Positions 1 to 57,983 of a stretch of 57,983 nucleotides of DNA are shown here, piece by piece (position 1 is the first letter of the stretch; the number at the start of each line of letters is the position of its first letter). The notes under the pieces were generated by a model. That model was not told where the DNA came from. It saw nothing but the letters and a program-made list of their open reading frames with translations, and did not search any database. A program made the translations under genes and the position numbers. The stretch comes from Atractiella rhizophila (taxonomy: Eukaryota): positions 1 to 57,983 of the forward strand of contig MU271473.1 of NCBI GenBank assembly GCA_021432655.1. The letters run 5' to 3'.

Positions 1-1
1 A

Positions 2-1306
2 GAAGGGACCGAGCTCGAGAGTGATATTTTCGAGAAGGGGCGGCAGAGGGGAGCTTGAGATGGTGGGAGGGAGGGGACATACATTGTGGAGAGTCAGTTC
101 CCGGAGGCTGTGTGGGAAGGAGAGTGATGGGAGAGCTGGATAGTTTGAAAGGTATAGAGATATTAAGCCAGCAGGTAATTGAAGCCCAGCTGATATTGGG
201 CTGGAGGCAGAAGATTCTTCAACTGTGGAAGCAGTAAAATATCTAACCCCCTTCACCCTCTGCACAATGTTCTCAACCTCCTCCTTCTTCCACTTTCTCA
301 AGCCTTCTGTAAGGATTAACAGATGGACCCGTCTCAAGCTTGCGATTGAATTCAACACAATCTTCGCATCCTCTTCGTTCCAAAGTGCCTCCGCGCGCAC
401 GCGAGTAACGTTTGGCGAACCCAATATGACCTCTTTCACCATTTCAGCACTGATGGCCTTTTCAAGCAGCAATACGTTCCACAGATGTCCAGCGTTGGGA
501 TACCGTTTTAAGCGAGCATGCAGCTCCTCCACAGAATCTGGCTTCTCCCAATATGGGGCTGAAACAGTCCTCCACAGCCGGCAGACTGCAGAGACTCGAG
601 TGAAGGAAACGAGATTTTTATCATTCAGATCTTCGATGTCGTGTATTTTGTATTTGCTCAATACTAGGAACTCGAAAATAAGGGAGAGCAATTCGATAGG
701 TAGCTGTGAGATGGTGGATGGAGTGATCCCCAGAGTTGGGGCTAGAGAGCACGAGAGTTGGATGATGGTCCCTAAACGAGAGGATGGGATTGATGATTTA
801 CGTTCAGTGAGAGGAACAAAACATCGTTCCTCGTTGGAGTATAAGGCGACGGGGACGAATGTAACCTGAGAATGGTGTTCTGGAAGGAAATAAAATTTGA
901 ACGTGAACGGGTCCGCGAAGGGCAAGTTGTCTGAATACACGGATAGATGATGTTTGGCATCCCCGAAAGTCACTGTGACACTTTTCTCGTCCAAGGTGAC
1001 GCAAAGATTTATAACGCCATCGGATTCGATTGCACTTTCGAGACCTTCAATTGAAAAATAGGACAACTTCGACGGCCCGTATGTGGACATCCAAAATCGA
1101 AGAGGTATAGAAAACGGGGGAGGTAAGACAAGCGTGACCCGTAGTGCGTGAATTGATGGAGGCAGGCAAGTAAAGAAGGAGGGAAGGATCGAGAGGTGGA
1201 TGGGAGTCCCGTCAATCAATGTTGCGGGGGTGATGAGATGGGCTAGCGCTATCAAATCTGGCCCTTGAGTGTTCTGGAGTAATGTCGACGTTTCTTGCTC
1301 GGTCAT
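2..1306 (-). CDS. F-box/LRR-like family F protein, copy F1 (partial; runs off the left window edge)
   Basis: Manual translation from ATG 1306 is open to the window edge (not in the ORF track because there is no stop): MTEQETSTLLQNTQG...ISQLPIELLSLIFEFL...VSAVCRLWRTVS (F-box-like)...ALWNEEDAKIVL...RKWKKEEVEN...YPALPSLSFP. Colinear with the 533-aa ORF at 30028-31629. Confidence 0.8.
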   Translation of the reverse strand, partial: MTEQETSTLLQNTQGPDLIALAHLITPATLIDGTPIHLSILPSFFTCLPPSIHALRVTLVLPPPFSIPLRFWMSTYGPSKLSYFSIEGLESAIESDGVINLCVTLDEKSVTVTFGDAKHHLSVYSDNLPFADPFTFKFYFLPEHHSQVTFVPVALYSNEERCFVPLTERKSSIPSSRLGTIIQLSCSLAPTLGITPSTISQLPIELLSLIFEFLVLSKYKIHDIEDLNDKNLVSFTRVSAVCRLWRTVSAPYWEKPDSVEELHARLKRYPNAGHLWNVLLLEKAISAEMVKEVILGSPNVTRVRAEALWNEEDAKIVLNSIASLRRVHLLILTEGLRKWKKEEVENIVQRVKGVRYFTASTVEESSASSPISAGLQLPAGLISLYLSNYPALPSLSFPHSLRELTLHNVCPLPPTISSSPLPPLLENITLELGPF

Positions 1307-2306
1307 TCCCGTAGAACAGGCAGTGTTAAAGCTTTACTCTCAGCGCAACAAGTCAATGAACGGAACCTGAAAAACCTGAGGACGAAGAGCGTAAAGCCGT
1401 TCACGGCAATCGGTGGATTAGGCGGCTCGCTTGAGTTCAGGCTCGCAGTGTTATGGGAAGGTGGAGCGCGTTGCTGGATTTATTTCGACAAGCCCCGATG
1501 ACGGTTTCAAGCGGGACTACAGGATAGTGTTCTGCATGCTGGACGAGGCCAGTGAGTCGCTGTTGCACTCTATTGGAACCACGTCGGAACATTATAACCA
1601 CTGTTTATCATAAACTTGCTCTCCCTGCCATTTGGGTATCCTTATGCGTCGCCGATGGGATACACAACTTAGTCATAATGTAGTATTATGGAGATTGTGG
1701 CCCGTCCATCCTTCATTCAGGAATAGGAATTGAGAACCCATCAAATGCCTCACGCGGTAAGAAACATGCTTTCTTCTGGAGATGAGACCTATGAGGCCAC
1801 CAGAATGGAAATTCGACACTTCGATAACTATGTTAACTTCAGGATTGAAGTTAGATGCGATGTTGACCGAATCCTGTGTGCGAAATGAACAGAGTTTCGA
1901 TGAGTTCACAGTTCTCACAAATAACTAGGTCCGGAAAATTCACTATGTGTCCAAACAAACGATGATCGACATTCACAATGATCACTTTATTATTTGATGT
2001 GCAATCAACTTAATGTACTGCTCAAGTACCGCCTTTGAACTGCTTGAAACATGAGGGGCTTTGTGGAGGAAGGAAGGCAGACACTTCTGAGATCCTGACC
2101 TCGATCGGTAGGTAGGTTGATCAAGGTGGAAGGGAGATATTTTCCGATACTACTACTGGAACAAGAACTGAGAAGAGCCACTTATTTCGCTCACGGTCAT
2201 GTGGGAGCTAGATGTGTGAATCGAGAAGACAATGGAGGTTTGCCTCCGCACTGGGCCCTGGCTAGGAAGAGAAGAGTTAAAGCTACCGATTGAGAAAGTA
2301 AGTCGG

Positions 2307-2609
2307 TCAGCAAAATGCTCGACCTGAATGAGTGTCTTTCTGTTTGCTGAAGGTGTACGCATCGTATGATCGACCCCAACATGAGGGTTTATCGACGCAC
2401 TTATCATTGATCACCCCACAAATGCAAGGAAATGCAAGATTGCACGAACCCCAGCTTTGCTGGGAAAACGGAAAACAACCACCCACCTTCCCACTTTTGG
2501 TAATTCCCACTGGAACTGTTCCCTTGTTTCCCACCACCACTGTACAATCTGATTGGAGCTGTTGGAGGCTCACTAGACTCTGGCTGAGATTTGGATCGGC
2601 GCTTGACAC
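2307..2609 (-). CDS. Possible exon of a small Cys-rich hypothetical protein
   Basis: ORF with clustered Cys (GCFPF..SCNLAFPCICGVINDKCVDKPSCW); no recognisable domain or clear start. Confidence 0.2.
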   Translation of the reverse strand: MSSADPNLSQSLVSLQQLQSDCTVVVGNKGTVPVGITKSGKVGGCFPFSQQSWGSCNLAFPCICGVINDKCVDKPSCWGRSYDAYTFSKQKDTHSGRAFC

Positions 2610-3058
2610 GTTTGGAGGTCGCGGAGCCGATACAGAACCTTATCTCACCGAGGCAGAGATAAAATTTCGAGCAACGACCACAATCTCGAGCCCCCTATTG
2701 CCACAAAGACTCCCTCAGCGAAATCTGCCTCAGGGCACTGCTACAGGCCAAAGACATTTCTAGACGTCTATATTGAGAGGAGGAAGGGGTCCTGTGTTAC
2801 AACAGGTACGCGGTTATTCGGTGCAACGGGTTTCACGCTTTGACCTCTATTCTTCTCGTTTTTCTCTTCTTTGGGCATCCACCAACAGGCTCGAGCTTTG
2901 TTCTCAACGTCCAGTTCCGCTCCCCTTACAGCGTAGCTACTCACGTTTTAATCGCTCTAATTCCCGCAATCCATTCCACTCGATCCAACCCGTTCGTCCA
3001 CTTCTCTTTTCCACGACAAAAAACGGGCTGATGAGAAGGAGGATGTAGAACATTCTCA

Positions 3059-3580
3059 ATGGCTTCCACATCTAGTTTCATGCTCACTCCAACGAGATCC
3101 CCTCCTCGAACCCCGCCTCCAGCGCGCCAAACCCTCTCTTTGCGCCTGCTCTCACCGCCACCCCTTCCCAAGGTCCCATCGTCGCGTCGTAGCCCTCTCC
3201 CACCCTCTGGAGAGGTGCGTAGCTCCTCGTTACGGCTGCAAAACGCGCTTGGGTTCTCGCGTTCTTCGCGATCGTCCCCGATATGGGCGAAGAACCCTAA
3301 TCCGAAGATGGCGAGGTTGCAGGGGAAGATAGAAAAAGGGAGGCGGAAGATTGTAGAGAAAGAGAACAAGAAGAAAGTCAAGAAAGCTTTCTCGTCGACT
3401 CCTACCGGACTCTTTACTCCTTCGGCCTCTCCCGACGCGTTGATGGAGATAGATCAGAAGAACGTGTTTGAAGTCTCTTTCGATCGGCGGGAAAGGGAAG
3501 GAGACGAGAAGAAAGGAGGAGAGAAGGAACGAGGGTTGAGACTCGGCATCGGCTTATTGCCGGCTTTCGAACTCGCCTGA
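3059..3580 (+). CDS. Hypothetical Ser/Pro/Arg-rich basic protein (173 aa)
   Basis: ATG-started ORF, SP/TP-rich N-terminus and Lys-rich middle; no domain recognised. Confidence 0.3.
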   Translation: MASTSSFMLTPTRSPPRTPPPARQTLSLRLLSPPPLPKVPSSRRSPLPPSGEVRSSSLRLQNALGFSRSSRSSPIWAKNPNPKMARLQGKIEKGRRKIVEKENKKKVKKAFSSTPTGLFTPSASPDALMEIDQKNVFEVSFDRREREGDEKKGGEKERGLRLGIGLLPAFELA

Positions 3581-5104
3581 TTGAGGTGCGTCGCTTTTAC
3601 ACCCGCGGATGGATGGGAGTTGATGAGGTGCTGTGCTGGACAGCGTCATTTTCTACTTGGTGGTGCATATCAGCAGTATCAGTGAGAATACCCGACAGAA
3701 GAGGACCCTGCCAACGTCTCATCCAAATCGACGTTGATTCTTCGTTTCGCGGTCCTTAGAACGCACCGGCCCTCACCTCTAGTCGCCTTTCCCATCACGT
3801 TGGGATCTCTGTGTCTCTCGGCTGTTGTCTACATAGGTTCATATTCCCGCCGTCCGATCAGCTACCTCGGCGGATCCAACTACCCGACTACGTCTTCGTA
3901 TCGTCCAGGCTGGTCGAAACGAAATTGTGACAAGTTCTGTTCAGTGCATACCGTACCTTTCGTCAGTGACAGGGTTTACTCGATATATTTGTGCCTTCTT
4001 CGAACTTCAGTACCTCAGTTGAAAGGGTTGATATCTTTGTACGTTCGGTGGATTCTACTGTGTGAAGGAGTACCTGTCATCTTCAGTTCCTCCAAACCTG
4101 TTCTGTGATCCATCGTGCTTGTTACGTTTGATCGACTTTTCTTCTTCATTCTTCATCGAAGCATTAACAACATTTTCACGCTGATTGACGACAACAACAA
4201 GCTTTCATAGAGGTTTTGCATCTCTTGCCGCTTCAAGCCCTTTTTTCATCGTTTCAACTCCTCCCAACCGCCTCAATCTACCTTTCAGTGCTCGATCAAC
4301 TATCGATCAGTACCTATTATTCGTCCGACCCTTCGCCTATCCCTTACTATACCTATCTATGTCTATTTGCACACGTCGCGTCGCTTGCAACCATTTCCGC
4401 TTAGTATCGGTATCGCAGAAACTGTCTTACTGTTTCTTGTTTTCCTTTTATCCCTTCCACTTCTTGTCCTTCCGATTCTTTTTCTGGAGCAATCTCCGCA
4501 CCTAGAGAGCAGACAGCAGATCATCTTCTGACTTTGCTTGACCTTTTCTTTCACTTACGTTCTGGCTCTGTTTTCCTTACTTCTTTCGTCTTTCTTGCAA
4601 ACCTTTACCGCTTCTTTTCAAGCTTTCAAGCCAGAGCTCGTATGCTTCAACATCTTCGCTCTCTTCTTTAAGTTAAATTAGAGTCAAGCGCACGTGTTTT
4701 TGTACGACCACCTCGCCTTGCTTTCCCCGTCCTCCTCGTCATGTCTTTGTCATGAGATGATTACGCCCCCCGCTTTTCTCCCGTACTCGCCCCGTTCTTC
4801 TTACCGCTTAGCCTGGATGTCATTTCTTGTTGGTAGGAGTAGGAATGGAGTTGTTGTGTTCGTGGGAAGCATTGCAGAAATGACAATTACGTTTATCACG
4901 ATTCACGGGTCCATTCCTTACCACAGCCTCGCGAGATCAGGGACATCAGTCGGGTAAAACTGTTAGCGATATTATTGACGGGTAAAGTCGAAGACTGATC
5001 CAAGAACCCATGATTACAGTACAACATCACATCTAACACGAAACAGCTTCAGTAAGCATGCGAAAAATGAGACTCTCTTCGTATATGTCGTGAATCGTGA
5101 ACCC

Positions 5105-8100
5105 CTACTCCTCCCCAGTCTTTGAGGAGACACCTTTGACAGTCGTCTGACTCGGACTCTTCTTAGCGTTGTCAAGGACATTTGACAGCCTATCCCTCCG
5201 CCCCTCAGCCTGTTGAACCTGCTTCTCCAATCCCCTAATGGTCTCATTGAGCTCCGAGACCCGCTCTTTCGCCCCTTGCCGCTCCCTCTTCACCTTCTCC
5301 TCCGCAGCCTTCAGACGACCCTCCAACTCTTTCAGTCGTGCCTCCCACTTCCCCTCAGCGACGGAAACTTTGATGCGCGCATCTTCCAGCTTCTCCTCCG
5401 CCATCGAGAGCTGGTTCTGCGTCTGATTCAGCTTTCTTTCGGCAGTCGAAGCTTTCGCTTGAAGAGCAGAAATCTTTGCCCCACTTCCGGGTTCGGTGCC
5501 ACTCGAAACACGGGATTTGAGTGAGGTGATCTGATGATTCAACTCGGTATTCGTGCCTCGAACCGCTTCGAGTTCCGCTGACTTGGCTTGCAAGCGTTGG
5601 CGCCATTGCTTCTGCATGTCGGTCGCTGTCTTGATGGAGTTTTCGAAACGGTCAAGTTGGCGGAGCCTTGCTTCTTGCTGCTTCTTCAGCGACCTGTACT
5701 GTGTATAAGTGACAAATGACGGGAGTTGGGAATACAACAACGAACATGAATTGATCAAAGAACTTGGTCTCCAGTTCCTTAGCTCGCTTCTCAAATGTCG
5801 TCCTCAAGTTTCCAATCCCCTTCATACGGTTCATGAGGTTATCCTGGAAGACATCGAAATTTGAGTATGGTTTCGCCTCTTGCTGTCCAGGTTTGCGCTA
5901 GAACGACACATCAATGCTTCCTCTGCCAGTAAAAGAAAATGACAAACAGGTGTCCATTCGGATCCTGCGATCTTGTCGAGGTATTGGTAAACAGTTAGGA
6001 GTAGAGTATTTCTCTCCGTCAGTTGGTCTCGGTATTGATGTTCGGCTTTCGTGAGGTTCTTCGTATCTGCGGCAAGCTGATGTTCAAGCGCACTGGCGCG
6101 CTCCTTGGCGACGGCGAGCTCAGTTTGTGCATCTCGAAGGGACTGAAGAACAAGTAATCAGCGAAAGCCCACGGGCAAGCTAGGAGGCAGTATACCTTAG
6201 TTGTTTCGTCCAACTTATCGGTAAGACTCAGCCTCGTCTGCGTTTGCGTTGCTAGCTGGCTGCTAAGATCTCGATTCTCCGAAGTCTGTCTCTCGATCAA
6301 TACAAGGAAATCGAGGAATAGTGAAACTGACGAGCGTAGAAACGGAGACACTCTTCTCTCTGAGATCTCGGTCTTTGACATCCAGCTCAGCTTGAACCTT
6401 TCTCAATTCCGCTTCGCATCGAGAAAGGTCTCCTTTGAGACGCTCCAGCTCAAGTTCAAGAGACAAACGCGCTTCTGAATGAGTTGCACCAAGTTTCTTC
6501 GACTCGTTCTCGATGGATTTCAGCCCATCTTGCACCTTTTGCAGATCAGCTTCACGGATCTCGAGCTTCTGTTTCGTCTGTGCGAAGTCAGAAAACACGT
6601 CCGAGAACGTGTTCGAGACNNNNNNNNNNNNNNNNNNNNNNNNNNNNNNNNNNNNNNNNNNNNNNNNNNNNNNNNNNNNNNNNNNNNNNNNNNNNNNNNN
6701 NNNNNNNNNNNNNNNNNNNNNNNNNNNNNNNNNNNNNNNNNNNNNNNNNNNNNNNNNNNNNNNNNNNNNNNNNNNNNNNNNNNNNNNNNNNNNNNNNNNN
6801 NNNNNNNNNNNNNNNNNNNNNNNNNNNNNNNNNNNNNNNNNNNNNNNNNNNNNNNNNNNNNNNNNNNNNNNNNNNNNNNNNNNNNNNNNNNNNNNNNNNN
6901 NNNNNNNNNNNNNNNNNNNNNNNNNNNNNNNNNNNNNNNNNNNNNNNNNNNNNNNNNNNNNNNNNNNNNNNNNNNNNNNNNNNNNNNNNNNNNNNNNNNN
7001 NNNNNNNNNNNNNNNNNNNNNNNNNNNNNNNNNNNNNNNNNNNNNNNNNNNNNNNNNNNNNNNNNNNNNNNNNNNNNNNNNNNNNNNNNNNNNNNNNNNN
7101 NNNNNNNNNNNNNNNNNNNNNNNNNNNNNNNNNNNNNNNNNNNNNNNNNNNNNNNNNNNNNNNNNNNNNNNNNNNNNNNNNNNNNNNNNNNNNNNNNNNN
7201 NNNNNNNNNNNNNNNNNNNNNNNNNNNNNNNNNNNNNNNNNNNNNNNNNNNNNNNNNNNNNNNNNNNNNNNNNNNNNNNNNNNNNNNNNNNNNNNNNNNN
7301 NTCCCTCTCCTCCGCTACTCTCCTCTCTCCACCGCTCCAACCTCTCCTCCAACCGCCTAGAGCTTGTCCACGCGAGTAATGAGTAAAGAGGAAAGGGAAG
7401 GAAGTAGTGGTAACACAGCGCGCAGCAGAAGTACAACACCACAACTGAACCTACTTAAGCTGTGTCCTTTTACGCAGGGAGGCTAGAGTCTGCTAGCGTG
7501 TCCAATGCTACGAGTGGAGGGCCTTATGCCTCTTTCTCTTCGACATGCTGCTCTAACTTCAGGAGTTTCTTCTCATACCCGGCTAATGTCTGGCTAAAGC
7601 TCGCGCATTTCGCCCTTGCTCTAGCTCTCGCTCGGCCGTCGTCCCGCTCCTCGTACTAACTGCTACCTCCCCTACCTCTCTCCTCGTCCCTCCTTTACCT
7701 TCTACAAGCAATAGGGGGTGAAAGTAAGAACTGAGATAAACGATTAACAACCCACGCAGCTTTCCTATAGTTACGCATGGCCCTATTCCAACGTCGCTAC
7801 CTCGACGCGGAACTCGTCTTCCTCTTCCTTTATCTGCTGGAGTACGTGCTGGAACTATACGCGCTAGTCCTTGTGCCTCTGCTCCACTTCGCCCGTCTTC
7901 TCCTAACCTTCCGACTCTAACTGCTCCGCGCCCGACGTTTCCTCCTTTACCGAGAGCAAGCAGAGGGAGAGAAGACGATGTGTAAGAATGAAAGCCTACG
8001 AGTTACAAACGAGCAAGCCCATACCCACTATCTACCACCTCCTAGCGCTTCTCCTCTAATTCCTTGAACACCTCTTCAAACTCCTTAACCTGCGTCAGAG

Positions 8101-9963
8101 TTTCCTCCTACGCCTAGCTAACCTTCTTAGAGAACGAGTTAACCTCCTCCGTGCTCGTGTCAACCGACTCTTCCTCTTCCTGAACCTTCTCTACCTCTTC
8201 CTTCGTCAACGCGAGTGCCTTCTAGACTTCTGACAGGCAAAAAGGGGGAAGAAAGTAGATGACGAAATGACTGTCTACAGTATCGACCCATTGGTTCGCC
8301 CTCCTCTCACTGCCCGACACCGCGCTTCCGCCCGCCTCACTCCTCCCATCCCACCTCGCATCGCTCAGTCTCGATCCAGCCCTCTTCCTCCTCCCCTCGA
8401 CCGACATCGACATCGCATCCTCCTCCTCCAGACGCTCCAACGCCTCATCCAATCTCGCCCTCGCGACCTCCAACTCAGCCGCAAGGTCCTCCCTCTCCTC
8501 CCTCTCCCTATCCAGCTCAACCAACAACCTCTCGACCTCCTCATCCACCTCTCCCTCACTCATCCTTCCCCCCCTCCTCATCTCCCTCACCTGCTCCTCC
8601 AAATGAGCCCTCGTCTCCTTCTCCCGCCCATAATCCCTCTTCCACCTCGCCACCTCCCTCTCCAACTTCCCCACCATCTCCTTCTCCCCCCCATGTCCCG
8701 GCCGCAACCGCTCCCCGCTCTTCTGCTGCTTCTGTAACGTCTCCAACGCCCCCTGCGCCTCGAGCAAAAGCCGCTTGTACTTCTTCATCTCCGTTCGTGC
8801 CGCTTGGAACTCGATTTTCAGCTCAATGTTCTCTTTCAGGGCGGCGTCGATCTGGTCGGGTGCGAGCTTGGCAAGTCGGTCTTCGAGGAAGAAGATCTTG
8901 AGCTTGAGATTGAAGTTTTCTTTCTTGACGGAGTCGATGACCTGTTTTTCACTGTGTTAGAATCTTGCGTATTTTTATGAGAGATGGAGGAGGAGGTCAG
9001 AAAGAATAATGTAGTTATCACAGCGCTGTCTCGAAGAAACATAGCTCAGAAATACCCCTTCAAATATTTGAGCGGTCATCAATTTGCTCCTCCTTCCCTC
9101 CAAAACCATCAACAAAGAAAAAAAAGACACACATTCTCCTGTTCCCTAAGCGTCATCTTATGCTTCCCCTTCCCCTTCCCCGCCTTCTCCTTACTCGCAC
9201 TCTTCAACCCATCGCTATAAAAGCTCTCCCCCTCCTTCTTCAACTCGAACCCATCTCCACTCTTCCACTCGCTCAGCTCCTTCAACTCCGTATCCCCCTC
9301 TCCCTCCCTATACCGATCCAAATCGCTCCCCAGCCTGCGGAGGGAGAGAGACGTTTCTTCGCCCACATTGAGGGAGTTGGATGGCGGCGACGGTTGCGGT
9401 TGAGCATGAATCGGCAATTTCTTCCGTCCACTCTCCTTCTCCTTCTCCTTCTCCTTCTCTTTCCGATCACGCTCGCGAGACTCTGGTTCTTTAGGGGCGG
9501 AAGGACGAGGCTGCCGAGCCTTGGTGAGGAAATAGGACGAATCGTCCTCCACACTCGTCGCCCGCGTCTCCGTCTCCGTCCCAACCCCATCGCCCGTACT
9601 CGCACTCGAATCCCCAGGCGCAGACACCATGACCGCGCTATTCCTCTTCGTCGCCGGCGGGCGCTCACCCAACAAATCCTCCCCCTCCTCCTCCATATCC
9701 ACATCCAAATCCTTCCCACCACCAGCCCCACTCATCTTTCGCATATGGCCATGCCCAAGCTCCTTCTCGCGCGCGCGGTTCCGCCGCTTCTCCAGCTGCG
9801 CGGCCTCGTACTCCTCCGCATCGAACGACTCGACGTGCGAGCCGAACGTGAGCTCGTTCCGGCCTAACGTGCGGTTCGGACGCGGCGTCTGGTTCGAGGG
9901 GTCGGGGTCGAAGGAGGACGAGTCGTCGTGGATGGTCGAGAGGCCGGGGAGGTACGTCGCCAT
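5105..9963 (-). CDS. mto1: Mto1/ApsB-like centrosomin-motif (CM1) coiled-coil protein, gamma-tubulin complex recruiter; multi-exon, spans the N-gap and the mirrored block
   Basis: Spliced CM1 motif MTLREQEN|VIDSVKKENFNLKLKIFFLEDRLAKLAPDQIDAALKENIELKIE (intron 8942-9132); long coiled coils; C-terminal WEARLKELEGRLKAAEEKVKRERQGAKERVSEL resembles the Mto2-binding domain. Middle exons lie in the mirrored block 7302-8300. Confidence 0.85.
6620..7301. other. Assembly gap (682 N) inside the Mto1-like gene
   Basis: Run of N. Confidence 1.
7302..8300. other. Reversed-but-not-complemented block 1, carrying Mto1 exons
   Basis: Complement read left to right gives GRGGDERREVARLERRLADLEQ|ENASLRSQTIAQVTMLTSRNTEKEKLYDEIEVLKEE...|DINAYRDKVAAMELRLEQKEKEIDDLMHDL...|MVEDREEEIKELVEKFEEL with four GT..AG introns, and continues the SGSERR frame ending at about 8301. 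Confidence 0.93.
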
Positions 9964-10175
9964 CTGCGTGGCCCAGTTGGTCGTTGGGCTGTGGATGTGA
10001 AGTGTGAAGGAAGGGAAGGGAAGTGCTGATGCTGATGATGGCGATCGTTGTTGGGCAAAACAAACGACGCGCCATCAGCATGCTGTCACGTGATGTCATC
10101 GGGATTATACTATTCAGGAATGTTATTGCGTGTTGAATGTTTGATTGCACTTTACAGCACAGGTGGGATAAGAAT

Positions 10176-11013
10176 TCAGTATGCGCGTCTATCCGCCTTC
10201 TTGCCCTTCAAGAACTCCTTCTCAGCCCTCTTCCTCCTCTTCCACTGTCCCTCCATCCTCCTCACCCTCTCCATCTTCTGCTCACTCGTCACACCTTCCA
10301 CCCATGCATCCAAGCGCAATTAACCATCACAGACAACTAGTGAGGATGAAGTAAAGAAGGGAGATGGCAGACGCACCACCCAATCCTCCCTCCCACGCCT
10401 CGCACATGATCCTCCACAACCGCTTCTTCGCCTCCTCCCTATTCCCCGGCTGCGTCCGATGCTCCTGTGCCGATATCTGCAGCGATCCGTACGGCGGAGG
10501 ACTCGAGATGTGGTGCGCCTACTTCAACCCTTTTGTTCAGAGCAAGGAATAAAAAATGTAGTGGAGTCGAAGTGACGGACGGTGTGTTGGAGATTGTACA
10601 TCACGTATGGTGGCACTGAGAGACGTGAGAGGGGGAGGACGAGGACCGCTCGCGTGTTCACTGTTGCGTTGGTGTGTGAGGGATGGGAGAGTGAAGGGAA
10701 GTGTTGCGAACCTTTGTTCACGTTTTGACCGCCGGGACCAGACGAGGTGGTGTATGAGAAGGAACATAGATCTGTACAGGAGACGTTAGAAACTTCATGC
10801 ACGCTCTGAATCGAAATTGAAGCATCGAGCTCCACGAGTAATTATTCTGGGAGTCAATATGCTAGATATACGAAAACGCGAAACCTCAATGGAAATCGAC
10901 TGCCATGTTATTCTGCCTTCCAACCTTGCGCTGATGTCTACCGAAACGCTTCTTGTTGGAATAAATAATTTGCAGGGCTTGGACAAAAGGAAAAAGAGAA
11001 GTTGCAACTTCAT
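10176..11013 (-). CDS. PTH4: Mitochondrial peptidyl-tRNA hydrolase / ribosome rescue factor, ICT1/Pth4 (RF-1 GGQ) family; multi-exon, start uncertain
   Basis: Spliced translation SYTTSSGPGGQNVNK|VNTRAVL...|...LQISAQEHRTQPGNREEAKKRL...|...RVRRMEGQWKRRKRAEKEFLKGKKADRRAY*: GGQ motif plus basic C-terminal tail. Confidence 0.85.
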
Positions 11014-11095
11014 AAACGCGGCCGCTCCACTTCACTTTGTCTCCCTCACATCCAGCAGAACGCGACGCCGTGAACCATGTGGTCTATTTCCAGAC

Positions 11096-11353
11096 CTAAA
11101 GACCTAAAGAAACGAAGATGGAAAGAGCATAATGAAAAAAAAAAAGTGAAGCTAAACGAACAGAGAAAACATAAGAAGAAAAACAATCCAACACACCCTC
11201 CGGAATGCCCTGCTTATGCGCCACTTTGAACGCTTCATACTCCTTCCACGCCATCTTGATGCCCTCATTATCCCTCGGCAGATACGGGTTCTCCTTCATT
11301 TTGGACAGAGGGAGCGAACAAGAAAACTGTCTCCTTGGAGGAGGGGCTGCCAT
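11096..11353 (-). CDS. Small hypothetical protein (possibly a first exon)
   Basis: ATG ORF with protein-like composition (KENPYLPRDNEGIKMAWKEYEAFK); no domain recognised. Confidence 0.25.
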   Translation of the reverse strand: MAAPPPRRQFSCSLPLSKMKENPYLPRDNEGIKMAWKEYEAFKVAHKQGIPEGVLDCFSSYVFSVRLASLFFFHYALSIFVSLGL

Positions 11354-11794
11354 AGCGGTAGCGGGACCCTGCGGCGGTTCGTAAAGAGAGATATGACGCG
11401 GTTGTTTCTGCCTTTACCCTTGGAATGGCCGTAACCAAATCATGGGAGATAAACCTGGACCGTAATATTAGGGGAATACTCATGAGCTGTCATCAAAGTC
11501 ACGTTTGTCTTCTTATATCTCGCGCTGACGCGCGCCATCCCGCGCGGAGGGAACTTCAAGTCGACTCAACTGCAATAACTGCTCGAGCTGGAGCGCTGAA
11601 ACGCTGGCTGAAGTCTTAAGTGTACACTCCATTACTGGAAAATGTGCCGATAGCTCGTACAATGATCGATGGGTGTCTTGACGATCCTGTCTGAGTGCGG
11701 TCGAACTTCACAATCTGGACTTTACATATTATTTCGATGAACTCTATAGATGAATATAACTGCTGATCTGTTCACATGTACCTGCGAACCCCCC

Positions 11795-13220
11795 TCACAC
11801 TGTAATCTTCCCACCGCTATAACATTCTACCGCGCCAGACGCGATAACATCAACCTGGGTCATTCGCCACCAGGGCAAAAAGCTGACAAAGCTCTTCCAG
11901 CAGAATTCCACGATTGACCCCATACTTCCGCGATCAGGGGAGGACGACTTCTTGGGGTGGGGGACCACCAGATGAGCAAGAAGCTTGCGTCCAAAGTGGG
12001 TGTCCTTTATAGCTCTGTACAGTCACCCCCTCCATTGTGAGCGCAAGTAAAGCTTTCTTGCTCATGTGGTCTTTCAGGCGCACATTGGGGACATTCAAGC
12101 GTTGGAGTGCTTTCCAGGATCCTCCTTCGCATCTCAGCCTGTAAAGACATTGAAGGGTCACTTTAGTCGCGAAGCTATTCGTGAACTCGACAGCCTCACG
12201 TCCTGTTCCGTCGGAGAAGAAGGTAAAATCCTGGATTGGACACGGAGAGAAGTAGAGGAGAATTTTAAAGATATCATGTAAGCCTAAGTACTGTAACATG
12301 TTAGTGAGGGTGAGGGATGTCAACTTTGAGGTGGAACGTCCTAGGAACCAGTCAAGTGGAAAAAGTATGAAAAGGTTCAGTGTCGCAGTCTGACAGGGAA
12401 CCCAGCAGCTGTAGAGCATCATTTCGAAGGGCCGGTCACGGAAATGACTGCTGCCATCGAGAATCAGCTCCTTTGCCTCGAGTTCCATGCCCGTCGCCGT
12501 CTTAAGCAGGGGGAAAGAAGAGAAAGTCCTGACAACCAATTTGTCCAGAGATTCCTTTCGATCCGAAAGCTCTTTCGCAGAGTGTCCTGGTATGAATGGA
12601 CTCTGGACCCTGATGTTCTTGATAACACTCGGAGAGGAACAGGCAGCTCGAAGAAGGTTGATGAACAAGTCATTCGACGGATCGGCTGGGTCCGTAACGT
12701 CATGGCGATGTACTATGAAGGAGAGGTCGAAAGCCGGACATAGGTTCAACGTCTCGAAGAGCTTGCGGACTTCAAAAGCCAACTCATCGTCAGTAATGCG
12801 TCTTTTGCGAAGATGTGATAGAAATTCAGGTTCGTCGTCCAGAAAAGTCAGCCCCAACATGCTGGCTTCCACCTCGAAGCAAATCTGTTGGATGGACAAA
12901 GGGTCAACTCGGTCAGTCCTGAGCAAATGTTGCAGAGTGACAGTGCAATTGTTGATAGTACGAGGGAGGGATTCAATGTCGTTCCATACCGAAAAACTAA
13001 TGCTCAGATATCTCACTTTTTGTAAAATATCGTTCGAAAGAGCTTGGAACTCTGCATCTGAATCCCACCACGTCGTGTTAAGGACCAATGTGCGAAATAT
13101 TTGGGAAAGTAGAGCTTGTCGTAAACCCCAGTTACAGCAACTGAGGTCGATACAGTCGGACACGGAGAGGTGACTACCGATTTCGTTTAGAAGCTCGTTG
13201 GGGAGGTCGAGGAGGGACAT
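11795..13220 (-). CDS. F-box protein family G, copy G1
   Basis: N-terminal F-box LLDLPNELLNEIGSHLSVSDCIDLSCCNWGLR; 428-aa ORF 11934-13220. Comparison with the paralog implies a +1 indel in a C-run near 11955, with the homologous C-terminus continuing to TGA 11795-11797. Confidence 0.8.
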
Positions 13221-13584
13221 TTTGAGTATGTTGTTTAGAAACGAGGTAGTAGATCCTCCCTCTTATAGTGATTGTAATGACATCCTGCTCTTTGTCCAGA
13301 GCCTTGTTGTCCTTGAGGAAGGACGTGGTAGAGCTAGATAAGAGCCAGATTGCCTTTGTACTGACCGCTCAAAGGAGTGTGAACGGACTCTTCCCTTTGT
13401 TCACAGCCTTGTTGTCCTTGAGAAACGACATGGGTAGAGTAACAAGGTTGTAGAACCCTTGGTAGGAAGTGTTCGATGTACTTGAGACAACCTTGAAGCG
13501 TTCCGAAAGTAGGTTATGAGATTTTTGACTGACAACTTGAAGAATTGGACAATGTAGCCATCACACTGCAAGCAGAAAGGAAAA

Positions 13585-13730
13585 GTCCCAACGAGGCCAG
13601 CCAGAAGGCGAAAGAAGGCAAAGGGTTGGTGGAAGGTGAGATGAAGCGTGAGCGTTGGCGGAGCTCGATGCGAGGTGGAGCGAGAGGGTAGGTGAGCGAA
13701 AGGAGATGACAGAGGTGGAAAGGAGCGAGG
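13585..13730. repeat. Dispersed purine-rich repeat, second copy at about 32672-32795
   Basis: ccaacgaggccag...gggttggtggaagg.gagatgaa...gaggtggagcgagagggta...gcgaaaggagatgac is shared between the two sites. Confidence 0.7.
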
Positions 13731-14242
13731 GGCGGGCATTCTCCCGTCCTTCTGCAGTGCAGTCGTAAAGGCAATAGGCGCTAGAAGGATAATCTCTGTC
13801 GACATTCCAGAGCGGCATGTTCGCTTTCACGAACAACTAAGTGGGATTACAGGCTTTCATGCCTCCAGAATATCCCAAACATGCTTTCAACACCAACATC
13901 TCTGATGTATGACTTGGGACTCGTTTTTGTTTCTTTCTGTGCATGGTGTGTTTGCGTTTGTGGTTTGGCGGATGAGGGACAGCAGAGGATAGCGTATTCG
14001 AGGAGGGTCATGGGATCACGAAGGAAGAATTCAAGGTTGCAGATTGAACAAATGATACATTGTACCACTTTTTCGAACTTCGACTGCTGCTCTTTTAGTT
14101 TCCCCGGTTATTCCATCTTTGGAAATGCATGTGTCGTCGTCAACTTACAGCAATTCATCTACATACGAGTGAAGTCTAAGGAACAAGTCAAATAGGCTCC
14201 CCTACAATTGACACTTTCTGGCAGCCTTAGACGCTTTATCCC

Positions 14243-14496
14243 TGTTGGAGATCAATGATACAATGGAAAGGAGAGAGAGGAGATGGGAGTGTGGACACAA
14301 ATCTCGATCGTTTGCCTTGCGTTCCGGATGCCGTGCCAAACATGTGCACTTCACCGTTAGTCCGGACTTATAAAGCATGGCTATGGGTTTTGCTTTCTGT
14401 TTTCCCCAATCAAATATCTTTACTGTATTCGCATTTGCTTATACGTGATTGGGGAACCTTAGAATCTGCGAGTAAAGATAAGAGCTACTATTTTCA
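14243..14496 (+). repeat. 5' LTR of the Copia element
   Basis: TGTTGGAGATC...CTATTTTCA, repeated at 19603-19856. Confidence 0.95.
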
Positions 14497-14523
14497 TTTT
14501 GGTAGCGAGAGACGGTCGATACA

Positions 14524-16488
14524 ATGGCGAGCGAAGGACGCACCACTCCGACAGGAACTACGACAGGCAGGAGAGACCCTCTCCACTCCAGGGGAACAAC
14601 ACCAGTGACAGACGAACATCCGTTACTCAACTCTTTCTCTGTTCCATACTCCATATCCTCATCTGCCAAGATCGCTTCCGAAATCAACATACCTACGGGA
14701 TCCGTCCAGACGATAGTTGCAAACGAGAAAATTCCACCCCTTACGCTTCAGAATTCAGCAAGGTTCTTCAGGACCCTCAAGTCCATCCTTGACGCTAACA
14801 ACGTAGGGATCATCCTTGATGGCATAGTGACGGAACCTGTCAGCCCCATGTCAGAAGAAGGGTTGACCGTGACCCAAATGCAGGAGAAAATGGCGAAAGG
14901 TGAAGCACCGAAGATGAAGACTCCCTCCGATGAAGAAAATACCGAATTCATCAAAGCGCTGTCAAACTGGAGGAGAATGGCAGCGATAGCGATGATGATC
15001 CTCAAACAATCAGTAGGGGAGACGGCGAGGGTGTTTATTGAAGACCAGATGGAGCCTGTGAAGGCGGTGAAGATCCTCAAAGATAAGTACGAAACGAAAG
15101 AATATACGGATACGGCGCACCTACTACGTCAGTTCTCGAATTACACGCACGAATCGAGCGAACTCAGTCTCACCGAATGGATCGCCAAACTTCATGAAAG
15201 GAGAAGGATCTTTAACGAGTCCCAAGACGACCTCACGATTAGCGACACACTTCTTTCCTATACCCTCGTAAATGGGCTTCGGGAGGATACCAGGAGATGG
15301 TTATCATCCACAGGTGTCAATCCAGCAGAATTGGCATCTGTTGTCCATAGGCTGACGGCAGAGGAGATGGCGTTGAAAAACAGGGAAGAGGATAAGGGAA
15401 ATGAAAAGGGTAATCTCGTCTTGTTGGCGAGAATGGGAGAAGGAGGAGGAAGTACGAGTGGAGCGGTCCACGAACTTGCTTCTAGAATCTCCTCAGAAAC
15501 GTCAAGCACGAACTCCAATGTCAGATTCGGTGGATCCAAGAAGAACACAGAAAGGTCCCAACGTCCACTCATCAACCGTATCGCCCCGAATGCTCGAGCG
15601 ATCAAGAATTGGGGAAATTGGCCTCATGGGACCACTGAGAGGGGACAATTCCGTCTGGGACCTCGCCAATGCTACCATTGTGGCAAGGAGGGACACTATG
15701 GACGAAATTGTCAGCTCAGTCGAAAACAGCAAGCTTCCTCCCTCGCAGAGATCTTTAAGCGCTACGAGATCGAGATTCCACGAAACGAAGTTCAAGCGTT
15801 CATTGCAACGGTCGCGGATGAACAACACGCCAACCCAATTCGAGCCTCTGATCAAGACCCTTCAACCGGCAGACCATATTTGGAACAACCAGGAGTGGTA
15901 TCCAGACACGAACAGACAACTGGAGCGTACCTTGTGGAAGTGGATGAAGATAGTGGATTGGAGGCAGTGGATTTTGGGGCTTATATGGCGGTGCTGGAGG
16001 AACCCTATGCGTTCGAGGATCCCCCACCAGAACAAGAAGGAGAAGCAGTCACTTTCATTTCCAAGATGGAAGAACATGAACAAGTGGACCCGGGAACACA
16101 AAGGTTCCATATGGATAGTGCTGCTTCCATACACCTCACTGTATGTCCCTGGCTACTTCACGACCTCAAGACGCTCGAGAAACCGCTTGGAATACGAGGC
16201 GCATGGAGATCAAGAGGTTTCGCAACCGCCGTCGGAACTCTCAAGATCGTTTTCAAACTGGACGATGGGAAGACGATGGTTGGGAAGATACGGAACGTTT
16301 ACTACGCACCTGGGCTAGGCGTAAATCTGATCTCGTCAAAGGTGTTGATGCAGGCTGGAGTCGTCTTCGGCAACGATAGACATAGGGTATACTTGCATGC
16401 GGAGGATGGAACGAGGTTCGGGATTGCAAATATCGGAGAAACACTCATCACACTCCAGTGCCACTTCGTATCTGGCATCAACGTCTAG
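14524..16488 (+). CDS. gag: Copia Gag-protease
   Basis: Zinc knuckle CYHCGKEGHYGRNC; aspartic protease FHMDSAASIH; NVYYAPGLGVNLIS. Confidence 0.9.
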   Translation: MASEGRTTPTGTTTGRRDPLHSRGTTPVTDEHPLLNSFSVPYSISSSAKIASEINIPTGSVQTIVANEKIPPLTLQNSARFFRTLKSILDANNVGIILDGIVTEPVSPMSEEGLTVTQMQEKMAKGEAPKMKTPSDEENTEFIKALSNWRRMAAIAMMILKQSVGETARVFIEDQMEPVKAVKILKDKYETKEYTDTAHLLRQFSNYTHESSELSLTEWIAKLHERRRIFNESQDDLTISDTLLSYTLVNGLREDTRRWLSSTGVNPAELASVVHRLTAEEMALKNREEDKGNEKGNLVLLARMGEGGGSTSGAVHELASRISSETSSTNSNVRFGGSKKNTERSQRPLINRIAPNARAIKNWGNWPHGTTERGQFRLGPRQCYHCGKEGHYGRNCQLSRKQQASSLAEIFKRYEIEIPRNEVQAFIATVADEQHANPIRASDQDPSTGRPYLEQPGVVSRHEQTTGAYLVEVDEDSGLEAVDFGAYMAVLEEPYAFEDPPPEQEGEAVTFISKMEEHEQVDPGTQRFHMDSAASIHLTVCPWLLHDLKTLEKPLGIRGAWRSRGFATAVGTLKIVFKLDDGKTMVGKIRNVYYAPGLGVNLISSKVLMQAGVVFGNDRHRVYLHAEDGTRFGIANIGETLITLQCHFVSGINV

Positions 16489-19400
16489 GCCATCCAAGCA
16501 ATGAACGACTACGCCTGGCGATTAGAGGCGGAGTCTTGTCCGCTTTGCAAATAAAGGATAGCTGCAATACATCAACGTTAGAACAATGTGTTACGTGTGC
16601 AAAAGGAAAAGCTACGTACACTAAGAGCAAAGGACCAGCAAGGATTAGAGATGACAAGCCAGGGAGAACACTGGGTTTCGACACTTGGGGACCTGCCACA
16701 GTTACCAGCATCCAAGGATTCCGATATCTGTTTGGTGCCGTCGATGAAGCTTCCCGGTACATGATCGTTGGAGGGATGAAGTTGAAATCGGAAGCCCCTT
16801 CCGTCTTGGAAGGTGTACGGAAGGCTATTAAGAGGGAACTCGATGTCGATTTACGGAGGATTCGGCATGATCAAGCGCTTGAGTTCATGTCACAAGTGAT
16901 GAAGACTTGGTGTGAAAAGCATAACATTTCGTCAATGAAAACCATGGCATATGCACACGACCAAGGAGGACTCTGGGAAAGGCAATGGTATACGCTGTTC
17001 AACATTGTCCGTTGCCTACTCCTCGACTCGGGATTACCACTGTTTCTGTGGTACGAAGCGCTGAAAGTGGCTGTCTATCTGAAGAACATCATGCCTACAA
17101 AAGGGAATGTCGAATGTCAAACACCATATGAGGCATTCCATGGCAAGAAACCAGATATGACACACATACGGGTTTTTGGATGCCTAGCGGCCGTTACGAT
17201 AATGCCGGAGCAGCGAGATTCAAAACTTCTTCCTCGTGCGAAGTTAATGTATTTCGTGGGATATGTGGTGGATGGTTACGGATGGAGATTTTGGGATCCG
17301 ACAAAAAGGAAAATTGTCAAGGCGAAATCTGCCCGTTTCTTTGAGGACAAATTCTACGAAAAACGGACTTTGGAAGAAACGATGAAAATACGAGATCTTG
17401 AACCGGAACATTTCCTCCCCATGCTCTTACCCATGCGAAACGAGCACACTGAGGAGAAGGGCGTGTTGGAGGGGGAGCTCGATGGAAAAAAAGTCGACAC
17501 GAGACCAAACCAGGACGTGCCTGAACTACCTCGAGCGAGACCTATCCCAGAGGTCACAGAGACACCTGGCTCGCCATCACTAATGAGGAAACGGAGGGAT
17601 GATGTCGAGGAAAAAAGGACACATACTGAAGAGGCCGTTTTGGATGCTCCACCAGAGGACAACACTTTCGTTCGCGACAAGGTGGACGAAATCGAAACGT
17701 CCATACGGGAAGCGAGAGTAAAGGCGGAACAGGCGGCAACTTACTCACCATACAGACAACGTCTCCGAAGGGGGGTCCGGAATACGGGAAGAGCCTGGGA
17801 CTACAAGAAGCTCAATGAGAGGGGTCTCTATTATGCTCAGATATACGGGGAAGATGATCTCACGGGACCTGTAAATGACCTCAGCGCAGAAGTGAGACGA
17901 AATGTCAACGCCTTTAAGCTGACGCACCAAACGGTGGAAGAGAGGGATGAGGAACATGAGGTGTATTGGACCGGAAGCGATGATGAACCCTCTTTTCGAC
18001 AAGCGATAGCGGGACCTGACCGAGAAAAATGGATCGCTGCTATGATAGCGGAATTAGCGGCTCTCGAGGCAATGGGAACATGGAGAGGAGGCTTGAGGAC
18101 GTTACCTCCTGGTCGACGCGCATTGGGAGTTAAGTGGGTGCTGTTAATAAAAAGGGATCCAGCTGGTGAGGTGCTCCGCTATAAAGCTAGGTTAGTGGTA
18201 CGTGGGGATCAACAAAAGGCAGGAGTGGACTACAACGAAACATGGGCACCCACCGTACGAATGTCGTCTGTGCGAGCGGTACTGTCTATATCTGCGCAAA
18301 AGGGATGGATTCGAAGGCAATTCGATGTCAGCAACGCTTTCTTAAACGGCGACATTGAAGAAGAAGTCTTCGTCAGACAGCCACCTGGATTTGTTGACGA
18401 AAACAACCCAGGCGGTGTACATCAGCTGGGGAAAGCACTTTATGGACTCTGTCAAGCAGGTCGTCAATGGTGGAGGAAAATACATGGAGTGCTTACGGAT
18501 ATGGGATTTGTGCGGACGACGGCAGACGAAGGGGTATATACGCTGCGCCAGAACGAGGAAACGTTGATCCTCTGCCTACACGTCGACGATGGACTCGTAG
18601 CTGCAAGCTCACAGGACTTAGTCGATGCCGTTTTCAAAAAGCTGTCCGAGTTCTTTACCCTACGAGCTGGCATGGCGAAAGTCTTCCTCGGAATACAGAT
18701 CGAAGGCGAAGACAACTCCAAGAGGGTGAAAATACACCAAGAGGGATATGCGACTAAGATAGTCAAGAAATACCTAGGTGACAACGTCTCACCTGTTCAA
18801 ATGCCGTGCGAGTCTACGAAACGCCTCTCTACGGACATGTCACCCAAATCGGCAGAAGAAAGGGAACGCATGAAACACATACCGTATCGAGAAGCGGTTG
18901 GAGCGCTGATCTACCTTTCGACTTGCACTCGACCAGACATCGCTTTCGCAGTATCTGAAGTTGCGCGCTACTGTGACCAACCGGGCATAGATCACTGGCT
19001 CGCAGTGAAGAGAGTATTTCGATACGTGGCAGGGACGCTAGACCACGGTTTAGTATATGATGGTTACGCCTTCCCATCACCTGTCCTCGATGCATTCGTA
19101 GATGCGGATCATGCGGCCGACCCTGCAACACGACGGTCTGTGTCTGGGGTCCTGTTCAGGAATGCTGGAGCGGCAATCTCATGGATCTCAAAAAGACAAC
19201 TTGCCGTCGCGGTCTCTTCTACTGAGGCGGAGTATATCGCAATGTCCTTGGCTACCCGGGAAGCAGTATGGCTACGACGATTGTTCAACAACCTAGGATA
19301 CCCTGCCCCCGGGGCGACACTCATTCGTGGTGACAACCAAGGTGCTATCAGACTCGCATCACACCCTGTTGCACACGGCCGGACGAAACACATCGGTGTC

Positions 19401-19595
19401 CATTACCATTATACACGTGAGAAAGTGGAGGACGGGACCGTAGTCCTCGAATGGATACCAACGAGACAACAAGCAGCTGATCTTCTTACGAAGGGGCTCG
19501 CCGCGTCTATTCATTGGCACTTCTGTGCAAAGCTGGGGTTGACGGGCAAGGAGCAGTACGGTACGGAAGAGGAGGGAGGCGAGACGGTGAAGTGA
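16458..19595 (+). CDS. pol: Copia integrase-RT-RNase H, out of frame with gag-PR
   Basis: WHQRLGH...CVTC; DTWGP/HDQALEF/WER integrase core; YKARLVVRG, FDVSNAFLNG, LYGLCQAG, LHVDD; TRPDI; RNase H DADHA, SSTEAEY, DNQGA. Confidence 0.93.
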   Translation: MPLRIWHQRLGHPSNERLRLAIRGGVLSALQIKDSCNTSTLEQCVTCAKGKATYTKSKGPARIRDDKPGRTLGFDTWGPATVTSIQGFRYLFGAVDEASRYMIVGGMKLKSEAPSVLEGVRKAIKRELDVDLRRIRHDQALEFMSQVMKTWCEKHNISSMKTMAYAHDQGGLWERQWYTLFNIVRCLLLDSGLPLFLWYEALKVAVYLKNIMPTKGNVECQTPYEAFHGKKPDMTHIRVFGCLAAVTIMPEQRDSKLLPRAKLMYFVGYVVDGYGWRFWDPTKRKIVKAKSARFFEDKFYEKRTLEETMKIRDLEPEHFLPMLLPMRNEHTEEKGVLEGELDGKKVDTRPNQDVPELPRARPIPEVTETPGSPSLMRKRRDDVEEKRTHTEEAVLDAPPEDNTFVRDKVDEIETSIREARVKAEQAATYSPYRQRLRRGVRNTGRAWDYKKLNERGLYYAQIYGEDDLTGPVNDLSAEVRRNVNAFKLTHQTVEERDEEHEVYWTGSDDEPSFRQAIAGPDREKWIAAMIAELAALEAMGTWRGGLRTLPPGRRALGVKWVLLIKRDPAGEVLRYKARLVVRGDQQKAGVDYNETWAPTVRMSSVRAVLSISAQKGWIRRQFDVSNAFLNGDIEEEVFVRQPPGFVDENNPGGVHQLGKALYGLCQAGRQWWRKIHGVLTDMGFVRTTADEGVYTLRQNEETLILCLHVDDGLVAASSQDLVDAVFKKLSEFFTLRAGMAKVFLGIQIEGEDNSKRVKIHQEGYATKIVKKYLGDNVSPVQMPCESTKRLSTDMSPKSAEERERMKHIPYREAVGALIYLSTCTRPDIAFAVSEVARYCDQPGIDHWLAVKRVFRYVAGTLDHGLVYDGYAFPSPVLDAFVDADHAADPATRRSVSGVLFRNAGAAISWISKRQLAVAVSSTEAEYIAMSLATREAVWLRRLFNNLGYPAPGATLIRGDNQGAIRLASHPVAHGRTKHIGVHYHYTREKVEDGTVVLEWIPTRQQAADLLTKGLAASIHWHFCAKLGLTGKEQYGTEEEGGETVK

Positions 19596-19602
19596 GGGGG
19601 AG

Positions 19603-19856
19603 TGTTGGAGATCAATGATACAATGGAAAGGAGAGAGAGGAGATGGGAGTGTGGACAAAAATCTCGATCGTTTGCCTTGCGTTCCGGATGCCGTGCCAAA
19701 CATGTGCACTTCACCGTTAGTCCGGACTTATAAAGCATGGCTATGGGTTTTGCTTTCTGTTTTCCCCAATCAAATATCTTTACTGTATTCGCATTTGCTT
19801 ATACGTGATTGGGGAACCTTAGAATCTGCGAGTAAAGATAAGAGCTACTATTTTCA
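19603..19856 (+). repeat. 3' LTR of the Copia element
   Basis: Copy of 14243-14496, preceded by the PPT. Confidence 0.95.
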
Positions 19857-20379
19857 TTTATCCCTAAAATACACACATATAAGCATCTCCTTTGCAATCG
19901 ACAGTTCAACTGGCGGAAACAAATAATGCAGCGAGGCTGATTCATGTCAGGTAGTATCAAACACTTGAATACCCTCAGCATGAATCTCCTTCGCGAAACA
20001 TTCCGAAAGGTCGACCTGACGAAGGCTATCCTTTGGTAGGCAAAGCTCGACCGTGTTCGCTCGTTGAAAGTCGCAACTATAACCCGAGTTTGGACCTAGC
20101 ACGGATCCAAATGGGGAGTGAGCCAGAAAGGGGGCAAGCGAACGGGAGTTGATACTGCTAAAAACACATAGTTGCATAAGATAATAGGAATACCATGAGA
20201 CATAAGGAAGCATACCTAAAAACAGCCAAACTAGTTGCACGTCTAACCGGTGCGAACAGAGTCAAGTACCAGTATCTCTGTGACAGAAATAAGCGACAAG
20301 AATGTGGACTAAGAAGGCCTAAGCCTACCTTCTAGTCCGGGTGCTCTTATACAATAACAGGGGCTCTCAAAAGGGGGAA

Positions 20380-21240
20380 TGTTAAGGAACCTGAAGAGTG
20401 CCCATTGGCATAAGTAAGATGTAAGAAACTAAAGGGCTACTCACCTCGCACACTACAACACTGCGTAACGATTAAAAAGACGCTACGAGTAAAAGACAGA
20501 TGGTGGTTGTGTGCGAGGGGGAAATGGCTGAGACAGATTGGAAATTGAACACGCAATCAGATAAGTACTTCAACATAAACATTGCAGATTATCAATACTT
20601 CTAACCCGTATTACAGTGACGGTCAGAGGTATGGTAGGTAGCGCAGATGGCAAACTTGAAATACAAGCCATGAGCTTGGGGTTAGACAACATCAGATTGT
20701 CAGGCTTGCCCCTACGCATTACCGAAATGCACCATCCGAGGTCACGTGACCTACTCTACCACGTCATGAGATCACGTGCCTACCCATCACCGCTTTGCTC
20801 ATGTCTGCGCTGTTCACCGCTTTCCCCTCTCTCAGGCGAATCGCCGCTCAGCAAACCTTATATATTTCGCCGGTCTGCACCGTCTCCATTTTTGCCTTAT
20901 TGTCCTTTCTCACTAGTACTACCCAGTATATCTTATTTCCGAGTATTCCCTTTATTACTCTCCTGATCTATCTATCTTACATGTTTCAAGAAACGTATGT
21001 TACAGTTTATGGCAGTGCTATTCCGCTTGTATATATAGATCGGAGAGTAGTAGAGGTGACCTTAGAGTATTCTCTTAGGTTTATCTCCACTACAGGTTAG
21101 TCTTCATGTCATATCATGCACTTAGGTTTATCTCCACTACAGACGCATCGCCCATCGGCGACCGCACATAGTGTCAGCCCTAATACAGATTTCCTAAGCA
21201 GGCATGTGTGCCAACCGCAAGATAGAACCCACTTCTGACA
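20380..21240. mobile_element. Candidate solo LTR (about 370 bp of its own sequence) hosting a nested family-B LTR
   Basis: TGTTA...TGACA ends with flanks GGGAA/AGGAA (4/5 match); single copy in the window. Confidence 0.35.
20698..21185 (+). mobile_element. Solo LTR, family B, copy 1
   Basis: TGTCAGG...CCCTAATA with perfect 5-bp TSD CAGAT (20693-20697, 21186-21190); homologous to 54851-55340, 24767-25164 and 57751 onward. Confidence 0.88.
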
Positions 21241-21288
21241 AGGAAAGGGAAATTTGTTGGGATAAGGAAAGATAAATTTGTTGGGATA
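21241..21288. repeat. 24-bp tandem duplication
   Basis: AGGAAAGGGAAATTTGTTGGGATA followed by AGGAAAGATAAATTTGTTGGGATA. Confidence 0.8.
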
Positions 21289-23648
21289 TCTTCGCCGTCG
21301 CCAGTCTCACCCATTCGGTATTCTACTCCGGTGTCAGTGCACGTCCTTTGCAATTTGCAAAGAGATGAATGGCTTGGGAGAGGAATGTTATCTGATATAC
21401 TACATCAATGCTTACTTGAGAACTCTCCATTAGGTTCAAAGGAAATATTTACCTACAGCTATCAGTACTGGAAACAATGGAGTCACTCACGCTAGAGATC
21501 ACGGAGCAGGTGTAGGAGGTAGAAATGCTGGGGTGAAGGAGGTTCAATCTGTTTTGAACTTCCCTGTTCACTCTGTCAAAAATTCCGATAAGTGGAGGAA
21601 CCGACTGACGTTGTGGCATCGGTGCCACTGTCTGGTGTCAGCATTGGACGTCAATACAAGAGTAGTGAAGACTGACAAACGGAAAGCATCTATTGTTAAT
21701 AAATATCGAGAGGTCATCACATCCACGTCAAGCAATAGTGCTGGAAGGCTGTCTGGAATGCAGATTCCATGTTCCATGGTTTCGCTTAGTACCTCACAAA
21801 GGCTTGCCAGTTCATTCTCTAACTCATCCCAGCCTGTAAGCTCAAGAGTGAGCGAATGACGTTGACGATTGCTCATATTCCTTTGGCGTTATGGTAGGGA
21901 TGGAAATTTAGGACAAGGGGGAGGCGGTTTATATGCATCAATAGAAACAACGGTTGGGGAGAAAGAAAGCAGCCTGTAAAGATTCCTTTGTACCATAGCT
22001 GCCTTTGTTGACGGAACAAGACCCCTTTGTTCACGGTCAAAACATTTCTGCATATTCTCCACAAGTTGGATTTTTCACCTCTCCCTGTTGAGAAAGAATT
22101 AACTGATATGCGCAGGCAAATCATGAAGATGCAAGGTTCATGCATTTAGTGAACGAGGGCGGAACAGCATTGCACAGAAAGGAGCAAGGGAAGTTTCAGC
22201 CCGCATACTTGTTCTTCCTTTCACGATGAGATATCAAGCGAATGAGGTGTCATTTCTTTTACCACCTTATTTTTTTGGATGTGAAAAAAGCGAACCAAAA
22301 CGGAGCAAATTGGATGTGCAATGAAGAAATGGATGGAGCACAAATGGAAAGCTCTCACCAAGGTGTCACATCTCTACTAAGCGGATTATAGTGAGAAGAC
22401 CCATATGTCATGTTGGATTTATATTCCAACACCAGTGTCACAACATTCAGAGCATCAGAACTGTAATGACTAAAGCATCTGATGAAATGAAACCAGTCTG
22501 CAGACTAGGGATACATTCATGCACCATGCATCAAGTCCCTTGTTGTCGTCTAGTTTTCCTTTCAAAACTTTGCTACAGCATGCCCGGTACTCAGGCCGAT
22601 TCGAAAGACAGACCTTCATAACCCATCGTCTTTTGCCATAGTTGCACATTCACTTTCGTCCTCCTCACAAACCCGGACTCCTCATGGTGGCTTCATTCTC
22701 AGCGTCCTGTTTCTACACTTCTTCACAACCATCCTCCTCTGTTCCTGTTCCGATCCTGATCCCCAAAGAAGCAGGCAATAAATGTTGAGTAACTGAACCA
22801 TTCCACGATGTACGTCATAGCTATGACTTCAATCACATCAGATGTTGACAGTGTGTGTAGAAAGACTGATTGTGAAGAGTCTTCGAGCCTCATTCGTACC
22901 CAGTGAGGACAAAGGACACCAGCTTCTTTCAGTGTGTGATAAGTTGAAAAGTTGAACGGGGGCCGTTCTTAAAGTTGGCGTGCGGCAGTGAAGACCACAA
23001 GCTGACTCTGCTATCCATTCCTGTCCCGTCCCTAGTCACCCATTTTCAATGTTGTGTTTGACGTAGAGGATATGAACTGTGCACCTTGTTCTCATGTGTC
23101 CTTTAGAAAGCGAGTGGAAAATGTGAACATCTTCAGTGTCGCTCCTCTCAACCCTCCCGAATCTATATCCAGTAATCCCCTTCAATAACCCCCAACTCTC
23201 TCAACACACTTCTGGCCATACATATCTCTTCATCACACCATGCTCCAAAGAACAGCTCGATCGTCAACTGGCGTCCTCTCGTCGTCTTCACCTTTTTAGC
23301 TTCATCCACGGTCCACGGTATCCCCCTCCTCCTCCATCCCTCTATCCCCAAAGAACCAGCGGATGAAATCCGAGAATATAAACCCTGATCCCCAGTCCAT
23401 CACACAGTAACAAACATCTATACTCGCTATTGCTTTTGCATTTGTGAGTGTGGAAGAACTGGGGGGAAACGAGCCTTGAAGTTTCCTCACCACCGTCAAG
23501 GTAGACTTGGGTGAGATGTTTGAGGTGTGCGAAGTCGAGCGGTTTGGGAAGGATGGAGATCTTTCCATCAGGTGAGTAGGGTGTGAGTGTTATCGTGAGG
23601 TCTTTCAGCAGAGGCGACAGACAGGAACCTGAGACAGCGGGAGGGAGC

Positions 23649-24766
23649 TGTTGAGACTAGGATTCTTCCTATCACACTGGGAAGTGTACATTGCAGAAGA
23701 AACTCACCTAGGATTCTTCCTATCACACTGGGAAGCATGAAGGGAACAAATCCTTGTGAGGGAGGTATATGTGTATTTTACATTGTGGGGCATTGCGGGG
23801 CACTCATGTGACCGTGGTGTCACGGTATGTCGCTTATCTCCAACACTCCCACTCGACAAAACAGTGATGCTGAATCACAAAATCAAAAACTTGTAAAAAT
23901 CAAAAACTTGTAAAAATCAAAAACTAAGAAGTTGTTCTCCCACTTGATGAAGCAGTGCTTGGTTTTGACACCAAAGATAGTAAACTGCAGAGATATTCGT
24001 GTTTCCCCTTTTCTAATGGTTTCATGAAGATGTCTGCAATCATTTCTGTTGTGGGACAGTATCTGAATCGAGGATATTGTTCGCTTGTGCCTCTCCGATC
24101 CAAAATAACTTGATGTCCACATGCTTCATCTGTGAAAAATGTTCTGGGTCATGTGCATTTTCAAGAGCTGCTTTGTTATTGTTAAATATCGGTAGTGCCC
24201 GTTCTTACTTTCTTCCCATTTCTTCAAATAAACTCCGATACCAAACTCCTTCTACTCCACCATGTGTCATCGCTAAGAACTCGGCATTTCCTGTGGAGAG
24301 TGCTACTCCATCTTGCCGTTTGCTACTCCAACTGATCGGTCCTTTGCCTAAGAAGAAGGCAAAACACGACGTTGATCCTCGCGTGTCTAAGTCTCCGGCA
24401 TAATCTGCGTCTGTGTACCCACAGAAAAACGGACGGGAGTCCCCTTCACTTTGTAGGCCATATTCCAAACAATAATGTTTCGTGGTTCGCAGGTAACATA
24501 AAACCCTCTTAACTGCCTCCCAATGCTTAGGCCCTGGATTAGAAGAAAATTTCCTGAGGTGACCCACAACCCAAGCTATGTCAGGGCACGTTGCAATAGC
24601 AAGATAGATTAAGCCACCTATCGCATTTAGATATGGGACCTTTTCCATGTATTCAATCACTTCTAGTGTGTTTGGGCAATCTGCCTTTGAGAGCATGCTC
24701 CCTGAGTCGTAAGGAGTGGAGACTGGACGACCTTCATCTGTCATATGCATCAAGGTATCGATGTTG
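23649..24766 (-). mobile_element. 3' fragment of a second Copia family (LTR family C 23649-23845, PPT, RT/RNase H remnant)
   Basis: 197-bp TG..CA LTR, PPT GAGTGGGAG on the minus strand; ORF 24205-24753 with TCPDIA, YTDADYAGD, ISWSSKRQ; 17-bp tandem repeat at about 23879-23924. Confidence 0.9.
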
Positions 24767-25164
24767 TGTCAGGTTTGCATCTTACTCAAATCGGCGCCCG
24801 TTCGCCAGATTACATCTCCTATCGCCCATTTGTGTTCCCTGCGAAACGGCGCCGGTCGCCACTCTGTGTCTCCCGTTGCCCATTCGCCCATTTATGCCTA
24901 TCCTCCTCTTATTAACTCCACATAATCCCACCGTCACTTCCCCCTTTTAGTTCTCTTACACGTTTCGTCTGCTCTTCTCTACACTCTGTGGTAGTGCTAT
25001 TCCGCTTGTATATATAGATCAGAGAGTAGTGGAGGTGACCTTAGAGTATTCTCTTAGGTTTATCTCCACTACAGGTTAGTCTTCATGTCATATCATGCAC
25101 TTAGGTTTATCTCCACTACAGACGCATCACCCGTCGGCGACCGCACATAGTGTCAGCCCTAGCA
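24767..25164 (+). mobile_element. LTR family B variant (different 5' half, same 3' half)
   Basis: TGTCAGG...CCCTAGCA; about 24990-25164 is near-identical to 21011-21185; no TSD. Confidence 0.8.
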
Positions 25165-25274
25165 GCCTTTGATGGGATTTTCGTATTTATCGAATGATAA
25201 AACCTCGAAGATGAGAGAGAGGATCTCAGGGGGGTAACTGTGTGACAGTGCATAAACTAATACTTGTAGTTCGA

Positions 25275-26616
25275 CACCGAAGAAAGCTTTTCGGAAGGTG
25301 GCCTGCCGCTAAAATCAGCAGGCGACCTTCCGGTTACGAGCATGCTACCTGTTGAAAGTCCATCAGGCGACCTGATTGCGGCGATTTGTCCAATCATCAG
25401 GTCGCCTGCTGCCAGCCATCAGCTATATTGCAAGAACCTGATGGCTGGTGGCAGGGGACCTGCACGTACCTGATGGGAAAATCCTGCACTGGCTACGGCT
25501 CCTCCCTTCCCCAATTTCTTTACACCTCTTACATGCCCTGGGACACCTGTGAGGATTATGTTGCGATTACGAATGCATTGTACAATTTAGTGTCATCTAA
25601 ACGTGGGAACTCATCCTTATCAGACCCATTCCTTGGCTGACTAATGAATCAGCTCCATCTGATGTGATAGAGATTACTCATGAATCATACTTGCGAACAT
25701 ACTAAGCTATATCCCTAACTCATAAGCAATTAGCATGGCCAGAAATCACTCAAGCAAAGGAAAAACATACCTTCTGAGCAGGTAAAAAGATACCTAACAA
25801 ACTCCCATCTCATCAGTCTCCGGTGCAATTTGGAACCAAGAAGAGAACAAACAAAGATACTTACATTAACCTTCATACCTACCACGATCTTTCCCTTCCA
25901 AGAGCCTTTCTTCCACATCATTAAGTAGCAATAACTCGGGCATGCTTCTTCAAGCTATCACACCGCTGGTGTGGAGGACCTTGCATTTGAGAGTTCAAGG
26001 CAGGGCTTGTTGTCTTGCTGTCCGCCAATACATTAGAAGGCAAAACAAAGCTGTCTTTTGAACATTCATAGAAGGAACCTATACCAACTTGTTGGTCTCA
26101 TCGGAGTTCTCCTCACCCAGAAAAGATGCAAGTCGAAGCATTGTCGCCAGCCACACCACTGTTTTCGATGCTGTGTGCCACCCAATTTTCCTGTTCTTCC
26201 CTACCACTAACAAGCACACGATGCACCTTCAGCGGTTTCCCAGCTCACTCTGTCGTTGAGCATCTTCTCCTGCTTGGCACAAAGCCCCATATCTTTCTTT
26301 ATTCACTTTCGCCAGTAGTGGTCCATTACGAAGCGGATTTCACAGCAGACACATCTGAGTACCTGAGAGGCATTATGGAGTGGGTGTATGACTTGGTGAG
26401 GGACGTGTGAGTACGATTGTGGCGTATTCGTTGGATTGGATCGTCGATGTCGTTTGGGTGCCTAAAAACTACCCTAACCCTACTACCTCACGACCTTCGC
26501 TAAAGGAAAAATGCTAAGTCCAAACCTGCATGTTGGTGGTAAGCAGGAGACCTGACGGCAAAATAGAGTTCCTGCGTGTAGCCATCAGGTCACCTGCCGA
26601 AAGAGTTTCCACGGTG
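25275..26616. mobile_element. Non-autonomous TIR DNA transposon (CACCG termini, TCGA target duplication)
   Basis: Imperfect TIRs of about 30 bp (CACCGAAGAAAGCTTTTCGGAAGGTGGCCTG vs CACCGTGGAAACTCTTTCGGCAGGTGACCTG); TCGA on both sides; the empty site aligns with paralog F3; subterminal CAGG-N3-CCTG repeats. Confidence 0.82.
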
Positions 26617-26829
26617 TCGAGCTGGGGAAAGGGAGAGTGGGATGGTTGTCCCCACAGCGTTTACCTCTACACATTTCTGAAGCTTCTTGGTTAGTACACG
26701 ATACTTAAGGGCTGGGAATGTTGCGCAACTGATTGGTTTGGTTGCTGGAGTTCTTGTCGACTTGAAGTCACAGTGCTATAAGTTCAAAGATACAATTTGC
26801 CCCTCGAAGACAATGTAGGCTTGAAGATG

Positions 26830-27850
26830 TAGGCTTGTCCCAAGGGTTCAAGGAATGGTACCATTGTTATACCACATCTTCAATCTTCGATGGTGCCGCT
26901 TTCTGTTCTGTTAAGTAGTCCATCGTTGAAGGCATGGGTCGTCGTCAACCGTAAGAACGACTCGAGTGACACTCAAACGGTGATCGGCTTCACTACATTG
27001 TAGCACATTTGGACAGAATTTGATGCCTTAGGCGCTTTTGCTGGGAATCAGCAGAATCATTTGCATAGCAGAAGACATCCGTAATACACACAGTCAGCAT
27101 CCTCCTTACAAACCTGATCTCGTCATACCCTGAAGCTTCCGAAATAGTCATCAACACCAAATATACTCCCTCCCATCCATCGCCATCATCACCCCTATCC
27201 CTCATTTCCTGATCCCCCTAAAACCAGCAGATAAACACTGGGAAACCGACTCACGCCCGCAGCAGGAAATAATTATGACCTATACCACATTGTGTTCTAA
27301 TAGTGCGCATGGACAGACTTGGTGCGGATGGGGTCCCAAGATTGCTTATAAGAATAGAGCATGAGGTGTCAAGTACGAATGACTTCTGTGAGGAAGTTAT
27401 GTTGAATAGTAGGGATGGACGGAGGGATGGCAACGTTCCGAACACATTCCAGCCGTGTTCCTAGTCACCAATTCTCAATGCCGTGTTAGATGGAGAGAGA
27501 TACGAACTGTGCACCTTCTCATCATGTCTTCTCTTGAACGCGAGTCAAATCTGATAATTCCCTGCATCACCACTCCCCACCCTCCCAAACCCAGGTATCT
27601 TCATTCTCCTCACTCACCCCGAACTCTCTCAACATGCTCCTTGCCTTGCATATCTCGTCCTCAAGCCACCCTCCAAAGAATAGCTGAACGCTCAAGTCAC
27701 GTCCTCTCGTCGTCTTCACCTTTTCAGCTCCATCCACCATATCCCCCTCCTCCTTCATCCCCCTGTCCCCAAAGAACCAGCAGATGAACTCTGAGAATAC
27801 GAACCCTGTGAATCTCCAGTCCACCACACAATACCGAACATCTATGTGTC
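26830..27850. repeat. Segmental duplication with about 48660-49675 (3' end and downstream flank of family F genes)
   Basis: caagggttcaag.aat.gt.ccattgttata...ccgtaagaac.actc.ag...taaacactgggaaac.gactcac is colinear in both. Confidence 0.8.
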
Positions 27851-29332
27851 TTATTGCTTTTTGCATTTGTGAGGGTGTGGAAGAACTGGGGGGAAACGAG
27901 GTTTGAAGCCTCCTCACCACCGTCGAGTTCGAGGTAGCTGAGATGTTTGAGGTGTGAAAAGTCGAGTGGACTGGGTAGGATGGAGGTCTTTCCATCAGGC
28001 GAGTAGGGGGCGAGGGTGATCTTGAGCCAACCTAGAAGAGGGGGTAGACAGGAGCCTGAGATGGAGGGAGGGAGAGGACACAGTTCGGAGAGACGCAAAT
28101 CTGTGAGGGTGAGTGGGAGAGAGAGCGATGGGAGAGGTGGGTATGCGTGAAGCTGTAGGGAGTTGAGGTTAGATGATAATTGAAGGCCGCGTGATGTCGA
28201 AAAGGCAGAGTCCTCTACGTTGAAAGCACAGAAGGCTTTGATCCTGTCACCCATCCTCCACATAAAATTCTCGACCTCATCCTTCTTCCACTTTCTCCAA
28301 CCTTGCCCTTCAAACATTACGTCATCCAACCTCGTCAAGCTTTCAATCGCATGCAACACAATCTTCGCCTCCTCTTCATTCCACAATGCACACATGTACA
28401 AGTACGTAACATTCGGCAGCCCAGCGATTGACGTCTTGCGCCATCTCAACGCTGATGTCATCGTCAAGCCCACTCTCAAACCGGAGGGTTGTCCGCAAAC
28501 GCCCAGCATTAGGATAAGCTGTCAAACGAGCATGGAACTCTCCTGCACAGAAACATCTTCACTGAAATATGGGACTGAAACAGCCTTCCAAAGCTGACAG
28601 ACCTCAGAAAGTCGCTCGAAGGAAACGAGATATCCAGTACCTTCTATAAGCCTTTCAGATTCATCGAATGAAAGAATCTCGAAGATGAGTGAGAGGATCT
28701 CAGTAGGAAGGTGTGTGATACTGCATAAACTAATACATATAGGTCGAATTGTGGAGAGGGAGAGTTGGATGGTTGTCCCCAGACCGGTGGATGGATTGGT
28801 TGGCTCCTCCCATTCCTTGAGAGGAATGAAACACTGTTGATCCTTGGAGTATACGGCGACAGGTTGGAAGATGAGCTGAGAGCGATTCTCTGCAAGATGA
28901 AATGTGCATGTGAAGGGTTTCAGAGACATGTCCTCCAAATCCACGGATGCAAGACTTTTGGTATCCCCAAAAGTTACCATAATACTTTTCTCCTCCAACG
29001 CAATGCAAAGAATCATTGCACCGTCGGGTTCTCCTTCACTTTTCTGACCTTCTAGAGAGAAGTAGGACGATTTCGATGGACCATACTTGAGCTTCCAGAA
29101 TCGAATAGGTAAGACGAACGTGATCTGGAGCGTGTGAATTGATGGAGGTAGGCGAGAAATGAAAGAGGGAAGAATGGAGAGGTGGATTGGACTGCCATGT
29201 CGTAATGTTACAGGGGTTATGAGATGAGCCAGTGCGATTGACTCTGTCCCCTGACTGTCCTTCTGTAAAACTGATGTTTTTCTCCTTTTGATTCTGGGAG
29301 AGAAGACGCCGGACTAAACCCCACGAGTCCAT
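27567..29332 (-). pseudogene. Family F copy F3, full length but frameshifted (or with sequencing indels)
   Basis: Consecutive ORFs 29036-29332, 28522-29016 (THLPTEILSLIFEIL..VCQLWK), 27724-28509 (WNEEEAKIVL) and 27567-27995 (FICWFFGDRG) each match part of F4. Confidence 0.8.
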
Positions 29333-29903
29333 GTTAAACGAGATAAATGAGGGAGAAAGATCGATCCTGCCTGTGGCGCAATAGTGCGTTCTCCAACTTC
29401 ACCCATTTCGACGCACCCACTGCAATGATCAGAATTCGAAATCGTGAGGATGATAGCAAAATCGTTTGAGGGAGTCGGTGGATTAGGGAACCGTCTGGGC
29501 TGCTGTTGGGTGGGTTGAAGTCCAGGTGGAAGGAAGTATTTGTTCGGACATTGAACGCTTTAGCAACTAACATCGTGGAAGCTCTTTTGGCAGGTGACCT
29601 GATGGCTCCACACAGGAACTGTATTTTGCCGTCAGGTCTCCTGCTAAATGAAAATGGTAGCTCCGTATCTTTACTCGTGGTCCCCAATACAATCACGTAT
29701 AAGCGAATGCGAGCAAAGATAAGTTGAACGCGGAGAGTCCCTAACTTCGGCGTTCGGCATGAACATCACAACCTGACTCCGTTATCAATTCCTGTCCTAT
29801 CCTAGTCCCCATTTTTAATCCTGCGTTAGAACATAGAGTGTTATGAAGTTCGCACCTTCCTCTCGTGTCTCCTTTCGACCGCAGGTGGGAAATATGCGTA
29901 TCT

Positions 29904-31629
29904 TCAGCGTCGCTCCTCTCCACCCTCCAGAACCCAGATCCAATCATCCTCCTTGCTCACCCCAAACTTACTCAGCGTGCTACTGGCGTGGCATATCTCT
30001 TCCTCAAGCCACTCTCCGAAAAATAGCTTAACCCGCAACTCGCGTCCTCTCGCCATTTCCAACCTTTTCCGTTCTATCCTCCGTATCCAACTCCTCCTTC
30101 AGCCCCCTGTCCCCAAAGAACCAACAAATGATGTCTGAGAATACAAATCCAGCGTATTCCCAGTTTACCACACAGTAGCGAACATCTATGTCCTCTATTA
30201 CTTTTGCATTTCTGAGGTTGTGGAACAGCTGGGCGGGTACGAGGTTCGAAGCGTCCTCACCACCGTCGAGGCGGAGGAAGGTCAGATGTTTGAGGTGTGA
30301 AAAGTCGAGCGGACTCGGTAGGATGGAGAACTTTCCATCAGGCGAGTAGGGGGCGAGTGTCATCGTGAGATCTTCTAGGAGAGATGGTAGACAGGAGCCT
30401 GAGACGGAAGGAGGGAGGGGGCACAGATTGGAGAGACGCAAACCCGTGAGGGCGTGTGCGAGGGAGAGCGATGGGAGAGGTGGGTACCCATGAAGGCCGA
30501 GGTATTTGAGATCAGAGGATAATTGAAGGCCTGGTGATGTCGAACAGGCAGAGTCCTCTACGTCATAAGCACGGAAGAATCTGATCCTTGCACTCATCCT
30601 CCACATGAAGTTCTCGATCTCCTCCTTCTTCCATTTTCTTGAAACCGAATGCTCACTTCCAAAAATCACTTCTTCCAACATCGCCAAGCCTTCGATCGCA
30701 TCCAAAACAATCTTCGCCTCCTCTTCATTCCAAAATGCATCCATATACACGTGCGTAACATTTGGCGAGCCGGCGATGACCTCTCGCGCCATGTCAACAC
30801 TGATGTCCTTGTCAACCCACGTCTCGAACTGAAGACCTTCCCACAAACGTCCGGCACCTGAATAACCTTTCAAGCGGGCATGCTTCTCCTTCACAGAAAC
30901 GATTCCAAACAAATATGGGACTGAAACAACCTTCCAGAGCTGACAGACGGCAGAAAGTAGGGTGAAGGAAACGAGATGTTTATTAGAGATACCTTCGATG
31001 GCCGATTCGTCTTCACTGAGTGAGAGGAACTCGAAGACGAGAGACAAGAGCTCGGGAGGTAACAGTGCGATAGCGCAGATCCTAACACCTGGAATTCGAG
31101 TCGGGGAGACTGAGAGTTGGATGAAGGTGCCTAGATAAGTGGATTGGATGGGTGAAGATTCCCATTCATTGATAGGAACGAAACGCCGTTCGGCCTTGGA
31201 GTATAGCGCGACGGGGTCGAAGATGATATCGGCCTGGGAGCGGTTATATGGAAGATTAAATGTGCATGTGAAGGGTTTTACGTCCGAGTCATTTGAATCC
31301 ATGAATGCATAATCCCCAAAAGTTGCTTTAATACTTTCCTGCTCCAACCTGATGCAAAGATTCAGTGCGCCGTCGGGTTCGATTGCATTTTCGAGGCATT
31401 CCAGTGAGAAGAAGGACGATTTTGACCTCCAGACCGCAAGAGGCAAGATAAAGCTGATCCGGAGCGTTTGAACTGATGGAGGTAGACGAGCAAGAAAAGA
31501 GGAAAGAATAGAGAGGTGGATCGGAATGCCATGGCCTAACGTTACTGGGGTAATGAGATGGACCTGTGCGATTGACTCTGCTCCCTGATCATCCTTCCGT
31601 GAACTTGAAAATGTTTCCTCCGCAACCAT
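29904..31629 (-). CDS. Family F copy F4, F-box/LRR-like protein
   Basis: 533-aa ORF with LLPPELLSLVFEFL..SAVCQLWK and Leu-rich repeats (LKYLGL, LTGLRL, LEDLTM, LTFLRL); a +1 indel near 30060 shifts the family C-terminus (KLFFGEWLEEEIC...), which ends at TGA 29904. Confidence 0.85.
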
Positions 31630-31929
31630 TCCCGGAGAAGATACGCTGAACTACAGCCCAGGAATTCATGGTAAACGAGATAAGAGAGTGGGAAAGATCA
31701 GATCATGCCTGCAGTGCGTCAGCGTGTTTTCCAGCCATCTCGACATTCTCCACGCACTGATCAGATATCACCACCGTGAGGATGGAGATCGCAAAACCGT
31801 TCGTGGGAGTCTGGATTAGACACCGTTTGCAATTAGGACAGAGACGGTGTTGCTTGGAAGTGGGCGTCCAGGCGTGGAAGGGTTTAGTTTGAAGGACTAC
31901 TGGATAGTGTCACCGTCGTGAAAAAAATG

Positions 31930-33660
31930 GGTAAATGAAATGAAATCCTTTGCAAATAATAGAATCTAAATTACACTGTGATTCAGACGAAAGCTCTCTC
32001 CCGTCACTTAGTAATGATCTGACTGTGAGAGTGAAGGCTGCGGAGGCCTGGGAAACAGGGGCGGTTACCAATCAGCTGTCAGAGGAGGGAGAGGAGGTCA
32101 CTTGCGTAGCGCGAATATAGGTGCCGTTCGAGTCAGTAGCGGGAGACACAAGGGACGGAGGGCAGAGGCTTAGGAGCACGAGAGAGGGGCTGACTTCGAC
32201 ATCCTCTTGTGGTCCCTGATCCAACACTGTCCCATTGCCCTCTTCTTTCTCCATCAGGCATTTCATTGTTGACCTCGATGTTACGCTGGTGGAAATTGAT
32301 CCATGGAGTGCGTGGCGCAGTGCGGGAGAGAGAATAGGAGATCGGCATCGGACGGCATGGAAGGGCGAGGGAGGGCGAACAGAGGTGCGAATGAAAGTGC
32401 GAGGCGTCCCTCTGACATGCCATGGTGACTTTCGACCCTTATGACTTGCGTCCTCCTCTTTCGCTATCCTAGGCCAACATCCAGTCCACGGTCAACTTCC
32501 GAGCGCTCACGAGCTTGGTGGAGGCTTGAGGGAAGTTAGAGTGAGACAGGGGTGGATGAGGTTAACGGAAAAGGGAGCGGCGCAGCGATGGACATGTGCA
32601 CATGTCAGTAGGGACACGTGTAGCAAGAGAGAGAGAGGGAGAATGGATATGCAATGCCACCAGGAAGGCATGGCCCAACGAGGCCAGAACGCGAACAAGG
32701 GCGGAGGGGTTGGTGGAAGGCGAGATGAAAGGTGAGCATTGACGGAGAGGGATGAGAGGTGGAGCGAGAGGGTAACTGAGGCGAAAGGAGATGACGGATA
32801 GTGGGAGAGACACCTGGACAATCCTTCTCACGTCTTTCTGCCATCACCAACCGTCGTCCCATTTGGCTACCTTTTCTCAATTTTATGTCCCCGTGCTCTG
32901 GGTTGATTGTAAATGATCAGTATGCGAGAGAACGTGGAAGAGTTTTGTGGAAGAGCAGTGGGTTGCCTAGGCTGTGGTGGACAGCAAGAGAGTGGGCAAG
33001 AGCGAAAGACGGCAGCGCCAGTGGGGGATTGGCGGCGTCACAGTCGTCTTCTTTCTCCATTGTATATCTCTACGCTTCGCGGGTGATTTCTGATGTTTAG
33101 GGCGAAGCAAGCTGGTTGAGGTGAAAGGTAGCAGAAGCGGGCTTCGAAGTGAAACGAGAGAGGGCAATGGCGGGTGAGAGAAGGTATGCCATGCCTCATG
33201 CCTCTCCGATGTCCATGCTCAATCCTTGACTAGCTCTATCACCATCCTCTGCTTTTGCCATCCGACGTTCAACTTGCACTAGCCATTCATTTCGCAGAAA
33301 GGTTGCTGGAGGAGTGGAGGATTGGATGTTGTCAGGAGCGCGGAGTTGAGGAGAGACGAATGCTGAGGCGAGAGGGGCGGGGCGAGGGTTACGGTAAACG
33401 AGAAAGGGGAAATAGGTCGGAGCAAGTATTGGGACTGGCAGGACGGCGCTCCCGTGTTTCCTTATCCCATGCTTCCCTCTTACTGCTCTCTGGCTTTATA
33501 GCCCAGCAGTGAAGGTAGGTAGGGATGCTGGGAGGATCGAGCAGTATTAAGGCGGGACAGGGTTGCAGGAGAGAGGGTGATGAGCGTACAGGGTGAGGGG
33601 GAGGAGCCTAATATCTATGTGAGTAAGCGCAAATGCGAAAGGACGGAGAGGAAAGGGCCG
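31930..33660. repeat. Diverged patchy duplication with about 46040-47000
   Basis: Shared ordered blocks: tgaaatccttt..ctaaattacactg..attca.acga; catgc.tctccga.gtccat..ctcaatcc; gcaggacggcgct.ccg.gt.tcctt; gagga.cctaata.ctat.t.agtaa.cgcaaatg. Confidence 0.65.
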
Positions 33661-33855
33661 CTCTGCGCTCTCAAGGCTTTTTAGCCCTCCGTTGATCCAT
33701 CCCTGGCCTGGCCTCTGTTTCGCCCTTCCTTGCTCCTGCTTACCCTCTGGTTACACCATGGTTGGAAACTGTAATATTATGTCAGCAAAGCGATGCCGAT
33801 GGTACACATCCCTGGCCTGTTGCTGATTTTGAAAGGTTAACGTATGCTTAACCAG

Positions 33856-34741
33856 ATGCAAGTCGACGAGGCCGCCGCCTTTATCACTCTGCTGGATTGG
33901 TCCCCAATGGAACACAGTCATCTTCCAAAGCCGGAAGAAGTCTTCAGATCAAAAGTGCTTTCGGACCAGAGCACGATTGCAACTGTGAGGTTAGTCGACG
34001 GGCGAACTGTTGCGAAGTACGGCAGAAAGGTCTTTGTTCAAGAGGCCAACGCGATGATACTGGCGGCCAGCATCGGTGTGCCAGTCCCAGAGGTATGTTC
34101 TTTTAACTCTTACAAGGAAGCTTCATTGATGCGTGGTTCCGCGTCAGGTATACGGAGCCTATCGATACAACGAGCGGACCTTCATCTTCATGGCTTTCGT
34201 ACCTGGGGAGACGCTTGAACTTGCGTGGGACGGGATGACAGCCGAGCAGAAGGATCGTCTCATACTTGACCTTCGAGAAACACTTGCCTCTCTCCGAAAA
34301 CTCACCTCAACCTACGTCGGTGGCGTAAACAGGGCGCCGTGTGGTGACCCCCTTTTCATGTCCCATCCACACGTTGGCCCGTTTGAAAATGTCTCTGAAT
34401 TTTGTGACGGCCTCTTTGGCAACTTCTTGCATGTCGCCAGAGGATCAGCACATTCCCATCGCTACTTGCGCCGCTTGCTAAGGCGTTACGAACAGTACCC
34501 CATTGTGTTCACCCATGGTGACCTTTCACCTCGCAACATTATCGTAGGCGACGATCACACCTTGCGTGCCATAATCGACTGGGAAATGTCAGGCTTCATG
34601 CCAGCTCCTTGGGAATGGGTGAAAGCCGAGTTTGGGTCAAGAGAAATGCCAGCAGAATGGTTTGCATTGATGGATAGGTGGTTGGAACCTTATGATAAAG
34701 AAGCTCTTATGGACCGTCGATTCAGGATTTCTCTGGGTTGA
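33856..34741 (+). CDS. APH/choline-kinase-like phosphotransferase (APH-A), two exons
   Basis: VAKYG..EANAM..VPVPE|VY..FIFMAFVPGETL; Brenner motif FTHGDLSPRNIIV; IIDWEMSGF; intron 34093-34147. Confidence 0.9.
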
Positions 34742-34768
34742 GGAATATAGAACAGTTTATTTTACAGT

Positions 34769-35166
34769 TTATTGAGCATTTTTCAATGCAGGGGCAAATT
34801 CACAATAGACAAGCAATTCCAGATCAAATGGCTGTAGTATGATTTCCAGGATTGAATTCCAAACAAGAGAATATGCTTCTGATATGGATGCTTGAACCCA
34901 TTCCCAATGGACAGGCATGAACCCCGCTTTCCGCCAACCAACTACTGCACTTAGTCTCCCTCCTTGCATGATTATATGTTGGCGTTGAAAGTTCCCATGA
35001 GAGTTTGTCTTCACTACAAGCGATGAGGCGGCGATGTGAAGCTCTGAAGAAAGGATCTTGTCCGTTGTCGATTTCGATGGCACTCATGATAGCATTGTTG
35101 AAGTCTTCGATGTTGAATATGGGCCCGCGTTGCCATAATTCGCAAGATAAGTAATCGGCGCCTTGT
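34769..35166 (-). pseudogene. 3' half of a diverged APH paralog (APH-B), convergent with APH-A
   Basis: SHGNFQRQHIIM..AVVGWRKAGFMPVHWEWV aligns to THGDLSPRNIIV..AIIDWEMSGFMPAPWEWV; both catalytic Asp are replaced; the 5' half is absent. Confidence 0.75.
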
Positions 35167-35592
35167 TCCTCTGTCCTCTTCTCTCGTGATCAGAGTCCAA
35201 CTCACACTACTCCCCATCAGATCGGAGCAGAAGCTAAATCCGCCATCAGCCATTCTGGGTCCCTTCATGGCGAGGAGACGAAGAAGGACGAGAGAGAGAC
35301 AAACCATCATTTGCACTCCTCTCCATGGCAATGCACGAGTTCTGACCACCTACGCTCGCGTCCATCCACATCCTCAACGCTCAACATTCCCATATTTCCA
35401 TCTAGGAGTGTGGAAGAGAATAACGAGCAAACCGTATCCCTCGAAATACATCTGGAGATTCCACTTTGGATGTTCTTGGGCTGCTTCGCCGTGGTCTCGG
35501 ATGCTGGTGTTCTCGCACTGGGGGAGTGGCTGTGGGACCGTCTCACTTGGGTCTGGTTACGTCAAAGAAGAATAATGACTTCTACAATAAGT

Positions 35593-36939
35593 CTATGCAA
35601 ATCGACCGTCGCCAGCAACAGCAACCACACGCGACATTTGCAAGTCATAAAGACGGGTGGCCAGGATATCTGTGAGCTCTCCGCTCAGACAAACGAGACT
35701 AGGACAATCACGATCGCTGTCCATCCTATCGAGATGGTCGGCTGCCCCTGAAAGATGCGCAACCCGACAACACGCAGCATGAAGTGCCAGGTATTTTGGG
35801 TTCGGTAGGTCCAATTGGGGATTTTGAGTAGTTAGGCGTACCTGGCGAGGAAGCCGATGGTTACGGAACACGAGTCGTTCGTTTCGCGCCTCGATTTTGT
35901 AAACGTTGGATTCCCCCTTGTCGAATTGTGAGTGATAAACCGTCACGATCCAATCTTGGTACTGACCGTTGGCTGAAGCCACAATTTAAGCTTGTCAAAC
36001 CAATCGTGCAATGGCGCGTCCAGCGTCATAACGTTGCTGAGACGGTGTACATTTTGCCCCTCTAGCTCTTTCTGTATTTCAGGATGTCCGAAGGTTTCTA
36101 AAATCGCCCAAGCATTGGAGGCGTACTTGGCCTACGTCGAGCTGGAAACACAAAGAAGGTGCAAAGCTATGGCCTACCTTCGCCTCATCCTCCAAGTTGG
36201 CGTTGGTTGTTTCTGAGAATATCTGAGCGCACTCAGTGCGCCCAATGAGTGCATCACTATTTTCTTCATCCAATATGTCGGATGACAGGTCGGCAGCATC
36301 TTGATCCACCCTCCCACTTAAGACACAACGAAAGCGGTCACGAACCAGTGCCTGTTACAAAATTGAAGATTGAAAATTAAGCGGTAGGCCAGTTACTTAC
36401 GCTTTGCTTAGCTCGACAGTGATCTCTGGGATGAGGGACAAGCCATTCCTCAATCAGTTCACTCTTGCGGTCGAAAGATGGTCGCGAAGGGTGCTCTGAC
36501 ACTTGAGGCGTTGGACCTTTGGCTTTGCGAACTGCGGAAACCAGAACATCGCCGGAACTCAACACCTACCGTAATATGTAACAATCATAAATCACTCACA
36601 CGTGCGAATGAAACATTGGTCATAAAATTCCCCTAACTGGCTGAACATGTCATGACAGGCAGGCGAATCAAAGTTCACGAATTCTCTCGAAGCAGAGATA
36701 ATTGATGTCGCCACGGAATCCTTGCCAGTTTGCGTAGGACAAAACTCCAACAGGCGACCAAGGATTCGGACGTTGATCAACATCTTTTTCAAAACCGCTG
36801 CTTCGCTGCCCCTTGCGTTTTCCATCCTCTCCTTCAAACTTCTCTCCACATCACGACAAAAATTATGGGCGCTCTCGGTATGAGGGGTGTTGCGGAAGTC
36901 TGTTGGCAAGTCCATCGCGCAACTTTTATCGTTGTCCAT
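35593..36939 (-). CDS. HNH_2-type endonuclease-domain protein, multi-exon
   Basis: ALVRDRFRCVLSG; TECAQIFSE; VHRLSNVMTLDAPLHDWFDKLKLWL; LPNPKYLALHAACCRVAHLSGAAD, motifs of the fungal HNH_2 family. Confidence 0.85.
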
Positions 36940-37749
36940 TTCTTCCCTATTTCGTCATAAAGGTAACCCTGACCCTAACCACTTTTCGGGAGCTCTCCCT
37001 TTCACTTTTCATCTACGTACCATTCTGTCCACAACGCATCTCACTTTCCCTCCCTTCTTCTCATTGATCGTATTGTCCATTCATCACTTGCTCACACCAG
37101 CGGTACCGACTACATCGGCCTTCACGTGTGAGAAGGGTACATGAGCAAAAGAGGACTGTGGGGGATAACTACGATGAAAGCCTGGCGATCGTCGAAAATC
37201 ATTCAACATCGCCATGAAAGATCTACCAGAACAACGCTGTCGCGATTTACCCCTCCATGCCGTGTTCCCCATTCCTCTGTGGCAGTTGACGCTCTTAGGC
37301 AGACTAGAGTGGAGGTGACAGGAATGAAATGAGACTGAGAGCAAGCTGATCAGCGGTGCTAACTTTGTGTTGTCCTCCAGTTCTTGAAGCAAATTGCCAG
37401 GGGAAGCGTTGAGTATAATGTCATATGTAGAGAATGCTGCTGAGAACCTCTCAAAGGAGAATTGTTGCTGGATTTTACCTACTGACTTGCATGGCTGGCT
37501 TGTGTTGTCCAGCTGCAAACGGAGTGTCCCATCCGTTGTTCCCACCGTGTTAGACCTCGAATTAAAAGTCTCGAGTGTACACTCCAGTGCTGAAGATGTG
37601 CCGCTAGCCAGTAATATGATCGACGGATGTCTTAACGGCATCGTCTCTGAGGCGGTCAATTTGACGCTCTGAACTGTAACATATTATTTCGATTAACTCT
37701 ACAGCCGAATATTACTCCTAATCCGTCTTCATGTACCTGCGAACTCCCT

Positions 37750-39190
37750 TCACACTGCAATCTTCCCACCATCATGACACTCAACGGCGCCAGACGCGAT
37801 AAAATCAACCTGGGTCAGTCGCCACCAGGGCAAAAGCTGACAAAGGCTCTTCCAGCAGGATTCCATGATTGACCCCAAACTTCTGCTTCCGCGATCAGGG
37901 GTCGGCTTCTTGGGTGCGGAATCACCATCTGAGCAAGAAACTCGCATCCAACCTCCGTGTCCTCTATTGCTCCGAACAGTCACCCCATCCTTTGTGAGCG
38001 CGAGCAAAGATGTCTTGGTCAGGTCGTCTTCCAGACGCACGTCCGCGATATTCAAGCGTTCCAGTGACTTCCAGGGTCTGTCTTGGATCCTCAGCGAGTA
38101 AAGACATTGAATGACAGCTTTAGTCGCGAAACTATTTTTGAACACATCCATATGTTTTGTTCCGTCAGGGAAGAAGGTGAAATCCTCAATGGGACACGGA
38201 GAAAAATAGCCGAGAATTTGAGAGATAGCATCGAAGCTTGAGTGTTGCAACATGTTGGTGATGGAGAGAGATGTCAACTTTGAGGCGGAACACCGTGGGA
38301 TTGAGAAAGGTTGGAAGAAGATGAAAGAGTCGAGTTTCAGAGTCTGGAGGGAACCCTGGCAGCCTTCGACCATCAAATCGATGGGTAGTTCACAGAGATG
38401 ACCCCTGCCTTCGAGAATAAGTTCCTTTGCCCCAAATTCCATATCTTTGATGGTCGCGCTGGTGGTTAGTATGGGTGGAGAAGCAGAAGACCTGATATGC
38501 AATTTATCCAGAAATCTCGTTCGATCCGAAAGGTCTTTCAGAAAGGGTCCCCTTATGGATGGAGTCTGGACCATGATGTCCTTGATGACACTCGGAGAGG
38601 AACAGGCAGCTCGAAGAAGGTGGAGAAACAAGTCATGCGACGGGTCTGCTGGATCTAGAATATCCAGAACCAGAAGGCGTTCTTCTGTGAAAGAGAGGTC
38701 AAAAGCCGGACACACATTCAACGTTTCGAAAGCCTGTAGACTTGAAATGCCAACTCATCGTCAACACTGTGTCGTTTGTGAATATTTGATTCAACTTCAA
38801 CTTCGTCTTCGAGAAACCTGAATGCCATCATGCGATCATCGACCTGGAAGCAAATCCGTTGGATGGACAAAGGGTCAACTCGGTCGGAGCTGAGAAAATG
38901 TGCAGAGCGACGGTGCAATTGTTCACATCACAAAGCAGGCGGCCAATGTCATCCCATGATGTAAAATTTATGCTCAGACATCTCACTTTCTGTAAAATGC
39001 AGCGCGGGAGGTCTTTGAACTGTGCATCGGACTCCCACCACGTCGGGTTAAAGGCCAATGTTCGAAATATTCGGGAGAGTAGAGCTTGTCGTAAACCCCA
39101 GTTACAGCAACTGAGATCTATACAGTCCGACACGGAGAGATGACTAGCTATTCCGTTTAGAAGCTCGTTGGGGAGGTTCAGGAGGGACAT
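37750..39190 (-). pseudogene. F-box family G copy G2, with two single-base deletions
   Basis: ORFs 38828-39190, 38718-38918 and 37750-38721 tile G1; the duplicated block about 37570-39552 matches about 11615-13570, including flanks. Confidence 0.8.
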
Positions 39191-40067
39191 TTTCAGTATG
39201 TTGTTTGGAACGGAGGCAGTAGCTCCTGCCTCTTATAGTGACTACGGATGTCATCCTGCTCTTTGTCCAGAGCCTTGTTGCCCTTGAGGAAAGACATGGT
39301 AGAGCTAGGTATGAGCCAGATTGCCTTTGTACTGACAGCTCAAAGGAACGTGAATGGGATCCTTCTCTTTGTTCACAGCCTTGTTGTCCTTGAGGAACGG
39401 TATGGGTAGAGTTACAACGTTAACAGGGTTGTAAATCTTTTGATAGGAAGTGTTAGACGTATTGCTTGAGAGAACCTTTGGGAGGCTTCGAAAGAAGGTT
39501 ATGAGATTTTTGACTGACCTTGAAGAATTAGACAATATAGCCGTCAGACTGCTGTTTTGTTCAGCATTCCTGTATTGGCTTTAGAAACCAGAAGCAACAC
39601 TTTACGGCGGACAATGCTGAAAATGCCCATCGTAATAGCTACCAGAAGAAAGACGAGGCGCGTCGTGAACTGCAAGGGTCACAAACACAGCTAGCCTTTC
39701 AAAATTTTTCCTACTAGCAGCATCCATAACACTTAACCTCTACGTCGACATCTCACCTTTCAGAGAAGAGGACATCTGAAGTAAAAACAAAGGGAGAGAA
39801 TAGTCCACCTGGGCTTTGTTCCCATTTCCAATTTCAACCCATCTGGCTCAGATCAAAGGGACAAAGCGATATTGACAATGCTTCATAAGAGGTAACTTAT
39901 GACAAATCCAAGTAATGTCGAACCATCAATTTACTAACTACTCCACGGATAAATATACACTATACACTCACCTCCGATCAGCTATCACCAACACAAGCAC
40001 CAAGCATCATCTTCCATCTTCCATCATTCCACATCAATAAACCCTCTTCTCGCCCGCCTGGAGCTCA

Positions 40068-41945
40068 TCATACCTCGGCAACTCCTGTCCAGCCCCCTGA
40101 TGCCTTGCCGCCGAACTGGACGCCACAACCGTCGCCGGCAGAATCGCTCCTATTCCTGCCCTTCTCCTTCGGCGTCGACTCACCGCTTCCCCCACTCAAC
40201 GGGTTCGCCGTCGTCCTCGTCGGCGAAGCGAAGTAATTCAACCCAGCTGCGGCGGGTTGTGTGGATGGGGAATTCGAGGGGGATGAGACGAAAGCTTCGC
40301 GGGCGTTGAGCGCCATAGCTTCTTGCATCGTGATGTGGATCGGAGCGTAGACGACGTATTCTTGTCTGGTCGAGGCGGGGGAGGAGCCGGAGCGTTGGCG
40401 GGTGCTTGAGGAGTGGGGGAGTGGGAGTGGGAGTGGGCGTGGGGGAGAGGGGGGAAGGAGTCCCTCTTCGCCTCCGGGGAGGCGGGGGTGAGCTTGAACG
40501 AGAACGAGGCGGGTTCGTCCGTATACGCTCCACCAGTAGTCGCGGAAGTGGATGAGAGGGAAGGAGACGTCTGTGTGAGGAGGGAGGAGGAGGATTCGCG
40601 GTGCCTTTCCATCCCCATTTGAGAGGGACAGATCCATAGCGGTACTCCGACTCCGATCCTTCGTGTGTCTCCCACCACCAGAAGACGACCCGCTCCCACT
40701 CGCACTCCTGCTTCGACTCCGACTACGCGTACGGCGATGGACCGGATTGTAACCTCCCAACCTAACAGCACCCCCGACCTCGGTTGAAGATCCCCAGACC
40801 TTTCTCGCCGACGCAAGACGATAATATCCCCACACGACCCATACACCATGTCCCAAAACCGCGAGTACGATGAGGAGTAAAAGCGCCCCAAAACCGAGGG
40901 TGGAGCGCCAGCGCTCTTCGCAGCTCTCGATGCCCCAGCCGAGCGTGTCGGAGTCGAGGTCGAAGAACCACGGTGCGTTGTTTGGAGCGTGGGGAGCGGA
41001 GGTGGAGGAGTGGGCGAAGAGGTCGCCTTCGGTGAGCTCGGTGCAGAGGAAGGAAGAGAAGGATTGGGAGATTGCGTGGTCGGGTGGGAGGAGGGAGAGG
41101 AAGAGAAGGGAAGTGATGGAGAGAGTGGAGAGGAAGAGGGTGATGAAGGAGTGCAGAGCAAAGATTCGGAGAGAGGCTAGGTTGTCCTGTAGCAATGAAT
41201 TAGAATCTATATTGAAGAAAGCAAAATCGGGGTTTGAATAGAGCAAAAATGTACGCCGAGCTGACTGAAGAGGCCGAAAATAGCAGTACGCCAAGGTCAG
41301 GGAAGAAGGGACAAGGTGTTTGCCTCAGCATTACAACAAGCGTCAGAGCGAGGACGTTACCCCAAAATCAACGAGCTGCACGCAAAGCAGCTGATTGCTG
41401 GGCTTGGAACCTTCCCACTGCTGCTAACTGGACGGGCAGTCAGGAGTCAGTAGATCTTTCCGCTACCGCAAAGGAATACCGCAACGAGCTTTATAAATGC
41501 AAAAAAAATTCCTTCTCACACCCTTTTCGACATGCATTTCTCTTAAGCCTCCATCCCATGTAAGGGAAGGACGAGCACAGATCTCAACTCTCTGCACGAC
41601 AAAACAAACGTGTGGCTATTTTGGATTTCCCCAGCTGGAGTAAGGACAAAGCTCACCTTAACAGCCCCCCACACTCCTACACAAGCCACCGCCATCCCAA
41701 CGAAACAAATCAGCCTCCCCGCTCCAACGGTGAACCTCCAAATCTCTCCCTTCACCCGATCCTCCATTTCCGCCAGCACCTCATCGTTCGGATAGAGTCC
41801 GGCTAAGGTCGAGTTGAGCGAGAAGTGTAGGGAGAAGGATATGACAGATACGATAAGGAGGGAGGGATACGGCTCGATGATGGTGAAGAGTTTGGGCGGT
41901 GAACGGAGGAGGTGGTGGTGGTGGCCGCTTGAGCGACAGTGACAT
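40068..41945 (-). CDS. Multi-pass membrane protein with a Ser/Pro-rich C-terminal tail (two exons, intron 41187-41656)
   Basis: Hydrophobic segments SLLIVSVISFSLHF, RLICFVGMAVACVGVWGAVK|DNLASLRIFALHSFITLFL, ALLLLIVLAVLGHGVWVVWGYY; Cys pair in the loop; needs one frameshift just after ATG 41945. Confidence 0.65.
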
Positions 41946-42687
41946 GGCGGAGGTGGTGATTAGACGCCCACGACGTCGTTAGTCTTTATTATGTTGGTTT
42001 GAAGTTTCGAGCGATGTTGAAGGAATGAAAGTGAAGTTGGTCGTTCCTTTGGTCGTTGCAGGGCGACTTTGGTTCCGGCAGGAGCACATCAACGTTGCAT
42101 CAACTATGCTCCAATTACGACCAACAGCTAACTTTCTGACGTCGCTGAAACAATTTCCTAATTTCCGTCTGTTAAGAGATTGTATCTGACGCTGCAAATG
42201 GATCCATGAAGGGTGGACTCTTTCTAGCGGCCCTGGGTGAATGAAGGTGTGTGGCAAGATATCTTCTTTAAGCAAAGTAATCATTCACAAGCTGGCTGAG
42301 GATATTTACGTCCACTAGTCTATTATCAAAACCTCCTGAGCAATTTAGTGCGCTTGTATACGTTTGCGGCAGGTTGAAAACCGTTGCTTCAATGGCGCAG
42401 TCTAGTTATTTAGTCCGATTTGGGAAGGCTGAGAAGCGCAGGAATGAGCATCTCAGCCTTTTCAGCTATGTCAACGGAGGAAGCCACCCAAAGCTCTCTG
42501 CCGTTGGAACCCGTGTGATTGCTTTCAGGCTCAACTTGAAGTTGTTGAATTCGACGGTTGAACGGCGAAGAAACATAGGGTGTCTGGAGGACGATTGGCC
42601 CTTGCCATAGAAGGCATATGCTTAATTGCCCATCAAGCATCCAGGTTGATGGTAAAGACAAGTTGCAAGGTGCTTTTACCGCCTTCA

Positions 42688-42712
42688 NNNNNNNNNNNNN
42701 NNNNNNNNNNNN
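42688..42712. other. Assembly gap (25 N)
   Basis: Run of N. Confidence 1.
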
Positions 42713-45578
42713 TTTCCAGAAACAAGTTCTCCGGTTACGCTACTATGACCGTCGGTCGTAGCCACACGGTCAGGGTCTCCATACAAGAAAATTGAGAATG
42801 TTCCTTCGAAGTAACTACGCACCAAGGCGCAGTCCATATGCCCCGGATAGCTATGTTGCTCGTCTGGAAGTAGAAGTACCGAAAGCATGGACCCCTCTGC
42901 GAACTTGAACGCACCCTGCCCTACTGTCGGCTCGTCTTCCTAGCAGAGTATGAACTGGAAGCCCTTTGTGAACGGAGAGAGGCTTTTGAGTGGAGTTGGA
43001 TGCAGCCACCGCATTTGTCCCGCGGCACACCACTGGGGGAAAAGTACAGGGTAGGTGTGCAACCGGGCAAACTTTTACAGAGACTTAAAACACTGCCGGA
43101 GAAACCGTTGAAGAACGTACAGCGGTCTCCTAGTCGTGTAAGGGTAGCAATGAACGCGGCGAACGATTCCGCAATGCTTGTCATGGGGTAACACAAGTGG
43201 GTACCACTGGAAAGTGGAGCGTTGTAATAGCATCCGCTGCTAGTGTGGAACGCACGGTATTAGCTGACCCTTTACAGTCCGAAGTACGGTCGAGGAACCC
43301 TTACCCACTTTCGGCTCAAACCCAGTTCTCTTTACGGTCGTCTTACCAAACGTAACTACCTATCCACCAACCTTGGAATACTATTTCTTCGAGAATACCT
43401 GGCAGCTAAGTCCTAAAGAGACCCAACTCCTTATATCTTGTCAAATAAAATGTCAAATAACTCGTAAAAAGTTACGTCCCCGTTTAAGTGTTATCTGTTC
43501 GTTAAGGTCTAGTTTACCGACATCATACTAAAGGTCCTAACTTAAGGTTTGTTCTCTTATACGAAGACTACACCTTCCAACTTGGGTAAGGGTTGCCTGT
43601 CCGTACTTGGGCGAAAAGCGGTTGGTTGATGACGTGAATCAGAGGGAGGAACGTACTAATATACAACTGCAACTTTCAAGGGTATTCTTTTATGGCCTTC
43701 AAAACAGAAGCGATGTTCGCTACTCCGCCGCTGCTCCCCGAGACTTCTTTCCTAAAGCAGGCAACAGCTAAAGCTACCGTGAGTACTATCGTAACAACTT
43801 CAGAAGCTGACAACTTATACCCGGGCGCAACGGTATCAAGCGTTCTATTCATTAGCCGCGGTACAAATGCGGTGGCTGCATCCAACTTCACTCAAAAGCC
43901 TCTCTCCGTTCACAAAGGGCTTCCAGTTCATACTCTGCTAGGAAGACGAGCCGACAGTAGGGTAGGGTGCGTTCAAGTTCGCAGAGGGGTCCATGCTTTC
44001 GGTACTTCTACTTCCAGACGAGCAACATAGCTATCCGGGGCATACGGACTGCGCCTTGGTGCGTAGTTACTTCGAAGGAACATTCTCAATTTTCTTGTAT
44101 GGAGACCCTGACCGTGTGGCTACGACCGACGGTCATAGTAGCGTAACCGGAGAACTTGTTTCTGGAAAGACGGCATGAAGCGTTGTCAAGCGGGCAGCTG
44201 ATCGGAGTGTCAACGTTAGCACGAGACCAGGCTTTCGTGAAAACTAGACTTCTGAAGAAGGCCGAAACCTTCTACGGACACAAGGTAACCCCTGGTTAGG
44301 TCGTCTCACTATTTCCGTCGGAGCAGCTGAACGTAGACCAATTCGTATGCAATTGGAAAGTTTTAGTCGTTGTCCGGTCCCTACACATGGTAGCCGTAGC
44401 GAAACGACTGTATTATAATGTCAAAGGTTGGTACACAACCTCTATTCGCTGTTTGTCACTGTTAATACCAGTGTACTTACGGGGCGTTACGGGGCGTTAC
44501 ATTTTATGTGTGTATATGGGGGGAGTGTTCCTAAAAAAGGGAAGTGCGAAGGGTCACACTATCCTTCTTAGGATCCACTCAAAGAAGACGTTACATACGA
44601 AGGGTCACGCTATCCTTCTTAGGATCAGAGTTGTCCAATACTCGGGTTTTGAGATCGGCCTCTTTTGGGAATAGAGCGTGGGCGTGGATTGTTGTCTGAA
44701 ACCTGGGATAGTTGTTCCTCGTCCCCAACCTCTAATCTAATAAAAGTCGTCCCCTAGCCACGTATGGGATCTGATCGTCCTAGCCGCATAAGACTGATCC
44801 TCGACTTCCATGATAGTTGTCACTCACTAGTTTAGAACTATTCCTATTTCCTCAACACAACCTCACGACGTAAACCTTTGACATTTGTTCAGAGATGTGG
44901 TCCGTTGCATGGTTCAGTGCCTTCTTCAGGTATCCGGAAGAAGAACCCTGGAGACAAATGTCATGCGGGAACACTATAACAGTCTGTCAGAAAATCTGAC
45001 GAAATAGTGTATCGTTCCTGCAGTTAGTAGGATATTATCACGTCATTGGGAGTTGAAACCTCAAGAACAATTCAAACCAATGTTTGACATATAGAGTAAG
45101 GTTTGTTGGATAGTTATTTGGCGTCTAATCAGAGTTCTACAGAATGCGAAGGTGAAAGCAGAGACTTTTTGAGTTACTATGTTTGATGCGTTATACCAGG
45201 CTTCTTTACAAACGGAAGGAGGTCTGCTTTGCTCGTCCCTCTTAGTAGGAACCCTGTCTTTGAGCAGGACATCTGGTAAGAGAAGGACTCTTTGGATGCT
45301 CATAGCTAATAGTCTTCGTTGAACTTCACCTCTTCTCTGTCTGTCTAACCCTACTCGCTTTTCTTCGTCGATACCCTATAGATGCAGAAAGCTAACTCTT
45401 ATCAGCTGCCGTACTTCGCAACAGTTCGCCCGTCGACTAGCCTCACAGTTGCAATCGTGCTCTGGTCCGAAAGCACTTTTGATCTGAAGACTTCTTCCGG
45501 TGTTGGAAGATGAAGATGACTGTGTTCCATTGAGGACCAATCCAGCAGAGTGATAAAGGCAGCCTCGTCGACTTGCAT
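42713..45578 (-). CDS. APH-A', near-identical second copy; 5' part 45578-45406 normal, remainder 42713-43428 mirrored
   Basis: Same intron and same HGDLSPRN and DWE motifs; only in-frame indels seen; TGA at 43426-43428 in the complement. Confidence 0.88.
43456..44335. CDS. Chimeric APH gene (APH-A 5' half + APH-B 3' half), read right to left on the displayed strand without complementing
   Basis: MQVDE...YVGGVNMAP then ITYLANYGNAGPYSTVEDFNNAIMSAIE...GFMPVRWEWVQ...ALKNAQ*; lacks HGD and DWE. Confidence 0.78.
44435..45405. mobile_element. 5' end of a family-C Copia element inside the mirrored block (LTR 44435-44634, PBS 44635-44646, gag from 45138)
   Basis: Complement reads TGTTGGAGATAAGCGAC...TCTCAACA GGTTATGAGCCC, matching the LTR at 23649-23845; gag MSYASTFVSEKLNDTNYAIWSEEMFAFLQTK...WDERKEAAMGYLRLSIE. 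Confidence 0.9.
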
Positions 45579-48500
45579 CTGGTTAAGCGTAGGTTAACCT
45601 TTCAAAATCAGCAACAGCCAGGAAAATGTCCACTCCCGACTGGGGGGCTCCGGAACCTCTGGAAAGGATAGAGTCACGGAGGGAAAGTTCAGCTCCTCGA
45701 ATCGACGCATCTCCAGAGTGGTCTAGTCTCTCCCTTCCTCCCTTCCTCCAGTCCTCCCCTCCCTCTGGTGCGCAAGCGCCCAGAGGTAATAAGACCTCCC
45801 GTCTTCTCCCGTCCTCCAAGTGCCTCCACCAGCCTCCAAGTTCCTCCGATGCCGCTTATTAAATACAGGGATTCCCTTTTCCGCTTTCGCTTGTGCTCCA
45901 TAGAATAATGAAGCAATGAATGTAATTGAAAGAAGAGTAGTTTATACAACTTTGGTGCGCAAGAGTCGGTAAAGGCTGAGGCGTCAAGCTGAAATGAGCA
46001 CACTAGCAATAAAGAGGAGTGGGAAATCAACATCCAAAATATGTAAATGAACTGAAATCCTTTCAATACTGGGACCTAAATTACACTGCAATTCAAACGA
46101 GGGCTAGAGCAGAGCACTGTAATATTGATTCTTCGTCCCGTAATGATCTGATTGCGAGCGGCGCTACATAAGCTTAGAAGAACTAGGGTAGGTAGTTGGC
46201 ACTTAGGATGGCGGAGGAGGCAGCGGAGTAGGCAATAGTGGAGGGCAAGCCAATGGGCGAGGCGGCGAAGACGGCGGCACGAGTGGGATGGGCGAGTGGG
46301 TTGGCAGGGACCTCTTTCTGACCCCTTTCCGATCCCTCTGTGCCACAGTCCATCTTCTGCGCCATCACGCGCCTCTACTACTCTTCGCGATTGACTTGCG
46401 ATGTCTACTGTGAAGCAAGTTGGTTAGAGTCGATAGAGGGTTGAAGCGGGCTTGGGGATGTTAGAGAGCGAGGTGGAACGAGAGGCAACGATGGTTGAGA
46501 AAAAGCACACCATGCTTCTCCGACGTCCATCCCTCAATCCTCGAGCTGCTCTGTCACTCCTGTCCTCTGCTTTCGTGATCAGAGTCCAACTCGCACTCGG
46601 CGTTCGCTTCGGAGGGCAAAGAGTTTTTTTAGAGGAGTGGACAGTGATCGATGATGGATGACGAGAGGAGCACGGAGGTGAGAAGAGAGGGATGTTGGAA
46701 CGAGGAAGGCAGCGCGAGGTAAACGGGAAACGGGAACCGGGAAAGCGGGATAAGATACAAGGAGGTATTGAGACTGGTGCAGGACGGCGCTTCCGCGTCT
46801 CCTTTGCTCCCAACGCTTCCCACGCGCTCCTCTCTCGCTTCGTAGCCTCGGCAGCGAAGGTACGTACGGAGGGTCGAACAGTGCTGAGGTGGGATGTGAA
46901 GAGGGCGAAGAGGGTCGACGGCGGACAGGGTGACGGGGGGAGGAACCTAATACCTATATCAGTAAACGCAAATGAAAAAGAGGGAGAGGGAACGGGAAGG
47001 TCACCTCTTCTCTCGTACCTCTTTGCCCCCTCCATCTCTGTCACACTTCGCCTTCCATTATGTCCCATGCTGTTGGTAATACCTCTCATTCCCTCCCTTC
47101 TTCGCGCTGATTGTACTTGTCCGTTCATCACTTGCGCACACCCTCCCTACAGTCTCCCCTCCATGCGCCTCCCCTCCCCGCCGGGTCTGCTCTGTCACCA
47201 GCTGTCCAGGTGTTTCGGTCCGTACCGACTCCATTGGGCCGTAGTCTGGTAAGGTCATCAGCTAAAGAGGACGATGGGTTAGCTGACGTGCAAGGGAACT
47301 GTGGAGGAGAGAGCAGCAGGAGCCTGAGCCGGAGGGCTGATGAAGGAGGCTATCCACGATGAAGGAGACCAGCGAGACACGAGAGAGGTGAGACTGGTGA
47401 GGTGTGGGATTGCATGAGATAAACGGCTAACTCAGAGTTGGAAGGGAGGGAAGGACGTGGGACGTGGGAGAGACGATGGAGGACGTGAAGAACAGCGGTG
47501 TGAGTGTACTACTGACTGCATGTGGCGGCGGAGGAGATGAAGGAACTGGTGGTCACGAAGGCGGACTAAGAAGAAGACGGTCAAACTCACGACGCGCCGC
47601 GTTCTCAATGTGCAAGATCTCACCACAGGCCCGTCTGTCATCCTTTCCTTCATCTGTCTAAGTTGCAACTCTAATCAAAGGATAGATGCAGGATGGGAAG
47701 ATCGCATCAAAGCAGCAATGGTGTAGGGTCACGAAACTGCCAGCGTAGTCCTTGCTAGTACGCATCCACCTCTCCCTTCCCGTTTCTCACCCTCTTACTA
47801 AGAAAATGAACCTAGTTTGACCCAAATCTGTCCGTTCTGAGGTACATGTTCAGGCCCTAACTGCATTGGATGGCACGACGGAACTCTCCAAGGATTCTAC
47901 AAGCTCAGAGACGACCTGTACGATGCTTGCTCTGGTCTACTCCTCTCTCCCATCGCTGATTTATCAATGTCTGTACTGAAAGCGCCTAAAAACTTCAGGA
48001 CGTGAATTCCGTTCCCTCTGCTCCGTCGAATATCTTACATAACGAAACCGATGGATAGAACATGTTCGAGGAGAAGGAACGCTCCGTGGCTGCCAAAAGC
48101 GTAGTGCGTATCAGTGGATGAAAGCTGTGTTGAATGTCGCCATCTGCAGGTTCGTCTCCCTCCCTCTACCCATAGAATAAAAGAATAATAACGTTGTTGT
48201 GAAGAGTTGGTCCCGTGAGACTCCTCGCACAGTCAGTCGCACGGCCTCAGCGACTAGAAGAAGGATAATCGCCGTCGACATCTAAGAGCGTATGCTTCTA
48301 CTGCCTGTACGCATTCTGAAGCTTCCTGGTTGCTTATTTATTTGCGGATAGGTAAGGGCTGGGAGAGTTGAGCAAATGATTGATTTAGTTGCTATGTCGA
48401 CTTTAAGTCGCTCATCACTTATATCTATAAGTCTAAAGAGATAATTTGGGCCGTTACGATAATGCAGGTTCATCTCCCTCTTCTCTCCGCCTTGATGTCA

Positions 48501-49863
48501 CAAAGTTGAATCCTGGTGATGATGGTTCGCTCTAGCACGGGGAGAACTCGATAAAGAGTGTCATTGACGGATACGATGGCGATTAAACCTTGCAGCTGCG
48601 TGAATGCAACTTTCGGGACTATGCAGGAAATGAAGGATCAAAAAGATGTGATTCCTACTTCCACAAGGGGTTCAAGAAATAGTGCCATTGTTATACTACA
48701 TCTTTGAGCTTCGACTCCAGCTCCTTCCGTTCTCCTAAGTAGTCCATTCTTGAATACATAGTCGTCGTCAACCGTAAGAACAACTCAAGCAAGGCTCAAA
48801 GGATGCATCGGCTTCTTTACATTGTGGCACTTTATGGGCGGAACTTGATGTCTTAGGTGCTTTTACAGGAATCAGTAGAATTGTTTGCATAAGAGAAGGC
48901 ACCCATAATACAGAACACAGACAGACACCCTCCCCACAAACCCGATCTCCTCATGCCCTGAAGCTTCCTCCAAGAATGAAATAATCACAACAGCAATTAT
49001 ACTCTTTCCCATCCAATGCCGCCATTTCCTGTATCCCTCATTTCCTCATCCCCCAAGAGCCCGTAGATAAACACTGGGAAACTGACTCACTCCCCGCAGT
49101 AACGAAATAGCTATGACCGTTACCACATTGTGGTCTAACAGTGCGCAAGAAAAGACTTCGTGCGGATGGGATTTTAAGATTGCTCACAACCATCTAGCAC
49201 GAGGCGTCGAGTATGAGGGAGGCGAGCTGTTTGACAAACGGTACGTTGGACAGAGTGAGGAGGGATGGAAGGATGACACCGTCCCGAACGAATTCTAGAC
49301 CTGTCCTAGTCAAATGTTGTGTTAGATGTAGAGTGATATGAGTTGCGCACCCTTCCGTCGTATGTTCTTTAGAACGTGCATAAAAATCTGAGTCCCTCCA
49401 GCATCACTCTCCACTTTCCCGAACCCATGCCTGAGAACTCCGCTCGCTCACTGCAAACTCTCTCAATGCGCTCCTAGCCCTGCATATCTCTTCCTCGAGC
49501 CACCCTCCAAAGAATAGCCGAATCCTCAACTGGCATCCTCCCATCGTCTTCACCTTCTCAGCTCCACCCTCCATATCCCCCTTCTCCTTCACGCCCCTGT
49601 CCCCAAAGAACCAGCAGATTACATCTGAGAATACGAGCAGAGAGAATTCCCAGTCTACCATACAGGACCAAACCACTATGTGAGATACAATGGTCAACCC
49701 GCTCACATGCTTCCTATTCTGGAAGCGGCTCCTGCCTAACTTGGAAGTCACATTGACCACTTTATACCTCACAACTCCCCCGTCTCTCTACACCTCTCCT
49801 GTCGGCTCCAACCATGTACAATCGATCGGGAGAAGAAGGGAAGATAACTGATGGTATCTTAGC

Positions 49864-52800
49864 TAGGGACTCGCATGAATGTGAATAATTCATGAACAGT
49901 CACCGTATCGTTCACCAAAAAGTCATGAATAAGCTGTTCATGAACTGGTGAACTGGTGACTGTGACTGTGACATGAACTGTGAAACGTCAGGCTGGAGAA
50001 ATTCTTGAGTCATGACTAGTCATGAATAAGTCACCGCGCACAACTCATGCTGGCCGAAGTTACAGCCATCGTGATTTCCACAAGCCTCGTCTCTTCACGG
50101 ATTCGGCTTCGGCCCTTGCTCGACCGGCTGAGGTTTTTGAGGTAGGCTTTTCGCATCAACCAGCAAGAAGAGCGAAATGACTGCTCTGACTGCTCAGGAA
50201 GGCACTGACGCTGGTCACCCAATCACAATTGACGAGGCTCAGACCAGCAAGTAGTCAAGGGGGGACTCCATCTCTGGTAAGCTTTTTCTGCTGTATTTCC
50301 AACTTTCTCATGCAACAACAGAACCTGTCATTGCTCCGAAGCAAAAGCGACTCATGTCAAGAAGGATAAGTCACATTTGGACGAAGAGGCACACTTGTAA
50401 GTACCTTTACTCTCCATTTGCTTCTCTGAACATAGATCAGGGAAGCTGAAATCAAATCTTGGAAATCCTCTGTCTATGCCCATTACGATGCTCCGATGAT
50501 TGTCAAGAAGGAAGAAGTGGAGGGAAGTGAAAAGAAGGAGGTTATTTATTATCGCTTTACTTGTAAGGTGTTTAAAGATCATGAAGTTGACCGGAAAAGG
50601 GATGGGTTTGCAAGTGGGGCTGCACTGACGTCGCAACTTTTGGCAGGTGTTCAGGCATGTGAGGCAAAGCATGCGAAGTCCAGTGAGCGTTCAACAACAC
50701 TGAATGAATTTGGGTATGCCTTCGGGGACAAGAGTGATGAAAAGAAGGATTCTGGAGATGGAAAGAAGAGTGGCATTCCGTGCTTCCCTTACTCCCCTCA
50801 ACGCTTCCGATTCTGGCTCGCTCTCCTCTGTGCTCGACGCAAACGGCCGTTCAATATTGTTGAGGATTACGAGCTCCATGTCATCTTCAAGATGCTTCGA
50901 CCTGATGTGCACCTTGTTAGTGGTGACCAAGTCTCGAAGGATCTCTGGAACATCTATACTCGAGCTGCCCAGATTATTAAGGATGTTTATTTGAAGGTAG
51001 AAGTTTCTCCTCATTTCGCATCTCACTTTCCGATAGTTGTAGGATAGGACATTGACGGTTTCATGTTTCTACTGATGCTTGGACCTCGAGGAACCACATG
51101 GCTTGGCTTGCCATGCTGGTTCATTATTGGTCGGGAACTGAGGTAAAAGAGATCATTTTAGAGTTTGTCCGGTACAGTGTTAGAACCCTGCTGTGTCCTG
51201 TATGCTGATCTTCCTCACAGGCTGAGTGATTCGCACACGGGGAGATATTTGGCCAGAGAGATTGCGAAGGTGTTGGAGCGGTATGGTACAGACGGAAAAG
51301 TCAGTCTTGCTTGTCCTTTGCCATGTCCATCGAATTGAACATGGAAATTAGTTGATGGGACTGGTGATCAATAGTGCATCAAACAACGACACAATGGTTT
51401 CGGAACTCAAGCTCTTGCTCCCCTCCTTTAAGGGGCAAGAATACCAAATCCGGTGCCTCAATCATGTCCTCAACCTGGTTGCAAAGGTATGCTCCTTAAT
51501 TTCTAATCACGTTTCTTACCTGACATCCTTTTAGGCTCTGATCTCGCCCTTCATGAAAGAGAAGAAAAGAAGGGCGAAGGGCGAAGAAACTGAGAGATTT
51601 GAAGATGACGGAGCTGTAAATATCAGCAAGGAAGAGGCTGCCATAATCAATAAGATAGTGGCAAGCCATGATACGGCACAGAAAGCTATGGGTGATGAGA
51701 TTATTGAAGAGATATGCGATGAAGTGTTGAAGGAACTGGAACAGGAGGATCCATTGAGAGCTGATGATAAGAGACTGAACATCAAGTTCAGTACGGAGGA
51801 GCACCAAGCTGTTCATGGATGTGTTCAAAAGGTCCGTATAGCTTGATCATGTATTCATTGCTTAAGACATTGCAGATTCGGGAACTGGCTCACAAGATCG
51901 TTAATAGTAGCTCGATGAACACGGAATTTCAGCGTCTTGTGGAGCGATTTTACATGAACCTTACAGATGCACGACTTCCAATCTGAGAGGTTGTCACTTG
52001 GTGGAACAGTCTCTTCCTCTTCCTCGAACGAGCCCTCTTGCTCCGACAAGCTTTCGATGGTCTTACAGAACAGAGCTCATTCAAACTTAAGAAGTATGAA
52101 GTGATGGAACCCGAATGCAAAGTCCTAGGTGAATTGCGGTTCTCAAGGTTTATCAATTCCTTCGATTTAATCTGTGCAAGATGCCTTTCTATCGAGCCAC
52201 AGTCAAGCTATCTACCAAGAAACGGGTGCTCCTTACAGACGTAATCCCTTATCTCGATAGGTTTGACCATAACCTTCGCAACATCAAGCTTAACCGAAAT
52301 GCAAATCCGTTTATTCGGTTGGGTGCTTGTCGCGCGATTACGGTTCTTAATAAATATTATTCAAAAGCTTGTCAGGTGACAAGCATGTATAAGTTGGCAA
52401 TGGGTTCGTCCCTCTTGGTTATTATTACTGAACTGATGTGAACTTCTAGTACTTCACCCTTATCACAAACTCAAGTACTATGAACATGCAGGGTGGCTCA
52501 TCTCCTGGATTCAAGATATTCGGACATTGCTACACGAGGAGTTCAAGACCTACCATCCTACTCCTTCCGCAGAGACCATAGTTGCAACTGATCTGCCAGA
52601 TGAGGAGGACTCTGACGCAGAGGAACAGTTTCCATATCGAAAAGATTATCAACAGACGGTTGAGACGGAATATGATGAGATCAGGCGGTACTTAGAAGAT
52701 GACCTGGAGAAGACACGCAAGGACTTCAATGTACTGGCTTGGTGGAATGGGGAACGGCAAGGAAGCCAGTATCTTAATCTTGCGAAGCTACCAATAGCTG

Positions 52801-53249
52801 TGCTCTCTGGCCCTGGTGTGTACCATTTCCTTACTCCTTGCCTTCTGGTGACCCTTCCTTAGTGACCAGTACCAATGTGGAATGTGCTTTCGGTGCAGGA
52901 GGACTTCAGATCACCGGCCTCCGGCACAATCTATCACAAGATTCATTCTGTGCTGCTATGGCTTTAGGCTCCTGGCATGATGCTGGATTGCTGTGTGGGA
53001 CAGACAAAGAGCTTTTTGATTACTTTAAGACATAGTAGACATAAACACACATACAAACCAATCAGAACTACTCTTTCCTGCCCTGCTTCGTTACTGAATC
53101 ATGAAGTGTCATGAATAATCACCTGAGAATCATGACTTGTCATGAATGTAATGTATGATCCGTGACATGACTGATGAATTGAAATTTTGGTTGAAAAAGT
53201 CATGACTAGCCGTCATGAACTTATCATGACCTTGTCACACGAGTCCCTA
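49864..53249 (+). mobile_element. hAT-superfamily DNA transposon
   Basis: TIR TAGGGACTCG...CGAGTCCCTA; 8-bp TSD ATCTTAGC/AGCTTAGC; many subterminal TCATGA motifs; transposase inside. Confidence 0.92.
50496..53035 (+). pseudogene. Intron-containing hAT transposase, inactivated
   Basis: RPFNIVED, TDAWTS, SHTG, NSASNNDTM, RCLNHVLNLVAK, VTWWNS, VLAWW..YLNLAKL..TSTNVECAF; in-frame TGA at 51984-51986. Confidence 0.85.
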
Positions 53250-54320
53250 AGCTTAGCCTTATCCAGAAGCTGGAAGGCAAGATCCGTCGATGCCCTGGTG
53301 AGCCTCGTTTGATTTCCTTGAGCTTCCTCTTCATTCCATGCTTTTCGATTATTCTATATTTCTATCTACTCATGTATTACGGGTTTTCCCGCAATTTTGG
53401 TTGATCTTTTATCCGATTCATTGGCCTATAAAAGAGGCCTCACTTATTAATGTAAATTCATCTTATTCCTCATTATCTTACTTCGTACTCACAGCAGAAA
53501 GCGCGGTAAGAATCGAGGTAAGTTCCCTGGGCTGTAGAAGCGCCCCTGTAAGATCCATTGTCTTTATTCTGAGACCAAATAGCTTGATAAGCGGCCCTAC
53601 ACTTCAGTGTGGCTAGTATAAGCTGGTTCCTGTCTCTCATTTTCGTTTAAGCTCTCATTTATTGATTGAGCCTCTTAGTTCTCGCTCTAGTCGAGCTAAA
53701 AGAACTCGCTCTTAGCAGTAGAGTCTCATATACTATAGATTTTATTGCTTTTGCATTTCTGAAGCTGTGAAAGAACTGGGGGGAATGAGGTTTGAGGTTT
53801 CCTCACGGCCGTCGAGTTCAAGGTATGTGAGATGTTTGAGGTGTGATAGGTTGAGTGGAGTGGGTAGGATGGAGATCTGTCCATCAGGCGAGTAGGGATG
53901 GAGCCTGATATGGAGATAATCTAAAAGAGGTGGTAGACAGGAGCCTGAGATGGTGCGATGGAGGGGACATAGATTGGAGAGATGCAAACCCGTGAGATCG
54001 TGTGGGAGGGAGAGTGATGGGAGAGGCGGGTATGCGTGAAGCACTAGTCTTTTGAGGTTAGGTGATAATTGAAGGCATGGCGATGTCAATGAGGCAGAGT
54101 CTTCCATGTCATAAGCACACAAGAATCTGTTTCTGTCACCCATCCTCTGCATAAAATTCTCGATTTCGTCCTTTTTCCACTTTCTCGAACCTTGCCCATC
54201 AAATATCATGTAATACAGTCTCGTCAAGCCTTCGATCACATTCAAAACAACCTTCGCTTCCTCTTCATTCCAAAATATGTCCATGTGCACGTCCGTAACG
54301 TTTGGTGAGCCAGCAATGAT

Positions 54321-54845
54321 GCCCTGGAAACTTGCAGGGCCAGCTCAGTGCTCAAGTAGTCAAAGGAAACGAGCTTGCAGATACAGCCGCTAACGCAGCC
54401 GCCAACTTAAGGGCGCCATGGGAACTCACAAGCTTCTAAGGAGCCCTTCCACTTTAAAAGCAACTATCACGACTTCGGTATTCTTATCAACGAACGGTTA
54501 CCTCCACATCCACCGGTAAACACCACCGAGCTATCTCAAGGAGCCTCTCACCCGACGATACATATGACATGCTATCCGCAATACCAAGAGCACAGGCGTC
54601 CATCTTTGTACAGCTCCGATCAGGACATGTCTCTAATGGCAACTACCTTCACAGGATTAGAGTCAACAATGACCACTGCAGTTTCCCATCTATTCTTTGA
54701 ATGTGAAGAACATGAAGCAGAAAGGAAGAAACTCCAACTCAGGTTAAGGAGGAAGGACATCCAGTTCAGATCACTCAGTCGTCTGTTAAGCAATCCGCAG
54801 GCAGTTTTGGCAGTATGGGAATTCATTAGGAGAAGCAGCAATTTT
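54321..54845 (+). mobile_element. 3' fragment of a Tad/I-group non-LTR retrotransposon (RNase H end and Cys/His tail)
   Basis: KGNELADTAANAAA; ASIFVQLRSGHVSNGNYLHRI; HLFFEC..ERKKL..LLSNP..VWEFIRRS. Confidence 0.8.
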
Positions 54846-54850
54846 GTGCT

Positions 54851-55340
54851 TGTCAGGCTTGCCCCTATGCATTACCGAAATGCACCATCTGAAGTCACGT
54901 GACCTACTTTACCACGTCATGGGATCACGTGCCTGCCCATCGCCGCTTTGCTCGCGTTCGAGCTGACTGTTGCTTTCCCCTATCTCACACGAATCGCCGC
55001 TCAGCAAACCTTAGACATTTCGCCGGTCTGCATCGTCTCCATTATTGCCTTATTATCCTTTCTCACTTGTACTGCTCAGTATATCTTACTTCCGAGTATT
55101 CCCTTTATTGCTTTCCTGATCTAGCTATCTTACATGTTTCAAGAAACGTATGTTACAGTTTATGGCAGTGCCTTTACATATGTATATATCCATAGAGATG
55201 TAGTGGTGGTGACCTCAGAGTATTCTCTTAGGTTTACCTCCACTACAGGTTAGTCTTCTTTTGCCATACTATTCCTTTAGGTTTACCGCCACTACAGACG
55301 CATCGCCCATCGGCAACCGCACAAAGTGTTTGCCCTAACA
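54851..55340 (+). mobile_element. LTR family B, copy 3
   Basis: TGTCAGGCTTGCCCC...GCCCTAACA, colinear with 20698-21185; no TSD. Confidence 0.88.
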
Positions 55341-56241
55341 TCATCACATTGTTGAACATAGGTCTAGGCGACCAGTTTGTTGGTGAGTCACTCACCCCAT
55401 TTTCGCAAAACGGCTGCTTATTGCACCAAAACAACACCGGTCAAATTTCAAAAATCCCTCAATTGAGAGGTACACAACACTTCCCTTCATCCTACACTCT
55501 GTTTTGGTCTCAATCTTTATAGTGTCCTATTTTTGCCTTTTACCTTTCTGTTTGTCCATGTTCGCTTGACAACACATTATCCCACAAAGGAGACAGACCA
55601 ACGACAAGTATGCAAACCGCCGACAAGTTATACTGCGCGTTGTGACCACGAGCGCGCGGCCCGGCCTATTTGGTTGCGACCTCCAAAATAAGCTTGGGTA
55701 GCTAGTGGGAGGAACGCCTGAAGGTCCTCCCCTAGACAGGGGAGTCTGAGTCCTGCATCACCCACTTTGCCATTGTTCTCCCCACTCACTACAATCCCTT
55801 ATGCCACTACGACAAAATTTACATTTGTCGCCGCCGGGCAATTCGCCGCTAATACGGAGATGCAAAACACATACATTTTAGAGATCAAAATCACCACTCT
55901 GGACAGACTCCTCACTATCGCTACTACTCGAAGAAGAAACAGAATATACATCATAATTGGAATTATCATAGGCCTCTTGGGCCAACGAAGGGTTTAAGTC
56001 GCCCAATTGAAACTCAATTTCACCAATACGACACCTTTTTTGCAGCTGGCGACGGGTTAGGTGCCCTACGATGCCTAAACAACATCTGGATAGTCAGAGC
56101 GATCGCCAAAAAATGGATAAACTCACCCTACCGGTCACATCGGCGATCACACCTTCCACAGCTGAACCCTCACTAGCCCCATCCTCCACGGCTCGATCAT
56201 CCTGCCTCCTTTTATACAATTCCATCTGCAACTCAGCGGCC

Positions 56242-57392
56242 TTAAGAGCATTGGCCGCCGCTTGTGCATTCAATTTGGCGGCTGCTAACCTGGTTTGTGC
56301 GAATTTCCAGGCTGAATGCCTCAGAGTACACCCAGGCGGCGCTCAGCATCGATTGCGAGGGAGAATCCTCGTCGGCGTCTGAAATGTTCTCATAATTACT
56401 TTCAACGAAAGCCGATGGACGTTTTTTCCCGTCGCCGATGCGTTTAGGATGGAATGTAGTCGACATTACGACTAGCATGGAGAGTTCCCGCAAATATCCC
56501 AAAGGCAAGACCTCACACCTCTTTCCTGAACTGTGACAACACAAACAGACCCGACCGAACGCGGTTGTGACATACCCAGCAGAGAAGTCGCACACCTGCG
56601 AGTCGTTGTCACCATTGGCCTTCTTTTTCGCCGCTTTGACAGGCGCCGCACGAATCTTTCCAGTACAATTGCTACAGCACTGCCGATGCTTGCCAACGTG
56701 GGAAGAATTCGCGGATTCGCCCGAGGAGTCGTGATAAACAATTCGAGATCCAACTCGCCCAGATTGATGTTTGCCGCAGCATGAGAATAGGCATCGCGAG
56801 TACCTGGCCAAAAGTATCTGTATTTCGATGCGTCCAATTCCTTGTCGCCGATTCGAACTTTCCCGTCGCTCACTACAAATTCGGCGACTGGCGCACTGGC
56901 AAACGGATTTCGGTCCCCCAATGCAGCAGGCAGAACAAAAGTAGTTGCAGTCGCCAGATGGTCGGACAACGCCCTCATGACCCCAACCTCGGATCCTTCG
57001 CCGCTGAAATCGATTTTTGAGCGCGTAAATTTTCCTCCGCCGCTCAACGCTTATTTCAAGCGCCGCCCGTTTTCGCTCCTCCTCCTCCTTCGCCAGACGT
57101 TTTTCGTGTCAAACAAGAAAAGTTCTCGTTCCTTCCTTCACAAAACGGGGTCCCCATTCGCCGATTCAGAGGGCTGAAACCCGAATTTAGCCGCTTCTTC
57201 CTCGACGAGTGCCACTTGTTCAACCCAAAGCCGAAGTTCATCCCGCAAGACCTGCATGTCTTCCACAGACATCCGCAGCAGGAATGACAAAACGCGTCCA
57301 TCACAAAACTCTTTTGCAGACTCATAAACCGATCGCACCTTTTTCACCACCGATGGGTTACCACACACACCCAGCCACACTATACAAGACAA
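56242..57392 (-). pseudogene. Degenerate hypothetical gene with a Cys cluster, between two family-B LTRs
   Basis: Successive ORFs 57138-57392, 56472-57047 and 56242-56811 look protein-like (VCDFSAG...VCLCCHSSGKRC); no family recognised. Confidence 0.4.
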
Positions 57393-57750
57393 GAAAGCTC
57401 ACCTCTGCTTGTACCTTATTACAAAATTTGATGTACAAGGGATAGCATCTTCTCCCCCACTCCAACACATCGGCGAATCACCCGAAATTTACCTCTTTTG
57501 CCTTTTCCACGTCCCAATAAACAGTGTTCTTTTTCCTATCCTTGTTCACCAGGACGAAGTCGAAAAGTTGAGCGTCAGTCGTTATTTTATGAGAAGAAGA
57601 GGAATGTGCATTTCGGTAATATGTAGGGGCAAGCCTGACAACACCCCCCAAATTTCTAACTAGTGTGTGTGAGTCACGGAATTTTAAGATTAAGGTTCGC
57701 GGCTAGTTTGGACGAAAATTCTTTCCAGGTTCTTCCACCATCTCCCTCCC

Positions 57751-57983
57751 CTCCGAAGTCATGTGACCTAACTTTACTACATCATGAGATCACGTTCTCA
57801 CCCATCGCCGCTTTGCTCATGCCTGCGCTGTCAGCAGCTTTCCCCTTTCTCACACGAATTGCTGCTCAGCAAGCCTTACAAATTTCGTCGGTCTGCATCG
57901 TCTCCATTATTGCCTTATTATACTTTCTCACTATTGCCGCTCAGTATATCTTATTTCTGAGTATTCCCCTTATTACTTTCCTG
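57751..57983 (+). mobile_element. LTR family B, copy 4 (runs off the window; 5' boundary uncertain)
   Basis: tccgaagtcatgtgacct...catgagatcacgt...cgctttgctc...gagtattccc matches 20735-20965. Confidence 0.85.

Follow-up and report, generated by a model that had tools for sequence, protein, structure and literature searches.

An Mto1-type gene of Atractiella rhizophila whose middle is displayed reversed but not complemented

The window analysed here, a stretch of 57,983 nucleotides from Atractiella rhizophila, displays both ends of a microtubule-organiser gene in the usual way and raises the question of what became of the middle of that gene. The first-pass annotation had proposed that about 1 kb beside a gap carries the missing part as 'mirror' DNA, that is, DNA reversed but not complemented, and that an informatics artefact was responsible. 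The mirrored block is confirmed to exist and lies well outside what chance could produce, although its description needs minor corrections, and the attribution to an artefact is supported by the orientation of public contigs as well as by the homology of the block once it is reversed.

The gene and its mirrored middle

The real gene is an ordinary intron-bearing gene of the Cnn_1N/Mto1 type, located on the minus strand. Its first exon lies at 9109-9963 (minus strand), where residues 1-294 of P0001, the closest named protein and itself from Atractiella rhizophila, match 9963-9115. The upstream exon with the CM1 motif (8298-8956, minus strand) is displayed normally and includes the Cnn_1N domain PF07989 at 8303-8956 on the same strand (E 5.3e-23; 81.4 bits, cut-off 28.5). 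The C-terminal, downstream exons (5105-6592, minus strand) are likewise displayed normally, are covered by public contigs as far as 6592 and contain the Mto2_bdg domain PF12808 at 5105-5803, also on the minus strand (E 1.2e-5; 26.0 bits, cut-off 22.3). From family membership only, it follows that the product is predicted to recruit gamma-tubulin complexes to organising centres. Between the two normally displayed parts stand a mirrored piece of 27 bases (6593-6619), gap 1, which consists of 682 N (6620-7301), and mirror block 1, which consists of 996 bases (7302-8297) and directly adjoins gap 1 at its left end. Gaps, mirrored pieces and the features within them are given here without a strand.

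Mirror block 1 yields the sense strand of the middle of the gene when its complement is read from left to right; equivalently, the displayed 7302-8297 is the opposite strand complemented but not reversed. Inspection of six frames bore out the claim that 7302-8300 as displayed has no useful open reading frame, and the coiled-coil peptides described from the complement reading were recovered unchanged. In tblastn searches with 120 proteins of the Cnn_1N family, which covered both strands and applied the same low-complexity filter to the displayed and the complement-read block, 100 of the 120 proteins matched the complement reading, and all 140 HSPs (140/140) lay on its forward frames in an order collinear with the proteins. 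None of the 120 matched the displayed block on either strand, nor did the displayed block have a blastn match elsewhere in the window. As displayed, the match to P0001 stops at residue 457 (8297), in keeping with the expectation that protein matches would be truncated here; when the block is reversed in silico, the tblastn match extends from residue 457 to residue 691. The homology of the reversed block to Mto1/ApsB proteins, proposed as a check in the first-pass annotation, is strong, with stretches of 98/98 and 80/80 residues identical to P0001 in addition to the 100 matching proteins. P0001 contains the residues of the block, which implies that this sequence is present in its natural orientation in a different assembly, made from the same organism or a very close one.

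In the complement reading, the block comprises four and a half exons of the Cnn_1N/Mto1-type gene. The exon that ends at 8298 continues through 7302-7368 and is followed by intron 1 (7369-7466, 98 nt), exon piece 2 (7467-7704), intron 2 (7705-7764, 60 nt), exon piece 3 (7765-7956), intron 3 (7957-8032, 76 nt), exon piece 4 (8033-8233), intron 4 (8234-8284, 51 nt) and the start of the next exon (8285-8297), where the P0001 model also resumes. All four introns have GT..AG ends, as the first-pass annotation had stated. Introns 1 and 2 are fixed by exact matches to P0001, of which residues 408-505 are matched 98/98 across the junction 8298|7302 and intron 1, and residues 479-558 are matched 80/80 by exon piece 2 after the removal of one base. 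Introns 3 and 4 are inferred from reading frames and GT/AG positions and, for intron 3, from homologue HSPs that begin at 8033. Exon piece 3 agrees with P0001 at 98.6% over 74 residues, and its frame holds 99 of the 140 HSPs of all homologues, most of them within 7765-7956. Exon piece 4 is an open frame to which 18 homologue HSPs correspond (8033-8236). The public P0001 model translates intron 3 (7957-8032) out of frame.

Two single-base frameshifts had been reported within the block. One of them stands as the sole coding frameshift: a short homopolymer at 7578-7582, within exon piece 2, contains one base too many. The second proved to be a difference of two bases near 7981-7990, inside intron 3. 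In addition to this 2-base indel and the extra base, about six substitutions near 7992-8258 distinguish the block from the source of P0001, so that flipping one stretch of the same assembly would not account for it.

Boundaries, public contigs and other mirrored pieces

The left edge of mirror block 1 is where it had been placed, the block joins the upstream exon in frame as described, and the right end requires a small correction, from 8300 to 8297, with the join at 8297/8298 rather than 8300/8301. This boundary is set by the public contigs, which first fit the window at 8298, and the junction residue of P0001 requires 8299 and 8298 read normally together with the complement of 7302. The exons within the block succeed one another from left to right, opposite to the direction of the gene, so that it is the 7302 end that adjoins 8298 and the 8297 side that, in true order, adjoins gap 1.

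Contigs from four public runs (X1-X4), representing three samples, reach these junctions. This evidence is at the level of assembled contigs rather than raw reads; the loose ends, 30 letters only, were compared with the reversed letters of the window by eye. To the left of 8298 the contigs agree with the reverse of 7302-7331 at 28 of 30 letters in X3, 27 of 30 in X4 and 20 of 21 in both X1 and X2, and a further, non-repetitive loose end in X1 and X2 matches reversed 7348-7377 in all of its letters (30/30). The displayed orientation, whose presence across the junction would have made the block a biological matter, is thus not carried by independent contigs, in which the reversed string continues instead. 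Since the contigs run left from 8298 as the reverse of the block, the real DNA has the natural orientation. Window base 7302 is T, compared with A in all four runs; this mismatch, which pure reversal leaves unexplained, could reflect an allele or an error in the sequence. Depth is zero in all four runs in bins 6593-8185, and the uncovered part is not counted as evidence.

The 27 bases that border gap 1 on its left (6593-6619) are likewise reversed in place without complementing. Behind 6592, loose ends in X1 and X2 equal the reverse of this piece at 26 of 27 letters by eye, and that in X3 agrees at 18 of its first 20 letters, beyond which it diverges in the manner expected of a spliced form.

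Mirroring can also be detected independently of homology, by a forward-versus-mirror likelihood ratio of k-mers (k=4, leave-one-out) for which 52 ordinary windows of 996 bases served as the control. The control windows gave a mean of +17.3 (sd 8.5, minimum +2.2) and no negative value (0/52), compared with a score of -31.0 (z = -5.7) for mirror block 1; the 27-base piece, at z = -0.7, is too short for this test. A scan of the 58 kb revealed two strong mirror-like segments (-32.8 and -53.1), both starting at N runs. Four weaker segments (13104-13515, 20001-20494, 24891-25349 and 26449-26708; -7.9 to -8.7) were treated as noise; reversed, they matched nothing, and comparison of their open reading frames was unconvincing. 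In 46001-48000 the longest frame in the mirror reading (281 aa) exceeds that in the displayed sequence (240 aa), and this candidate was rejected given that both frames are of low complexity and the k-mer score is positive.

The second strong segment corresponds to mirror block 2 (42713-44635, right end approximate), which spans about 1.9 kb and borders gap 2, a run of 25 N at 42688-42712, on the right. Its two halves have k-mer ratios of -29.6 and -22.8 (z -5.5 and -4.7). When reversed, block 2 matches other displayed sequence of the window with E = 0: 34026-35167 at 96.8% of 1155, 33757-34339 at 97.4% of 583 and 23648-23846 at 92.1% of 202. The reversed block is an odd composite of three places, with a putative join to 44636, and this counts against the artefact reading. 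The interval 44636-45405, between block 2 and a paralogous stretch, had no match either as displayed or reversed. At the left edge of gap 2, the 37 bases of 42651-42687 (z -0.9) are too short for the k-mer test and had no short match when reversed. All three detected mirror pieces adjoin N runs (3/3). Kinase-like paralogue sequence is also hidden by mirroring in the window.

Origin of the mirrored pieces

Almost certainly, 7302-8297 is true genomic sequence that was reversed without complementing at a gap edge, the 27 bases and the ~1.9 kb were treated in the same way, and the cause lies in software, with no biological mechanism involved. Probably, gap-edge extensions or gap-fill pieces were handled by software separately from contigs, and one half of a reverse-complement operation was lost for the pieces so handled. 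The error may be located in the public record or may have been introduced in preparation of the window. Each piece is reversed in place, an arrangement incompatible with an ordinary inversion and also with a reverse-complement step applied case-sensitively to the whole scaffold.

The latter operation, the example offered by the first-pass annotation, in which the complement table is case-sensitive and lower-case letters, masked or from gap-filling, are reversed but left uncomplemented, is very unlikely. Complement-table errors of this kind occur in home-made scripts. An error of this type would, however, leave the piece complemented in place with its right end adjoining 8298, whereas it is the left end, 7302, that is found there: the loose end before 8298 is the reverse starting at 7302, and 6593-6619 behaves alike. 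A piece-wise variant of the case-sensitive error is possible and falls within the software explanation preferred here.

That the block is real genomic mirror DNA and the gene truly disrupted is scarcely credible. The display in the record is all that speaks for it, and against it are the contigs from three samples that show the reversed string at the junction, the residues of the block encoded in P0001 and the position of the pieces, which adjoin N runs in every case. Strands are joined in antiparallel fashion in replication as well as in repair and recombination, and no such process can therefore reverse a strand without complementing it; we also know of no enzyme chemistry that yields a reversed, uncomplemented strand, which counts further against this possibility. 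An ordinary inversion, or a misoriented (reverse-complemented) contig beside the gap, is just as improbable. Draft scaffolds often contain misoriented pieces beside gaps, which counts in its favour, but no protein of the 120 matches the displayed block although tblastn covers both strands, ordinary k-mer statistics would be expected where z = -5.7 was obtained, and displayed block 1 is without a blastn match elsewhere while the reverse of block 2 does match. Chance, whereby the complement of a CT-rich stretch of low complexity would resemble coiled coil by accident, can be dismissed: the flanks do have a CT-rich composition, and matches among coiled-coil proteins are loose, but the 98/98 and 80/80 residues with GT..AG introns, the 30/30 match of a non-repetitive loose end and the failure of the displayed block (0/120) under the same low-complexity filter all stand against it.

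Consequences for sequence data and comparison with known systems

The reversal of gap-edge pieces by software offers no new biology, and its value lies in the quality control of sequence data. At least 2.9 kb of the 58-kb window is sequence present in no organism, and one gene model is broken by the mirroring. Neither displayed strand is natural, so that ordinary alignment finds nothing and a mirror piece resembles orphan sequence; such pieces are invisible to standard similarity searches because only the two natural strands are tested. In the k-mer mirror test the affected pieces were clearly set apart from all ordinary windows (52/52), and the test is a cheap screen for curators. It is tentatively suggested, at somewhat less than even likelihood, that the fault is systematic in one gap-closing or scaffold-finishing pipeline and affects many gap edges here and possibly other public assemblies. 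If it were pipeline-wide, false orphan DNA on the scale of kilobases and gene models truncated at gap edges would result, and the forward-versus-mirror k-mer ratio would detect instances throughout the genome. In the parts of the literature consulted, no description of such an artefact in assemblies was found.

As in Mto1 of fission yeast, ApsB of Aspergillus and centrosomin, the gene in the window has an N-terminal Cnn_1N (CM1) motif. It shares a C-terminal Mto2-binding (MASC-like) region with fungal members of the CM1 family, and its long coiled-coil middle aligns with that of basidiomycete members once the block is un-mirrored. The gene itself has no unusual trait; only its display in the record sets it apart from intact Mto1-type genes, with the middle mirrored, part lost in the 682 N, and one extra base. 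Draft scaffolds with a misoriented contig or gap-fill are similar in that wrong orientation beside a gap breaks gene models, but a misoriented contig is natural DNA of the other strand, whereas neither strand of the mirror block exists in the organism. Errors made by hand, in which a sequence is reversed instead of reverse-complemented, are known from submitted sequences. The mirror pieces show the same string operation; unlike those hand-made reversals of whole entries, they would be the product of a pipeline that affected several gap-edge pieces within one scaffold.

The Mto1-type gene around gap 1

A gene on the minus strand, starting near 9963 and ending near 5105, spans a run of 682 N at 6620-7301 (gap 1). 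Its exon at 8303-8956 (minus strand) carries the centrosomin CM1 motif (PF07989, Cnn_1N, E 5.3e-23) and the Mto2-binding region (PF12808, 26.0 bits, cut-off 22.3) lies in its last large exon at 5105-5803 (minus strand), which is the architecture of fungal Mto1/ApsB proteins. The CM1 exon served as query in a word-index search for a family set (E <= 0.001), and the best 120 of 121 proteins were used. Among these 120 of 121, the best match to the CM1 exon is P0001, a 755-residue hypothetical protein with the source label Atractiella rhizophila, and the remaining matches come from rusts and mushrooms.

The first-pass annotation read 7302-8300 as the middle of this gene in mirrored form, with letters reversed and not complemented, and this observation is confirmed. 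The stretch as displayed holds no sensible ORF, and the coiled-coil peptides reported from it are present in its complement read left to right, with residues that are also found in P0001. The mirrored piece is real, but its right boundary lies at 8297/8298 and not at 8300/8301; mirror block 1 is thus 7302-8297. In tblastn searches, the match of P0001 to the window as displayed ends at residue 457 (base 8297), and with block 1 reversed by script it extends to residue 691; 98 of 98 residues are identical to P0001 across the junction 8298|7302. Homology of the Mto1/ApsB type is likewise evident in the reversed block, since 100 of the 120 family proteins match complement-read block 1. All 140 HSPs fall on its forward frames and form three groups in collinear order, at about 7467-7600, 7759-7990 and 8033-8236, and none of the 120 proteins matches either strand of block 1 as displayed.

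Exon and intron limits were taken from a spliced comparison of complement-read block 1 with P0001. The four GT..AG introns proposed earlier were recovered in the complement reading: introns 1 (7369-7466) and 2 (7705-7764) are placed by the comparison itself, and introns 3 (7957-8032) and 4 (8234-8284) are deduced from the reading frames and, for intron 3, from homologue HSPs that start at 8033. One of two proposed single-base frameshifts stands: a short homopolymer at 7578-7582 is one base too long, and without that base 80 of 80 residues are identical to P0001. The second is a 2-base difference from P0001 inside intron 3. The public model of P0001 reads through intron 3, then loses the frame and reaches 755 residues in all (7957-8297 and the gap), whereas family members mostly have 1000-1300 residues (among 120 of 121). 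An error in the P0001 gene model itself, unrelated to the mirroring, is probable.

Public contigs across the junctions

A word search with 7302-10300 listed seven runs, the best of which contained 0.52, 0.50 and 0.41 of the words. Assembled contigs of four public runs (X1-X4), from at most three samples as X1 and X2 are one sample, were compared with the window over 5000-10300, and at the junctions their letters were compared by eye with reversed window letters. At the right junction, where independent data might have carried the displayed orientation, contigs agree with the window from 8298 rightwards (two contig records) and continue with reversed letters instead. Left of 8298, X3 and X4 agree with the reverse of 7302-7331 at 28 and 27 of 30 letters, respectively, and over its last 21 letters X1 and X2 agree at 20. 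Another X1/X2 loose end equals the reverse of 7348-7377 (30/30), a stretch that is not low-complexity. Position 7302 is the only one at which pure reversal fails in every run: the window has T, reversal predicts T beside 8298, and all four runs have A.

At the left junction, X1/X2 loose ends behind 6592 equal the reverse of 6593-6619 (26/27), and therefore a third mirrored piece of 27 bases lies left of gap 1. In X3, 18 of the first 20 letters behind 6592 agree with the reverse and later letters diverge as in a spliced form; un-mirrored, 6593-6619 comprises the end of an intron followed by six codons at the start of the following exon.

Contigs of X3, and partly of X4, omit 5691-5744, 5894-5948, 6142-6196, 6285-6332 and 8939-9131 (46-191 bases each), with ends CT..AC, or GT..AG on the minus strand. 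These omissions are as spliced Mto1-type transcripts would give. X1/X2 contigs show many single-letter differences from the window, such as 12 over the 390 bases of 6200-6589, X3 is closer, and the Glu-Lys repeat in exon 1 is shorter in P0001 than in the window; the public data therefore represent at least two strains or haplotypes of the organism.

Composition and the second mirrored block

Homology-free evidence came from a strand-symmetric 4-mer Markov model trained on the window, by which each stretch was scored against its letter-reversed copy. Trained leave-one-out, the model gave 52 ordinary windows of 996 bases a mean of +17.3 (sd 8.5, minimum +2.2, 0/52 negative), and block 1 scored -31.0 (z -5.7). 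A maximal-segment scan of the window found only two strong negative segments, about 6583-8279 (-32.8) and about 42651-44620 (-53.1), each with an N run at its start; the next segment scored -8.7.

The second segment corresponds to mirror block 2 (42713-44635, right end approximate), right of an N run of 25 at 42688-42712 (gap 2). Reversed, it matches displayed 34026-35167 on the opposite strand (96.8%, aligned length 1155) and displayed 33757-34339 (97.4%, 583) and 23648-23846 (92.1%, 202) on the same strand; differences are mostly substitutions, the longest match having 23 mismatches against 3 gap openings. The whole window reversed against itself gave no matches beyond those of block 2. In mirror reading, block 2 contains APH-type ORFs of 203 and 202 residues, against at most 130 residues as displayed; its displayed copy at 34130-34741 encodes an APH-family phosphotransferase (PF01636, E 2.6e-12). 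Un-mirrored, the block runs in order from a copy of 23648-23846 through a copy of 33757-34339 to the opposite strand of 34026-35167, an in-frame fusion to which one APH-like gene contributes the front and its convergent paralogue the back. This composite may represent a genuine copy that has diverged, a different haplotype or a chimeric fill.

Two convergent paralogues of the APH family (PF01636) occupy 33757-35349, the one on the minus strand being broken across frames as displayed, and 33811-34025 has a 92% copy at 45406-45622 on the other strand. A repeated element at 23016-23647 has copies at 27445-28074, 29773-30417, 49313-49679 and 53743-53963 (71-77% identity); the element ends on the right at 23647, just where the stretch resembling block 2 begins.

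Origin of the error

All mirrored pieces are reversed in place: the end shown at the gap in fact belongs next to the contig. The mirrored feature itself is not biological, and the earlier interpretation as an informatics artefact is supported. The pieces would have been processed singly, for instance when gap edges were extended or gaps partly filled, with one half of the reverse-complement operation lost: a string would have been reversed if taken from the plus strand, or complemented but not reversed if taken from the minus strand. Extension sequence of lower quality would agree with the odd gap lengths (682 and 25) and, in block 1, with the homopolymer indel and the extra substitutions. Reverse-complementing of a whole scaffold with a case-sensitive table is excluded, as it would leave a piece complemented in place. 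An ordinary inversion is ruled out by the in-place reversal, and would show in a two-strand search. In-place reversal fits separate handling of the pieces. The fault may originate in the public record or in preparation of the window.

The case is of low biological interest and has some quality-control value. In the portion of the literature open to full-text search, no description of assembly artefacts of the reversed-not-complemented kind was found. The same string error occurs in hand-submitted sequences. As a CM1-family member, the gene in the window is normal.

Follow-up and report, generated by a model that had tools for sequence, protein, structure and literature searches.

A software-made artefact of parallel-complement sequence at both N-gaps of an Atractiella rhizophila scaffold

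The two runs of N in the window analysed here (the whole stretch of 57,983 nucleotides) are each followed, on the right, by a block whose bases are written as a plain complement, i.e., complemented without being reversed. Both blocks are a software-made artefact of assembly, gap closing, or scaffolding and do not represent a biological feature. Templated DNA synthesis gives rise to antiparallel complements only, and we know of no DNA strand that can carry a parallel complement and of no templated mechanism that makes one; as the displayed blocks are impossible on any DNA strand, they must have been created by software. What they contain is very probably genuine and accurate sequence, namely a leftward extension of the downstream contig that a program wrote complemented but not reversed. 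The N runs (n = 2) lie at 6620-7301 and 42688-42712 and the blocks begin at the very next base (7302-8297 and 42713-45405; Table 1), in keeping with the initial annotation, which had placed both of them directly right of an N-gap. A mirrored block with a base-exact seam occupies the right flank at two of the two gaps, and reverse-like k-mer composition is found on the left flank at neither (0 of 2). The suggestion, also made there, of an artefact with a single gap-linked cause agrees with this distribution, and one systematic cause, tied to the gaps, is thus supported for both blocks. As written, 3.7 kb of the 58-kb scaffold is unreadable; the seams interrupt both the APH-type kinase gene B and a centrosomin/Mto1-like gene, and a complete third kinase paralog, gene C, is wholly hidden.

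Table 1. Features of the window that bear on the two mirrored blocks, in positions of the window.
Feature	Position	Strand or reading	Length or basis
Centrosomin/Mto1-like gene, C-terminal part	5153-6610	-	left of gap 1; Mto2_bdg PF12808, E=1.2e-05
N-gap 1	6620-7301	no strand	682 N
Mirror block 1	7302-8297	complement, left to right	996 bases; middle of centrosomin/Mto1-like gene
Centrosomin/Mto1-like gene, N-terminal part	8298-9963	-	P0001 alignment; Cnn_1N PF07989, E=6.6e-23
LTR-like repeat, normal copy	23649-23845	+	TGTTG...CAACA ends; purine run just upstream
Gene A, APH paralog (internal control)	33856-34738	+	Pfam PF01636; P0113, P0115 alignments
Truncated APH 3' half downstream of gene A	34786-35176	-	P0115 residues 136-270 at 35176-34786
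N-gap 2	42688-42712	no strand	25 N
Mirror block 2	42713-45405	no strand	2,693 bases; complement-only matches, seam, k-mer composition
Gene B, continuation in block 2 (predicted)	42713-43425	complement, left to right	tblastn P0113
Gene C, third complete APH paralog (predicted)	43473-44335	plain reverse, right to left	tblastn P0115
LTR-like repeat, mirrored copy	44435-44635	plain reverse of 23649-23845	BLASTN
Far end of block 2	44636-45405	no strand	770 bases, included by continuity only
Gene B, 5' part, normal orientation, stops at seam (predicted)	45406-45578	-	P0115 residues 1-55 at 45578-45408

Block 2, as displayed, is the plain reverse of the true plus strand and, equally, the plain complement of the true minus strand read outward from 45406. 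Comparison of the window with its own complement-only and reverse-only versions by BLASTN (matches of at least 80 bases, E < 1e-10), a check that the initial annotation had proposed, singled out this block: each of the four distinct complement-only matches (4/4) has exactly one partner inside 42713-45405, and no complement-only match falls elsewhere in the window. The stretch 42713-43866 pairs with 34026-35167 as its complement in the same direction (96.97% over 1,155 columns, 1,927 bits), where the initial annotation had set the right-hand ends at 43861 and 35161; the accompanying claim that a 2.7-kb block is the complement of 34.0-35.2 kb holds for the first 1.15 kb and overstates the case for the remainder. 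The same comparison identified 43855-44437 as the plain reverse of 33753-34339 (97.3%) and 44169-44380 as the complement of 45406-45622 (94%). Normal self-BLAST of the block 2 interior recovered only the block itself (an inverted repeat formed by genes B and C), and none of the six as-displayed ORFs in the block (0/6) has a Pfam match, whereas paralog A does match APH. Database proteins covering 42714-43425 and 43473-44335 likewise align to the complement-only window and not to the normal one.

The seam at the right end of block 2 can be placed to the base. In the normal self-comparison, 45406-45622 is the ordinary reverse complement of 33811-34025 (92.3%); because this match ends at 34025 and the block match starts at 34026, the paralog junction 34025|34026 corresponds to 45406|42713. 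When the reverse complement of 45406-45471 is joined to the plain complement of 42713-42777, the product can be aligned over its full length to 33960-34090 without a gap and with 3 substitutions; in the sequence as displayed, the paralog alignment is lost exactly at 45405. Similarly, tblastn with P0114 places residues 17-53 on the minus strand of the normal window (45518-45408) and residues 55-76 in the complement-only window (42714-42779, 100%). The gapless paralog alignment and the P0114 search together confirm that the kinase gene breaks at 45406 and resumes at 42713 without a lost base, as annotated. Differences between block 2 and paralog A are almost all substitutions, with none to few in the coding part, and the first 890 columns contain no indel. 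To judge from these alignments, the sequence of block 2 is that of a true paralog, accurately recorded, and not that of a noisy read.

Gene A, a normally written APH paralog, serves as the internal control. The gene A ORF (34130-34738) matches PF01636 (E=2.6e-12, 47.5 bits vs. a cut-off of 23.2), and its translation contains HGDLSPRN and IDWE; the APH motifs are a catalytic-loop HGDxxxxN and a downstream DWE. The truncated APH downstream of gene A corresponds to the 3' half of gene C, and the arrangement at locus A matches that of genes B and C. Gene B is predicted to start at 45578 on the minus strand, to reach the seam at 45406, and to continue through the rest of exon 1 (42713 to approximately 42818; P0113 residues 41-75 at 42714-42818 by tblastn) into exon 2, which runs from 42832 to a stop at 43425 (P0113 residues 62-259, 98.99%, no stop in the tblastn alignment). 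Gene C is covered by three tblastn alignments of P0115, i.e., residues 1-91 at 44335-44063 (85.7%), residues 78-233 at 44049-43582 (77.8%), and residues 190-270 at 43712-43473 (82.7%), and contains a mirror ORF of 202 aa (43459-44064). P0113 carries PF01636 in the database and P0115 is without a precomputed Pfam domain; genes B and C are assigned to the APH family via local tblastn with these two proteins (98.99% to P0113, 77.8-85.7% to P0115), a prediction by homology. The two genes are convergent, with alignment ends about 47 bases apart.

Block 2 also harbors an inverted repeat of 314 bases, in which 42713-43026 and 43855-44168 are 99% complementary, with 4 substitutions between the arms and no indel. 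Inverted repeats also arise in fold-back (palindromic) chimeric long reads, and such a read was considered as the source of this one; the arms in block 2 are parts of genes B and C, and this origin was rejected as the second arm lies in gene C, a complete paralog with a 3' half that matches P0115. The repeat is therefore a real convergent gene pair.

Beyond gene C, the evidence changes in kind. The initial annotation had described a mirrored LTR matching 23649-23845, followed by a PBS and a gag start. The first part is correct: reversing 44434-44635 without complementing gives a match to 23648-23846 (92% over 202 columns), and TG...CA terminal inverted ends are found on both LTR-like copies. 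The second part is not, given that the bases after the end of the mirrored LTR are those of 33757-33791, where no LTR precedes, and are followed by APH gene C; no gag ORF was found after the mirrored LTR, the ORF there being the start of gene C (the P0115 residues 1-91 alignment above). No tRNA genes were found in the window for comparison with a PBS, and ORF 24017-24400, which follows the normal LTR-like copy, has no Pfam match. The PBS/gag reading was rejected, as this stretch is the start of gene C together with its 5' flank. The far end of the block (44636-45405) has no match in either orientation by blastn or tblastx, and no normal-orientation match was found for 44400-45405; the k-mer score of 44636-45405 (-2.7) is uninformative, and its dinucleotide ratios are near 1. 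It is counted as mirrored solely because the seam lies at 45405|45406.

Block 1 shows the same transform in the centrosomin/Mto1-like gene. A Cnn_1N domain sits in ORF 8225-8956 on the minus strand, and the best relative of this ORF is P0001, which is encoded on another contig. P0001 residues 1-294 and 273-457 align to 9963-9115 and 8950-8297, respectively, on the normal minus strand, and residues 458-713 continue at 7303-8234, left to right and in the complement-only window only; five more distant homologs likewise align complement-only in block 1, over shorter stretches. Of 13 seam offsets tried, only 8298|7302 restores P0001 exactly across the seam, with no residue lost, and block 1 is therefore defined as 7302-8297. 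The match to P0001 is near residue-for-residue over long stretches, with no frameshift within those; a single frame change occurs at 7986/7992, and the stretches of the block without a P0001 match contain stop codons and look like introns. Left of the gap, P0003 residues 861-1275 and P0007 residues 701-1108 align to 6592-5153/5174 and P0002 reaches 6610, so that protein alignments in normal orientation extend to 6610 on the left side of gap 1. Reading block 1 mirrored restores the colinearity of the gene across the gap, in the order N-terminus, block, gap, and C-terminus.

Composition tests that make no use of homology locate the same two regions. Each position was scored by the log-odds of its k-mer against the reversed spelling, with strand-symmetrised counts taken from the window outside the candidate regions. 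Among about 230 windows of 500 bases (k = 3, 4, 5), 12 fell below the mean minus 2 sd, of which 4 lie in 7001-8250, 7 in 42751-44750, and 1 at 20001-20500. A leave-block-out test yielded 11 negative blocks among 116 blocks of 500 bases, the strong ones in the same places, although 42501-43000 and 44501-45000, which lie within or overlap block 2, were not negative. An unsupervised minimum-sum search on 4-mer forward/reverse log-odds ranked 42650-45438 (-217.5) and 6592-8256 (-134.1) at the top, followed by 20002-20494 (-45.1) and then by segments of -36 to -30; an order-3 model of the window was used to simulate 100 sequences of 57 kb, in which the most negative segment scored -29.5 +/- 6.7 on average and -58.2 at the lowest. 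Per kb, the score is +68 and +75 in the left flanks and -129 and -77 in the blocks. The initial annotation had recommended scanning gap flanks for swapped GATC/CTAG and TA/AT ratios, and both flip in the two blocks as it predicted. The TA/AT ratio rises from 0.66 outside the blocks to 1.45 in block 2 and to 2.85 in 7302-8200; the corresponding GATC/CTAG counts are 214/92, 7/9, and 0/7. Strand-asymmetric k-mer and dinucleotide biases are thus swapped inside the blocks, with the exception of the uninformative 44636-45405.

The segment 20002-20494 is a weak candidate for a mirrored block in a fully closed gap. Its TA/AT ratio is 1.65, it holds 3 CTAG against 1 GATC, and its score lies in about the 2% tail of the simulation; no confirming homolog and no adjoining N were found for it.

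What is observed directly is the transform itself, seams exact to the base, a defect confined to the right flank of each gap, blocks that sit where they belong, and a gene order that comes out right when the blocks are mirrored. From this we infer that a step of gap extension or gap closing introduced the error. In such a step, the downstream contig would be extended leftwards into the gap, and the extension, held as an outward-reading string, would be complemented without reversal when written, an operation that gives the same string as reversal without complementing. The base truly abutting 45406 (8298 for block 1) is as a result displayed at the gap edge, 42713 (7302), and the true gap-proximal end at 45405 (8297). 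A reverse-complement operation would be needed for the 5' end of a downstream contig and not for an upstream contig. Gap 1 (682 N) could accordingly be pictured as a partly filled gap with a reduced size estimate, and gap 2 (25 N) as a fill beyond the estimate, set to a minimum size. Once un-mirrored, the blocks do not overlap the sequence left of either gap, where nothing beyond chance matches of 10-14 bases was found; the possibility that the gaps are really closed was thus rejected, and the gaps are truly open.

The program responsible is harder to specify. Overfilled PBJelly gaps are reset to 25 N, and other programs also use a 25-N minimum. The link between the 25-N gap and a long-read gap-filler placeholder, raised in the initial annotation, is circumstantial. 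In the portions of the PBJelly literature consulted, a gap is defined as 25 or more Ns, flanking contigs are extended, and "overfilled" denotes a gap whose extensions are longer than its predicted size yet do not overlap (PMC3504050); a default minimum gap of 25 is given elsewhere, again from partial text (PMC6240028). The present case resembles these excerpts in its 25-N run, in sequence that abuts a contig end, and in left flanks that do not overlap the blocks. It differs in that the consulted part of the PBJelly description contains no complement-only behaviour (PMC3504050) and in that the blocks are far more accurate than the approximately 88-95% identity that an excerpted evaluation gives for PBJelly fills (PMC8848313). 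Neither block shows noise of this kind, with no indel in 890 columns of block 2 and no frameshift in the long matched stretches of block 1; being without indel noise, even though mirrored sequence cannot be polished afterwards, they fit poorly with a raw long-read patch, and the program is therefore left unnamed. Within the portions of the literature seen, gap-filler papers included, we found no account of assembly blocks that are complement-only or reverse-only, and no known bug can therefore be named. The same string transform is known from benchmarking, where, according to the part of the source consulted, reversed non-complemented sequences serve as decoys that have the same composition and are non-biological (PMC11099658); those decoys are deliberate and labelled, whereas the blocks described here sit unlabelled inside a genome scaffold.

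The same artefact could also have been produced by a different step, in which two small contigs (996 and 2,693 bases) placed in minus orientation were complemented but not reversed when written out from a layout file and were joined to their neighbors at zero length. The transform would be identical, both pieces start at a gap edge, and both are as accurate as ordinary contigs; nevertheless, this course of events is unlikely, since the right ends of the blocks lack N and join base-exactly in the true order, as a contig extension would give, whereas independent contigs are normally separated by a gap or an overlap. Considerably less probable still is that an originally correct assembly was mirrored at these blocks only later (e.g., through a script run by the submitter, a format conversion, or subsequent sequence handling). 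Nothing in the window dates the error, the sequence being all upper case and without marks, but each block starts at the very edge of a gap and stops at a seam that no sequence landmark sets apart, which points to a program that knew the contig ends. An ordinary mis-oriented contig or inversion misassembly would likewise leave a wrongly oriented segment beside a gap and break genes at its edges; such a segment, as a reverse complement, can still be matched by reads and homologs, whereas the blocks here match only after the transform. Finally, that the displayed sequence is real DNA, e.g., an inversion or other rearrangement of a kinase locus that has in fact been rearranged (it holds three APH copies, one truncated copy, and a convergent gene pair), can be dismissed with near certainty: an inversion gives a reverse complement, and was rejected because no reverse-complement match of the block to outside sequence exists (the sole normal self-match being the 314-base repeat of genes B and C), every match to outside sequence requires the complement-only transform, the composition is reversed, two genes cut at the seams read on perfectly when mirrored, and no templated mechanism yields a parallel complement.

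The consequences may reach beyond this scaffold. It is possible, although we would lean against it, that the error is systematic, such that every gap extended from a downstream contig by this pipeline carries a complement-only block, perhaps in other assemblies too and at closed gaps that no longer contain N. Mirrored sequence cannot be polished afterwards, as reads do not map to it. Were the error this widespread, such blocks would be invisible to read-free quality control, would resist polishing, and would shorten or remove gene models without notice. Wherever the same step was run, this assembly will give erroneous gene counts, paralog analyses, synteny, and repeat annotation. The blocks hold nothing new biologically, and their value is that of a concrete quality-control flag. 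A cheap general check consists of comparing an assembly with its complement-only copy or computing forward/reverse k-mer log-odds at gap flanks, and in this window it separated both blocks cleanly.

As side observations, the gene content of the window is of the basidiomycete fungus type, and the nearest named database proteins (P0001 and P0113-P0115) are labelled Atractiella rhizophila. The window also holds F-box genes and a Ty1/copia element with 99.6%-identical LTRs.

Beyond the two mirrored blocks, a third stretch of the window is reverse-like in composition (20002-20494), with no N adjoining it. Its 4-mer score, the summed log-odds of forward versus reversed spelling, is -45.1, placing it at about the 2% tail of the null distribution from simulation; the TA/AT ratio reaches 1.65 versus 0.66 elsewhere in the window, GATC occurs once and CTAG three times, and a 121-aa ORF (20108-20470) is present in the mirrored reading only. 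The stretch could be a mirrored fill whose gap was closed completely, or no more than sequence of odd composition just past the 3' LTR of a Ty1/copia retrotransposon. The retrotransposon itself is apparently intact, with two ORFs (660 and 1,069 aa) that between them carry zf-CCHC, Pol_BBD, gag_pre-integrs, rve, SH3_retrovirus, and RVT_2 domains; its LTRs are 99.6% identical, and the insertion looks recent.

Repeated sequence is found in several further forms (see table). Several segments of 1-2 kb are duplicated inside the window at 76-79% identity, some of them bearing F-box or F-box-like ORFs, and represent a gene family that has expanded locally. A repeat of ~490 bases, present in four full or partial copies with 84-96% identity, may be the LTR of a further element, and an ORF encoding a hAT-family C-terminal dimerisation domain is probably what remains of a hAT DNA transposon.

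Coordinates of duplicated segments, repeats, and transposon-related features in the window
Feature	Coordinates	Strand	Details
Duplicated pair	11611-13569 / 37566-39552
Duplicated pair	27573-29373 / 29916-31711
Duplicated pair	48660-49682 / 26838-27848
F-box or F-box-like ORFs	11937-13262, 38831-39232, 28525-29313
Ty1/copia retrotransposon	14243-19859		LTRs 14243-14499 and 19603-19859
~490-base repeat	20697-21183, 54850-55338, 57749-57983, 24980-25161
hAT dimerisation-domain ORF	52437-52859	+	E=2.8e-05

The APH-type kinase genes at 33856-35176 and 42713-45578 are arranged as convergent pairs. Genes B and C, the pair at 42713-45578, are both complete, with ~47 bases between their alignment ends; the convergent partner of gene A is a truncated 3' half only (35176-34786). 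The 5' halves of the three paralogs share 97-99% identity, upstream non-coding sequence included, which suggests recent duplication or gene conversion.

Lastly, the centrosomin/Mto1-like database protein P0001, aligned to the gene around the first mirrored block, stops far before the end of its orthologs (roughly 1,200 aa). Its C-terminal tail (residues about 625-755) has an unusually high content of W and R, aligns in a different frame of the DNA from the remaining protein, and looks like the product of a gene model read through an intron.
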